A stretch of DNA of 64,000 nt from Sphaerodactylus townsendi (GCF_021028975.2 NC_059440.1:22506001-22570000), one strand, 5' to 3'. Counted from the first letter of the stretch, positions 1 through 64,000 are shown. Program-made: numbers and translations. The notes: generated by a model from the letters alone, not told the origin.

Positions 1-237
1 TCCAACTCTACTCCTTCTTAACTGACGTCCATTCCCAGAACTCAACAACAATAACCCAAAAGGCATACTTCCTTAAACTCTTGCAGTGCACAGCTGGAGG
101 GAGCACATGCTGTCAGTATACACAGGTAAGGAGGTGGCCCATTAGGCCTTGCCAACACTCCACTGGATGCGCCTGCAAACCCCCAAAAGGCATCCCAGAA
201 ATTGTTGTGATGTGCAGGGCTGGCAGCAATAGCCCTA

Positions 238-378
238 GGCCTCTTTCTCATATGCAGAATAATGCACTTTCAATCGACTTTCACAATTGTTTGCAAGTAC
301 ATTTTGCTATTCTGCACAACTTCAGAGTGCATTGGAAGTGGATTGAAAGTGCATTATTCTGCATGTGCGGAAGGGGCC
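238..378. mobile_element. Palindromic PIF/Harbinger-like MITE
   Basis: Terminal inverted repeats of type GGCCCCTTCCGCACATGCAGAATAATGCACTTTC; sister copies at 4331-4470 and 31562-31702. Confidence 0.75.
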
Positions 379-915
379 ATAGGAATGCAGAAAGCTTGAA
401 AACTGCCACCCAAGAGAAGTTACTGCATGGAATCCTACCCAGTTGTCCATTTAGGCACCTCCCAAGGCGAAGAGTTGTGTGGAGACCCTAGCATGGGGAA
501 AGGCCAGGACAAGCTGTAAACAATGTCACCTGCAGTAGAAATAGTTTTTTTTTCCAAAAGCTTCTGGGTCGATCTGCAGGTGCAAAACAGTCCAGGGTTT
601 GTCAGCCTCACAAGGCAGGTGCCTTCTCGCAAGGTGCCCTTCTTTTGTTTGCCAATGTGTGACCTTTGTGCTTTCCTTAAGTCAGTTCCCAGAACTGAAC
701 AACAGTTCTTAACTGCTTTGGGCCTACTGATCGGTTTCGATAACTTGCACTTAACAAGTTCACCCTCAAAGGAAACCGCCCTCTCCCTCCTTCCAGTCCA
801 ATGTCACATTTTACATGTTCGACCTGAAATGACAAAAATACGCTCTTGCTTTGCTGATCTCACCGGGTTTGTTTTCTTATTCTGGGCAGAGCTGACTGCT
901 TTAGATCCTTTAAAC

Positions 916-1553
916 CAGGGGTCCCCAAACTACGGCCCGGGGGCCAAATGTGGCCCCCTGAAGGCATTTATCCGGCCCGCCAGGCATGGTGGCGATGGCT
1001 CCATTCATGTGTAGTGGGGGCTCGAGGGAGAGGAGGAACCGGCCCCAACGGCTGCTGATTGCAATTACATGATGGCACCCCCAAATCTCCATGAATTTTC
1101 TGACCCAGAGTTGGAAACCTTACACGTGGCAACTCCTGTTCCGCCCTTCCCTCTCGGCTACTCCATGTGTTGCTCTCGGGCTTTCTGTTCCGCCTCACTC
1201 CCATTGGCATCAGCCAGGCTGGCGAATCGCTTGCTGGCTGCTAGGGAGGAAAGAACCCAGGAAGATACCTGATCCTGGGTTAGATGGAATGCTTCATTGG
1301 GAAAGTTCTGCTTTTTTTTTACAGGGGAAGGTATTCCACAGCCTCCCCAACAATATTTGGAGCCCACCCTGTACTTGACATACTTTGGTCACTGTTCTAA
1401 AAATAGACCATGACAGAAAGGCTGAAAGGTGAAATCAAACATTTTACAATCATTTGTGCATAGGAATTTGTTCATAGTTTTTTTTAGTCTGGCCCTCCAA
1501 CAGTCTGAGGGACAGTGAACTGGCCCCCTGTTTAAAAAGTTTGGGGACCTCTG
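916..1553. mobile_element. Non-autonomous hAT-Charlie element (OposCharlie1/MER1-like ends)
   Basis: TIRs CAGGGGTCCCCAAACT / AGTTTGGGGACCTCTG; perfect 8-bp target-site duplication (TSD) CTTTAAAC at 908-915 and 1554-1561. Confidence 0.88.
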
Positions 1554-1657
1554 CTTTAAACCCAAGTCAGAAACTAGCAGGGCAGTGTATATTTATTCTG
1601 CAAAAGTATAAGAATGTGGCATAAGCAGCAAAAGTCTACTGCTTGAGAATTTCAGCT

Positions 1658-2275
1658 GCCAGTGTGGTGTTGTGGTTAAGAGTGGCGGACTAATCTGGTG
1701 AACTGGGTTTGTTTCCCCACTCCTGCACAAGAAGCCTGCTGGGCAGTGCCAGATTTACCTATAGCTTAGCAGGCCGAAGCCTAGGGCCTCAAAATCTAGG
1801 GGTTTTCCAGCCAAGGAGTATAATATTTTGGGCACTGTCATAGGCCGTTCTTAAAACATGCTGTTGTAATGCACTGAAGTCTCTAAACCACCTTTCAGTC
1901 ATTTTCCTTGCACTCAATTTCAGAATAATACTGTCTTAAGCCGATAACTCAACATGAGCATTGATTTCTGTATTGATTTTTTCCTTCCGAGACTTCACTG
2001 AAGTGAACCCATTTTGTAACCCCATTTTGTGGACTACATCTTCCTCTAGTCATGAGGGTGAAGGATTGGGAGGGGTCTCGCTAGCAGAATAGCCTACGGT
2101 CTCTGGTCCCCTAAATCTGGCCCTGCCGCTGGGTGACCTTGGCACAGTTCTCTCAGAACTCGCTCAGCCCCACCTACTTTACAAGGTGTTCGTTGTGGAA
2201 AGAAGGAAGGAAGGAGTTTGTAAGCTGCTTTGAGACTCCTTACAGTTGAGAAAAGCGGGGTATAAATCCAAATGC
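1658..2275 (+). mobile_element. tRNA-derived squamate SINE (Squam3-like) interrupted by a hAT element at 1744-2125
   Basis: A/B-box head gtggtgttgtggttaagag...gggtttgtttcccc. Nested element has TIRs CAGTGCCAGATTTA/TAAATCTGGCCCTG and TSD CTGCTGGG/CCGCTGGG. Confidence 0.8.
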
Positions 2276-2851
2276 TTGTTTTTTTTAAAAAAAAGGAGGT
2301 CTAGTCTTCATAGCTAAGAAGTTACACTGGAAAAAGTATACAAACAGCACTTGTTGAAACGATCCCCAAGAAGACGACTTCCAACGGCTGAGGCTTCAGA
2401 GTCCTGCAGTTTTCCCTCTCCCGTGGATATCAAAAGCAGAATAAATTAAGGAAATCTTCATGAATGCACTCAGGTCACAGAATGCGGATTATCTGGATAT
2501 GGCATTCACACTTTTAAAAAAGGTTTTTTGCAGTTCAAAACTAGTTCTACAAGAGAGCCCAGGCGGGGTTTCTCATTTTAAAAAATGACTCCCTCTTATG
2601 GGTGGAAGTCCGGGGTTCTACCATTTCTTTCTGCCTAAAGCACGGAACGGTGTCAGGTGAGGAGATAAGTACTTGGGCCAACTCCCATAATTAGGTTGGA
2701 AAAAGGGGCCAATCTGGTAATCTTTTCAGGCCATCTCTATGAACACAGCAAAACTGTTTGTCTTCGTTTTTAATGGAAGAGGGAGCAAAGCACTGCCATT
2801 CATAAGAATGGAAGAAGACCCTGCTGGATCAGGCCATGGGTCCATCTCGTC

Positions 2852-2999
2852 CAGGGGTAGGGAACCTGCGGCTCTCCAGATGTTCAGGAACTACAATTCC
2901 CATCAGCCCCTACCAGCATGGCCAATTGGCCATGCTGACAGAGGCTGATGGGAATTGTAGTTCCTGAACATCTGGAGAGCCGCAGGTTCCCTACCCCTG
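2852..2999. mobile_element. Palindromic hAT MITE inserted in an older LINE-tail repeat (~2800-3090)
   Basis: Long near-perfect inverted arms CAGGGGTAGGGAACCTGCGGCTCTCCAGATGTTCAGGAACTACAATTCCCATCAGCC; degenerate 8-bp TSD ATCTCGTC/ATCAAGTC. Confidence 0.85.
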
Positions 3000-4023
3000 A
3001 TCAAGTCCAACATCCTGTCTCACACAGGGGCCAGCTGTTCCTCTGAAGGTCCAGCAACAGGGCATACAGGCCAAAGCCTTCCCCTGATGTTGCCTCCTAA
3101 CACTGAGATTCAGAGGTTGATGTTAGGTCTTGAAACCTTAAACCAATAAATGGACCAATAAAGGGGCCAATAAAAGTATTGATCAGTAGCATTTATTGAA
3201 TAGGCATCCAAGCACCACACATGACAAAGCCAGACCTGATGAAGCTGGCATTCACAGTCCCCTTTATCCCCCATAGAGAACCCCCCTCCCGTTTTCCCAA
3301 GAATTTGTGAAAAACAGTCTTTGGAGCTAAGGTACCCCAAGGTCGGCGGCAGATAGCAAGAGAAAGCCACCTGTGTTCCTGCCCTTTGAGATAACGGATG
3401 TAATACAGTTCCCATGGGACAGAGGTACCAGGGGAAGCCTAGTTGTCTACCAAGCATGTGAAGCCATAAAGTAAAAATCAAGGAAAGAATTCACAGATGG
3501 CAGTGGATACATATAGCAGGCTGGTTACATATATCTTTCTAGCAGCAGTAATTTGTTATTTTAAGCAGTTGCACGGTTCTGGGAATGTGTCTCAAATCAC
3601 CTAGGTAGCATCCCCCTGACAGTTGACTGCATCTGAATGTGGAAGTTCCATTTTGTCACCATGACTAGTAGCCACGAATTGACTTCTCTTCCATGAATCC
3701 ATCTAATCCCCTTTTGAAGTCATTTACGCTCAGTTGACACTTTCATTGAGGTATTCGCTATGATCCCAAGATCTTTTTCTCTCTCAGTCTCAGCAAATTC
3801 AGACTTTATTATCTGATCCTTGAAGTTGGGGATTTTTGTGTGCATCTCCTTACACTTACCAGCCCTGAGCTTCCACTTGTTGAATTGTTGCCCACTCACC
3901 CAATTTGGGGAGATTTTCCTGGAGCTCTTCAAAAGAAACTATTCTGATATGAACGGTTGAGCTCGTGATTGGCAGCTTGAGCTCAGGTAGGTGGAATTGA
4001 ATACCTGCCCTTTCTTCAAACAG

Positions 4024-7000
4024 GGAGACGGGACTGGAGTGGCCAGCATATACCGGGGTCCCTTTGCCGATGAGAACTTCAAGCTAAAACACTCAGCTCC
4101 TGGCTTGTTGTCTATGGTAAGTCCCAACATGAGCAGAATTGTGGCAGAACTCCCCACTCTAGTTTAATCTGGCACTCATTCAGACAGCTTTTTCTCTGAG
4201 ACAGGGTAACAAGATTGATGAGCTATTTCATGTGACTTAAAAAACAAAGGCAAGTCAGTGGTAGGTTGCTGTTCTAAACTGGACTTTTGCACTGGAAAAC
4301 CCCTTGCGTGGAGCTACCTTGTGGGATTTAGGCCCCTTCCGCACAGGCAGAATAATGCACTTTCAACGCACTTTGCAGTTGGATTTTACTGTGCAGAATA
4401 GCAAAATCCACTTGCAAACAATTGTGAAAGTGGATTGAAAATGCATTATTCTGCCTGTGCGGAAGGGTCCTAAGAGTCTGAATCCCCACTCGCCTTTGAG
4501 TCGGTGGGTGACTTGTATATACACTTCCCCATGGACTGCCTCCTGAGCTACTTGGAGGAAATTTGGGATTAAAGTATTACAAGCATATTTTCCCATGACT
4601 GAGGAAACTTTCAGTAATAAGGCCTTGAAGGACCCATAACAGTCTTAGTGCGAACACAGCTTCAGTTAACGAAAGATCGCTCGCCTCACCACAGGACGGG
4701 TTTAGAAATCATGACACGCTGAGAAGCTGGCTGATCAAAACTAGGAAGAGCGGCTTTGAGAGAGTGACAAGATGGTGGAGGATGCCGGTGGAGAAGGCAA
4801 TCCTAATCCTTAGCTTCAGTCTGGCAAGATAATTGGTTGGCCAGACCAACCTTGGCTGGGCTCATGAGCAGATACTCAGAATTTAAGCTTCTGAGTGGGG
4901 AAGGTTCTTGATTAAATATGGTGTTAGGGTGCAGATGGCGCAGTCTTCGGGCTGGTCTTGGCCTCGTTTGGGCTGACTTAAGAGAGGTTCCAGTAATCCC
5001 TTCTGACTGATAAGAGCAAGTGCGCGTGTGCGGAACTGCTGAAGGCAGAATATGTAAATGCTGCCTGAAATTACTGAATTCAGAATCCCTTTCTGTACTT
5101 TTCCTGCCTTCTGTAAGCTCCAGTTAATCAGTGTTTATTGCAGAGTTGGGGACATCTGATTTGCTGTGTTAGCAGGTGCACAAGGGCCACATTTACAAAC
5201 TCGGCATGTGTGTTTCTGTCTTTAATATGTTTCTGTCCCACCCTTCCCCCGAGGAGCCCAGGGCTTTGTGTCTGGTTCTCTCCATTATAGCTTTACAACA
5301 GAAATGCTGGGGAGAGAGTTGCTGCCCTGAGTAGGTTTGCCAATCAAATTAAACTGTGTTGAGGCTGAGAAATAACTTGTGAGAAACCCGACCAATTGAA
5401 CAGCTACCTCCTGTGGTTAATTATAGTGAAAACATTGACACTCACGACCTATATCCTTATTTAATAAAACACAATGTTGTGAACTTCACACATTTTGCTC
5501 TACATTGCATAACACTCTCAAGTATACATAATGAAATAATCACCGTTCCCAGAGACTATACAGCACATGGTAACGTTGCTGGCAACGCAAAATAAAGCTA
5601 TAAATGCAAGCAACATGAGGAATGCTAATTTTATGTACACAGCGGAAACACCGTTCCACCTTAAACAAAGTTGTAACAGCCGGGTAGATTTGCAGCCAAG
5701 CCAGCCTGTGCGGTTTTCTTTTGCTTACAATTGTGATAGCTTGGATGTGGAGCAAGGATGTGGAAGCATGTGCCCTGATTTCTTGTATTCCTTTCCTGCC
5801 AGGCAAACAGTGGTCCCAGCACCAACGGCTGCCAGTTCTTCATCACATGCTCCAAGTGTGACTGGCTGGATGGGAAGCATGTTGTGTTTGGTGAGTGAGC
5901 GTCACCTCTGCTTAGGCCGTCGATGTACAGAATGTCTTTGATGGGCCAAGGGCGAGCTTAGACTTTTTTGCCTTTGGAAGACCAGTGCCCCCCACCCCCC
6001 CGCCCCCTCACCAGACATAGCACAGCAGAGGCGTATTTAGAGAAAATGTAGCCCAGTGCAAAATATGAGTTTTCTGCCCTCCCCCACCATGATCAAACAG
6101 CATTTTGCACCAGGTCATCAGAGAAGGAAGGGGGGCATGGGAGGGGCAATTTTCTGCTCCCCATGTGACTAAATGGCTGCAGCTTGGGGACATTAGACCC
6201 CATATGTCCCCTTGGGTGGTATGCCCTTGTATCACAGCCCCCTTTTGAAAAATCTCATGGTTTCACAAGCTGCTTGTTCCAGGTGGGGGTTGTAAAGCAC
6301 AGAGCCTCTGTAAACTTCTAGAATTGGTTGTGCGGTCTCTTTAGAGAGTGGAGTTGGTCTCTAAGGCCGTTTCCGCATGCCCACACTGGGGGGTGCGTTG
6401 GCGTATACAACCCCAACACCCCCCCCCGAACGGTCCCGATAGGGGCAGGGAAGACGGCGCAGCTGCCAACCATCGCCTCGATCGTGGACGCTTCCCTGCG
6501 ACCTTCTGCCGCATTGCCCAGGCCAGGGGAAACGCCCCCCTGCCCTGCGCGATAGCTCTGGAGTTGCAGGGCGGGGCGGTGTCCCCAGGCTTGGGCAACG
6601 CGCCGGAAGGTCGCAGGGAAGGTTGATCGGGAAATGGGGGGATGGCGCCTTCCAGCTGCTGCCGTTCGCACGGCGTTTCCAGAAAACCTCGCTCAGGGAG
6701 CGAGGTTTGGAAACAGCGGCTTCGCGCCGCTGGGGGGGAGCAAGGGCAGTGCAGCTGCAATGCAGCTGCGCCCCCCATGCGAACAGCTCCCTAGGGACGC
6801 CGTTTTTGCCGTCCCTAGGGCGCTGTAAATGGCCCGTGCGGAAAGTGCCTATGCTTGCTTCAGTTGCTGTATTTCTTTAGTAGTTTTGCAAGTGTCATAA
6901 TTTGCTCCGGTGTGCTAATTTATCAAAACAGCACTGAAGGAAACTCTTCTGATGGCAGCAGAGAATAGAATTTGCAATAATGGGTTTAAATTAGGGGCAG

Positions 7001-9521
7001 AAAGGTAGTGGTTGGATACTAAGAAAAAATGGTCACAATAAGAGTAGTTCAGCAGTGGAATAGCCTACTTGGAGAGGAGATGGGTCCCCCCCTCCACTAA
7101 CAGTCTTTAAGCCACAGCTGGACAAACACTTGCTGGGGGTGCTCACACTAATCCTGCATTGAGCAAGGGGTTGGGTTAGATGGCCTGTATGGCCCCTTCC
7201 AACTCTATGATTCTAAGAAAAGTGATGTATACTGCAAAATATAATAATGGTGCTCAGGTCTGGTCCACCTCCTTTAACAAGCATGGAATTAACTTAAAAC
7301 ACCCAAACCTTTTCCCATGCCTTCTCTTTTCACTCACTGGTGCATCTGTTAACACCAGCTTGCATACACAGTTGGTGTATAGCTATTTTGATAACCTATT
7401 TCCTTTCTTAAGAATGTTTCGTTTGTGATGCCTGCTGTAAGTCAGTCAGTCTCTCTCAAGATGGGCAGAACTGTACTTTTAAAGGGTGTGGAATGTTAAC
7501 CTAGACATTTTTTAAAATTAGTTGTAAATCACACCCAAGGCCTTGGGACATAATTTATCAGATTCAAATAGGTCCTCATCAACATAACAACCCGGAAAAA
7601 CTGTTCCAAGAGTGTAATTGGGTGGCAGAGCTTGCCATGTATGTTAAACAAAATGAACTAGACTTTCAACCCTTAAATGCTGAAAGTGTTAAAATGGGGA
7701 GGTTCTTGGTTTCCGCTCGAAGGCTTGTCCTCTAGCAAATAGGTATTGGGTGAACATAACAATGAGTGAAATTGTATTCCCTGTCCCCACCCCATCAAGT
7801 AAATGTGGCTTTGTTTTACACCAACAAGTGCTTTCAAAGAATTTTTGGAGGAAACTTTACATGGCTCTACATGAGCATTTTTTAAAAATTTGATCCGATT
7901 AAGGGTCATCTTTAAAACTGAACAATATCCAAAAGGCTAACAAATGGTGATTCTCCCTATACTTTACTTGCTTCTGTTTAAACAGAGGAGAGCAGTTGCC
8001 ACCCTGTTTGTGAAATCTAGAATCATTTAAAATTCAGGGTGGATTTTGGTGGATGGAATCCAAAATCATTTACAATTCAGGGTGGATTTTGGTGGATGGA
8101 ATCCAGAGTCATTTAAAATTCAGGGTGGATTTTTGGTGGATGATCTTGACATTCACGGTACGTTGTTTCAGAAAATGTTTGGCTGCCCTCGGCCCCGTTC
8201 TTGGTGAGATTGACTGTTTAGACACTGTTTCTCCCCTCTTGTTTGTGGCCTTTTGACTTCAATGTTGTGGCAGGCAGCTTCATATAGAGAAATCCTTCTC
8301 ATTTTCTAACCTGGCAGGCAAAATAATTGACGGGCTACTCGTCATGAGAAAAATTGAAGTAAGTATTTGAGTTTGGTTGAAGACCACATCGGTATTCCAT
8401 CTGTTTGGCTTTCCCTCTTTCTTCCTTTTCCCTTTTCCTCTGCCTCCTTTTTCTCCTCAGACCCATATGACTGAGTTTGATGATAATTTATTTAATTACC
8501 CTGCCCGTAACTGGATTTTCTGTTGCCTGTACTGTTGAAAATGTTCAATTTTATTGGACTTGTATTGTCGAAGGTTTTCACGGCCAGAATCACTGGGGTG
8601 CTGTGTGGTTTCCGGGCTGTATGGCTGTGTTCTAGCAGCATTCTCTCCTGACGTTTTGCCTGCATCTGTGGCTGGCATCTTTAGAGGATCTTCCTCTGAA
8701 GATGCCAGCCACAGATGCAGGCGAAACGTCAGGAGAGAATGCTGCTAGAACACAGCCATACAGCCCGGAAACCACACAGCACCCATTTATTGGAATTTAT
8801 GGTATTTTATCATATTGATGTTGTATGATGCCCTGAGCACATCTGGGGAAGGGCGTCTCATAAATCAGATGAAATAAATAAATAAAATACTTACAAGGCA
8901 GCTTCTTGTCACGCAATTTGCAGATGAAGAGCTCTACTAGGATAAGACCCTTTAATCGAGAGTTGGAACGCCATACTTTAAAATCGGTTTGGCGTACATT
9001 ATTGATCTTTCAGACTTATAGCATAGGAGAGAAATCTAGCAACAGCATTAGTAACAAATGGGTTAAAATCAGCTAGTAAATGGATCACAAGTCTCTCATC
9101 AGCTATATGGGTTTGTCAGAGGATGAATTATAATTTCCCAAGAGCTTGCATAAAGGCAACAGCGCAAAAGTACATGGTGAACAATTTCTGTCTTTTTCAA
9201 GGAGCAAGGACAGAGTTGATCTTTATATGAGATATTGCTAAAACTTCCCTGGGGGAGAGTAGAAGGTAATGTGTTCTTTCTGGCTAATCAGAAGGCATGT
9301 GGGGAAACGAAGTTGTTAAGATAAGGAGCTACTGTTCTAAAAGATGGCAAAATGCCCAGCAAATGAGGAGGGACTTTAACTTCTGTGGTTCTATATCCAG
9401 CAGTTGTCTCTTTAAGATAAGACTGACCCGTTCTCTCTTTTTTTCCTTCCAGAATGTGCCCACTGGTCCAAACAATAAACCCAAGCTACCCGTGATGATT
9501 GCCCAGTGTGGTGAGATGTAG
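4024..9521 (+). CDS. PPIH: Peptidyl-prolyl isomerase H (cyclophilin H), last four coding exons: 4024-4116, 5803-5890, 8318-8358, 9453-9521; the 5' exons lie upstream of the window
   Basis: Spliced translation [31 protein letters not shown]|[29 protein letters not shown]|[14 protein letters not shown]|[22 protein letters not shown] matches the cyclophilin H C-terminal half. All introns are GT-AG with compatible phases, and the gene sits next to YBX1. Confidence 0.97.
4331..4470. mobile_element. PIF/Harbinger-like MITE
   Basis: Long TIRs flanked by TTA/TAA. Confidence 0.78.
6365..6849. mobile_element. GC-rich Harbinger-like non-autonomous element with internal inverted repeats
   Basis: Ends GGCCGTTTCCGCATG / CGTGCGGAAAGTGCC flanked by TAA/TAT. 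CpG-rich, so probably young. Confidence 0.7.
6940..7213 (+). mobile_element. CR1 LINE 3' fragment
   Basis: Degenerate ORF2 end plus the 3' tail ccccttccaactctatgattcta. Confidence 0.8.
8021..8142. repeat. Tandem repeat, 43-bp unit x ~2.8
   Basis: Unit AATCATTTAAAATTCAGGGTGGATTTTGGTGGATGGAATCCAA starts at 8021, 8064 and 8107. Confidence 0.92.
8546..8784. mobile_element. Penelope-like element remnant forming a 93-bp-arm inverted repeat (8596-8688 / 8692-8784)
   Basis: Arms are complementary with only two mismatches and contain a Penelope-type hammerhead motif; sister copy at ~63498-63752. Confidence 0.85.
8690..8735 (+). ncRNA. Minimal type I hammerhead ribozyme motif (Penelope-type); predicted cleavage after GUC 8730
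   Basis: Stem I UUCCU/AGGAG, core CUGAAGA (8696-8702), stem II GCC/GGC, GAAA (8723-8726), palindromic ACGU stem III, GUC triplet. Activity is untested. Confidence 0.75.
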
Positions 9522-10254
9522 GCAGTGGACCATCAGGTATGCGCTGGGCCCCTCAGCCTCCCATGTGGATGACACAGCAGCAGTCTGGTGTGAAGGTTTT
9601 TCTGCTTGTGGGAAGTGGAATGTACAAGATGGGAGGGGGGACAGGAAGTAGGTAAGATGTGGGCTTGGGTGAGAGGGTGTACTAGAATTGGGTGTGAAGG
9701 GCTTTGTGAAAGTTGTCATTCCAATGAAGAGCAGAACCAGGCACAGACTTCAGCTTCCTTAATTTTTATTTAAAAAACAAGTTTCTAGCCCCGATGGGGG
9801 CAACATCTTATCAGCAATGCCTGCCTGGTCAAGTCCGAAAGCTAGATGAGTTGTTGTAAGTTTTCCAGCAGTCAGGAGGTGGGAATTCAGGCTGCTCTGT
9901 AGTTCTTTGCCTGTTGCAGGAAAAAAATATTTTGAAAGTTATGGCAGGAAATATTACACAGCGATACATGAATTGTGCAGATTGCAGAATTCAGCTGATC
10001 TGTGGCTGGTGGGTTACCTTGGCACAAAAAAACAACAACCTTTAAAGGGAGTTGAAAAGTGAATAGACACAACCTTTATAGAGTGATGACTCACAAGGAG
10101 CCACTAGCTACACAACAGAATGAGTAGCAGGTAAACTGAAGGAACACCCAATTGTGGACTTGCTATCCAGTGTTTCATATAAAGATGATAATTCAGTCAG
10201 TTGAGGTGCAGCGGTTTAGAAAATGATGTGCTTCTGCATTAAAATATAATCCTA

Positions 10255-10395
10255 AATGAATATGAGAATTATCATTCATATTGACACACTTTGCCAAAAC
10301 CATTTTTTTTTCACCATTGAACTTGGTACTTTGATACAAAAGTATTTATGCCAAAATGTATTTTTACTTTCAAATGGATGTGGGGAGCAGGGCTA
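10255..10395. repeat. Old interspersed repeat; inverted sister copy at ~50776-50912
   Basis: Shared segment tactttgatacaa(a/g)ag(t/c)atttatgccaaaatgtatttt(t)actttcaa between the two loci. Confidence 0.65.
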
Positions 10396-10645
10396 TGTAA
10401 GAACTGGGACCCAGGCAGAACATTCTATGACAAAAAAAGGTCCGGCATGCTTTGTTGTGGCGGAGGAATATACAATCTATTAACATCTTTATGTGAAACA
10501 GAATAGAGTTTTCCTGGTTGTTGATCCTTGGGAGACCTAGGCAGGATCCAGAAATTCACAGGAATATTATACGCGGGTGGCATTGGATCTTTTCCAGGCA
10601 ACTACCATGATTTTATGTCTGATTCTCTCCTTTTCCTGCTTCCAG

Positions 10646-10790
10646 GAAAATGTCCCCCTTCAACCTGGACCAGCAGAAACTCTCAGTCACTCCTTCCTTG
10701 CTGCCTTTCATGCCTCATTCAACCCGCATTCCATTCTGGTTATTGTTTTTCCCCATTGTAAATAAAAAGGGTTGTATTTAAGCCTCTGTC
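10646..10790 (+). other. PPIH: Probable non-coding terminal exon of PPIH with polyA signal AATAAA at 10761-10766
   Basis: Donor cag|gtatg at 9536/9537 lies 15 nt after the stop codon. Pyrimidine-rich acceptor ttttcctgcttccag| ends at 10645, and the AATAAA is followed by GT-rich sequence. Confidence 0.65.
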
Positions 10791-11679
10791 ATTCTAGCAG
10801 CACACGCTTGCCACCAGCTGCAGAAGTTGTTTTAGGCCAATGCTTGGTCCCATCAGCAGAGCCAAGCCACCATGATCCCAGTGCCTGTCGTGGTGTCTGC
10901 AGAAGTCACAAGACCAGGTGGGAAAACATGTGACCCAACGGGGTGGATGGACACCAGAAACAGCTGCTGGGACAGGGGGGTGCTTTAGCTTTTGGACACT
11001 GCCTCTTTAAAAGAGGTTAGGAGAGGCACTGTGACATCAGGTAAGTCAAAAATAAAAAGGTAGTGCAGGCAAAGGAAATGTGAAATATGTACAGCTGAGA
11101 CTCCAGTGGTGCACAGTAGCAAGCTGCAGCACTTCAAATATCTGCTCATCTGAGTTTGATCCCGATGGAAGTCGGTATCAGGTAGCTGGCTCAAGGCAGA
11201 CTCGGTATCCCATCCTTCTGGTAAAATGAATACCCTGGGGGTCAAGTATAGACAACTGGAGGAGGCAGTGTTAAAATTGTTAAGTGGGGCAATGGAAGCT
11301 GGTAGTAAGTTCAAGGTGAGTTGCCAGCATGAACAGGTAGAACGACAGCCATCTGGCCACTTACATAGGTTTATTTGGAAATCTGTTCAGGAGGCTTGCT
11401 TGCAAGGAATTAAGCGTGCAAGGGACTAAGGCCAAAGACTGTAAGTGCATGCAGAAGGAACATTCATCCTTTCAGAACCCCCACCAAGAGAGCCTGCTAA
11501 TTGTCTCCTTCCAGTTTGTTGCAGCTCCCATTCACTTTGCGTTAATAACATTTGCTTTCTCTGTGGGTACAAAAAAGGGAACCTCATCCTATCAACATAC
11601 TTACAGGATTATGCAAGTGCCAAGGAGTGGGGTGGGGAGGAAATGGCCTTGACTCAGAGACATAAATGTAGAGGAAAAA

Positions 11680-11875
11680 GTCTGAGTCCAGTGGCATCTT
11701 TAAAACCAACAAACTTTTATCCTTGGTATAAGCTTTTCTGTGCATGCGTACTTCATCAGATACCACATGAAAGCTTATACCAAGAATAAAACTGTATTGG
11801 TCTTAAAGGTGCCACTGGACACAAGGATTTTTTCCCTGCAGCTTTAGACCAACACAGCTGTCCACCTGAACCTAA
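11680..11875. mobile_element. Second Penelope-like palindromic remnant, with a degenerate hammerhead-like motif on the minus strand (11725-11764)
   Basis: Inverted arms gtccagtggcatctttaa...ggtataagcttt / aaagcttatacc...ttaaaggtgccactggac. Minus strand reads GGTAT-CTGATGA-...-GAAAAGCTT-ATACC. Confidence 0.6.
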
Positions 11876-12799
11876 ATTTAAAGAAGGTACAGCAATTTCA
11901 TTTACGCAGACTGTTTCAGTTGGGAGAAAAGACTAAAGTTTAGTTCCAACAGCTTAAAAGGTGGGTTTGGAGGGGAAAAGACTGCATATGTTAAGAAAAC
12001 TCAAAAGGCTCAGCTGGATCAGCCCCAAAGTGTATCTAGCAAAAAATCATCTTTCTCACAATGGCAAATCAGATACTTTCCTGGAAGCCCCAATAAGTGT
12101 ACCCGAAATCCACAGTTTCCATTCGTTGCTCACCAGTGATTGCTGCTAGCTAGGGAGGCAGTTTTGGGCTTTGGTACCGTGCTTGCTTCAAATGCAGAAG
12201 GCTGAATCCCTGGCTAGCTCAGTTGTAGATATCAGGTGCTGTGTGTGTGGTGTTTTGCCATAAAAGCAAGGCAAGGCTGTGATGGAGGGTTAGGCTAAGA
12301 CGGGCGTCAAACAGGTAGCCTAGGGGTCGGATCGACTGACTGAGAAGGTTAATCAGGATTACAAGCCATATGAAACTAACCCATATTCCCAGCCTGGCAA
12401 ACTTGGTGAGGCAGCTCCCACAACCCGCGCCACCTCCCCCAGTGCTGATCTGCAATGGCAAACCTTCCAGGGGCTCACCAGCCAAGGCAGCCTCTCCCAC
12501 ACCTGGCGCAACCAAGTCGCATTAATGTCATATCCGGTCATTATTGACACCCCCGGGTTAGTAGACTGCTGTTAACCCAAATAGCATGGACAGGAGACAC
12601 AAATGCGTATACAATATAACCAATTAATCCAGGAACTACTTGATTCAGACTGTCGCTTGCTCATAAGTCTGGTCGAACGAAAGAGACCCATCTGCTCGCT
12701 TCGATCAGGAGCGGAGTCACTATCAAGCCCCGGTCAAACGTGCTGAACTCGAGCCATCTTTGTCTGCCGGCGAGACCTATGACAATTAATGGCCTTAGG

Positions 12800-14200
12800 T
12801 GAATTCACACGGTAGCCAGCCCAGTTCCCGGAAGGGAGGGGCGCTTTGGGGGCCAGAACCGGGATAGCTTGGGGAAGTCCCCGGCGTGGCCTGGCTTGGC
12901 CTCCTTCGGCCGCGTGGTCCCCATCTATGGGCAGAGGAAAGGGCATTTCCGGGCGGTGTCTTCCCTGAGGGGCGGGGACAATGCGGGCTCTCGGCCAATC
13001 ACGGTTCAAGCTCCAGAAGCGCCAGGCAAGCGATGAAAGTGAAGCCTTTAGGGGAAAAAGAAAGGTGGGGACAGAGGGAGGGGGAAACGGGAAACTGACC
13101 AATAGCGTCGCAAGGATTTGGACGGGCAAGAATGGCAACCCAACCGGGCACTGCAGAACGTCGCGGCGCGCGGCACAGAGCCAATGGGGGTGCACCGCGC
13201 GTGACAGGCAGACCCCGCCAGCCAATGATCGCGACGGGGTGGGAGGGGCGTGCGGGGTGGCTAGCCAGTGCGCGCCGCCATTGTGGCCAGTTCGATCGGT
13301 ATCGGGAGCGGAGAGCGGAGCCCAGCGAGCCCGGAGTAAGGGAGCAGCCCCCCCCGCCAACGGCCGGCCCCCGAGTCACCATCAACACCGCGCGGGAGGC
13401 GGCGGCGCTGCTGCTGCTGCTGTGAGCCAGTCACCACCACCGTCCACCGGCAGCCACCGTCGCCATGAGCAGCGAGGCCGAGACCCAGGCGCCCCCCGCC
13501 GCCGCCGCCCCACTACCCGCCGCGGTGGCCACAGCGGCCGCGGCCCCCCTGCCAGCGGCCGCGGCCCCCGCCGTCCCAGACGCCAAGCCCAGTAACGGCA
13601 CCGGCGGAGGAGGCGGCGGTGGCGGCAACGGCACCAACGGCGGCCTGGGCTCGGCGGCGCCCCCCGCCGGCGGGGACAAGAAGGTCATCGGTGAGGGGGA
13701 GAAAAAAATGAGGCACGACGGGCGGGGGGAAGAGCAGGGGGCGGGGCGTCCTCTTGGCTGGGGGCTGAGTGGCTGGCGGGTCGCGCGGGCGCCTCCCCCT
13801 GTCTCGCGCGCCTGGTGGTCACTGTGCGCGCGCACTTTTCCTTCCCTCCTTTCCTCCCCTCACTCCCTTACTGCCCGCTGATTGGCTGGCTGAAGTGCGC
13901 GCGGCTCTTTTCCCTGGCCGTGGTCGCCTTTTAATCTCCCCCCACTCATGGCAGGCCTGAGCGCGTGCCCCGGCGGTTGAGACGGCTGTCTCTCTCTGCG
14001 CCTGCGCGGCCCCGCTGTCGCAAAAAAAGGGAGGGGGAAAAACGCTGTGTGGGAGGGGGTGTGGCCGATGTGGCGGCTCAAGATGTCGGCCCCACAATGG
14101 GAGCCTTAAGGCAAAGGTTTATTTCCTTTTGGGGGCGGGGGGAAGTGTTAGTAGTGGCGCCTTTTGCAGAGTGCTGTACAGGTAACACGTGCTTTTCAGG
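12800..14200 (+). promoter_or_regulatory. CpG island and promoter of YBX1, with several CCAAT boxes (~12995, 13099, 13181, 13222), GC boxes, and a Y-box-like CTGATTGG in intron 1 (~13878)
   Basis: Very high GC and CpG density. The 5'UTR segment agttcgatcggtatcgggagcggagagcgga (~13289) resembles the mammalian YBX1 leader as I recall it. Confidence 0.88.
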
Positions 14201-17200
14201 AATGAGAGGGAAGCCTGCCCCCGCCTTTTCCTCCTTTCTTGGAAGTCCCACTAAAAGCGTCTCCTTGTTCTACAAGATCTGGGTGCTATTTTCCAGGCTG
14301 AGCCCTCTGGGAGGCTATTGCTTTTAAAATGGGCACAACAGTAAATAAGGCAGAAAAGCAATATTTACATTAAAGGGAGTGATTCTGGTGCTGTGCCAGA
14401 GAAGGCCCTGCCTCTGGATGCAGAATGAGTAAAACATATGGGAAGTTTTAAGGGTCTCCTTTAATGGTGAGTTATGGGAATGAACCATGCCTGGTTTTAA
14501 TTTTTAAAAATTTTCCTGACTGATTGGTAATCCCACAATCTCCGCCTTTGTTTGCTTAGTTAATCAGGATCTATGAAGCCCACTGGAATCAGTGATGCCT
14601 GCAGCCTTGCATGCTACAGCTTTAAGTAAAACCCTTAGTCCCAAATTTATGCATGTGCATTTGGAATTTAAGTCCAGCTGAATCCAGTAGAACTTACACC
14701 TAAGTATGCATATGTCATCTCAAAAAAGATATAAGATTTCTCTCTGCATTCTCTTACCTTTGGTCCTGTGCCCTATGAGGTATTGTAAGCCTGTAAAAAT
14801 GTGGCATATTTATTATGCTACATATTGTGGCCCTGGGATTGTAGCATTTGCCTGTACATGGAATATTTCAAGACTAGGTCATCTCCCCAACCATGGTAAC
14901 GGAAATAGTATTACCGGCCTACCTGACATGCTTGTTGCATTACAGCTTTCCCAATAATCTTGTTAGGTAAGCCAATAATACTGTTTCCGGGTTTCAGGGG
15001 TAGGGAACAGGATCCTGAAAGAATATAACTTGGCTAGGAACTCACAGTGAGTATCTGGAGTATCTGCTTACTCCTAGCCACTGCACCCTCTTTGATTTGC
15101 AGAACTAATCATTATAGACTAGATGTGGCATTTCAGGTCCATTGGAATAGTGTTCTCCACTACCCTTGCCCAGCTAAGAGAAGAGCTTGTCTAAAACCGC
15201 CTAATAAACTGAGGCTACAAACTTGCTTATTCTGTGTGAACTGACTCTGAGTGTTGGAAGCAATGTGGAAGTTCACCTTTGCTCTCTCAGGGAAGTTGCT
15301 ACTTGATGTTGCAATCTTGCAGCTTCAGGTATAAAAACTAGCTCCTCCCAGGGCAGTGGAGGAACCACATAGTGATTCCTCACTAGCTTGTGCACATCTT
15401 AATCTGCCTTATTTTTTTTTCTTTTGTAGCAACGAAGGTTTTGGGGACAGTGAAATGGTTCAACGTAAGGAACGGCTATGGCTTCATCAACCGGTGAGAA
15501 GGATTCTTCGCTTTTGTTTTGTATCTTTTTAAAAGACTGATTGAATAAGTGGAATTAAGGTCCTTAGGTGGCCTTTTGGCCCAGTGCCTGTCTGCTAGCA
15601 CAATATCTTCCTCGCTCACTTTTGTTTTGCCTTTTTTTCTGCATATCTCAGTGAAGCTGGACTCTGTTATTGATAAGCTTTTCACATAATCCACCTTGGC
15701 AGTTATTGATTACCAAACAAGACTTGGGCACTGGAGATGATGTAGAATTTGGCAGGTGTTAGCTCTGGGTGAACAGGTATCTAAATAAATAAGAAAACAA
15801 TCCAGGCAGCAGTTCTTCTGAAAGGGCCTGCCAGTTGACTGTGACTCAAGAGAGCCACAGTATTGGAGGAGCTGGGCTTAGGAGATGCTCCCTTTTGATT
15901 TTTACCTTGGTTTTCTAAGGTAGTTGTGTGCAGTTCAGTTGTTGGCACACTGCAGTGCCAAGGCAAAAAAAATAAAAGAAGAAATCCAGAGGTCTGGCAG
16001 GCAGATGGAGGGAACATCTGCTGCAAAGGATAACAGCAACTTGTTGCTGGCTTTTGAACTGCAGGCATAGATGGTCAGACTAAACACAATCCACTAGTGG
16101 GTAGAGGATTACCGGGCTTTCAAAGCATGCATACCAATTCATAGCAGTTTTTCATTTAAAAAAATGAAAACAGATATAGTAAATGTACCGGAATAGTTAT
16201 CAAGGAAAGTAGCAGTTTAAAACAAAACCAAAATATTCACCAGCCCACAGGGTGAAAAAGGTGCTCACGGTGACAGCTAGGTGGTTAGCCGTGGTTGTTT
16301 TTCAAAGGATGTGCAAATGCACATTGTTAATTAGATTACAGGCCATTAGGCCTTACCTCGTGAGATGCCACAGGGACTCTCGGTTTCTTTAATCTTTTAA
16401 GACTCACCAGATGAGAAACGTGCAGCCAGTGAAAATACAATCACGGGAGCCTCAGTCATTCCTGTCTCACTCATCTTCGATGATGGCTTGTGTCCAGTGC
16501 GGTGTTTGCAGGTCCTTACATACCTGTTTGCCTTGGGACATTGACATGTCTTGTGTGAATCCATATACTGCTTTCATTTGACCCCAGTTGTTATTGTGTG
16601 CAAAGTCAGTGCGGCCTTTGAAAAGGTGCTGCTTCCCCTTCATGAGCACAACTCCCTTTCTGAAGGCAGTATGTTCTTGTACTGCTACTAGCCATGGAGA
16701 CTATTGAACAGTAGTAATAAAATCATCTGTGATTTTGCTCTTCTTGGCTTCTGTTACCAAGTCTTGCTGATTTGATCTCAAGCCAAGCAATTGAGGAAGG
16801 TTTTGCTGGACAGTAATGATTTGAACTAGAAACGTCAGCAAGCAGGGCCCTTTAGGGACATGCCTTGAATTTGTCACGGAGTGCCAATAGGTGACTTGAG
16901 TGGTGTGATGAAGAACGACCCACAGAATCTTAAAGAAGCAATAGGTAAAAGTGGAGGTTCAGATCACCTGGGTCATTGAGTTTCATTTGAATGTTGCTTT
17001 CTTAAATGTTTGTGATGCCATATAAAATATCATACCTTTCACAAGGTTATGGCACATTATTATTTTGAAAAACTGCTGTACTGTAGCCCTTCCCAAGTGT
17101 GGCTGTAAACTGCTTATCTGGTGTTGCAATACACTGAGCAGTAAGAGCTTTTATTGGAAGTTTGGTGTGTCTGTGTGCATACTCTTGCCACTCTCCACCT

Positions 17201-20200
17201 GTTTCTACCTGCAAACATCTAGCCCATGTTAAGGATTGTAATTAATACAGCATAGGAAAGGTTGGTGAGTATACGTGGTGCTTCGAGACCCACCCGTACC
17301 ACCTGACTACATTTGGTTCTGTTTTTAAATGGTCCCTACTTTGCCGTGAAAATGATCTTAGTAGAAAGTATGATTTATGTGTGGGGTTTAAATGTTAGAT
17401 GTGAGATCAAATATTAATGAAAGTGTTTCTGCAGGGAAGAATTGTCATGAGTCCAAAAAGCATTTTGACTCTTGGGTTGAGATTCCTTGATGATTGTATG
17501 CAGAACTGCAGTTTTCAAGAAGAAATATGAGACTTCCAAGCTTACACACTACATGTATTTTTAGCCCAATAAAGTTATGGGCGTGGACGGGAGGAGGGAT
17601 GTGATACATGAGTTGGTCCTTGGCAGTACCCCAAAGCCACAGCCTGGCCTCTGTCCAAAACTTAACACCACTCCTTGCTGGAGAATGCTGTTTTGTGTGC
17701 GTGTGCGTGTGTCATATTTTCTGAACTGAGAATGTTTTCTTTTGCTGCAGGAATGACACCAAGGAAGATGTGTTTGTCCACCAGGTAAGGCCATGTTGCT
17801 TGCTAGATATACCAGATTCTGGTGAACCAAGACAGTGTGGTGCTTTGGCTGAAGGGACTGCACATCACTTGGTTCAACTGTTGGAATACTTATATTCTCA
17901 GTCCATATGCACTTGAGGGACCCTGGTCTGTATCCCTTGCCTCCTGGTTCATTGTGCCTGTGGGCCTCACAAATGATAGCCTCTGGTCCACTTTTTTGAC
18001 GTTCGCACATAACTGATTTCACATCTGTGCTGGTTTAAAAAGGCAAAATGAAGCTGTTTGGCAGAAAGGTATATACATGGGGGGGGAGTTGTAATAACTT
18101 GCCATTTGAATAAGTTACATGGAAGGCAGCTTTGTATTGCTTGAGTGAGTTTCCTTGGTCTGCTGCTTGTTCCTATGCAGTGGTGTCTGTCATGCAGCTG
18201 ACCTAATTCCCATTTTGAAATTAGCAACATTACTCATTCCCAGACTAGCCTTCCTGTAACTGACATTCTGCCACCAGCCTGTCATAAGATTCCTGAAGAT
18301 TTTTACCCCTGGGAGATGGTTATAAGCCCCACAAGAAGAGCACGTGTTTCTGTCTGTGGCACTCTTCTAGTGTTTCTGGAAACTTAGAGGGTTAAGTCTG
18401 CAGCTAGGGTTAGTGACGCTTGTCCAGGGGCAGGGTACCAGAGCGACACTGTCAGCACCATATAACTTTGCTCTGAGTGCAGCTGTTACTATTGACACTG
18501 AAAAGTGTTTCGTAAGCAAACTGTGAAGGTCAGTTTAATGTGCGTGGTTTAATGGCTGGCTGAAAATACAGGCTTGGGTAGCAGAACTTTGCTCCGTGGG
18601 TCAGAGTAGCTAACATAGCACCTGTATCAACAGTTGCTAAAATGATTTTCCTGTATTATGTAGATTTAGGGTGAACAGCACTAGAAAATTCCTGTTTTTT
18701 AATGTCTCTGGAACACAGCCTGTAGGGCTAGAGGGGAATAAAAAACGATGTCATCCTTAAGCACCTGCTTCCAATACAATCCAGCTGTTTCAGATGGCTG
18801 TCTGTGAGCCATTAAGCAGTCAAAATATCTCCCAGGGTTGCAGCCTAGAAGATGAACATTTTATCCCTATTTACATTTTAGCCTGCCAGTACTTTTGCCC
18901 CCATCCTGCTCCCTTCTCCACTTTTGGTTGGTACTTCCCTAGTCTAGAAAATGGTCTTTATGCTTGTTAAATCTTGGCTACTTTCATTTAAAAAATCTAA
19001 ATCTGACCTGTTTTGCTATCAGACTGCTATAAAGAAGAATAACCCCAGGAAATACCTTCGCAGCGTGGGAGATGGAGAGACTGTGGAGTTCGATGTGGTT
19101 GAAGGAGAAAAGGTGAGCTTGCAATCCTAAGCGTAAATATCACCCACGTTCCTGTTTGAGTTTCGGTTTCTGTCTGAGCCAGGCAGTGGATGCAGCTAGA
19201 ACAGTCAGCTGTATTTCTTTTAAGGTACAGAATAACAAGAGATAAATGAGAAAAAAAGACCAAAACGAAGTAAAATAAAATAGAGGGAGAATGCTTCAGG
19301 ACAGAGCACAGCCTCATGGCATCCACTGGTTCAGAAGATTGGTTACAGACTGTGGGTGTTTTGGTGCCTGTGTTTGCTGACTCTCGTTCACAGCGTTTTG
19401 TGATGACTATTTCCAGGGAGCGGAGGCAGCCAATGTTACAGGCCCTGGTGGAGTTCCAGTCCAAGGCAGTAAATACGCGGCAGACCGTAACCAGTACAGA
19501 CGATATCCACGGCGTAGAGGTCCTCCACGCAACTACCAGCAAAATTACCAAAACAGTGACAGTGGAGAAAAGAATGAGGGGTCAGAGAGCTTGCCAGAGG
19601 GCCAGTCCCAACAGCGGCGCCCCTACCGCAGGAGGCGGTATCCACCTTACTACATGCGTCGGCCCTATGGCCGTCGACCACAGTATTCCAATGCTCCTGT
19701 GCAAGGAGAGATAGTGGAGGTAATTTTGCAGGAAATAATTATTTGCCTTTGTTGCATTAAATGTTCTTTACTAGAAGAGACACAGTATGCCTGCTATTAC
19801 CATGTGTTCGGTTTTTACCTACATAAACTCAGATCCCTGAATTACTGGACATACCTGCTTTGGCAATATTCTTTTATAGGGAAATAGGTATTCTTGATTT
19901 TTCGTAGTATTTTCCATGCGGACAGGCCATTAAAAAAAAAAAATCTGCGAAAATTGCACAGATTGCTGTGCTCATTTATGAGTAGCAAAGTTATTTTTTT
20001 CTGCTTGAGCATCCTGACCCCACCCCTTTTAGGCCAAACGATAGTGCTTCAGTTCCATGAAGTAAATTTAAGTTAGAATTAACTCTTTTATGTTTAACAA
20101 GCATAGGTCACAATGAAAGTAGAATGTGTGTGTAATTGGCCATTAAGTTGGGATTTTAAAAAAGCACCTTGCCTCTTCTGTCTTTTAGGGTGCTGACAAC

Positions 20201-20600
20201 CAGGGTGCCGGAGAACAAGGCAGGCCTGGCAGACAGAACATGTATCGGGGTTACAGACCACGCTTTCGCAGGTGAGCTCCCACAGAAACACGTCCGGCGC
20301 TGAATTGCTTTACGCTAGAACCTTGAGACTGAGGTAGATGCTTAAAGGTTTGCTGGACTTTTCAGGGGTCCTCCTCGCCAACGACAGCCCAGGGAGGAAG
20401 GCAACGAAGAAGACAAAGAGAACCAGGGGGATGAGGCCCAGGGTCAGCAGCCACCTCAACGTCGGTACCGTCGTAACTTCAATTACCGACGCAGACGCCC
20501 AGAAAACCCTAAACCACAAGATGGCAAAGAGACAAAGGCAGCCGAACCATCAGCTGAGAACACGTCCGCTCCCGAGGCCGAGCAGGGCGGGGCTGAGTAA
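13465..20600 (+). CDS. YBX1: Y-box binding protein 1, 344 aa; coding exons 13465-13690, 15430-15493, 17751-17784, 19023-19112, 19417-19719, 20189-20271, 20366-20600
   Basis: Starts MSSEAETQ. Cold-shock domain [77 protein letters not shown]; ends PEAEQGGAE*. All introns GT-AG, frame intact (1035 nt). Confidence 0.99.
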
Positions 20601-21897
20601 ACACCGGCTTACCATCTCTACCATCATCCGGGTGAGTAGTGTATCCAGAGAGGGTGATGGACCCCCTGCTAAAGTGCACTTGGGTATGTTGCGCTTGTAC
20701 GTCTCAGCATCGAGAATATGTTAGCTGGCCTTTCAAATCCTGATCAAATCATAATGGGAGCTGTAATTACTTTGGGGTGGGGTGGAGGGAAGGCTCTATC
20801 CATGTTTGAATCAAGATTGAAAACAGAAGGTTGCATGGGGTCAGGCATTCAGCTCTCCTGGTTTAATCACCCTTGTCTTTTCACATCTAGAAATTGTATG
20901 TTCCTCTCTAGACCTTTGTTGATGATCCTGGAAAGGCTATGAAATCCCTGGAATCATATGCCAAGAAAAAAAGCTTACAACTGAGATATAATTGTTTGTT
21001 CAGAATACGCAATAAGCTTGGCTCTCTTTGGTCTGGGGGCTTTGTTGATGAGCCCAGAAAGGCTATAAAATCCTTGGAGTGCATATGCCAAGAGATAACT
21101 CTTATAACTGAAATGTTATTGTTGGTTCAGAATAGGCAAGAAGCTCGGCTCTCTTTGGTCTGGAGGCTTTTGATTCTAACTTCCTAGGGAACATACAAGC
21201 CAGGATATGGGATGTGAGGGAATACTGACCAAACGTCAAGGATGCAGTCTGCTAAAATAAGATGTCTGCACAAGCTCTGTGAATTGCTTAATGGCTTGGT
21301 GGAAGGCATTTTTAGATTACTTTGGAAGCATGCATCTTTGGACATTGGTCTCACTGATTTCAGTAGGATTTCCTTGAGGCAAGTGTGATGATGGTTCACC
21401 CATACATGACATAACTGGTACTGGGGCGGTCTAAACCATAGATGGCACTGGATTTAATGTCTGCATCCTTAGGAGTATTCCTTATTGAGCTGCTAAAATA
21501 GACGCTCAAGTAGCTCTTAATATGGTAAGACTAAGACTTTCTGGGGTACAACACTGAGGTGGAGGCTCAGAGTGATTGAAAGCTCTGCTGTGCTGAAAAG
21601 TTCCTTTCCCATAGATGTTTAGCTCCTCAAGGGCAAAGACTAAACAAGTACCGTGATCTACTTTCTATGTGCAGAGAATTCATACAGGGGAACAATCACA
21701 TGAGTCCCTACTTCCAATCTAAAATTTCTTCATTGGCTATTTGGGAGAACTAAATTGCATTCCTGAAGATGCTGCAGTGCTTGAGGGGAGGGATGCAAGA
21801 TAATTTCCAGAGGAAAATCAGTTCTGCCGCTGGCTTCAGGGGGAGGTGGGGTCACTCCCCGTATGGTTAATGACCTCTTTTTGTCTTTCTTTTTCAG

Positions 21898-22275
21898 TTT
21901 AGTCATCAAAAGAAGAGAGAATATGAAATGAAGAGAATATGAAATTCCAGCAATAAGAAATGAACAGAAGAATTGGAACTGAAGACCTTAAGTGCTTGCT
22001 TTTTGCTGTTGACCAGATAACTCGAACTATCTGCATTATCTATGCAGCATGGGATTTTTATTATTTTTACCTAAAGCAGTCTCCTTTTGGGAGCGACAAA
22101 CATGTTTTTTAAAGGCCTGTTTTTTCTCAATACACCTTTAAAGGTTTTTAAATTGTTTCATATCTGGTCAAGTTGGGATTTTTAAGAACCTCATTTTTAA
22201 TTTGTATGAAATATACACCTGATTTTTTCAAGTCAAACTGCAAGCATCTCTTAATAAAGGTCTTAAGAATTGCCT
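21898..22275 (+). other. YBX1: YBX1 terminal 3'UTR exon; polyA signal AATAAA at 22253-22258
   Basis: Donor at 20631/20632 (31 nt after the stop) and acceptor ttttcag| at 21897. The sequence closely resembles the conserved vertebrate YBX1 3'UTR. Confidence 0.9.
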
Positions 22276-22779
22276 GGGGTGCTTTTTTATTCCAATTCTG
22301 CCCCCCCCCCCCCCCCCCGGTTTTGTAGCCTATCCCATAAGCTCAGTGGAGGGGGAGAGAGCTTGTCTCCTAAGTATTTCTAGCTAGAAGCAGAGAAGTT
22401 AATGGAGGCTTTGAATGTGCTGAAGTTAGCTTGAGAATGGAACCATCCAATATTACTGCAAAAATTGATCAGATGAGGGGCAGGAGGGAGAAGAGGCTGA
22501 AAATCATTGGGGCTGGCTTCCCTTGCCCGCCACGCAAAACAGGGACCGTTAGGATCCTGTGTATTTTGCACATCAGTTGACCTTTCTTTTTCACTGCAAC
22601 TTAGTTGGGTCCGTTTCAAGGAAAATGTATTAACGTGACCGCATTCAAGTGAGGACTTGAAAACAATTGCCGCGCATCAAAAAAGATGTTGAAAGAATAG
22701 CTGGGCCTTTGACATTTGAACCTCACCTCTTCCAAAGCAGTTTTTAAGCATCCAAACCAAGGGGCATACATTAAAAATG

Positions 22780-23142
22780 CGGGGGGGGGGGGGGGAGAAT
22801 TAGGACTAATAAAAGGAAATACTTCTTCACACAACGTGTGATTGGTGTTTGGAATATGCTGCCACAGGAGGTGGTGATGGCCACTCACCTAGATAGCTTT
22901 AAAAGGGGCTTGGATAGATTTATGGAGAAGTTGATTTATGGCTACCAATCTGGATCCTCTTTGATATGAGATTGCAAATGCCTTAGCAGACCAGGTGCTC
23001 GGGAGCAGCAGCAGCAGAAGACCATTGCTTTCACATCCTGCATGTGAGCTCCCAAAGGCACCTGGTGGGCCACTGCGAATAGCTGAGAGCTGGACTAGAT
23101 GGACTCTGGTCTGATCTAGCTGGCTTGTTCTTGTGTTCTTGA
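22780..23142 (+). mobile_element. CR1-clade LINE 3' fragment (same family as 41791-42453)
   Basis: Near-identical to the reverse complement of 41800-42160. Confidence 0.85.
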
Positions 23143-23574
23143 AGGGCTTTGGTTGAGTGTGGGAAGGCATTTGAACATGAGCTAGCTTCTCCCGGCTGCT
23201 GTGAGGGGGTGCCCTACATGGGGAAACGGGCAACATCCTCCTTGCCAAAGTCAAGCTTTTCTGTTTGGCATGCTCCTGTCCCACAGGAGCCTCTTCGTTC
23301 CTCACATGTGGTTGAGTCACTGGTTTATATATAATGGCATTATCAACCAATGCATGGGTGATAAGTTGGAGCGCTCTACAGTGTTGCCTGTAGCGCCTCC
23401 CATTTGAAAAGCCTAAGATGAGTTCCTGGAAACATCACTAGAAAGTTTGGTGCTGACACTTAGGAGTTTGCCCTTCTAGACAAGGCTAATATTTCATTCA
23501 GGAGAGCAGGTGTTGAGGAGCAGTTACGCCCCCCCCCCCCCCGAAGCTTGGTGTGTGGGGGTGTTAATCTGAGC

Positions 23575-23735
23575 TACTGGAATGCACTCCCTCAGAGTGT
23601 GGTGGAGAATCCTTTGGAGGTTTTAAAAACAGGCTGGATGGTCCTCTGTCAGGAGTGCTTTGATTACGTGTACCTGCATTGCAGGGGGTTGGACTTGATG
23701 GCCCTTGGGGTCTTTTCCAACTCTATGATTCTATT
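23575..23735 (+). mobile_element. CR1 LINE 3' end
   Basis: Encodes WNALPQSVVE... and ends with tail ttccaactctatgattcta. Confidence 0.8.
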
Positions 23736-26165
23736 TTGACTCCAGTTTTCACAAGAGAGTCTACTTTCAGGTGGCTACCGGTTGTAATTTTGTAATTTGG
23801 AAAGGGAGGAGGTTAGCAACAAGATGTATTTCGGAAGTTCTGTAGCAGATCAGCTGTGGATTCAATAGATGCTGTGAAGGCTTTGTTGGCGCTCTGAAAT
23901 CCCTGCCGCTGTGTGCTTCCCCTTCTGTGGCACTGATGCCTCAGTTTGACCTTGCTATTTTCCCTGGTATATCAATGGGTACCATGAGCAGCTGAGCCCC
24001 AGCATGACAGCAATCGATGGGGTCAGCTTGCTGCTTTAGATTTGATTATTGTTACCCAAAAGGAAGGCAAAATTTTCCTCCCAGGAGCATTATGTGTATG
24101 AGGTCCCCTTAAATTCATATACCATTTTTGGATAACACGCAATAATAAATGGTTTGTGTTTAACCTGGGGGTGGGATTGTCTTACATGTTGGGTAATCTT
24201 TTAGTAACTATGATATTTGTGGCTTTTTAATGTATAGTATGAGCATTTTAATAGCTAAGGGTACAATAAAAACACTTTACAAACTATTTGACACAGTGCA
24301 CAATGGAAGGGGAAATGAGCCAATGCATTCTTTAGACAATAACTGGAGGAGTGATCAACGCCCAGTTGTGTTCCCCATAGTGGGACTTCGGCTTGTAAAC
24401 AAACCTAAAAGCAAAGAATCCTACACATTTGCCTCGTAGAATCACAAACATTAATACTTCAGGATTCCATAACCGAAGTCTAATTGTTAACAGATCTGGT
24501 AAGGATTCTCCTTCTAGCAAGCCATTTTTGTTAAGGATCCCAAGTTGCAAAATCTAATGCCGGGCTTCACACATGCAAACGGGATACCATCCTTAGATAA
24601 GCAAAAAGACACTGGATGAAGGCAGAGCAGTCTCAGTCTTATGATAGAGAATAGCTCCTAACTGTCCATGTTCTAGGCATAACAGAAAATCTGCCCTGAA
24701 AATGGGCTCTAGTGGGTTTGGGGGAGCTTGAAGGGAAGGTTAGCTTGTGAACTGTCTACTATTTGTGTGCTAAAGGCCGGCTGGGAGTTAAAAGTATGTT
24801 AAAAGCATTCTCATCTCCTGCTTCCTCCACAGCATCTAAGCATGTAACACAATACCCCACCAAATACAGAGTAGAACCTCTATATGGGATAACGTCATAT
24901 GGTTTGTAGTTCTAGATGATATGGGATGGAGGGAAGGGTAGACAGACAGGTGGGGCCGCGGCAAAATCTAATGCTGGCTTCTGGCACTGGGCATGCCTTT
25001 CTTGACAGGTTAATATCAGCTATGCTGGAGGTGATTTAACAAGTGTGACCAGTTAACCGGGGGCCGGGGGGGGGGGCAGTTGTCAGTGTTTAAAAGAGCT
25101 GCTCTAGTAAGGTATAAGTGTGACTATTTCACATGTGTATTCTACAGGGTTTGGAATTCTGCCCCCTTGCCGAGTTCAGTTTGCCCAACCATCTGCAAAA
25201 GATTCGGCGGTATTAGGTTGCTGCTCCACTTTGGCAAAGGGGCCTTGCGTTTTAATTCAAACCCCACCCCAAGACTCTAGCTTTAGTACTTCCTCCCCAT
25301 TTGTATCATGGGCAGGCCTGCTCTGATGCCGGCTCCAAAATACCCATCCAGCGAGTTAGTTGACAAAACAGAACATGAGTCAACAATGTCGGGTCAGGTC
25401 AAACGGCTCATGCCATTTTTGGTTGTAACTGAATCGTTTTTGAGCCAGCCATAGGGAGGGCTGTCTGCATTTTGTAAAAAAAACGTTTGCGTGCTGGAAA
25501 GGATCCTGACAAGAGCTTACGAAGGTGTCTGAGAGACGGACGGACGGAAGGAACTGGCTACGTTTACCCCATGAACCGACAAAATCATGTGTGTCTGCTA
25601 CGGAAGCAACATGTTCGCAGACTGAAATGGCTGGGGCCATCTGCTTTGAGAGGGTAATCTGTTTGCAGGCTGGAAATATGTAGACGGGTGTCAGGAGGAG
25701 TGGGAGGAACTGTTTATCCTACTGGTGCAGAGAGCTGTGGGCTCCACGGGGGACCAGTGGAGACTTCCAAGGAGAGGCTGGACAGGCACCAATTATGTTA
25801 AGTATCGGGTAGCCGCAGAAGGGGGCCAGATGACCTTTTAGCCTATTCCTGATCTGGCATTCCAGGCCTCTGCTCCTACACATGCCTATGTGAAAGTCAG
25901 TTTCCCTGAAATCTACTGGCTGACGGGGTAATTCTAGATGGGACTGAGCAAGAAATCATGGCCAACGGTCAGCTGGACAGAAGAACACTTAACATGTTCA
26001 AACCGTTCCACACCTTATTTTAATTTTATTTATTTCTGCACTTATATCGCGCCAATCCCCCGAAGGGCTCGAGGCAGTTTACAATCAACATAATTTTTAA
26101 AAGCCTTCGACAATACAATAAAACAAAAACGACATAAAAATATAAATTACAAAATATAAATGCTA

Positions 26166-26585
<420 letters not shown>

Positions 26586-27161
26586 AGAATTCATTAGAGA
26601 TCGCTTATAAAATTGGCTGGTCTTTTGGACAGTGCTGGTTAATACAAGCCGTGACCGCTAGGGTGTCGTCTAGGAGGGAAAACTTCGAAGCAAGAGGCGG
26701 TGGCCACAAGGTGTCAGGACTGCTTGAAAAGGAAAACAGTGCTACTCGAGGGCCACCAAATAGCTGTGCTTTGTGAGGGCTGCTGTCCAATGCTTACTAC
26801 GCCAAGGCTAAGTCAAAACAGCAATCATTTAATAAAGTGAAAAAAAGAGCTAATGCCAGAGCATACCAACAAAACAAAAACAGAAATTCCAGCAAGGCAA
26901 AGAAAAACAAAGGAATTTTTCATTTTATTAGATTTCTGCACTTACTGCTCTTTTGCCTTATCCATTACACCATTCCTGACTTATTGTTTATTGCTGTCCG
27001 ATGCTGTCACGAGCATCCCTCAATATCATGATGGCTGCTGTGTTGTCCCAAATGCTTTCTTCGAAGCCTCCTGCCGCCCAAACCCCATGGATGATGGAGC
27101 CACGGGGAGGGTGTACCGCAAAGATGGTGCCAATCTTAGAAGAGAACCTAAGGATCTGACA

Positions 27162-27277
27162 GAGCGGTGTCCAACTGTGGCCCTCCAGATGTTCATGGAC
27201 TACGATTCCCATGCTGGTGGGAGCAGATGGGAACAGTAGTCCATGAACATCTGGAGGGGCAGAGTTGGACACCCCTG
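27162..27277. mobile_element. Palindromic hAT MITE
   Basis: Inverted arms ggtgtccaact...ccctccagatgttcatggactac. Confidence 0.75.
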
Positions 27278-28320
27278 ATCTAAAAAGATCTCTAACCTTC
27301 CCTCCCACTGTTAAAAACTTGATCCAATTTTTAAAAACCTTGCGCAGTTTCTTTTCGCACTCACATCTTTCCCTCCAAGCTCCCTGGGCTGTTTCGTTTT
27401 GCTTACATATTGCAATTTTTAAGTTCAAGTTAAATAGAACAGGATAAGACGGATCTCCAATATTAAACAGTAGGAAAAAATACAACAGCAGAAGAGCAAT
27501 CTCTCAGACAAACGTTTTATTACCAGCCCCACTAGAATACTGAAACAGCATTAAAAAGATGACTGGGAGAGAATCTTAAAATGAGACCCAGTTAAACAAA
27601 AGTGACTCTGTTTGACGCAACTGGCAAAAACTCTGCAGACTCGGTGTTTGGTAAAGCAGTTCCACAGCTGAGGCGCCACAACAGAGAAGGCTCTGCATCT
27701 GGGGCCAAACCCTTTATTTCTAAAGGTGGGCCGCAAAGGTTTGGACAGGGACTTGGCTGATCAGCGTCCAGCACCAACTGTATGCAACCACTCTTCCAAA
27801 TATCAAAGATTGATGAGCTTGTGTGAAAGAGAAGCAGGAAGAATTAAGCAGCTACTGTGGTGTTTGCGGCCAGATTGATGGGTTTGTCCAGAAGTGCTCC
27901 ATGTTTGAATCCTTGCTCTGTGACAAAGCGCCTGGTCAAAACTGCTCTCTCTCTCTCTCCCAAGCTAAACCTGTTTTTCAAGCTTCGCAGGAGAAGAAGT
28001 TAGGTAAGAAGTGCAAAGCACTTACATTAAACAGACTGGTGGCAGCTTGATTTGCATGTTTTGACCATTATCTAAAAAAGGGCACAGTTACTCAGCAATA
28101 CTGCCAAGCATTAGGGACCTGTGTGGCTTCGGTATTAATGATTAACATGCCAGACCTCTCTCGGCAGTCCTGATAAAGAAGTGCCTTCATGTCCAACACC
28201 TGATAATTGCTTACGTTATTTGAAGGCTGACATAAATCGCTGTGGAGCCGGCAGCTGCTACTGTGAAGCCAAGCTCGGCTGGAGTACAATCGCTTTGCTA
28301 CGGCTGCTCAGTTTGGCAGC

Positions 28321-29214
28321 ATGGAACCGGAAGCGATCTCTCCTGGAACCGCCAGTGGGGAAACAAGCGAGTGTGAATCTGCTGAAGAAAAAGTGGCAGG
28401 GACGGACAATTGCAGCGCCTCTGAAGACCATGATAAAAACACAGACCACGTAGGATGCGGGACTCCAGATTCCAAAGAAAAGAATGCGGCGTCTTATGTG
28501 AAACTGCAGTCTCTGCAAACCTTGGACCAACTACTTATGGGCAGGAAATACACAACGTTCCAGATGTCACCACTGTCCGTACCTGCTTCTTTGGGTTGTT
28601 CTGATAGTTCGGCCAATCAGGGAGACTTTGGACGCTCTTCCGACGGCTCAGCCGCAGACATGGACTGCCTTGTCTGCTTCAACCGCTACAGTTGCAGCCG
28701 GCCCCCCAAGGTTCTCGCCTGCCACCATGTCTTCTGCGCGGTCTGCCTGAAGCTGATGCTGCGGAATGAAGATAATGCCTGGAGAATTATTTGTCCCGTC
28801 TGCCGGAAAGTCACCACCGTCTTCGGAGGGCTTATTTGCGGCCTCCCCAATAAAGTGGGCATTGGGCACTTGGCCGATCCTGGCCCAAATGCAGAGATGC
28901 ATTTCTCTCCGGACGCTCTTAGTGGAACGCTGGTGATTCACAGCACTTTCTCTATCAGCCAAGGTGAAGAACACAGTAACAGGGTGGCTGCCAAGAGGCT
29001 GCTCTTTCTCATCTTGCTGTTGATGAGCGTCATGCTTTTCGTGCTCCCCTTCCTGTACGGTGGCCTGTTGACGTGGACCCTTTGCTTTGCTGTCATTCTG
29101 GGACTGATCGTGGCCGGGGTGCTTTGTTGCAATCCTAACTGGAGCTGCAGCCGTTCAAACATTTTACCCCCTTGCGGGCGAACGAGCATGAGCCACATCA
29201 CATCTGCTGCCTGA
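28321..29214 (+). CDS. RNF186: RING finger protein 186 (E3 ligase), single coding exon, 297 aa
   Basis: C3HC4 RING CLVCFNRYSCSRPPKVLACHHVFCAVCLKLMLRNEDNAWRIICPVCRK followed by VTTVFGGLIC, then two C-terminal hydrophobic helices. Neighbour of OTUD3. Confidence 0.92.
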   Translation: MEPEAISPGTASGETSECESAEEKVAGTDNCSASEDHDKNTDHVGCGTPDSKEKNAASYVKLQSLQTLDQLLMGRKYTTFQMSPLSVPASLGCSDSSANQGDFGRSSDGSAADMDCLVCFNRYSCSRPPKVLACHHVFCAVCLKLMLRNEDNAWRIICPVCRKVTTVFGGLICGLPNKVGIGHLADPGPNAEMHFSPDALSGTLVIHSTFSISQGEEHSNRVAAKRLLFLILLLMSVMLFVLPFLYGGLLTWTLCFAVILGLIVAGVLCCNPNWSCSRSNILPPCGRTSMSHITSAA

Positions 29215-29992
29215 AACGGTCCTCGGGAAGGGACGCCCTGGACCTTAGAAAAGTTCCGCCAGCAACTTCCATCTGGCAAAGATTTCAAACAGGTTGTGCC
29301 ATTGAACTGCCTCTGATTCCTGACTTGTCTGAATCAGGTAGCTGGTGCTCCACTTCCGTCACGCGAATTCCTGGACTGTTCTTCACCCTGTTGCCTTCTC
29401 AGCAATACAAGAGGCAGCCAGAATGTTGCCTTCAGGGATGTTCCAGGGGAAGTGTTTTGCAACATAAACAGGCTCTGCCGTTATTGCTGCCACTGAACAG
29501 CAATGGAGAGTTCCATGAGTGAGCAATAGAAGACCATCTACCCACTGCCTTAGGATATCTCTCAGGGCAGAAAAACTGGGAGTGGCGCTCTATGCACTGC
29601 CTCCCGCATCCTCAGACAGGTGACATGAAGGAACTGCACGGCAACCACAGAGCACGTCTGCCCGAGAATGAAGAGCCCAGCTGGCAGCAGGAGATGAAAA
29701 GAAGCTAGGTGGATCGATTGATTGTCTGACTTGGCACAGCAGCCTTATATGCTCATCTGGAACAGCAGACTTGGAGGCCTGGTCCCAGTGTACATCTGCT
29801 CCAACATGGACCTTTAAACAGATGGACCATTTGCTGGCAATTAATAATGAAGGACTTTTTAAAAGGACATTCGTGATACGTTTTCTCATCAGTGGCAAAC
29901 CTGTTGCGGAAGAGCGCCATGGGTTATGCAGGGCCATTACGTAAAAAGTATGTGTTTGCAGATACATGTGTTAACCTGTCTTTGTACTCTAG

Positions 29993-30280
29993 GAGCAGCA
30001 GTGGCGTAGTGGTTAACAGCAGGTGTACTGTAATCTGGAGGAACTGGGTTTGATTCCCCGCTCTGCCACTTGAGCTGTGGAGGCTTATCTGGGGAATTCA
30101 GATTAGCCTGTGCCCTCCAGCACACGCCAGCTGGGTGACCTTGGGCTAGTCACAGTTCTTCGGAGCTCTCTCAGCCCCACCCACCTCACAGGGAGGAAGG
30201 AAAAGGAGTTTGTAAGCCCCTTTGAGTCTCCTACAGGAGAGAAAGGGGGGATATAAATTCAACTCTCCTTCTTCTCCTTC
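29993..30280 (+). mobile_element. tRNA-derived SINE (Squam3-like)
   Basis: A/B-box head and CTT-rich tail; many sister copies in the window. Confidence 0.82.
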
Positions 30281-31561
30281 CATGCAGCAGAAAGAAATGT
30301 GTGAACAGGAGCGGGGAAGGGGAGGCTCCTTTTACAAGATGGCCTTTATTGGCATACAGGGAGGCTCCTCTTCCCAAGTAAGCATATTGCTGAATTTTAT
30401 GACAATTCTGGTTGTATCTGAAGATTCAAGGTTTTTTTTTACCAGGTTTCCCCACATCTGGTCCTTTCTACCAACTGTACTAAGACCTTACAGAAATACT
30501 GCTGTTAAAATGTTTGTGTCTGCTGTGCATAAATGGTGCTAGGGTGGCATATCAGTCTGTGTAATCCTTCTCAAATCCCAGTGAGAAAGGCAGACTGTAA
30601 GTAAAGCAAACAAAATATAAGTCACTTTATTGTCTTTTATTTGCTCATAGATATGGAAACGTAAGACCATAAGAAAACGTGGGGCCATGGTAGCAGTGGG
30701 GAAAGACTTGGGGGGTGTCAGATCTAAAGTAGCTGCTGAAAGGATGCCCGTAAAGGAACAGAGGGAGAACAGTGGTTGAAATCTGAAGTCAGCTCTCATT
30801 TTGTTCTAGTTCTTTTTGTTTCATGTTGTCACTGGAAGAGCAAAGACAACTTCTGCTTTCATTCCTTTTCTCTGGGCAAGGCCTGATAAGACCAAAGGTA
30901 CAAATCACAGCTGTTGTGCCTCAAGACACTTGGCAGTTTCAGCACTGGGATGGGAAGGACAGAAATTCTCCACTACAAAACCAGCAACTTCTCTCCCTTA
31001 TAACTATTTCCAGGTTCTGTGCTAAGGGACGCATGTTAAAATGCTTTATATCTGTTGACCTTACTCACTGGCCTAACCCAAACAACCATGCAGGTTCCAT
31101 ACAAAATCTGTTTCATATTTTGCCTGATGGAGCAAGCGGGCCTGCCAGTTTTTAATCAGTAGAGATATCAATCTAGATCTAATGACGATTAAGCAGCAGG
31201 GGGGCCAACTGTAATTGATCAGGCTGCCTCTTTATTTTGTGAGTCTGCTTTTGTTTGGGGACATTTATTGTAACAGGGAATGACAAAGAATATATTAAAA
31301 AATGGTGTTTCCTAACAAGTGCTAGCTTTTCGCTTGTTACGTTTGTCTCTCAACCATCCTTTGGTATCTCAAGAAGGCAGCGGTAACAGACACCTTTACT
31401 TGCATGCAAATTGATTTAATCCAAGCGAGTGGCCAATTTAAAACCGATGGAACACTTGTTAAAGGCTGCTCCAATATTACTCTGTCCATTCTGTTTCTCT
31501 TGCATTTTCAATGGATGCCTGATTGCTTGACTTTACAAGGTATCTTAAATGTGTTTTCAAT

Positions 31562-31702
31562 GGCTCATTCCGCACTTGCAGAATAATGCACTTTCAAACT
31601 GCTTTCAGTGCTTTTTGAAGCTGTGCGGAACGGCAAAATCCACTTGCAAACAGTTGTGAAAGTGGTTTGAAAACGCATTATTTTGCGTGTGCGGAAGGGG
31701 CC
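31562..31702. mobile_element. PIF/Harbinger-like MITE
   Basis: Same TIR family as 4331-4470; 3-bp TSD AAT/AAT. Confidence 0.78.
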
Positions 31703-31733
31703 AATGAGAAGAAGAAGAGTTTAGATTTATATC

Positions 31734-33606
31734 CAGTGGCGTTCCTGCCTAGGGACAGGGGGTACCCTATGTCCCTGGGCGCCCCCCATTTGGTCACGTG
31801 GGGGGCGCCAACATTTCAGGGTCGTTTGTGGTTTTTTTAAATTTTCCAGTGTTTTTTCACATTCTGGCCTGCAGGGGGCGCATTTTTAAGGCTAGCAACA
31901 CAAAAATTTCAAGGTACCATCCAGAGACTGTCCTGATGATACCAACCAAATTTGGTGATGATTGGTTTAGGGGCAGCAAAGTTATGGACCCCCAAAGAGG
32001 GTGCCCCCAACCCCATTGTTTTCAATGGGAGCTAACCTGAGATGGGGGCTATCCATTTGAGGGACCATAACTTTGGTCCCCCTGAACATAACTTCACCAA
32101 ACTTGGGTGGCATCATAAGAATAGTTAACAGTTGATACCCTGAAATTTTGGTGTCACTAGCTTTAAAAATACACCCCTTCCAGGCACCCAAAAAAATTGC
32201 CCAAGATTCTTTGTTTTGCAGTGACTTTGCTCCATTGTAGCCAATGGGGAATTTCTGAGTGTGTAGGCAGGCTGCACATTTTTGAAGATAGAGGCACCAG
32301 ACTTTCAGGGTGGCTCCAGGAGGGCCTCCTGGTAATAGTATCCAGGTTTGGAGACCTTTGCTTTTGGGGGTTCAATTTTATGGGCCCCCAAAAGGCTTAT
32401 TTTGTTTCCCCACTCCTGCACATGAAAGCCTGTGGGCTGAGTTCTCTCAGAACTCTCTCAACTCGCCCCCCCCCACTCCAGAAGCAAAGCTCACCAAGCT
32501 TGGATGCTATTACCAGGAGACCCTCCTGGAGCCACCTTGAAAGTCTGGAGCCTCTATCTTCAAAAATGTGCAGCCTGCCTCAGAAATTCCTCATTCGCTA
32601 CAATGGAGCAAAGTCACTGCAAAACAAAGAATCTTGGGCAAATTTCTTGGGGTGCCTGGAAGAGGTCTATTTTTTAAAGCTAGTAACACCAAAATTTCAG
32701 GGTATCATCTGTTAACTATTCTTATGATTCCACCCAAGTTTGGTGAAGTTATGTTCAGAGGGACCAAAGTTATGGTCCCTCAAATGGGTAACCCCCATCT
32801 CAGGTTAGCTCCCATTGAAAACAATGGGGATGGGGGTGTTCCATTTGGGCGTCCATAACTTTGCTGCCCCTGAACCAAACATCGCCAAACTCAGGTGATA
32901 TCATCAGGGCAGTCTCTGGATGATGCCCTGAAATCATGGTGCCGCTAGCTTTAAAAATGCACTCCCTGCAGGCTGAAAAAACACCAAAAAAACCCCCAAA
33001 AAACCCAAATACCTTGCATTCGCATTTGTTCATATTTGGCCAAGACATAATCGGACAATTTTTGTCCAAATATGCCCGAATGTGCCCATATTCCAGCCGA
33101 ATCTGCTATTTGTTTCATCTGAATCTCCAACCCTCAAAAGTGATGCTGTTTGTTTTAACCGGGGACCCCAGTTTCTCCCTAAGGTAGGTTTAAAAGAAGA
33201 ATCTGAGCTCCCTAGTTTAAACACCATTGAAAGTAATGCTGTTTGGGGGTGGATTCTGCTGGCGTTGTTTTGTGAGAGATTATGCTGACATTTGTTTGGT
33301 AACTGTTTTGCTGGGGGTGATTTGTGAGAGATTTACATGCTTAATACCCACTTGCACTGGCTTGGAATTGTTTCTCAGGCTAACAACCTACCTCATAGGG
33401 TTGTTGTGATTAGGAAATTAGGAAAAGAGTTGGTGGGGAGAGAGCCATGTATGTTTTGATGGGAGTGGGAGGTGTTTTGTGAGCTGGTACAAAAAATCAT
33501 TGTTTGGTCATGGTGGGGGAGGGTGGCAGCCCATATGCCGGGTGGGGAGGGGGGCGCCAAACTCAGGTTTTGTCCCCTGGCGCCGGTTTGCCTAGGTACG
33601 CCCCTG
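31734..33606. mobile_element. 1.87-kb non-autonomous hAT element with a ~500-bp-arm internal foldback, inserted in a minus-strand SINE (31706-33876)
   Basis: Ends CAGTGGCGTTCCT / AGGTACGCCCCTG; perfect TSD TTTATATC at 31726-31733 and 33607-33614; arms ~31830-32360 and ~32485-33005. Confidence 0.88.
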
Positions 33607-34412
33607 TTTATATCCCACCTTTCTCTCCTGTAAGGAGACTCAAGGTGGCTTACAAGCTCCTTTCCCTTCCTCTCCCCACAACAGACACCTTGTAGGTGGG
33701 GCTGAAAGAGATTGGAAGAGAAGTGTGACTAGCCCAAGGTCACCCAGCAGGAATGTTAGAGTGCGGAAACATATCTGGTTCACCAGATGAGCCTCTGCCA
33801 CATAGGTGGAGGAGTGGGGAATCAAACCCTGTTCTCCAGATTAGAATCCACCTGCTCTTAACCACTTCACCACACTGAGCAGGGACAGTTCTTTAGATAG
33901 TTCTCGTATAACCTCCTTGATAAAAACCATATATTTTATTAAGAGGGCATATACATTCATGTACGGAAGCAGCAGTGGGTCCGTTGCTGTTTACAAGCAG
34001 TGTTATAGCTGCCTATGTAAACTTCCCTAGCTGTGGACTTGAATAAGTTTCAAAAAGAGGAGAGCCGAACAGTTGTTCTGTTGCTGCATAGAAAGGGCCT
34101 AATACTTGATTTAGAAGAACTGGCTTAACGTTGCTCGATGCCCTTCTGCCCTGTTCCCCCGTCATGTGATACATGTCAAACTACAGCATTAATGGAAATA
34201 ACCAAAAGTGTCAGCCATACCACTGAGCAAATTCTACTGACATCAGCAGGGAGGGGATCTAATAAGAAAACAAGGCAATAATTGCAGTACAAAGGTCAGG
34301 GTGATAAATAAATTAAACACGACTTATTAATCTACACAAGACTGCATGGCCATAGATTTGCAAGCTGATTCTAGTGATTATGGATACCAAGGGTCGGGGG
34401 CAGAGAGGACAG

Positions 34413-34467
34413 CAGTAGCAACATTCCCAGTTGCTCAGCACAGTAGCAACATTCCCAGTTGCTCAGC
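34413..34467. repeat. 28-bp tandem duplication
   Basis: CAGTAGCAACATTCCCAGTTGCTCAGC occurs twice. Confidence 0.9.
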
Positions 34468-34971
34468 GCAGAATCAGGTGATCGAAACCACTGAGCCCAC
34501 AGAATCATTAACTGACAGCCAAAAAGCCAAATTATGTGAAGTGAGAGCTTAGATGGCAAGCAACTGTATTTCCCAGCAGTTTAGGGTTCAATAATTTGAG
34601 AGAATAAGAGGAGGCCCATTTAAAGCTACTGGCTATAATGGGTAAATGGAATTTCCAGGATCAGAGTCAGTATGTTATCAGACTTGAATTGTTAGGTGCC
34701 ATCTGGACAATCATGCCTGCTTCAGTGTTTGCCAGGGAATCTCTGGGAAACAGGGTATGGGACAAATGAGTTTTTGATCTGATCACACAAGGCTCTTATG
34801 TCCTTAACCTAAATAAAAACACAGATTTTTATCAAAACAAATATGTTTTGATACTAAATGTGTCTAGCAAAAAGTCTAGAAACAGGCTGCTGCATACAGT
34901 CCTCCTGCCAGCAACATCAGAGGGCAGTCAGCTGTCCGCTGTCTCTATCTGCTCCCGCTACCATTTTATAC

Positions 34972-35185
34972 AGTTGCCAGCTCTGGGTTGGGAACTACCT
35001 GGAGATTTAGGAATGGAGCTTGGGGGAGGGTGGGATTCGAGGTGGGGAGAGACTTCATCAGGTTTCAATGCCACAAAGTCCACACTCCAAAGCAGCCATT
35101 TTCTCCCAAGAAACTGATCTCTGTAGTCTAGAGATAACTGTACCACTGGGAGAACTCCAGACCACATCTAGAGGTTGGCAACCCT
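34972..35185. mobile_element. hAT-Blackjack-like MITE; related copies at ~47325-47530, ~58665-58842 and from ~63930 to the window end
   Basis: GTTGCCA...TGGCAACCCTA ends and shared core gcagccattttctcc...gaactgatctctgtagtct. Confidence 0.6.
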
Positions 35186-35396
35186 ACATCCCAGAGGGTT
35201 CTCCAGGTCAGCTGTCCCCTAAACTGGAGGTTCTGTCTCCGTCCTTCCTCCTCTGTATGTGTGATTTTGGAAGCTTGCATCCCAGCGTCCCTACGTTCAT
35301 CTCTAGAACATTAAATCTCTAGGTAGATAGCAGTTTCTTCTTGACTCGAGCACGAAAATTAATACTGATAGACCTCAAACAGCAAACCTGGTTCTG

Positions 35397-35497
35397 ATGA
35401 GCCACCACCTCCACCCTTACATGAGCCACCACCTCCACCCTTACACGTTCGTTCATTCATTCATTCATTCATTCATTCATTCATTCATTCATTCATT
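35397..35497. repeat. 24-bp tandem duplication followed by a (TCAT)n microsatellite (tail of a minus-strand retroelement remnant)
   Basis: ATGAGCCACCACCTCCACCCTTAC twice, then the TCAT array. Confidence 0.9.
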
Positions 35498-35579
35498 GTA
35501 TTTATACCCCGCTCTACCCCCAAAGGGCTCAGGGCAGCTTACAATAGAATAAAGCCTACGATCATACATGAGGAGGCCA

Positions 35580-36050
35580 TACCCGTGACGGACAGTAGAT
35601 GGCGGCTTAGCCAAAGCTTCTGTGGAAAGGGCTGGCACGGGCCGCTCTGGGCCTCCTCCCTATGGTCCCACTTCCAAGTACTCTTTCTTCCCCTTCATTT
35701 CCCCGTGACGCCAGTTGGGGCGGGGCCACAGCTCACGCAGGCGCAGAGGCGGCTGCACCGCAGCGTCCCAGCGCGAGTATCCGCCGCCGATGTCTCGCAA
35801 GCAGGCGGTGAAGGCCCGGCCGGGGAAGGCGGAGGCGGAACGCAGGAGGGATGAGCGGTCGGCGCGGAGGGCTCAGGCTCGCGAGAGGCGGAACCGGCCT
35901 CAGGCGGAAGGCGAAGGAGTCGGGACCGCGGGCGGCCTGGCCGGTCAGCTCCAAGGGCTGGGACTGCGCCTCAGGGAGGTCCCGGGCGACGGGTGAGCCA
36001 AGCCCCGCCCCTACCAACCGTTCCTAAGCCACGCCCCCAAACGCGACCCT
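35580..36050 (+). promoter_or_regulatory. CpG island and promoter of OTUD3
   Basis: GC/CpG-rich stretch around exon 1, with GC box GGGGCGGGG at ~35717. Confidence 0.8.
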
Positions 36051-39000
36051 GTAGGGCACAGGTGTCAAACTCGCGGCCCTCCAGATGTTATGGACTACAG
36101 TTCCCATGATGGGAGCTGTAGTCCATAACATCTGGAGGGCCGCGAGTTTGACATCTATGCTGTAGGGGCAAGAGATAAACACAGATGGTTGGCCATTGTC
36201 TTTCTCTGCATAAGAGCCCTGAACTTCCTTGTCTCCCATCCAGGGGCTGACCCTGCTTATGCGATCTGACAAGATGCGGGGTAGCCTGGACCATCCATTC
36301 CCTATGAAAATACTGCATTTGCTGTTGAAAATACAGCATTTGCTCTTTTGTGGGCTTCTGACTGTTCTCATATATACGGTCAGGCATCTAGACAATCCGG
36401 GTGCTTCCTTAAAACCACCCTTGGGGTTCAAGCTTGTCATATAGAGGGCACTTTAGCAATGTATGTTCTAGTGCAATGGTGGCGAACCTGTGGGCACTCT
36501 CTGTGGGCACGCACAGAGTGTCCCCCCACCCCCGCACAAATCTAGGCTGGCCTGGGCCAGTGGGCTCGATTATTAGCACTAAACCTAAGATCTAGTTTCG
36601 GGGAAGCAGTGTAGGGAACCCTGTTAAGCGCTGTTACACTCCACTGATTTTCATGTGAAGAACTAAAGCGCGATCCTTTACTTGGGAGTAAGCTCGGTTG
36701 CTGGCAATGGGGGGGCTTGTTTCTGAGTAAACCCTCCTAGGATCATGATTCACCCATTGGAAGAGTTGCACTGTTGCTTCAAAGCAAAGCCACCGACTAC
36801 CACCAAGCTTACTCCCGAGTACCGCATACCTCGGAGCCAACCATTTTTTCTAAACTAAAACCTCAGTATTCAGGTTAAATTGCCGCATTGGCACTTTGCA
36901 ATAAATAAGTGGGTTTTGAGTTGCAATTTGGGCACTCAGTCTCGAAAAGGTTCGCCATCGCTGTTCTAGAGAATCAGCTTCTTCCAGGGAGTAGTCACTG
37001 AGCCTCTGTTCATAGGGGATTTTCTTAAATCTACCCTCTAAAACAGCAGATGGCAGGGTGGCCTCTCTGACGCTTGTCTTTTTCTAAAATAGAATGTGCA
37101 AGGAATAAATGCATAAAGTGGTAGTGTCTATTGATGCCATGGTTGAAAGCAGATTTGGCACATTGCATTATGGAAGAAGGTGGTGGTAATCCTGATTGAA
37201 GGGAAACTTGTGTTTGTTTCCAGCAGGAGAGTTAATTGCAGGGAAGGGAAGGCTGTGAGTACAAAGTCTGTAGGGTTCAAGTGCTTAGTAAGTGGCCAGT
37301 CAGTACTGACTCGTCATAATGTTGTTTGCCTTTCATGCGAATGCCCCTTTTCTCCTGTTGTACGGAACAAGCTCACCTTCAGTTTATTTTCCTTCTAGCA
37401 ACTGTTTGTTTCGGGCTCTCGGGGACCAGCTTGAAGGACACTCCCGGAACCACCTCAAATACCGCCAGGAAACAGTGGACTACATGATAAAGCAACGGGA
37501 AGACTTTGAGCCTTTTGTGGAAGATGACGTTCCCTTTGAGAAGCACGGTGGGTGCACCACGAGGATTCTCCCTGGAGGGCAGATAATATTTGGAAGGTGG
37601 GAACTTAGGAAACCAGAGGCCCAGTGAGGTTTTTAATTGATGTCACTCGTTCCCTTCCCCTTAGTAACATCCAAAGCAGTTTACTTTGTTCTTTTGTCCC
37701 CATTTTATTCTCACAACAACCCTACAATGTAGATTAGGCCCAGAGTCACCCAGCAGCCTTCCATGGTGGAGTGAGGCTTTGAACAGAGGTCTCAAAAATT
37801 CTAGGCTGACACACTTAACCACAACACCATGCTTCTTGTTATTGGACATATCTGTAACTTGTACACAAATATAAGATAATCTCTTCTTTTTATTGATGGT
37901 GTATCTTGGAAGAAACCCTAATCCTGCATTTGAGTAAATACTGTAACGATTTTCCCTTTCTTTCTTCGCACTGTCCTCATGCTGGGGCTGTTGTTCTGTC
38001 TAGCTTCTGTTGTTTTGTTTGGGCAGAATCATTTCCACGTTTATCCCTCTCTTTTTACATTGTTTAATATGTTCCTTTTCTTCTGGCCTCTTCCAGTTTC
38101 CAATTTGGCACAGCCTGGCACTTTTGCGGGCAATGATGCTATTGTAGCCTTTGCAAGGAACAATCAAGTGAACGTTGTTATCCACCAACTGAATGCCCGT
38201 TTGTGGCAGGTAAGTCTCAAGCTGAGTAGCCCGGTAGCTTTTAATTCTTCAGAGAATCCCAATTGAAGTTGCTGGGTACATCCCCTTTCATCATGTGTCA
38301 TTCTGCCTTTCACAGATTCGAGGAACAGACAAAAGCAACGCCCAAGAGCTTCACATTGCCTACCGGTACGGAGAGCACTACGACAGTGTTCGTAAAATCA
38401 ATGATAACTCAGAGACTCCTGCCCGGTTGCAGACAGAGGTTGGTTCTGCTAAACTGGGTCCTTGGGAACTTTGCTGGAGCATTAGATGCTGGACACGTAG
38501 GGTTGGCTCCACTTTCTGATTGGTGGGAAATAGTATGAGGCACATGTAAAGAAGGGAATGGGGTTGCCCTTTTTAGCGGCAACCTCATGGTCAGCATAGT
38601 GTCTGGCTCCCCCTCAGGAGTCTTAACAGAGCTGTTGACTTGCTCTTGTGTGGTTCCAGATGCTATGCAAAAATGAATCAAATAAAAAAGAAAACCTCCA
38701 ACTCAAGAAGGCGGAGGAGGAATCTGAAGAGGAGATACAAGATGAAATCGAGGATGCGGTGCAGAAAGTCCGGAACGCAACTGGCTGTTTGGTGAGCATT
38801 TAGGATCTCTTTGGTTGGGAATTGTGTTCAGTGGGTGGAGGTCTCCTGTGTGGAATCAGTCCACCCCTTTTGGGTACTAATTTTACCAAACTATCTCAAC
38901 CCCCCAATGTGCAGATCTGGCCCCCCAATTTTTTCCCCAGTTAAAAATGGCTTTTGGAGGTTGGGTTTGTACCATGTAGTTGCAGAAAATGAGATGCTGT

Positions 39001-42000
39001 TCGATCTCTCTGGGCATAAAACGGACTTGCTGATGTGCTTTTCCCCAGGAATGCTGAGAATGGCTATTTTGTGAGTGCGGAGACCTCTGGAGTTCCCTCA
39101 TGGAACTTCAGGGGTCATCTTTCCTTGAGCCCAGCCCCATGATGGTCTTCTATTTCAGGCCACCTCTGCTGAGTTATTGTAGCAGGCCAGCTCCAGATAA
39201 CTCAGTCCCTAATTCAGATCTGAAAGTCAGTGTGGTGGGGCGGCTACGGTGCCAGACTAGGATCTGGGAAACGTAGGTTCGAATCCCCATTCTGTCGCGG
39301 AAGCTTGCTGGGTCACCTTGGGTCAGTCCCAGTCTCATACCTGGCAAGTATTTGGACAAGAGCCCTCCAGTGAATACAGGGGCATGACATGGAGGCAGGC
39401 AACAGCAAATCATCTTTGAATGTCTCTTGCCTTGAAAACTCTGCCAGGTCACCATAAGTTAGCTGTGACTTTGATGATGGAAAAAAAAATCAAATCTAGC
39501 TTCAGGCTTGGATCTTACCATGTGGGCTTAGCTCTCAGCCCCAGTTTTGCATTTGAAATAGGCAGGCAAGGATACCTCCCTTACATGATTACAGATTGCT
39601 ACGATAGTGTTGTTAAAATGTTTTGAACCATCTTCAGGAGTTGAATGTAGGCAGCATAGAACGCTCATACATACCTCTAATCCATCCCACATATATTTTC
39701 CCCTCCTTCCTTTTTTAATTTTATTGAAATTTTATATTCAGACTGGTTCCATACGCACCCATACAAAACTTTATATTTTATCCGAACTATACATTTTCCC
39801 CCTTTCCACCCCCCCCCCCAGGAGTTCATTCTTCATTTCTTAAGTAAGCAGCAGCAGGTCCATCCTTTGTAGCCTCTTCACCCATCTTTCTTCTGTGACT
39901 CCAACGTCTCATATCCAGTCCACAAAGCCAGTCCATATCTTCATCATATCAGTCTGTCTGTCTTGCCAAATTTGATTTCTAGACATTATTTCAAAAATTT
40001 CTAACTGTACTTGTTCCCAAACGTATTCTAACCATTTCTGTATTGTCCATATTTTCTTATCTTTCCATCCAAAAGCAATAACTGCATGTGCAGCTCTTAT
40101 CATTATTTTATACAATAATCTTTGTCTTTCCTCTTTTCCCCTCTTTCCTTATAGGATTCTGACCTAATTGTCCAGGTCCTTCAGTCAGAGAACTATAGCA
40201 TCGAATCTGCCATATTTGCCATTCTTCAAATGAATGAAGTGCAACGGCTGCGTAAGTACCCAGTGTGCCTTTAATTCGCTCATTCTGCCTGCTGTTTGTC
40301 TTTTCATCGGCCCTTCCTCCATTATCTATCTTAACTGGGTATTTCTGGGTTCTGCCTTTCCCCTCCTCAGGGCCCCGCTCCTGATTGCGGCCGTGATCTA
40401 ACTTGCGTGTTCTTTTGTTGATATCACAGTCGCACCAGCAGTGACACCCAGCCTTCTGGTTCTGAACCCATCCTGCTTTTCCTTTCAGATGATGAGGAAG
40501 CCCATGAGTCTCAGGCAAACCAGCAGAAGTCGCCTCCCCAGTCAACCCTATGGAAGGAGAACGGAAGCGGTGCCCGAATTTTTGGAACTCAGGGCATAGC
40601 AAACAAGGCCCCCACAAGCCTTGCAGAAGAAAACCAAAGCAGTAAAAAGCAGGCTCCCAAGGTATCCAAGAGGGGCAGGTCGTTAAGGGGGTCTTGGGAA
40701 TTGCCAATACTCCAAGAAGGAGAGGGAATCAGTCTGGATGACTCCTGAGTCTCTCCAATGTAGCATGTCCTTGGCAGAAATTCTTGATTCTTTTGTTGGC
40801 ATGCTGTCCATTGCTTCTTCAGCCGAGTTCTTGCTCACCTTCTTGTCCTGATGCTCAGGTTTCCATGACTGGTTTGGCTTGCTTTGTTCATTCTTCCCAC
40901 AGTTCCAGTCTTATTGAGATTTGCCTCTTCCTGCTGCTTAAGCTCCAGTTCATGTATATGGTTGGCATCCCCTTTTGCCACGCTCTGGTTCTCCTTACTC
41001 TAGTCCCCCATTCTGCTGCTAGAATTATTTGTCCTCTTCCCAGCCCTGTTTATGTCCAGTCTTGTGCTTCATCTCCTCTGTTTGTGTTTCTCATATCCTT
41101 GATTCCCTCTGCCATTAAGACAGACAGTCTTTGTTCATGGATTTAAGCAAAGTAGGAAAGTTTGTTGACCGAGTGAGTGACTCCAAATCCCAGGAGGAGG
41201 AGCTTCATCAATCCCTCTGCTTTTGGGACAAACCAGTTTCACATCTTGTGCAGTTTCAGTGGAGGGTGGGGGGATGTGATTCTTCAGCAGCCATGTCATA
41301 GGGGCAGTAGGCCCCCCAAATTCTTGAGTCATTGCTATCCAGAAAGTGCTCTAAGCTTGCATTGCTGGCTAGCAAAACACCATGTTTCCCCAGCAAGTGT
41401 TAAGGCAATTTCGGGAGGGTCCTTCCTCTATCTTTAGTGATGTTAATGTCTACCATAGCTTCGGGGTCCCTTTGTGATCCAGTAAGTCACCGAAGTCTGG
41501 TGCCTCTACTCTTTGACTCAAAAGTGTTAAAACACATAAAGCTGTATTAGTCATGCTGTTGGTATCGCTACATCAGTATTGTCCACTCCAACGGGCAACT
41601 GTTCTCCATGGTCTCAGGTGAAGGTCTTTCACCAGATTCCTTATCCTTGTAACTGGAGGGGCTGGGAATTGAACTGGGGACTCTTCCACTGAGCCATGGC
41701 CCTCCCCCACCCCAGCCAGATTAATCGGCCGGACCTTTGTTGTTTCCCACCTTGATTATGCAGCCTTAGAGCACCCCTTGCCCCAACTCTTAAGAACATA
41801 AGAAGAACATAAGAACTAGCCTGCTGGATCAGACCAGAGTCCATCTAGTCCAGCTCTCTGCTACTCGCAGTGGCCCACCAGGTGCCTTTGGGAGCTCACA
41901 TGTAGGATGTGAAAGCAATGGCCTTCTGCGGCTGTTGCTCCCGAGCACCTGGACTGTTAAGGCATTTGCAATCTCAGATCAAAGAGGATCAAGATTGGTA

Positions 42001-43270
42001 GCCATAAATTGACTTCTCCTCCATAAATCTGTCCAAGCCCCTTTTAAAGCTATCCAGGTTAGTGGCCATCACCACCTCCTGTGGCAGCATATTCCAAACA
42101 CCAATCACACGTTGCGTGAAGAAGTGTTTCCTTTTATTAGTTCTAATTCTTCCCCCCAGCATTTTCAATGAATGCCCCCTGGTTCTAGTATTGTGAGAAA
42201 GAGAGAAAAATTTATCTCTGTCAACATTTTCTACCCCATGCATAATTTTATAGACTTCAATCATATCCCCCCTCAGACGTCTCCTCTCCAAACTAAAGAG
42301 CCCCAAATGCTGCAGCCTCTCCTCATAGGGAAGGTGCTCCAGTCCCTCAATCATCCTCGTTGCCCTTCTCTGCACTTTTTCTATCTCTTCAATATCCTTT
42401 TTGAGATGTGGTGACCAGAACTGAACACAGTACTCCAAGTGTGGTCGCACCACGGCTTTTTTCCAACATCCTTGTCCCAAGATCTGTTGCCTGCACTGGA
42501 TCAGATCCAACTGTTCTTGTACAAAGACTGTACTATCTGAGACTTTTAAGGAAGCAGCAACTGGATGGAAAACTCCTGGTGTCCTTTTACCGCTGTGCTA
42601 TAGAGAGTGTCCTAACCTACTGCATCTGTGTATGGTTCTCCAGTTGCACAGTGGCGAATAGGAAGGCGCTCCAAAGGGTGATCACCACTGCACAGAGGAT
42701 TATCGGCTGCCCTCTCCCCTCCTTGGAAGAAATCTATAATGCCCGAAGCCTAAATAAAGCCCAAAATATTCTGAGGGACCCGTCTCATCCAGCACACTCT
42801 CTTTTCAAACTGCTACCATCTGGCAGACGATACAGGGCCCTCAGAACTAGGACAAAGAGGCTTAGAGACAGCTTCTACTCTAGAGCTGTGGCTATGCTAA
42901 ACTCCGCTGCTTCATATTGATGTATTTGGGGCTGTGTAGGGATGGGTGGAGGATGATGATGTATGAGTCTGAAATTGTGTGCATCGAGGAATGCTGCTGT
43001 AAATTTCGTTGTGCGTTCACAATGACAATAAAATGCTTATGCTTATGCTTATGTTCCTGTTGCTGCCTCCCCTGAATTTTTCCCTTTTGACAGGTGTCCA
43101 ACAAGCAAAAGAAGGAGCAGCAGCGGCAGGAGAAAAAACGCCGTCAGGAAGACCGGCACCGGCAAAAAGTCCTGGCCAGCAAGAGCAACAACGTGGACAA
43201 TAACAAGAGCAGGGCCGACTCTGAGACCCAGGTCACCCTGGTGAAGACCGTAGCTGCTCTGAACATCTGA
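35790..43270 (+). CDS. OTUD3: OTU deubiquitinase 3, 388 aa; exons 35790-35992, 37399-37547, 38097-38209, 38316-38438, 38660-38791, 40155-40251, 40489-40661, 43094-43270
   Basis: Starts MSRKQA. OTU catalytic motifs VPGDGNCLFRAL and [11 protein letters not shown]-like segment [13 protein letters not shown]-terminus [13 protein letters not shown]. All introns GT-AG with consistent phases (1167 nt). Confidence 0.98.
36057..36159. mobile_element. 103-bp palindromic hAT MITE in OTUD3 intron 1
   Basis: Near-perfect palindrome with perfect TSD CTGTAGGG. Confidence 0.9.
36474..36963. mobile_element. Non-autonomous hAT element (CAGTGATGGCGAACC-type TIR)
   Basis: CAATGGTGGCGAACC...GGTTCGCCATCGCTG; TSD TTCTAGTG/TTCTAGAG. 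Confidence 0.8.
39225..39490 (+). mobile_element. SINE with tRNA head and Sauria-SINE/BovB-type tail
   Basis: B box GGTTCGAATCC; tail tctcttgccttgaaaac...ccataagt...gtgactt. Confidence 0.65.
39710..40110 (-). mobile_element. L1-clade LINE 3' end
   Basis: Encodes [23 protein letters not shown]...[11 protein letters not shown], resembling an L1/Tx1 ORF2 C-terminus; AATAAA plus A-tail at ~39711-39725 on the minus strand. Confidence 0.72.
41791..42453 (-). mobile_element. Young CR1-clade LINE, 5'-truncated, in OTUD3 intron 7
   Basis: Uninterrupted ORF2 C-terminus [36 protein letters not shown]...FKRGLDRFM; (TTCTTATG)-type tail. Confidence 0.93.
42521..43052 (+). mobile_element. Rex1/Babar LINE 3' fragment
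   Basis: Open frame [11 protein letters not shown]...[19 protein letters not shown]...[23 protein letters not shown]...[15 protein letters not shown]; AATAAA plus (ATGCTT)n tail; TSD-like TGTTC(T/C)TGT. Confidence 0.88.
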
Positions 43271-45912
43271 TTGAAAGGACTTTCTGGGAACCGGCAGGGA
43301 AGACGGAACTGAAATGCCTGAGCTCGGCAAAGCAAACCACCCTCTTAAGAGCAAATATTTCACTTCTGGTTTGGTTTCTAAGCTGTGGTGGTTGCTGTCT
43401 GATTCAGATGAAGCGGATCGTTGACCTTGCTTGAGAATGGCAATAAAGGACAGGTGGGGGAGCAGTTGCTGCCACTGGAGGGTGAACCGCTGGGCCCTAT
43501 AAGCAAAATCCCCTTGTGGGTTCTCTGGCTGCAAACCTCATGCAGCTTTCCCCATAGTTGCTTCCAGTTTTTTTTAAAAATGTACATTAATTTAAAGAAG
43601 TCTTCATGAGCATGTTAAGTGTCCCTAACTCAGGAATGTGCCCTCCCTTTCAGCAAAGCAAATAGAAAACTCTTCCCAGGTTCTATTCCAAAGCAAAACT
43701 CTGCCAAAGGTTGTACTGGAAACAAGTCTGTCAAGATGCTTCTTTTATTCTGTTTAGTTGTTTAACTCCAGGCAGAGCTTGTGGAATTGATGCTGACTTG
43801 TGAGGGGAGGGGGGGCAGGGAAGCAGAGCAGCTACTTCACTATAAAACAGGAGAAGGTATCCTGCCTATACTTGGTGGTGTGGCACGTCTGTGCCACAGA
43901 ACAAGAAGGGGAGAACGGCTGCTCCCTGTCTTAGCAGGTGGGATTAATTAAAAAGAGATGCAGTGAGAGGGATGCTAGCAGTGATAAGAGGTGATCCGTG
44001 GTCTAGCCTGATCACATGGCACTCTTAGGAACGCATACAGGAGAAGCAGACCAATTCCCAGAAGCGTTAGTCCTCATGACATCTTGGACCTGTCCAGTTT
44101 GTGCAATAAGAGCAGTGTCTTGTAAAACGGACAGGAGTGGCTAAATAATATAGCCCCTGGGGGCCTTCTGAAGTGCAGCCAACTTAACTGAGAAAGGCTG
44201 ATGTTGGAAAGGGGGGAGGAAAATCCCCCTCCTTCCATAGTTAGTAGAACTTGACAGAAACGAGGCATGGGATCTTAAATGCCTACCCAAGCAGGCTTTC
44301 CTTTGCAACATTAAACATTTCTTTTTACTTTTGAGTGTTACAGACACAAGTTCAAAGATAATGGGAACTCAAGTCCTTCCTATTTGTCAAATCTATGTTC
44401 TGACAGTAATCATGACAGCAGACTTTCCAGTTGTACTAGTTTCTGGTTTTTGTGCCTGGGTTTCCTTAACAGGGTTATTTTATTGCTGGGAACGAAAGTT
44501 CCAGCAGTAATCAGGTCATGTTAGATGAACGCCTAGGGCAGGCAGCAGCAAAGTGTTTCTTTTTTGGAGTAGGGGGGAGGGCGGGCAGAGGGGTGTGCTT
44601 TAGAGTTGCCTTATTGAATGGGTCTAGTGTGCCTTTAGCAGTGGACGTGGAGGGAGAATGCTGACTTGCAGTTTTTCCCTTTTGCTGTACTGCAGTGAGG
44701 GGAAAATGCGGCACGCTTCTCTTGGCATAGCTTGGGATCAGGAGTTAATTCTGCAGATCTCTGTTAACAAAAATGTAGATTCTATTTAACAGAAGTGCCA
44801 TTCGGAATAAATGGAAGCCCAGGCCATGCGCCCAACGGAATGCAATTTTAGTTTCTAGCTCTTTGATGGAAACCTTTGGTGGAAGTGATGTCACTTGCAC
44901 TTCCTACCATCTGAACTGTTCGAAAGTGAAGTCCCGAAGAAGTTTAGCGAATGATTCATTCCTCCCTTGTGCTCCCAACTGAGGCTGTGGCTTGGCTTGA
45001 GGTCCCCAGATAGTTCTACCACTCTGAGAACTGAGCCTGTTGCTCAGCCTTCTCAGTAATTTGAAAAAAGCAGTCATTGATTATTGACTTAGGAAGGGGT
45101 AAGTAGCACAATTCTAGGTTTATGGCAGTTTGTTGCACAGACATAAGATGCACTGATTGAAGGGATAATAGTGCCATGTTTTTGTGGTTATCTCAATAAA
45201 CTTGTCCTCATTGAGGCTCACGTCTAACTGAACCCACCAAAGGTCTTGTCTTGGTCCTTCAAGTGTCTCTTTCCTCTGCAAAGCCTTCCTTGGTGGTCTC
45301 CAATCCAAGTGCTGACCCTACTTAGCTTCTGATAGCAATCATTGCTATAAGATTCTTCACCCATCCTGGAATGTAGATTAGGAACACAAGAGATGACACT
45401 CCCAATTCCAGCAGACCCTGAGAACCATCTTTGTGGGGCACATTTAAGTTGTGGTTGACTGGCGTGTTAACAGGCTTCATGAGTCAAATGAGGGAATATA
45501 TCCCTCCTCAATGAAAAGGTATGTTTATTTTTCACTGGAGCAAGAAAGAATACCAGCTTCATTCACTCCCTGTTGTCTAAATAAATATTTGCTCCTTTTT
45601 CTCAGCACGGGTAGCATTCATATATCACAGTCAATTTTCATATCACTCCCTTGAATGTTAATGCCCACTTTGGACACAGTTCACCAAGAAGCTCCCCTGT
45701 TCTAAGTGATTGCTGTGAGCACTGGTGCTTGCTTGCTTTGAATACCAATGCTGGAGGCGAGGCAATTGCAGATGGAAAGTTCAGACCCTGTGCCCTGATT
45801 CTATGCCTTTGGACAGCATCTTTTGGAGGCCTGAATAAGCTTGTACACATCCCTTTAAAATGAAGAGAATCAGTAGCAAGTTTGATGATCCCATGCCTTT
45901 TGATTGAAGAAT

Positions 45913-46188
45913 AGTTGGATTTATATCCCCCATTTCTCTCCCGTAAGGAGACTCAAGAGGGGTTTGCAAACTCCTTTCCCTTTCCCCCCTCCCAACAAAC
46001 ACCCTGTGAGGTAGGTGGGGCTGAGAGAGCTCCAAAGAACCAAGGTCACCCAGCTGGCATGTGTTGGAGTGCACAAGCTAATCTAGTTCAAAAGATAAGT
46101 CTCCACAGCTCAAGTGACAGAGCAGGGAATCAAACCGGGTTCTCCCGATTAGAGTGCACCTGCTCTTAACCACTACACCTGCTGGCTC
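45913..46188 (-). mobile_element. tRNA-derived SINE (Squam3-like)
   Basis: Reverse complement of the family at 29993. Confidence 0.8.
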
Positions 46189-46912
46189 TCGTTGAGCAGT
46201 GGAACACAACCACCTACTGGCAAGGTCCCCCTTAATCAGAAAAGCTAGGTTGGTATCCTTGTCCTGATTTCAATGAATCCCAGATAACAGTACAGATACC
46301 AGAATCAAGATTTTCTGTACTGTCGTTCGTAAACCTAATAGTGGTTCCAACAGTGGTACAAAATGCCTATAGATATGTGGTAAAATAAGAAAATTTGATA
46401 GCCTGATGATTGGATTGGTCTCTGGGTAGCTGCTGGACTAAAATCTAATTGTCGTACTACCCCAGGCATGCTAGATTGGGAGAAAAAAGAGAGGGGGCGT
46501 TCTTGGTACATTGAAAATTTCTTTGAAAAGCACCACAGGTGATTTGACTCGTTAAAAAAAAATACTGCTTTCCACCTTAAGGGAAACTGACAATTCCAAT
46601 GACCACTTGAAATCTCTGAAAAACCCACATTGTTAAATTAACTGCAGTGTCTGACGAACTGAAGAGGTGGCAGTGTTTTTAGTATCTATTTCATCAAGCA
46701 CATGCAAACTGAATAACTGATTTCAATACCTTTGATCTTTTTCTTCTTTTTTAACCTATGCCATTAAAGGTTGTAAATTAAAAAAAATGAACTTTGGGGC
46801 TGGAGCCAGAACAGATAAAGATAGCGATAAACACGTTTTTAACAGCACTCTCTTCTGGAAGGAGGAAGCATCATTATTCCAGGCAGTTAAAGAGTTCATA
46901 GATTTGGGGATC

Positions 46913-49900
46913 TTAGCAAGGAGGTGTGGCCCCGCGGCAGAGGAGGTTTGGGTAATAGACTTTTGTTATGCGGTAGGTCTTGGCAGCTCTTTGGAAACAG
47001 AGGGCCGCTTCTTTATCACATTCGCAGATCATCCTATGGCACATCGTTTTCCCGCCTGCAAAATGAAAAAAGCCAAGAATCGAGGTACATGGCGTGCTTT
47101 TATTTGTTTGATTTTTATTTCACTTTTTTTCTCCCGGAAGCAAAAGATGCATCTTTGATCCCTTCCCTCATTTCATCCTCAAAATAACTCTTCTTCTTAC
47201 CTTGCATGTCATACAAGGTATAGTGGGCCCCAGGGGTTGTTCATCTCATTCCCTCCCTTGGGACAGCCGGAAGAATTGGAATGAGAGACAAAGAGCGGTG
47301 GTCACAGGGAGAACATAGTGCGGTCAGCTCTGACCTGGAAAATGCTTGGAGATTTGGGGGGGGGGGGAATGCCTGGGAAGGTAGATTTGGGGAGGGATTT
47401 CAACTTGAACCTATGGCATACCAAACTGCCCCCCAAAGCTGCTATTTTTGCCGGGGAAAGTATCTCTGTAGTCTGGAGATCAGTTGTAATTCGGAGCGGA
47501 CTTCAGGTGCAACCTAAAGATTCACAACTGTAAGGGGAAGGCCCATTGATGGTATCTCGGCCAAGGACACCCTCCCAAAGCCTAAAACTGACAACGATCA
47601 AGAAGAAGAAGAGTTTGGATCTATACCCCACCTTTCTCTCCTGTCAGGAGACTCAAGGTGTCTTACAAGCTCCTTTCCCTTCCTCTCCTCACAGCAGACA
47701 CCTTGTGAGGTCGGTGGGGCTGAGAAAGCTCCGAAGAACTGTGACTGGCCCAAGGTCACCCAGCAGGAATGTAGGAGTGCGGAAGCACACCTGGTTCACC
47801 AGGTAAGCTTCTGCCTCTCAGGTAGAGGAGTGTGGGATCAAACCCGGTTCTCCAGATTAGAATCCACCTGCTCTTAACCACTATACCACGCTGGCATTTG
47901 GAATATATCAAGACATCTGAAATATACTACAGTTCCTCCACTCCTTACCGCAAGATAATGCCCCTTTTGAGAAAAAGTAGGAATACGTTTCCAGTTTGGG
48001 GTCACAGCCAAGGGATGACATCTTTCCATAGCAACAGTCATGAGCATGGCAACACCTGTCAAACAGTCATGAGCATGGCAATCAGCGTTCTGTATGCTTG
48101 TATTCCAGAAGCAGATACGGATGACAAAAAAAGATGGGGCGACATGAGTACCAGTTCCCAAGACGTCTTGGGAAACATTTGTTTTTTAAATGGTATTATT
48201 TCACTCATGTGCTGAAAAATCTGCACTGAGTGCCCATCTGTTTGGTGCAGGAAGACGAAGATTGATTGTGTGTTCCTGCATTGCAGGGGGTTGTACTTGA
48301 AGGCCCTTGCGGTCTCTTCCAACTCTATGGTTCTATGATTCCTACCCACTTACCAGTCAGTTTCATCCAGAGGTTGCTTGGAGCCTCCCAATCCACAGTA
48401 ACATCCATACCCATTGTAAAACAGAGACGGAAGCCTGCCCGTCACCCGCCGGACCATGTCAGCAAACTGGACCAGGTTGCCATTTGCAAATGGGAGAGCT
48501 GCAAGCAAAGCATAAAAAGAGCCTTGCTGGATCAGACCAGTGGTCCATCTGGTCCAGCATCCTGTTTTAGAGAGTAGTCAACCAGGTTCCCTGAAGGCCC
48601 TATAGAAGCCAAACCGTTCCTATGATTTATTTATTTATTTATTAGATTTTAAACCGCCCACCCTCGAATGGGCTCTGGGCGGTGTACAACAGGCCAAGAA
48701 CAACATTACACACAACAGGCCAGAGCAACATTTCACACAGTAAAAATGAAGTTAAAACAATTTACAAACTCTATAAAACGCAGCAGCATTAATACAGTAC
48801 AATAAAGTACAACAATACAAAGAGTGCAACGCCCGATCCCAAGGCCGGGAGGGGACAGCAGTGCTAAGTAGATGCTATGTTGGGCGTGCCAATGATGGAA
48901 TAGCACGCAACACAAGGGCATCCTGGAGGGGGAATCCGCAGCCAGCCTCACCAAAGGCCTGGTGGAACAAAACTGTTTTGCAGACCCTGAGGAATTCACC
49001 AAGATCCCGCAGGGCCTGCACATCTGATGGAAGGGTGTTCCACCAAACAGGGGCCAGGGCCGTAAAAGCCCTGGCCCGGGTAGAGGCCAGCTGCATCATG
49101 GAGGGGCCAGGGACCACCAGTAAATTGGCCTCTGCCGATTGCAGAGGCCTACCCGGGACATACGGGGGGAGACGGTCGCGAAGGTATGAGGGTCCCAAGC
49201 CACGAAGGGCTTGTTGTCTGCTAGCTGTTTTCTTCCTATGAATTTGGAGGGTTCCTGTGGTCACTGATGCCTATTCCGGGAACTCCAGAACTGGAGACAG
49301 ACACCTGTCGTATTTGATACGACAGTTCCCCTTGGTAAATGGTAAAAGTTCTGGATGCCCTATGAGGAGAGACTTAGGGAGCTGGGTATGTTTAGTTTGG
49401 TGAAGAGAAGGTTAAGAGGTGACATGATAGTCATGTTTAAATATTTGAAAGGACGTCACATTCATGAGGAAGCAAGCTTGTTTTCTGCTGCTCCAGAGAC
49501 TAGGACCAGGAGTAATAGGTTCAATGTGAAGCAAAAGAGATTCCACCTAAACATCAGGAAAAACATCCTGACAGTAAGGGCTGTTCAACAATGGAATGCA
49601 CTACCTCGGAGTGTGGTGGAGTCTCCTTCTTTGGAGGTTTTTAAAAAGAGACTGGATGGCCAACTGTCAGAGTGCTTTGATTGTGGGTCCCTGCATTGCA
49701 GGGGGTTGGACTTGATGGTCTTTGGGGTCTCTTCCAACTCTTTGATTCTATTATTCTTTCGCTGGATCATGCTCCTGAGTGCAATCTTAACAGGAGCCTC
49801 CTGCCCCTTGACATTTATGGAAAGAGCAGAGCAAACTGTGACATCTATTCAATGTGCACAATTGATATTTTATTTATTTATTAAGGACATCTTTAACTCG

Positions 49901-50168
49901 CTTTTCTCCATAAAATGCAAACCCAAAGCAGCCTGCAACGTTCACAACGCGCAAAATACAATCAAATTTCGCCGTTACGTAAAATAATCAAATGCATGTT
50001 CCCACTTCTGCTTTACTGGAGTCACAATGGCATGCCACGTAGAGCGCTATCTGTAACGAAAGGCGCGCCATACATGCACACACACAAACACACATATGTA
50101 AATCCCAACCCCTTTGGATTACACTTACCCCACAGGAGGAGCAAAGGGATTCTAAGCGAAGAATTCAT
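46913..50168 (-). CDS. PLA2G2E: Group IIE secreted phospholipase A2, 144 aa; exons 50168-50129, 48498-48354, 48055-47949, 47055-46913
   Basis: [144 protein letters not shown]. Exon sizes 40/145/107/143; Ca loop and His48/Asp49/Asp99 intact. First gene after OTUD3, tail-to-tail. Confidence 0.93.
47600..47895 (-). mobile_element. tRNA-derived SINE (Squam3-like) in a PLA2G2E intron
   Basis: Family match with (AAG)n tail. Confidence 0.8.
48625..49210 (-). mobile_element. L2-clade LINE 3' fragment
   Basis: Encodes [14 protein letters not shown]...[17 protein letters not shown]...KTVLFHQAF; (TAAA)n tail. Confidence 0.88.
49354..49752 (+). mobile_element. CR1 LINE 3' fragment
   Basis: Encodes [24 protein letters not shown]...[22 protein letters not shown]; CR1 tail. 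Confidence 0.92.
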
Positions 50169-50282
50169 TTACGTAGATACCAAATAAGCAGAATAGTAGA
50201 AAAGACTTCTTCTATGTAATAAGGCAGGAAAGTACAGGGAATCTAGAGAGCTATACGCTGTACTTGATATGCATAGAGGCTA

Positions 50283-50292
50283 CTTATATAAT
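50283..50292 (-). promoter_or_regulatory. Putative TATA box of PLA2G2E
   Basis: TATATAAG on the minus strand, ~115 nt upstream of the ATG. Confidence 0.45.
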
Positions 50293-51320
50293 TACACATG
50301 CTTCTGTTCCTCTTTGGGAATGGCGTTATGACAGGATGCGCAAATATTGATATTTCTCATCAGGATCTGCTTGATTAGCCAAGGTGTACTTAATACCAAC
50401 CCGCCCACAAAATTGTCGGACCATATATTGACCCAGGCTGCCCCTGGGAAAACTAAATTTCCCAGAGTTCTTGGGATGCTGCCATAGCTGCATTTGTCCT
50501 GGATGCCAGGGGAAACAGCTTCCGTTTTTGGAAGAATAGCAGCAGCCAAAAAATGGACTTGGAGGGAATTCAGAGAGCGGCAGCAATCAGATGAAAATTT
50601 AGAGCTCTCAGTCAAAATAGAGAATTTATTCCCAAGCTTTCTGCAGTACTGTTCATAAGCGCTATGCTCTGTTCCACATAAAGGTAATAGTAGATTGTAT
50701 ATTCCTCTGCCACAGAACAAAGCATGCCGAACCTTCTTTGTACTAGAATGCTCTGCCTGGGTCCTAGTACCTACCTAGCCCTGTTTCCCCCATCCAGTTG
50801 AAAGTAAAATACATTTTGGCATAAATGCTCTTGTATCAAAGTACTATGTTCCATAATGCACAAATAATGGTTTTGACAAAGGCAGCATGTAAAAATGATT
50901 GATAATTCTCATACGCATTCGAAACTTTTGTTTCCTTGAGCAGCTGATAGCTGATGATTTGTTGCTTAGAAGACAAGAGATGATGAATCTTGCCCAACCT
51001 AGGAGCTAACTGATGCTTCGTACCAGAATGTCTAGAAAGAGGTTTTTTTGAATGGACTCATCTGGAGGTTTCCAGTATCAGCACTGAGGAAGACAGCACA
51101 CCATGTGTCTCCTTGGGAGTGGCCAAGACCCTGCTGGTGTTTTCTGTGGCTTATGAACAGATGGTCCCTGAGAATCTAGACTGTTGGCCTCTTAACACTT
51201 TACAAAGCCCTCATGTTTGTTGAGAGAGAACATAAGGAGCTTAGAACCATTGCTCAGTGGAAGCGTTGTGTCTCCCAGCCTCAAATGTGTCCTTTTCTCC
51301 TCACAACTGGGTGTGCAGAC

Positions 51321-51570
51321 CAGAGGTGTATCTAGGGAAAATGTAGCCGGGTGTAAAATCTGAGTTTTCTGCCCACCTCCCCGTCTGGGCAGCCGCCCTC
51401 CTCCACCATGACCAAACAACGTTTTTTTGCACCAGGTCTTGAAGTCAGTGTATGGACCTGGGGGGAAGAAGGAGGGGTGTGGGACGTCCCCCGATTTTCG
51501 GCCCTCGTGTAAATGGTCACAGCCTGGGGAAATTTGACCCCATATGTTCCCCTGGGCAGTACGCCCCAGG
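51321..51570. mobile_element. Non-autonomous hAT-like element; related copy at ~6025-6228
   Basis: CAGAGG(T/C)GTAT(C/T)TAG(G/A)GAAAATGTAGCC start shared by both loci; TACGCCCCAG end; flanking GTGCAGAC duplicated. Confidence 0.72.
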
Positions 51571-51989
51571 TGCAGACTGGAGTAATGGGTGTGTTCCTTT
51601 GCAAGCTTGTTCTCTGCTGCTTAAAGCACCCAATGGAGCAGCTATTCGTGAAAACATGTTATTTCCAAGGTTGCATGTAAGTTTTGCAATGGCACCAGTA
51701 GCTCCTCTATTGGGCAGTAAGATATATGTGAAGTTATGGTTTAATGTCATTTTGCGCAGTAGTAGATCATCAAAATTATGCACATGAAATAGTTTTGATT
51801 CTGACGGTGTCTATCAAGGGCTGTTTGACAGCTTTGACTCTTAAAAAGTGTGTACCCCAAAAATTGTGTTGATCTTTAAGATGCTACTGGACACAAACAA
51901 GGCTGATTGTTTTTGACCTATATTCTTTGTCATAGAAACAAGGCTTTTGGTTTTTGACCTGTATTCTTCATGGCTCACAAAACATTTCT

Positions 51990-52290
51990 GTGTGGTGTAG
52001 TGGTTAAGAGCAGGTGTAGTGGATAAGAGCAGGTGCACTCTAATCTGGAGAACCAGGTTTGATTCCCCACTTTGCCACTTGAGCTATGGAGGCTTTTCTG
52101 GTGAATCGGATTAGTTTGTGCACTCCAACACATGCCAGCTGGGTGACCTTGGGCTAGTCACAGTTCTTCGGAGCTCGCAGGGTATTTGTTGTGTGTGTGG
52201 GATGTGTGTGAGGGAAAGTAGATTGTAAGCCCCTTTGAGTCTCCTTACAGAAGAGAAAGGGGGGGGTGTATAAATTCAATTTTTTCTTCT
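51990..52290 (+). mobile_element. tRNA-derived SINE, followed by a minus-strand CR1 fragment (~52291-52535)
   Basis: SINE family match; the CR1 piece is complementary to 49390-49645. Confidence 0.8.
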
Positions 52291-53199
52291 TTAAAAACCT
52301 CCAAAGAAGGAGACTCCACCGCACTCCGAAGTAGTGCATTCCACTGTCAAACAGCCCTCACTGTCTGGAAGTTTTTCCTGATGTTTAGGTGGAATCTCTT
52401 TTCCTCCACCTTGAACCCATTACTTCTGGTCTGGAGCCGCAGAAAACAAAGCTCGCTCCCTCACTAACATGACATCCCTTCAAATATCTAAACATGGCTA
52501 AAATGTCACCTCTTAACCTTCTCTTCACCAAACTTCTCCTCACCAGACTGTACAGTAAAGTAATTATAAACTAAACTTAATGATAGTACAACAAATTGAG
52601 ATTAAGATAACAATAGTTTAGAGAGAAAGTAAATGATTATTTATCCCAGTTTCATTTCTATGTTTCTCTTCTATATCTTATTTTTGTAGTGTAAGAAATA
52701 TTTCTCCAGAGAAACTTTATAAGTTTAGTTATATAGAATGATTTTTGGAATGCCGCCTCAACTCAGAGGAAGAAGAAATAGTTCACAGCTGACGAAGAGG
52801 GAAGTCACCTAATTTTGATTAGGTTTAAGAATGTTTTGTGTGTGTACGTTTTTTTTAGTACTCATGATGGATTCCAAATTTGTAATGATCCTAATTTTGA
52901 TTTTATTTGTTGAAATTTAATAAAAAAATGTATTTTTAAACAAATAACTCCTTGGGTTTTGGGATGGTCGTGCTCTCTAGCCGTCCTCCAAAACAGGGCT
53001 CCACCAAGATGATGATGATGATGATTTATTTGATTTAATAAACCGCCCACCCCTGAAGGGCTCTGGGCAGTGTACAAGAAAACAGTGGGTAGAACAACGA
53101 TACATAATAAGTAATTAAATAAAAATCCGTGATTTGATTGATAAGCCGATGACTCCAACCATGCATAGAAGACACCTTAACTGACAAATGCTGGAACCA

Positions 53200-56100
53200 T
53201 CACTTACATAGTGATGGTTCTTCCGAACAGTCCCTTCCTTTCAAAGCAGCAAAGTCTGGGTTGAATAAATCATGGTACATCTGCAGGCAAAACACATAAT
53301 ATCTGTCGCACCTACAAGCTCGTCTTCTACACCATGAGAACAGAAGGAAAGAAAGACTACTAAAAAGATAATGACTTCAGTGCTCCCTTTTAGGATTGTT
53401 GTTTGTTTGATATTTTCATGCTTCAGTGTTTTCCTTAGGCAGTATCTTTTCTAAGGTCGTTTGTAGTAAACCCTTTGCAGTAAATCCTTGTAACCGTAGC
53501 TCTGTTAAAGGAGGTTAAGTCAGGAACCAACCAAACTACAGTTCCCAGGATTCATCATAGCAAGCACGTTTTGAGGCCATGAACTCCATAAGCTTGTGCT
53601 TTGGCATGTATCGTCTTCTATCCTAGTTCATCTCCTGATAGAGGATGTAGCATTTTGAGTGCATCAGGGCTGGCAACAGGCTGTACCCATGTCTGTTCTC
53701 ATCCTGGGCTGTTTGTACCAAGGACACCGGAGTCTTTTCCAAAACCTGTTCTAAGCATGAATGGCATGAAGCCAGAGAGGTGTTGCCCCATAGCACACAC
53801 CTGGGTCCTGGTTGGGGTTATTACAGTTGATTTCCAGGTGACCCAGAACAGTTCCCCTGGAGAAAATTATATTCCAGATATTAGTTAACGAAAAAGTTTG
53901 CCAGGTTGTGGGGATGGCTTATTAAATTATAACAAACGGCCCGTCACAAATAAAATTATTTCCTATAAAGGAAGAAGGACAATGGCCCGGATACTTACAT
54001 TCCATAACAGATGGGAATACCCTCCAGCTATTTCAGAGTCTTTTAGTTCACTAATATATTTCTTTTACTTGATAACCTTTTACTTTGGTATTTATGCTCT
54101 TTTGGTATGGGTCGGTTTGTACTTGGCTGTTTTTCCTTCTTATCTTTGAAGTACACTCTTTTAATATAGAACTCTTTGTGTTTGAGTCTTGACCTNNNNN
54201 NNNNNNNNNNNNNNNNNNNNNNNNNNNNNNNNNNNNNNNNNNNNNNNNNNNNNNNNNNNNNNNNNNNNNNNNNNNNNNNNNNNNNNNNNNNNNNNNNNNN
54301 NNNNNNNNNNNNNNNNNNNNNNNNNNNNNNNNNNNNNCAGCAGAACAACAACAAGCACAGTAAAAACAAATAGAATAATCCCAGTTAAAAATAATACAAA
54401 ACCTTAAAACTATAGCAGCAGTAACCTTCAATAAATAATTAATAGCAGAGACGTCTGGCATCACACCCCAGTAATCAAACCCTGGGAGGTGGCTGGCAGA
54501 TGCCCAAATACACAGCCAGTGCATTATAGTCTTTTAATGTAGAACTCCTTGTGTTTACTCCTGTCTTTTTAATCTTTGAAAATTGATGCCAGTCTCTGTT
54601 TCGGTGAACATGATGTGACAAAACTTTTAAATATTTTGAAACGGAAGAAGGTGTACCAGCTCAGACTTTGAAGGGTCAGGGTTCGCTTCATGAATTGGCC
54701 CTATGAGACAGTGGAAAAGGGTCCACCATCCCAGAGAAGATCTACCAAGTAGACCTCAGCTCCGAGCAGAGGCAAAGATTTCCCCTTCTGCAGCAAATAC
54801 CCAAGCGCTCTTTCTGGGTGGGAGGGATAAACTCAGTATGTTGCTTTTATGTTAGGTACAACCTAACATTAAATATCTATATATCTAATTTTGACCATGA
54901 CCCAAAAGCACAGATTAAAAAATCTTCACAGTGGGTTTCCCCCCCTACAAACCTGGCATAGTCCTCAAGTTTTCTGAAAAAACTGAAAAGACCAAAAAAA
55001 TAAATTGTGAGGGAGAGTTAATTTCCTCCCAACCCAAAAATTAATGAGGAAAAGATCTCATGATGTTCTACCGCAAGATCTCAGCCGCCACTTTAAAGAG
55101 AGCTAGTGTGATGTACTGTCTAAGAATGCTGGGTGCTTGGGGTGACCCAAGTTCAAATTCCCACTTGTGCCCATGGAAGCTTGTTGGGTGACATTGCCAT
55201 TCATAAAATTTAACATCTTTCTATGTCATTATGAGACCAGGATGGCACATCACTCACCACATTCAATCTCTTTGCCATCATAGGTGTAACTGTAGCTGGT
55301 CTTTGTGGCATCACACTGTTTGGTCTTTAAATAATCATAGCAGCAGTTAAGGATCTGACAACATCTACATGAGAAAGAATTTTTTAAAAACGAAAGTCAG
55401 TTCTGAATCTGTTATAATGACAAATTTTCCTCTGATCTATCAGCATACTATTTTCAAAGGGTGCTTTCACAGTATACTAATATACATGCCCTGTAGGCAG
55501 ACTCTGTGGTATAGAGTTAGCATGGTGTAGCGGTTAAGAGTGGTCAACCTCTTGAGTGACTTTGGACTAGTTGCAGTACTCTCAGAACTCTCTCAGGTCC
55601 ACCTACCTCACAAGCAGTGGTGGGATTCAGCAGGTTCGCACCACTTTGGCAGAACTGGTTGTTAAAATGGTGCTTGTAAACAACCAGTGGTTAAATTATT
55701 TGAATCTCACCACTGCTCACAAGGTGTCTGTTGTGGGATGAGGAAAGGAAACCTACAGTAATTTAATAGCTGCTCGCCCCCTTCACAAGTGAGAATTTTC
55801 TGCACTTTTACTGGAGGTTGATTCCACCTACAGTGGACTGCTGATGTACGATAATGTAAGATGGCTGAGCCGAGGCAAAGTTCTTGAGCGCTTTGTGGAG
55901 TGCTTTGAAGAAATTAAGATTTTTTTTGAGGATAAGGATCTGGGAAACTTTCCTCAGCTCAATGATGATAAGTGGGTCAACACCCTGATGTTTTTTACAG
56001 ATCTCTCTGTTCATATTAATGAACTGAACTTAAAGTTACATGGTTTTGGCAAAAGTATTGACATTATGTTTGGATACATAAAAGCTTTTGTAAGTAAATT

Positions 56101-58920
56101 TAAAATTTTCAAGCCAGATGTAGACACTAAAACTTATAAGTATTTTCCTTGAGTAACAAACTATTTTGAGAAGGCCAGTGCAGCTATACAAAATGAAATG
56201 GAACCCTTGCATATAAAGTACCAGCATGTTTTAGGCTCGTTACTTGACCAGTTCAGTGATAAATCTAATCAATTTCGAAGCCTAGAACAGACCATGAAAA
56301 TAATGAATATCCTGATGTAGTTTGGAATTAAATGGTTTCCAATGGATGCAAATTGATGATTTGGAGATGCAACTTGCAGAATTTCAAGACAGCATCTGGG
56401 CTCAGGTGTTTGTCGGCTTGAGGTCAAAGCTTGAGAATCTGGAAAGGTGCTGCTTGGAGAATCGCCACTATGAACAGGAAATTTGGAGTGCCTGGAACCA
56501 ATTACCAGACACTTTTAGCACCATGAAAAATATAGTAATGGCTTTACTCACAATTTTTCCCTCTACGTACTTTTGTGAGACCTTATTCTCAGTGTTAAAT
56601 AATATCAAAACCAACAAAAGAAACAGATTGACAGATGAAGTTAGTAGCGCTTGAAGGCTTACAAAAAATACCAATTGAAGATTTAGCCAATGAAATTCCA
56701 GCAAAACTAAAAAAGTCACTAATAGGCAGATTAAAGGATTCCCCCTCCCTCCTCAACTAATCCACACAAGTTAAATAATATCAAGACCAACAAACGAAAC
56801 CGACTGACAAATGAACCAAGACAAATGAACCAAGGAGCATGTAAGTTAAATAATTAGTTTTGGTATTTGCTAAATACAGTTATATGTTTACAATTAAGCA
56901 TTTTTTGTTATTTAAAACATATAAATATCATGAAATTATTATTTTTTTCTCAAAGTGACACACCACCCGAGTTGTGCTTTCGGTTTTGGCTTAATTTTGG
57001 TACACACCAAGCAAGCTCAAAAGGTTGCCCATCACTGCCCTAAGGGAAGAATTAGGGTTAGGGTTAAGGGAGGGAAGGGAACCAGCATCTGGTTTTTTCC
57101 CACATATCCTATGGGAAGAATTGGGGTTATGGTTAAGGGAGGGAAGGGAACCAGCATCTCATTTCCCCCCCCCCCTTACCCTAAGGGAAGAATTGGGGTT
57201 CAGGTTAAAGGAGGACGGGACTCAGCATCTCGTTTTTCCCCACATATCCTGTATTGGATTAATTGGGGTTAGAGGTTAAGGAGGGATGGAGCCCAGACAT
57301 CCGTTTTTTCCCCCACATACCCGGGATCGGAAGAATTAGGGTTAGAGGTTAACGGAGGAGAGAAGGCACAGCATCTCGTTTCTTCTTTCCGCCACATGTA
57401 CCCTATGCGGGAAGAATTAAGGGTTAGGGCTAAGGGGAGGGAAAGGGGCCCAGGGATCTCAAGTTTTTTCCCCATTGATACCAGGGTGGCCAGAGTCCCC
57501 CCAACGACAATGATGGCCTTTTACCCCTTTCCCCCAAGTTATAACGCCATAATAATGCCCTTTATAATGCTGTAATAACGCCATAATAACACTGTGATAA
57601 CGCCATAATAACGCTGTAGTAATGTGGGCAAAGGCCGTTATAACGCGGCTGCTGACCCCACCTGGCTGCCTCCCTCCCACACCAGCTGAGGGCTGCTTCT
57701 GCAGCAATTATCAGCTCCCTTTCTATCCAGGTTTGTTGTTCACTAGCATCTATGGTGATTCCGCCTTTTACCCCTTTCCCCCATGTTACATCGCCGTTAC
57801 AACGCCGTTACTATGGCATTGTACCGACGTTATAACGGCGTGGGAAAAAGGGGTAAAAGGCCGTCACCATCGTTGGGTGGACTCTGGCTGCCCTGATAGA
57901 CGGTGTGTGTGTGTGTGTGTGATGGTGCTAGGGAGGCAGCCGGGTGGGGTCAGCAGCTGCGTTATAATGGCCATTGCCCACATTATTGCAGCGTTATTAC
58001 AGTGTTATTATGGCGGCGCATACTGGCATTATAAACGTGTGGGAAGTGCTACCAAGGCGATCATCGTCAAGCTGGGGACTCTGGCTGCCCTGATAGATGG
58101 GGGAGGGGCTGCCAGTGCTACTGGAGCAGCCCTCAGCTGGGGTGGGAGGGAGGCAGCCAGGTGGGGTCAGCAGCCGCGTTATAACTGCCATTGCCGAACG
58201 CGTTACAGCGCTACAGAAGCTATTAACAGCACCGTTACAACCCCGCTACAATCCAATGGCGCTGTAATGGTGTTGTAACGATGAGGGAAAGGGAGTAAAA
58301 GGCCAATCGCCGTCAGTAAGGCGGACTCTATGGCATGCTCTTGCGTTCTGTTCGACGTGGGCATGCTTCCAGAACAAAAAACTTTGCTAGCATGCTTGCT
58401 TTCGGGGATGTTTCTTTATATTTACCACTTCAGCAAAACCTCTACTAGGTCTTATTTTCAGGGGATGTCTTATTTTGGGAGAAACGGGGTAGTAGGAACA
58501 ATTAGTACAGTGGGGCAGGGATTGCACAATGGGGGGGAAAACACAAAACAATATTGCCAAACATTTCTTTTTAAGGCAACAAGACATTCAGTGTGGTAAA
58601 TGCGTTATTCAGTGTAGTAAAGGCCTCTTTACACATTACTGAGTACACAGTAGGGTGGTGGCTGCAGAGCTCCTGGAATTACAACTGATCTCCCAATTAG
58701 AGAGATCAGTTTCCACAGAGAAAATGGCGGTTTGTAGGGAAAACATTATACTTTGCTGAGGCCCTTCCCTGCCCAAACATTGCCCCCCATAGGCTCCATC
58801 TCCCCCAATCTCCAGGAATCTTTCAGCCTGGTTGGCAACCCTGGTACATAGGTTGGTTCTAGTCTGACATAAGGTTGCCGACTCCAGAATGGGAAATTCC
58901 TGAGACTGCTGATTGTTATG

Positions 58921-58981
<61 letters not shown>

Positions 58982-59909
58982 AACAAATAAATAAAATATA
59001 CTCATCAACATGATCCTTGGGATAACCGTGACCAAGGCTATAATCTCCACAGTAGCAACCGTATGATTTTAAAAGACTGTCATACATCTGAGTCACGTCG
59101 GCAAGCATCCGGTCACGGTCTCTTTTCTTCCCATGGGCACCATAACCACCTAGAAAACAGTAGCGACAACCAATTAAATCCTGTTTGTGGAGAGTAGTTC
59201 AGTTTGTTTTTGTTATTGGCAATGAAGAGCAAAGATGTCAAGGGTCACATCAGCAGTCAGTGCCTGCTCTTGATTGCCAACTGATGGCTTTTATGTCACT
59301 GGTTTGTAAACAAGTCAGGAGTCAAGACACAGCTGCCTCCTGGTAATGGATTAGTCCTGGAAGAAGGGGAGCTGGAACATGAAGAACAGCACATGTAATG
59401 CACATGTAATAGCACCCGCTAGTCTGCTTTCTGGGCCCACTTGCTTCGTGAGGTGAAATCTGACTTGTGATTTTTGGCAACCTATGAATTAATGACCTCT
59501 GAAACATCCTATAGTTAATAGCCTTGTTCAGGTCTGGGGACGTGACGGGGTGTTTTCCTTTATAGACTCAATTCATCTCATGTTGGGTCTCCTGATTCCT
59601 GGCTGCCTTCAACCTTTTCCAGCATTATATTATTTTCCAGTGATCTGCTATATCAATATTTCTCGTACCATTTTTTTTAAAAAGTGGCCAGCAGTGAGGA
59701 GGGGACATGGCAGGTGGGAGGAAAAATATGAGGGAAAGCCATCCTGAGAAAGCTCAAAGCCTGTTGAGATTGCCCCTGTAATGAGGAATGAGCCCATTAT
59801 TTCGTAGTGATCCCACTCAATTGTGTAAAAGTCACTCCATGAAAAACCTCGGAAGGATATTCCACTTACCAGAGGTGACCAGCGCAGCAATCATAAGGAG
59901 ATGGTTCAT
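53200..59909 (-). CDS. Divergent group II sPLA2 paralogue, predicted catalytically inactive (H48L, D49N); possibly a pseudogene. Exons 59909-59870, 59149-59002, 55364-55258, and last exon ~53350-53200 (acceptor uncertain)
   Basis: MNHLLMIAALVTS|GGYGAHGKKRDRDRMLADVTQMYDSLLKSYGCYCGDYSLGHGYPKDHVDE|CCQILNCCYDYLKTKQCDATKTSYSYTYDGKEIEC|..SWCRRRACRCDRYYVFCLQMYHDLFNPDFAALKGRDCSEEPSLCK*. Exon sizes 40/148/107 and 14 Cys; the final junction is phase-discordant. Confidence 0.75.
54196..54337. other. Assembly gap (142 N)
   Basis: Run of N bases. Confidence 1.
55615..55715. mobile_element. Short hAT MITE nested in a SINE (~55520-55750)
   Basis: TIRs CAGTGGTGGGATTCA / TGAATCTCACCACTG; perfect TSD CTCACAAG. 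Confidence 0.85.
55790..57037 (+). mobile_element. 3' half of a decayed autonomous hAT-Charlie (GTF2IRD2/SPIN-like) transposon
   Basis: Encodes VRWLSRGKVLERF...LMFFTDLSVHINELNLKL and the dimerisation domain LLTIFPSTYFCETLFSVLNNIKTNKRNRLTDE, with stops and frameshifts; right TIR AAGGTTGCCCATCACTG ends at 57037. Confidence 0.9.
57044..57475. repeat. Six diverged ~70-bp tandem units with telomere-like TTAGGG/TTGGGG motifs
   Basis: Units of type GGGAAGAATTAGGGTTAGGGTTAAGGGAGGGAAGGGAACCAGCATCT...TTTTCCC start at ~57044, 57113, 57185, 57255, 57329 and 57409. Confidence 0.88.
57478..58330. repeat. CpG-rich complex inverted and direct repeat block (probable internal region of a DNA transposon)
   Basis: 57640-57700 is the reverse complement of 58125-58185; repeated TAACGCC/GCGTTA motifs. 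Confidence 0.7.
58923..58977. repeat. (AC)n microsatellite
   Basis: Seen directly, ~25 nt into the intron after the second coding exon of the divergent PLA2. Confidence 0.98.
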
Positions 59910-60321
59910 CGTCAGACACCACCTTAACAGACAGCTCAGGATTCTCCAGTGATCCCCACACTGAGGACTGAGGACCGAGAAGTTCAGATCTTCCACAGTC
60001 TGATTTGGAAATGCTCTGTCATTGATCGAGAGGGACGTGAAGTCCAAACTGCCAGAGGAGTACTCATATATAGGATCATGGAAAGAAAGGTTGTTAAAAG
60101 GCTGTGGGCGCCCAGGTACAACCTGTGATCACCAGGAGATGGTCACTGATATGGAATACGCCCTTGGACTGGACGCGTGACAAGTTGGCCCTGACTTCAA
60201 TGCACATCACTGTTATCTTCATTCTTTGCTCTTCTGTTAGAAATAGCAGATCTAATGGGAGGTTATGGATCACAGTTAGTCTTCGAAGGGTAAATTGTAC
60301 AAAGGCACAGTTTGGATCATG

Positions 60322-60610
60322 GTCAGCGTGGTGTAGTGGTTAAGAGCAGGTGGACTTTAATCTGGAGAACCAGGTTTGATTCCCCCACTCCTCCACCTAA
60401 GTGGCAGAGACTTATCTGGTGAGCAAGATGTGTCTCCGCATTCCTAGATTCCTGCTAGGTGACCTTGGGCCAGTCACAGTTCTTCGGAACTCTCTCAACC
60501 CCACCTGCCTCACCAGGTGTCTGTTGTGGGGAGAGGAAGGAGTTTGTAGGCCACCTTCGGTTTCCTTACAGGACAGAAAGGTGGGGTATAAGTCCAAACT
60601 CTTCTTCTTC
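60322..60610 (+). mobile_element. tRNA-derived SINE (Squam3-like)
   Basis: Family match with (CTT)n tail. Confidence 0.82.
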
Positions 60611-60907
60611 ATATGGGAAGAGGAAGGGTTTAGATTGGAATAACCCTGATTGGGCTGAAACAGAGGAATCGGCACGCTAATTGGCTGGAGGGGCTGAAGT
60701 CGAGAATACTTACAGACAGTCCGCTGCAAAGCTTGAGTTCCAACACGAAGTTCACCAAAAAGTACCTCCCTCGAGCAGGGATCGAGAAGATCCGCTCAGG
60801 CGGGTCGAAGGAGAGTCAGACTTGTGTCGAAATCTGCAGCTGTGCGGACTACCCGGGCCAAACACAAGTCGAGCCCTGCTGGTGATGTACTGTGTGGAAT
60901 CACTCAA

Positions 60908-61155
60908 TATGGGTTTAAATCACAAGCAGAAAGCTGCTGCTGGATATTACAATTTTTTTGCAGCATGGTGCTCAGTAGTAGAAACAGCTGCCGGCGGGGG
61001 TGTGTGTGTGTGTGTGTGATGAGCTCCCCATCACTGGCAGTTTTCAAGCAGTGGCTTGACAAACACTTGTCAGGTATGTTCTAGGCTGAGCCTACACTGA
61101 GCTAGAGCTTGAACTAAATGGCCAGTCTGGCCCCTTCCTGCTCTATGATTGTATG
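60908..61155 (+). mobile_element. Old CR1 3' fragment
   Basis: Similar to 6975-7213. Confidence 0.7.
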
Positions 61156-61279
61156 GTTCTTTTTCTGCCATTGTATCCAGCCAAGCAGGCGATACCCCAG
61201 TAGCATCTCCACAAGACGCTTGTGGGACCACAATCAAGTTCTACCACCAATGGGCCAGTCGGCTTTATTGGGTACTCAC

Positions 61280-61335
61280 TGCAGGCCAGAACATGATCAC
61301 TCCCCAAAGGATCTTCATATCTCTCCCCTAAGGAC
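61280..61335 (-). pseudogene. Orphan PLA2G2-type signal-peptide exon (39 coding nt, one short of the usual 40)
   Basis: Acceptor cttccag| then ATGAAGATCCTTTGGGGAGTGATCATGTTCTGGCCTGCA|gtgagt (MKILWGVIMF...). No matching downstream exon found before the next gene. Confidence 0.55.
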
Positions 61336-63231
61336 CTGGAAGATGGATGATGTAAAGGAACTGCAATGCCAAGACTGGAAGATGGTCAATGTAAAATCCT
61401 AAAAGAGGTGCAACTGAAGATACCAGTTCTATGTGCCTGCCTGCCTATCTAGAGTTGACTCTGCACCTCAGTTATTATTTGTTTATTATTATATCCCACC
61501 CTCACACTATAAAGCATGGCTCAAAGCAGCCAGCAACAATTAAAACACCACAAATACAATAAGAACAATTTTAACACACTATTTTATAAATACAGTAAAA
61601 TACAATTTAACACTCCAGCCCATCTTAGGTTATAAATTGTTTATTGAAAACCAAACACACCTTCTGAAAACCATACAGGTGATAGTGATGAGTAGTTCAT
61701 TCCTTCCCTACATTTCTTGTTTTATGAAAACAGCTCTTTATTTGGCTTACTTCTATTTTTCCTTTACAAAGCAAGCAGCTGTTAATGTATGAGAGAGATT
61801 TTAGGCAGAAAAACAGAAAACAATCCTGCCTTTATCTCAAAACCTCCTAGGCTGCATTAGGTAAAACTCTTTGTTTGCATTCCTTTTGGTCTATGGATAC
61901 ATGTCTTGAAATACCTGCTGCCTTGAAGCTGGAGATGCCAAAGAAGACTTAGAATTTCTTACACAAAAGCAATTGAAGAATGGACTCTCGGCATAATCTG
62001 AGAAAAATATCTCCGACACATTTCTTTCTTTTTTTTTTTTGGAGGAGCTGTTTCCTAGGGAGTGTGATCTCCTGAATTGAGGCACATGGTCTGAACCCGC
62101 ACGGCTCTTTTAGTTTTCCTGCACAAAAGTTTGGTACCAAAAAACCCTTAGCATCATGTCACATACTTCACCTTGTTCCAAACCCAATGACCTGCTGTTT
62201 CGGGCCAGCTCCCAATAGATTCTTGTCCTAACTAAGCTCACTTAGCAGAAGAATATCCGGACAAACGCGAAGTCATGATATAAGGAGTCATGGAACCAAG
62301 GCTGGTATTGGTACCGCATACTGGTATCAGAGCAGCTTGCCAACTCCAGGCAGGGAATGGGAGAAGCCAGGAGATGAGAGGTAAAGGTAAACATTTTTAT
62401 TCAAACTGGCAGAGAGGCAGTCAGCAAGGCGAGGAGCTCGGTGGGTATTCCTCTTGGATGTGCAAATGTTATCTTTTGATGTTTTTGTTTCTAACTTCTC
62501 TCTGCGTGGGTGGAGGTGTAATTAAAGAATAGAGTGTGCCTGCTTGGAGCTTTCTGATTAGAGAACTCATTAAAGAAACCACACAGCCTTAATGAATTAA
62601 TGTACAGTAGATTGAGAAAATGAAAACTAGCCTTATATATGGAATATGCATATTGAGTAAACCTAAAACTAATTTTCATCATTTTCTGATTAGAGGCTGC
62701 AGTATTTCTGATAGGTGACCCCCAGATGGCTGTTAAAATGTATGCCTCCCCTTGACAGTGAGATGGTGCATTGGATAGACAGGACACTAGACATTAAGTT
62801 TATTAATCCAGTTGATTAACTAATAGATTTTTAGCAATTTCAAATCACATTTCAGTTGTTCACATGTAGAGAGCAGGGTGTTCTATGGAGTTTTCTCCAG
62901 AATCCAATCAAGGGTTGAGATGACATTTTGTCCGGTTTATTGTGTGTGTTTCCTCCCTAAACTGAGACTCATTTTTCTCCATCATTTCTTTATTCAGTGG
63001 CATCTCAAGGATTACACAAATGCGCTCCAAAGGTATATCTCAGTTGCTTTTATTTCAGAATGTAAATCAAAAGAGAGTCAGTTGGCTTTAAGAAGCAAAC
63101 TCCTTCTGTTTGTTCAGGTAACTCAATTAATTTGACATTTAATGTTTTAAAGGAAGTGGATGGTTTTGTCCTCATATCCTTCCCATTCCAAGAGTCTTCC
63201 TTTTGGAGGCGGTTTCCACAAACAGGACTGA

Positions 63232-63374
63232 CTAGCACCCAGGGGTGGAACCTCTGCAGTCAATATTCCAATGAAAGCGAAAGTCTTTTCTGTAGCTCCC
63301 CAAGTGTTTTTTCAAGCACAGCACAAGATCTCTGTCACATTCACAGATCTGCTGTTGACATGATGTTCCATGGC
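63232..63374 (-). CDS. Last coding exon of a further group II sPLA2 (PLA2G2D-like); the rest of the gene lies beyond the window
   Basis: ttttttctcag|GC CAT GGA ACA TCA TGT... gives xHGTSCQQQICECDRDLVLCLKKHLGSYRKDFRFHWNIDCRGSTPGC*. 143 nt, phase 1, same size as the PLA2G2E last exon; AATAAA on the minus strand at 63049-63054. Confidence 0.9.
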
Positions 63375-63497
63375 CTGAGAAAAAAACAAAAACTTTTTTG
63401 TGACTGAGGAGAAGACACTGAAATCTTCATTCTGTAAGGCTTTGTGACTAGCCATCTCTTAAGCCCTCAAGACCCTTTTCACTCCCAGGGGTTGCAG

Positions 63498-63752
63498 ATG
63501 ACTGGCTGTTGTGGGCTTTTCAGACTGTGTGGCCACGGTCTGGTCGATTTTGCTCCTAATGTTTCACCTGCATCTATGGCTGGCATCTTTAGAAACATGT
63601 CACAGAAAGATGTGCCACACAGAAAAACGCATTTCATTGTGACGTACCTCAGAAGATGCCAGCCATAGATGCGAGCGAAACCCCACCAGACCGTGACGAC
63701 CCACCCTGGAAAACCCACAACAGCCAGTTGATTTCGACCATGAAAGCCTTTG
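63498..63752. mobile_element. Diverged Penelope-like inverted-repeat remnant (family of 8546-8784)
   Basis: Arms cctgcatctatggctggcatct / agatgccagccatagatgc; both hammerhead cores are degenerate. Confidence 0.75.
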
Positions 63753-64000
63753 ATGGTAATGGATGACTTCAGAATCTAAGGAGCTTTTTCATTTGCCTGC
63801 CAGTAGTGGGTAAACCCTTGCCCTTAGCCCCAATCTCCTGCCCTTGAGAAGCAGGGGAAAAAATGGCTGGAAAATGGCCTCCACTTCCATAGTGACATTC
63901 TAGGAAAACCTCCCATGTCTCCATGGTCTTTGGCATAAAGATAAGTTAGAAATGCCAGCCTCCAAGTGGGATGTGGGGACCCCTGGAATTACAGCTCATC

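Follow-up and report, generated by a model that had tools for sequence, protein, structure and literature searches.

A Leu48-Asn49 branch of the squamate Pla2g2 cluster is likely a non-enzymatic secreted phospholipase A2 homologue, with a probably recent pseudogene in Sphaerodactylus townsendi

Results

The window, a stretch of 64,000 nucleotides from Sphaerodactylus townsendi (GCF_021028975.2 NC_059440.1:22506001-22570000), holds a part of the Pla2g2 cluster of secreted phospholipases A2 (PLA2). On the minus strand, the exons of a PLA2G2E gene with intact His48 and Asp49 (46913..50168) match S. townsendi XP_048374388.1, and the last exon of PLA2G2D (63232..63375) is identical to XP_048374386.1 at 47 of 47 residues. 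Beyond PLA2G2E, an exon of the flanking gene on the plus strand (37310..37624) encodes an OTU domain (PF02338, E 3e-6). Since OTUD3 adjoins group IIE (PMC4280545), this gene was read as OTUD3 from synteny. Between PLA2G2D exon 4 and PLA2G2E, and hence inside the OTUD3-Pla2g2 cluster, lies a PLA2 gene with a dead active site, which occupies four exons on the minus strand and is called gene X here. A public model (A0ACB8EE04) fuses PLA2G2D, part of gene X and PLA2G2E, and skips gene X exon 4. In squamates this interval between E and D is where g2G, from which viper venom PLA2 descends, is kept (bioRxiv 583344); no g2G exon or debris was found between PLA2G2D exon 4 and PLA2G2E in the window assembly.

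Exon 1 of gene X (59870..59909) encodes the first half of the signal peptide, MNHLLMIAALVTS, ends in the donor CTG/GTAAGT and agrees with the orthologue from Heteronotia binoei at 10 of 13 residues. Exon 2 (59002..59149; 27 of 50 residues identical to Heteronotia) contributes the end of the signal, a charged N-terminal helix and a calcium loop with a two-residue insertion. It measures 148 nt, compared with 145 nt in PLA2G2E, and its donor, TGA/GTATAT, is poor. Exon 3 (55258..55364; 26 of 35 residues identical) has 107 nt, the same as in PLA2G2E, and carries the motif CCQILNCCY together with Tyr52. The last exon is present as a remnant (53200..53338; 22 of 45 residues identical) with Cys91, Cys96, Cys98, Asp99, Cys105, Cys126, Cys133 and a stop codon at 53202-53200. 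The gene thus shows the traits of the Pla2g2 family, namely four exons, a signal peptide spread over exons 1 and 2 and three mature exons, the acceptor of exon 4 being lost in the window copy. The peptides of three gene X exons matched PF00068 of Pfam in the expected order (E 0.014, 0.0014 and 0.012). Judged from the sequence, these exons are not a product of chance, because of these ordered matches and because two full-length orthologues exist.

The original prediction of a catalytically dead PLA2 with an intact disulfide scaffold was borne out in most of its particulars. The codons CTT-AAC at 55351-55346 replace His48 by Leu and Asp49 by Asn, the same residues being present in both full-length orthologues; an assembly slip is excluded here by the identical motif in two other genomes. 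As had been proposed, the calcium loop is two residues longer than that of PLA2G2E, and the mature chain starts with KKRDRDRML where PLA2G2E has NLVQFADMV, so that charged residues take the place of Leu2 and Phe5. The signal exon and exons 2 and 3 are in frame, and Tyr52, Asp99 and all 14 cysteine codons (2+6+6 in the three mature exons) are present. The claim that exon sizes are preserved did not hold, since no usable acceptor for exon 4 is in frame. Compared with catalytic secreted PLA2, gene X departs from the calcium loop (Y28-G30-G32) by Asn49, the insertion and an altered position of Gly32, and from the His48-Asp99 dyad by Leu48, which is found in all three members of the clade, while Asp99 is retained. 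In human group IIA, substitution of His48 cuts the activity below 0.5% (PMC7583969). As His48, Asp49, the geometry of the loop and Leu2/Phe5 are all changed, catalysis by the gene X protein is very unlikely on these sequence grounds.

To find orthologues, a word-based protein search was performed with a profile built from Heteronotia g2G and three gene X exons, which yielded 46 proteins among 94 candidates. CCQILNCCY occurs in two of the 46, XP_060115051.1 of Heteronotia binoei (151 aa) and XP_063001503.1 of the anguid Elgaria multicarinata webbii (152 aa), which pipelines have named 'acidic phospholipase A2 2-like' and 'basic phospholipase A2 Ts-G6D49-like', respectively. Both frames are open and full-length, without the disabling mutations that would be expected of a plain pseudogene. 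The clade is accordingly known from geckos and one anguid, and given the word-based search other squamates may hold members. A query with exon 2 only gave one candidate and no full-length relatives, with none at E 0.01, and a HMMER scan with exon 3 over 50% representatives returned a single unrelated repeat protein. In a set of 54 proteins, HD stood in 52 motifs and LN in three, all three in the gene X clade.

Both orthologues have 14 cysteines, including the cysteine of the C-terminal extension, with spacing 1,16,0,4,0,8,17,8,4,1,6,19,6/7, and the Cys84-Cys91 interval comprises eight residues instead of five. The insertion in the calcium loop and the charged N-terminus are common to both, as is a predicted N-glycan sequon at mature position 16. 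The two proteins are acidic (pI 4.67 and 4.75; net charge -10 and -7), and a pI of 6.9 marks the window copy as neutral. An AlphaFold2 model of the Heteronotia protein, computed from 22 aligned rows, had a pLDDT of 68.9 and a pTM of 0.68 and showed three long helices and a beta-wing. Its best solved match was human group IIA (E 3.9e-8, rmsd 2.1), and an Atlas model was consistent with it. The PLA2 fold is therefore predicted to be kept in the gene X clade.

In a 31-row tree, gene X forms a clade with 100/100 support, its stem measuring about 2 changes per site, and both the G clade (97/94) and the E clade (100/99) excluded it. In a test of the parent clade with 21 rows, a grouping of X with G had a support of 0, and p-AU was 0.42 for X with D, 0.20 for X with E and 0.46 for X with turtle D2, values that single out no parent. 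Identity of gene X to the neighbouring PLA2s is 27-34%, and 29-30% to g2G. A separate g2G with H48/D49 is found in both Heteronotia and Elgaria, each on a contig whose length equals that of the contig with the species' gene X orthologue; gene X is therefore distinct from g2G, and the possibility that it is the g2G0 orthologue was rejected. Between Heteronotia and Elgaria, the mature chain of gene X is identical at 83 of 131 positions, compared with 76 of 121 for g2G, 63% in both cases. Ile47, Leu48 and Asn49 are identical in three of three clade members and occur in none of the 28 other rows. The window copy has evolved faster, with 22 unique changes over 123 sites versus 4 in Heteronotia (p 0.0005), unlike PLA2G2E, whose identity among geckos is steady at 85-86%.

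Geckos and anguids separated roughly 190-200 million years ago, close to the squamate root. As Leu48-Asn49 is common to geckos and the anguid, the dead site is as old as this split, with the reading frame under selection since. From these sequences, the OTUD3-Pla2g2 cluster contains a distinct pseudoenzyme lineage, gene X, that dates from near the squamate base. The original proposal of a pseudoenzyme with a retained fold, independent of the viper Lys49/Asn49 proteins, is thereby supported, the fold being a predicted one. A lineage-specific event in a single lizard is contradicted by the dead site in an anguid.

The damage to the window copy is located at the start of exon 4. Of the 14 AG sites at 53460-53280, three are in frame; two of these reach a stop in no more than 11 codons, and the remaining one, at 53318, drops Cys91 and is preceded by only 4 pyrimidines in 15 bases. 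The pyrimidine-rich sites shift the frame. Without a usable acceptor, six of the 14 cysteines are out of reach of ordinary splicing. The pyrimidine tract of intron 3 (53336..53361) directly abuts the exon 4 remnant, without acceptor and first codons. Measured against the spliced reads from a close relative, the window copy lacks some 20 bases, the acceptor among them; 16 of the missing bases are exonic and occur in the three spliced reads of the form nearest to the window. Short direct repeats flank the missing stretch, and as far as 53337 the intron tail agrees with the reads of the relative. A mini-exon could in principle supply the missing bases, but the best match anywhere in the window has 3 mismatches, with 2.0 such matches expected by chance, and a candidate at 54973-54953 was rejected for its wrong frame and the lack of any RNA depth.

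These features suggest that the window copy is probably a recent pseudogene and no longer functional, which the original proposal had not recognized. That the copy is instead intact in life, with misassembly or a rare allele behind the missing acceptor, we consider rather unlikely. A 142-base assembly gap within the same intron, the open exons 1-3 and the several similar copies in close relatives, which could mislead an assembly, would fit such an error. It is opposed by the agreement of the intron tail with the relative's reads and by the direct repeats, which are typical of natural small deletions. The donor of exon 2 is likewise weak, the public model skips exon 4, and a separate protein of the window copy was not found among public entries.

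Reads and contigs were analyzed from 4 of 14 listed runs, for the region 52850-55450 only; two of the four were RNA runs from the close relative, one was a contig set from the same animal's relative group as these RNA runs, namely the close relative, and one was a contig set from another. In RNA run X12, the depth was 251 over exon 3, 98-144 over exon 4 and 306 over the 3' untranslated part. In the introns it stayed at or below 3.3 in 19 of 21 bins, the other two being repeat bins at 11-13. Expression of the gene X family in this relative amounted to about 150 RPKM in run X12 versus about 4 in run X13, so that the family is spliced and expressed, strongly in one of two RNA runs. The exon 3 acceptor (55364) is joined to the homologous end of exon 2 by 218 reads, and exon 4 occurs in two forms, joined to exon 3 in 44 and 3 reads. 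On hand translation, both exon 4 forms have the eight residues between Cys84 and Cys91 that are found in Heteronotia.

Three sequence types of exon 3 occur in one contig set of the relative, which makes more than one locus likely. The major expressed type differs from the window by at least one base in exon 3 (Gln>Arg) and strongly in exon 4, where all visible cysteines are kept. The visible changes in cysteine codons are silent in three of three cases (P 0.001-0.014 if neutral, post hoc). None of the 40 differences listed, out of 175, falls at 55346-55351, and the expressed copies of the relative appear to keep Leu48-Asn49.

Discussion

The reading that we favor, and regard as reasonably probable, is that gene X represents a squamate Pla2g2 branch with Leu48-Asn49 that likely encodes a non-enzymatic secreted binding protein, the window copy being a probably recent pseudogene that has lost its exon 4 acceptor. 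Before geckos and anguids separated, a duplicate within Pla2g2 lost His48 and Asp49, retaining the signal peptide, the 14 cysteines, Tyr52 and Asp99 and staying as strongly conserved as the catalytic g2G. Phospholipid hydrolysis and catalytic calcium binding would have disappeared, and the membrane-docking face was probably removed as well, given the acidic N-terminal helix. The replaced helix does not vary within the clade and is therefore likely to serve as a working surface, not to be debris. Gln-Ile-Leu-Asn and the clade-specific residues may thus form a putative site for a protein partner or a lipid, in a gland secretion or another extracellular fluid. A binding role is suggested by exclusion of the other functions. 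In the close relative of the window gecko the gene exists as several diverging types and is spliced and strongly expressed in one of two samples, and the window lineage evolves faster; in this genus, duplication and the shift to neutral charge may reflect relaxed or redirected selection.

The known dead PLA2s offer other roles. Gene X could act like the acidic chain of vipoxin, as a regulatory subunit paired with a catalytic neighbor (g2D, g2E or g2G) that it would shield or steer; this we consider unlikely. The vipoxin chain is an acidic group II pseudoenzyme in which Gln48 replaces His48 and which partly shields the active chain (PMC13414281). The gene X orthologues are acidic as well and the neighbors D and E basic (pI 8.94 and 8.53), and g2G is absent between D exon 4 and E in the very assembly in which gene X is accelerated and broken. 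The vipoxin chain, however, keeps its hydrophobic channel (PMC13414281) and is a recent paralogue of its own partner, whereas gene X has Leu48, charged residues for Leu2/Phe5 and only 27-34% identity to its neighbors. A mineral-matrix protein that organizes calcium carbonate in otoconia, endolymphatic sacs or eggshell, in the manner of the otoconins, would likewise be an acidic, secreted and predicted glycosylated PLA2 fold. Otoconin-22, a PLA2 homologue, is the main scaffold of amphibian otoconia (PMC3038909); otoconin-22 and otoconin-90 are secreted PLA2-fold proteins with a structural role, and an otoconin-22-like gene is the closest Pla2g2 relative outside the cluster (bioRxiv 583344). Such a role is nevertheless decidedly unlikely for gene X. 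The otoconin-22-like gene is a single-copy gene outside the OTUD3 cluster and OC90 has two domains, while gene X lies inside the cluster; a window copy that is neutral, fast-evolving and broken would also be unexpected for an essential inner-ear scaffold.

It is highly improbable that gene X acts on microbial membranes without catalysis, as viper Lys49/Asn49 homologues do. Membrane-active PLA2 homologues are cationic, whereas the conserved form carries net charges of -10 and -7, and with its strongly acidic character (pI 4.7) the antimicrobial role that had been put forward at the outset has become less likely. The viper Lys49/Asn49/Arg49 homologues (g2Gk) do share the non-catalytic group II fold and the locus with gene X, Asn49 being present in PDB 4h0s and g2Gk having arisen from the same cluster (bioRxiv 583344). 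They are, however, basic venom toxins that retain His48 and arose from the g2G of pit vipers, while gene X lacks His48, is acidic and far older and falls outside the G clade. The copies in the window genus lean the other way: they multiply, and basic residues have been added at the N-terminus and ahead of Cys96. Finally, the whole clade might be a plain decaying pseudogene, to which the broken window copy, Leu48-Asn49 and the long branch would lend themselves. This explanation is largely refuted by two open frames of 151-152 residues with 63% identity between gecko and anguid and all 14 cysteines, by spliced transcripts at about 150 RPKM in the relative and by the silent changes in its cysteine codons.

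Dead secreted PLA2s are already known, and the gene X clade is apparently unnamed. The main text of the survey bioRxiv 583344 lists E, F, D and G for squamate Pla2g2, with g2Gk as the only non-catalytic form, and mentions 'unique or transitional forms' in stem anguimorphs. No earlier description of the clade was found in the literature searched, which mostly excluded subscription papers; the supplements of the survey may hold the gene. Lizard g2G0 and viper Ga, Gb, Gc and Gk share with gene X the cluster, the central position between g2E and g2D, the group II cysteines and a Trp before Cys91. They differ in that g2G0 keeps H48/D49 and that gene X forms a clade of its own. PLA2G12B is a secreted PLA2 in which the catalytic His is also replaced by Leu (PMC9837156), but it belongs to group XII, with another gene and locus, and its origin is independent of that of gene X.

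The origin of venom and immune genes has a model case in the Pla2g2 cluster, whose history gains a gene with the conserved dead clade next to g2G. Loss of catalysis with function kept would have arisen at this locus much earlier than in vipers, and outside venom. The database names that present the orthologues as active or toxin-like PLA2 should be corrected. The protein is small and expressible and lets one ask what the PLA2 fold binds without catalysis.

A more far-reaching version of our interpretation, which we put forward as possible and tentative, is that an overlooked Pla2g2 clade died catalytically at the squamate base, long before the viper Lys49 toxins, and acquired a fixed ligand or partner role across geckos and anguimorphs. 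In the non-venomous dwarf geckos it would then have entered a venom-like birth-and-death process, with duplication, fast exon change, a shift in charge, tissue-specific high expression and the disappearance of copies and of g2G, and would probably serve as a reproductive or skin-gland signal. In the loose-end segments, which are biased to divergence, a hand count gave about 19 replacement and 6 silent differences in 87 bases between the major expressed type and the window; this near-neutral ratio, on segments picked for divergence, does not indicate positive selection in the genus and is compatible with relaxed selection.

Paralogue content of the Pla2g2 cluster

Neither a gene nor debris of g2G, a catalytic paralogue carrying H48/D49, was found between exon 4 of PLA2G2D and PLA2G2E (window 50168-63375). 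An intact g2G immediately follows PLA2G2D in Heteronotia (record P0005), and the gene may have been lost or relocated in the window gecko. The public models P0005 and P0009 merge neighbouring Pla2g2 genes, namely PLA2G2D and g2G in Heteronotia and PLA2G2D, gene X (the minus-strand Leu48-Asn49 gene) and PLA2G2E in Sphaerodactylus, and such fused models conceal members of the cluster from protein searches.

Signs of local duplication and intronic insertion

In five RNA reads of a close relative, drawn from both runs, a 3' untranslated-like stretch was joined back to the tail of intron 3 of gene X (window 53139-53361), which suggests that the sequence surrounding exon 4 has been duplicated locally in tandem. 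A small local duplication is found in PLA2G2E, where the start of exon 3 (CHAHDC) is repeated in the tail of intron 2 (48080-48054, minus strand).

The 142-base N gap sits inside a repeat insertion (window 54196-54530) that is skipped by the relative's contigs. Intron 2 of gene X holds an open frame on the plus strand (55793-56149) similar to a hAT/SPIN-type transposase fragment; this frame gave no Pfam match. The intron also contains tandem repeats whose units are telomere-like, together with an inverted repeat that is long but imperfect (57038-57473 and 57579-58195).

Flanking genes

Upstream of the plus-strand OTU-domain gene, a Y-box-protein-like gene (13426-20721), which we take to be YBX1, is followed by a single-exon RING gene (28267-29211), presumably RNF186, both on the plus strand.
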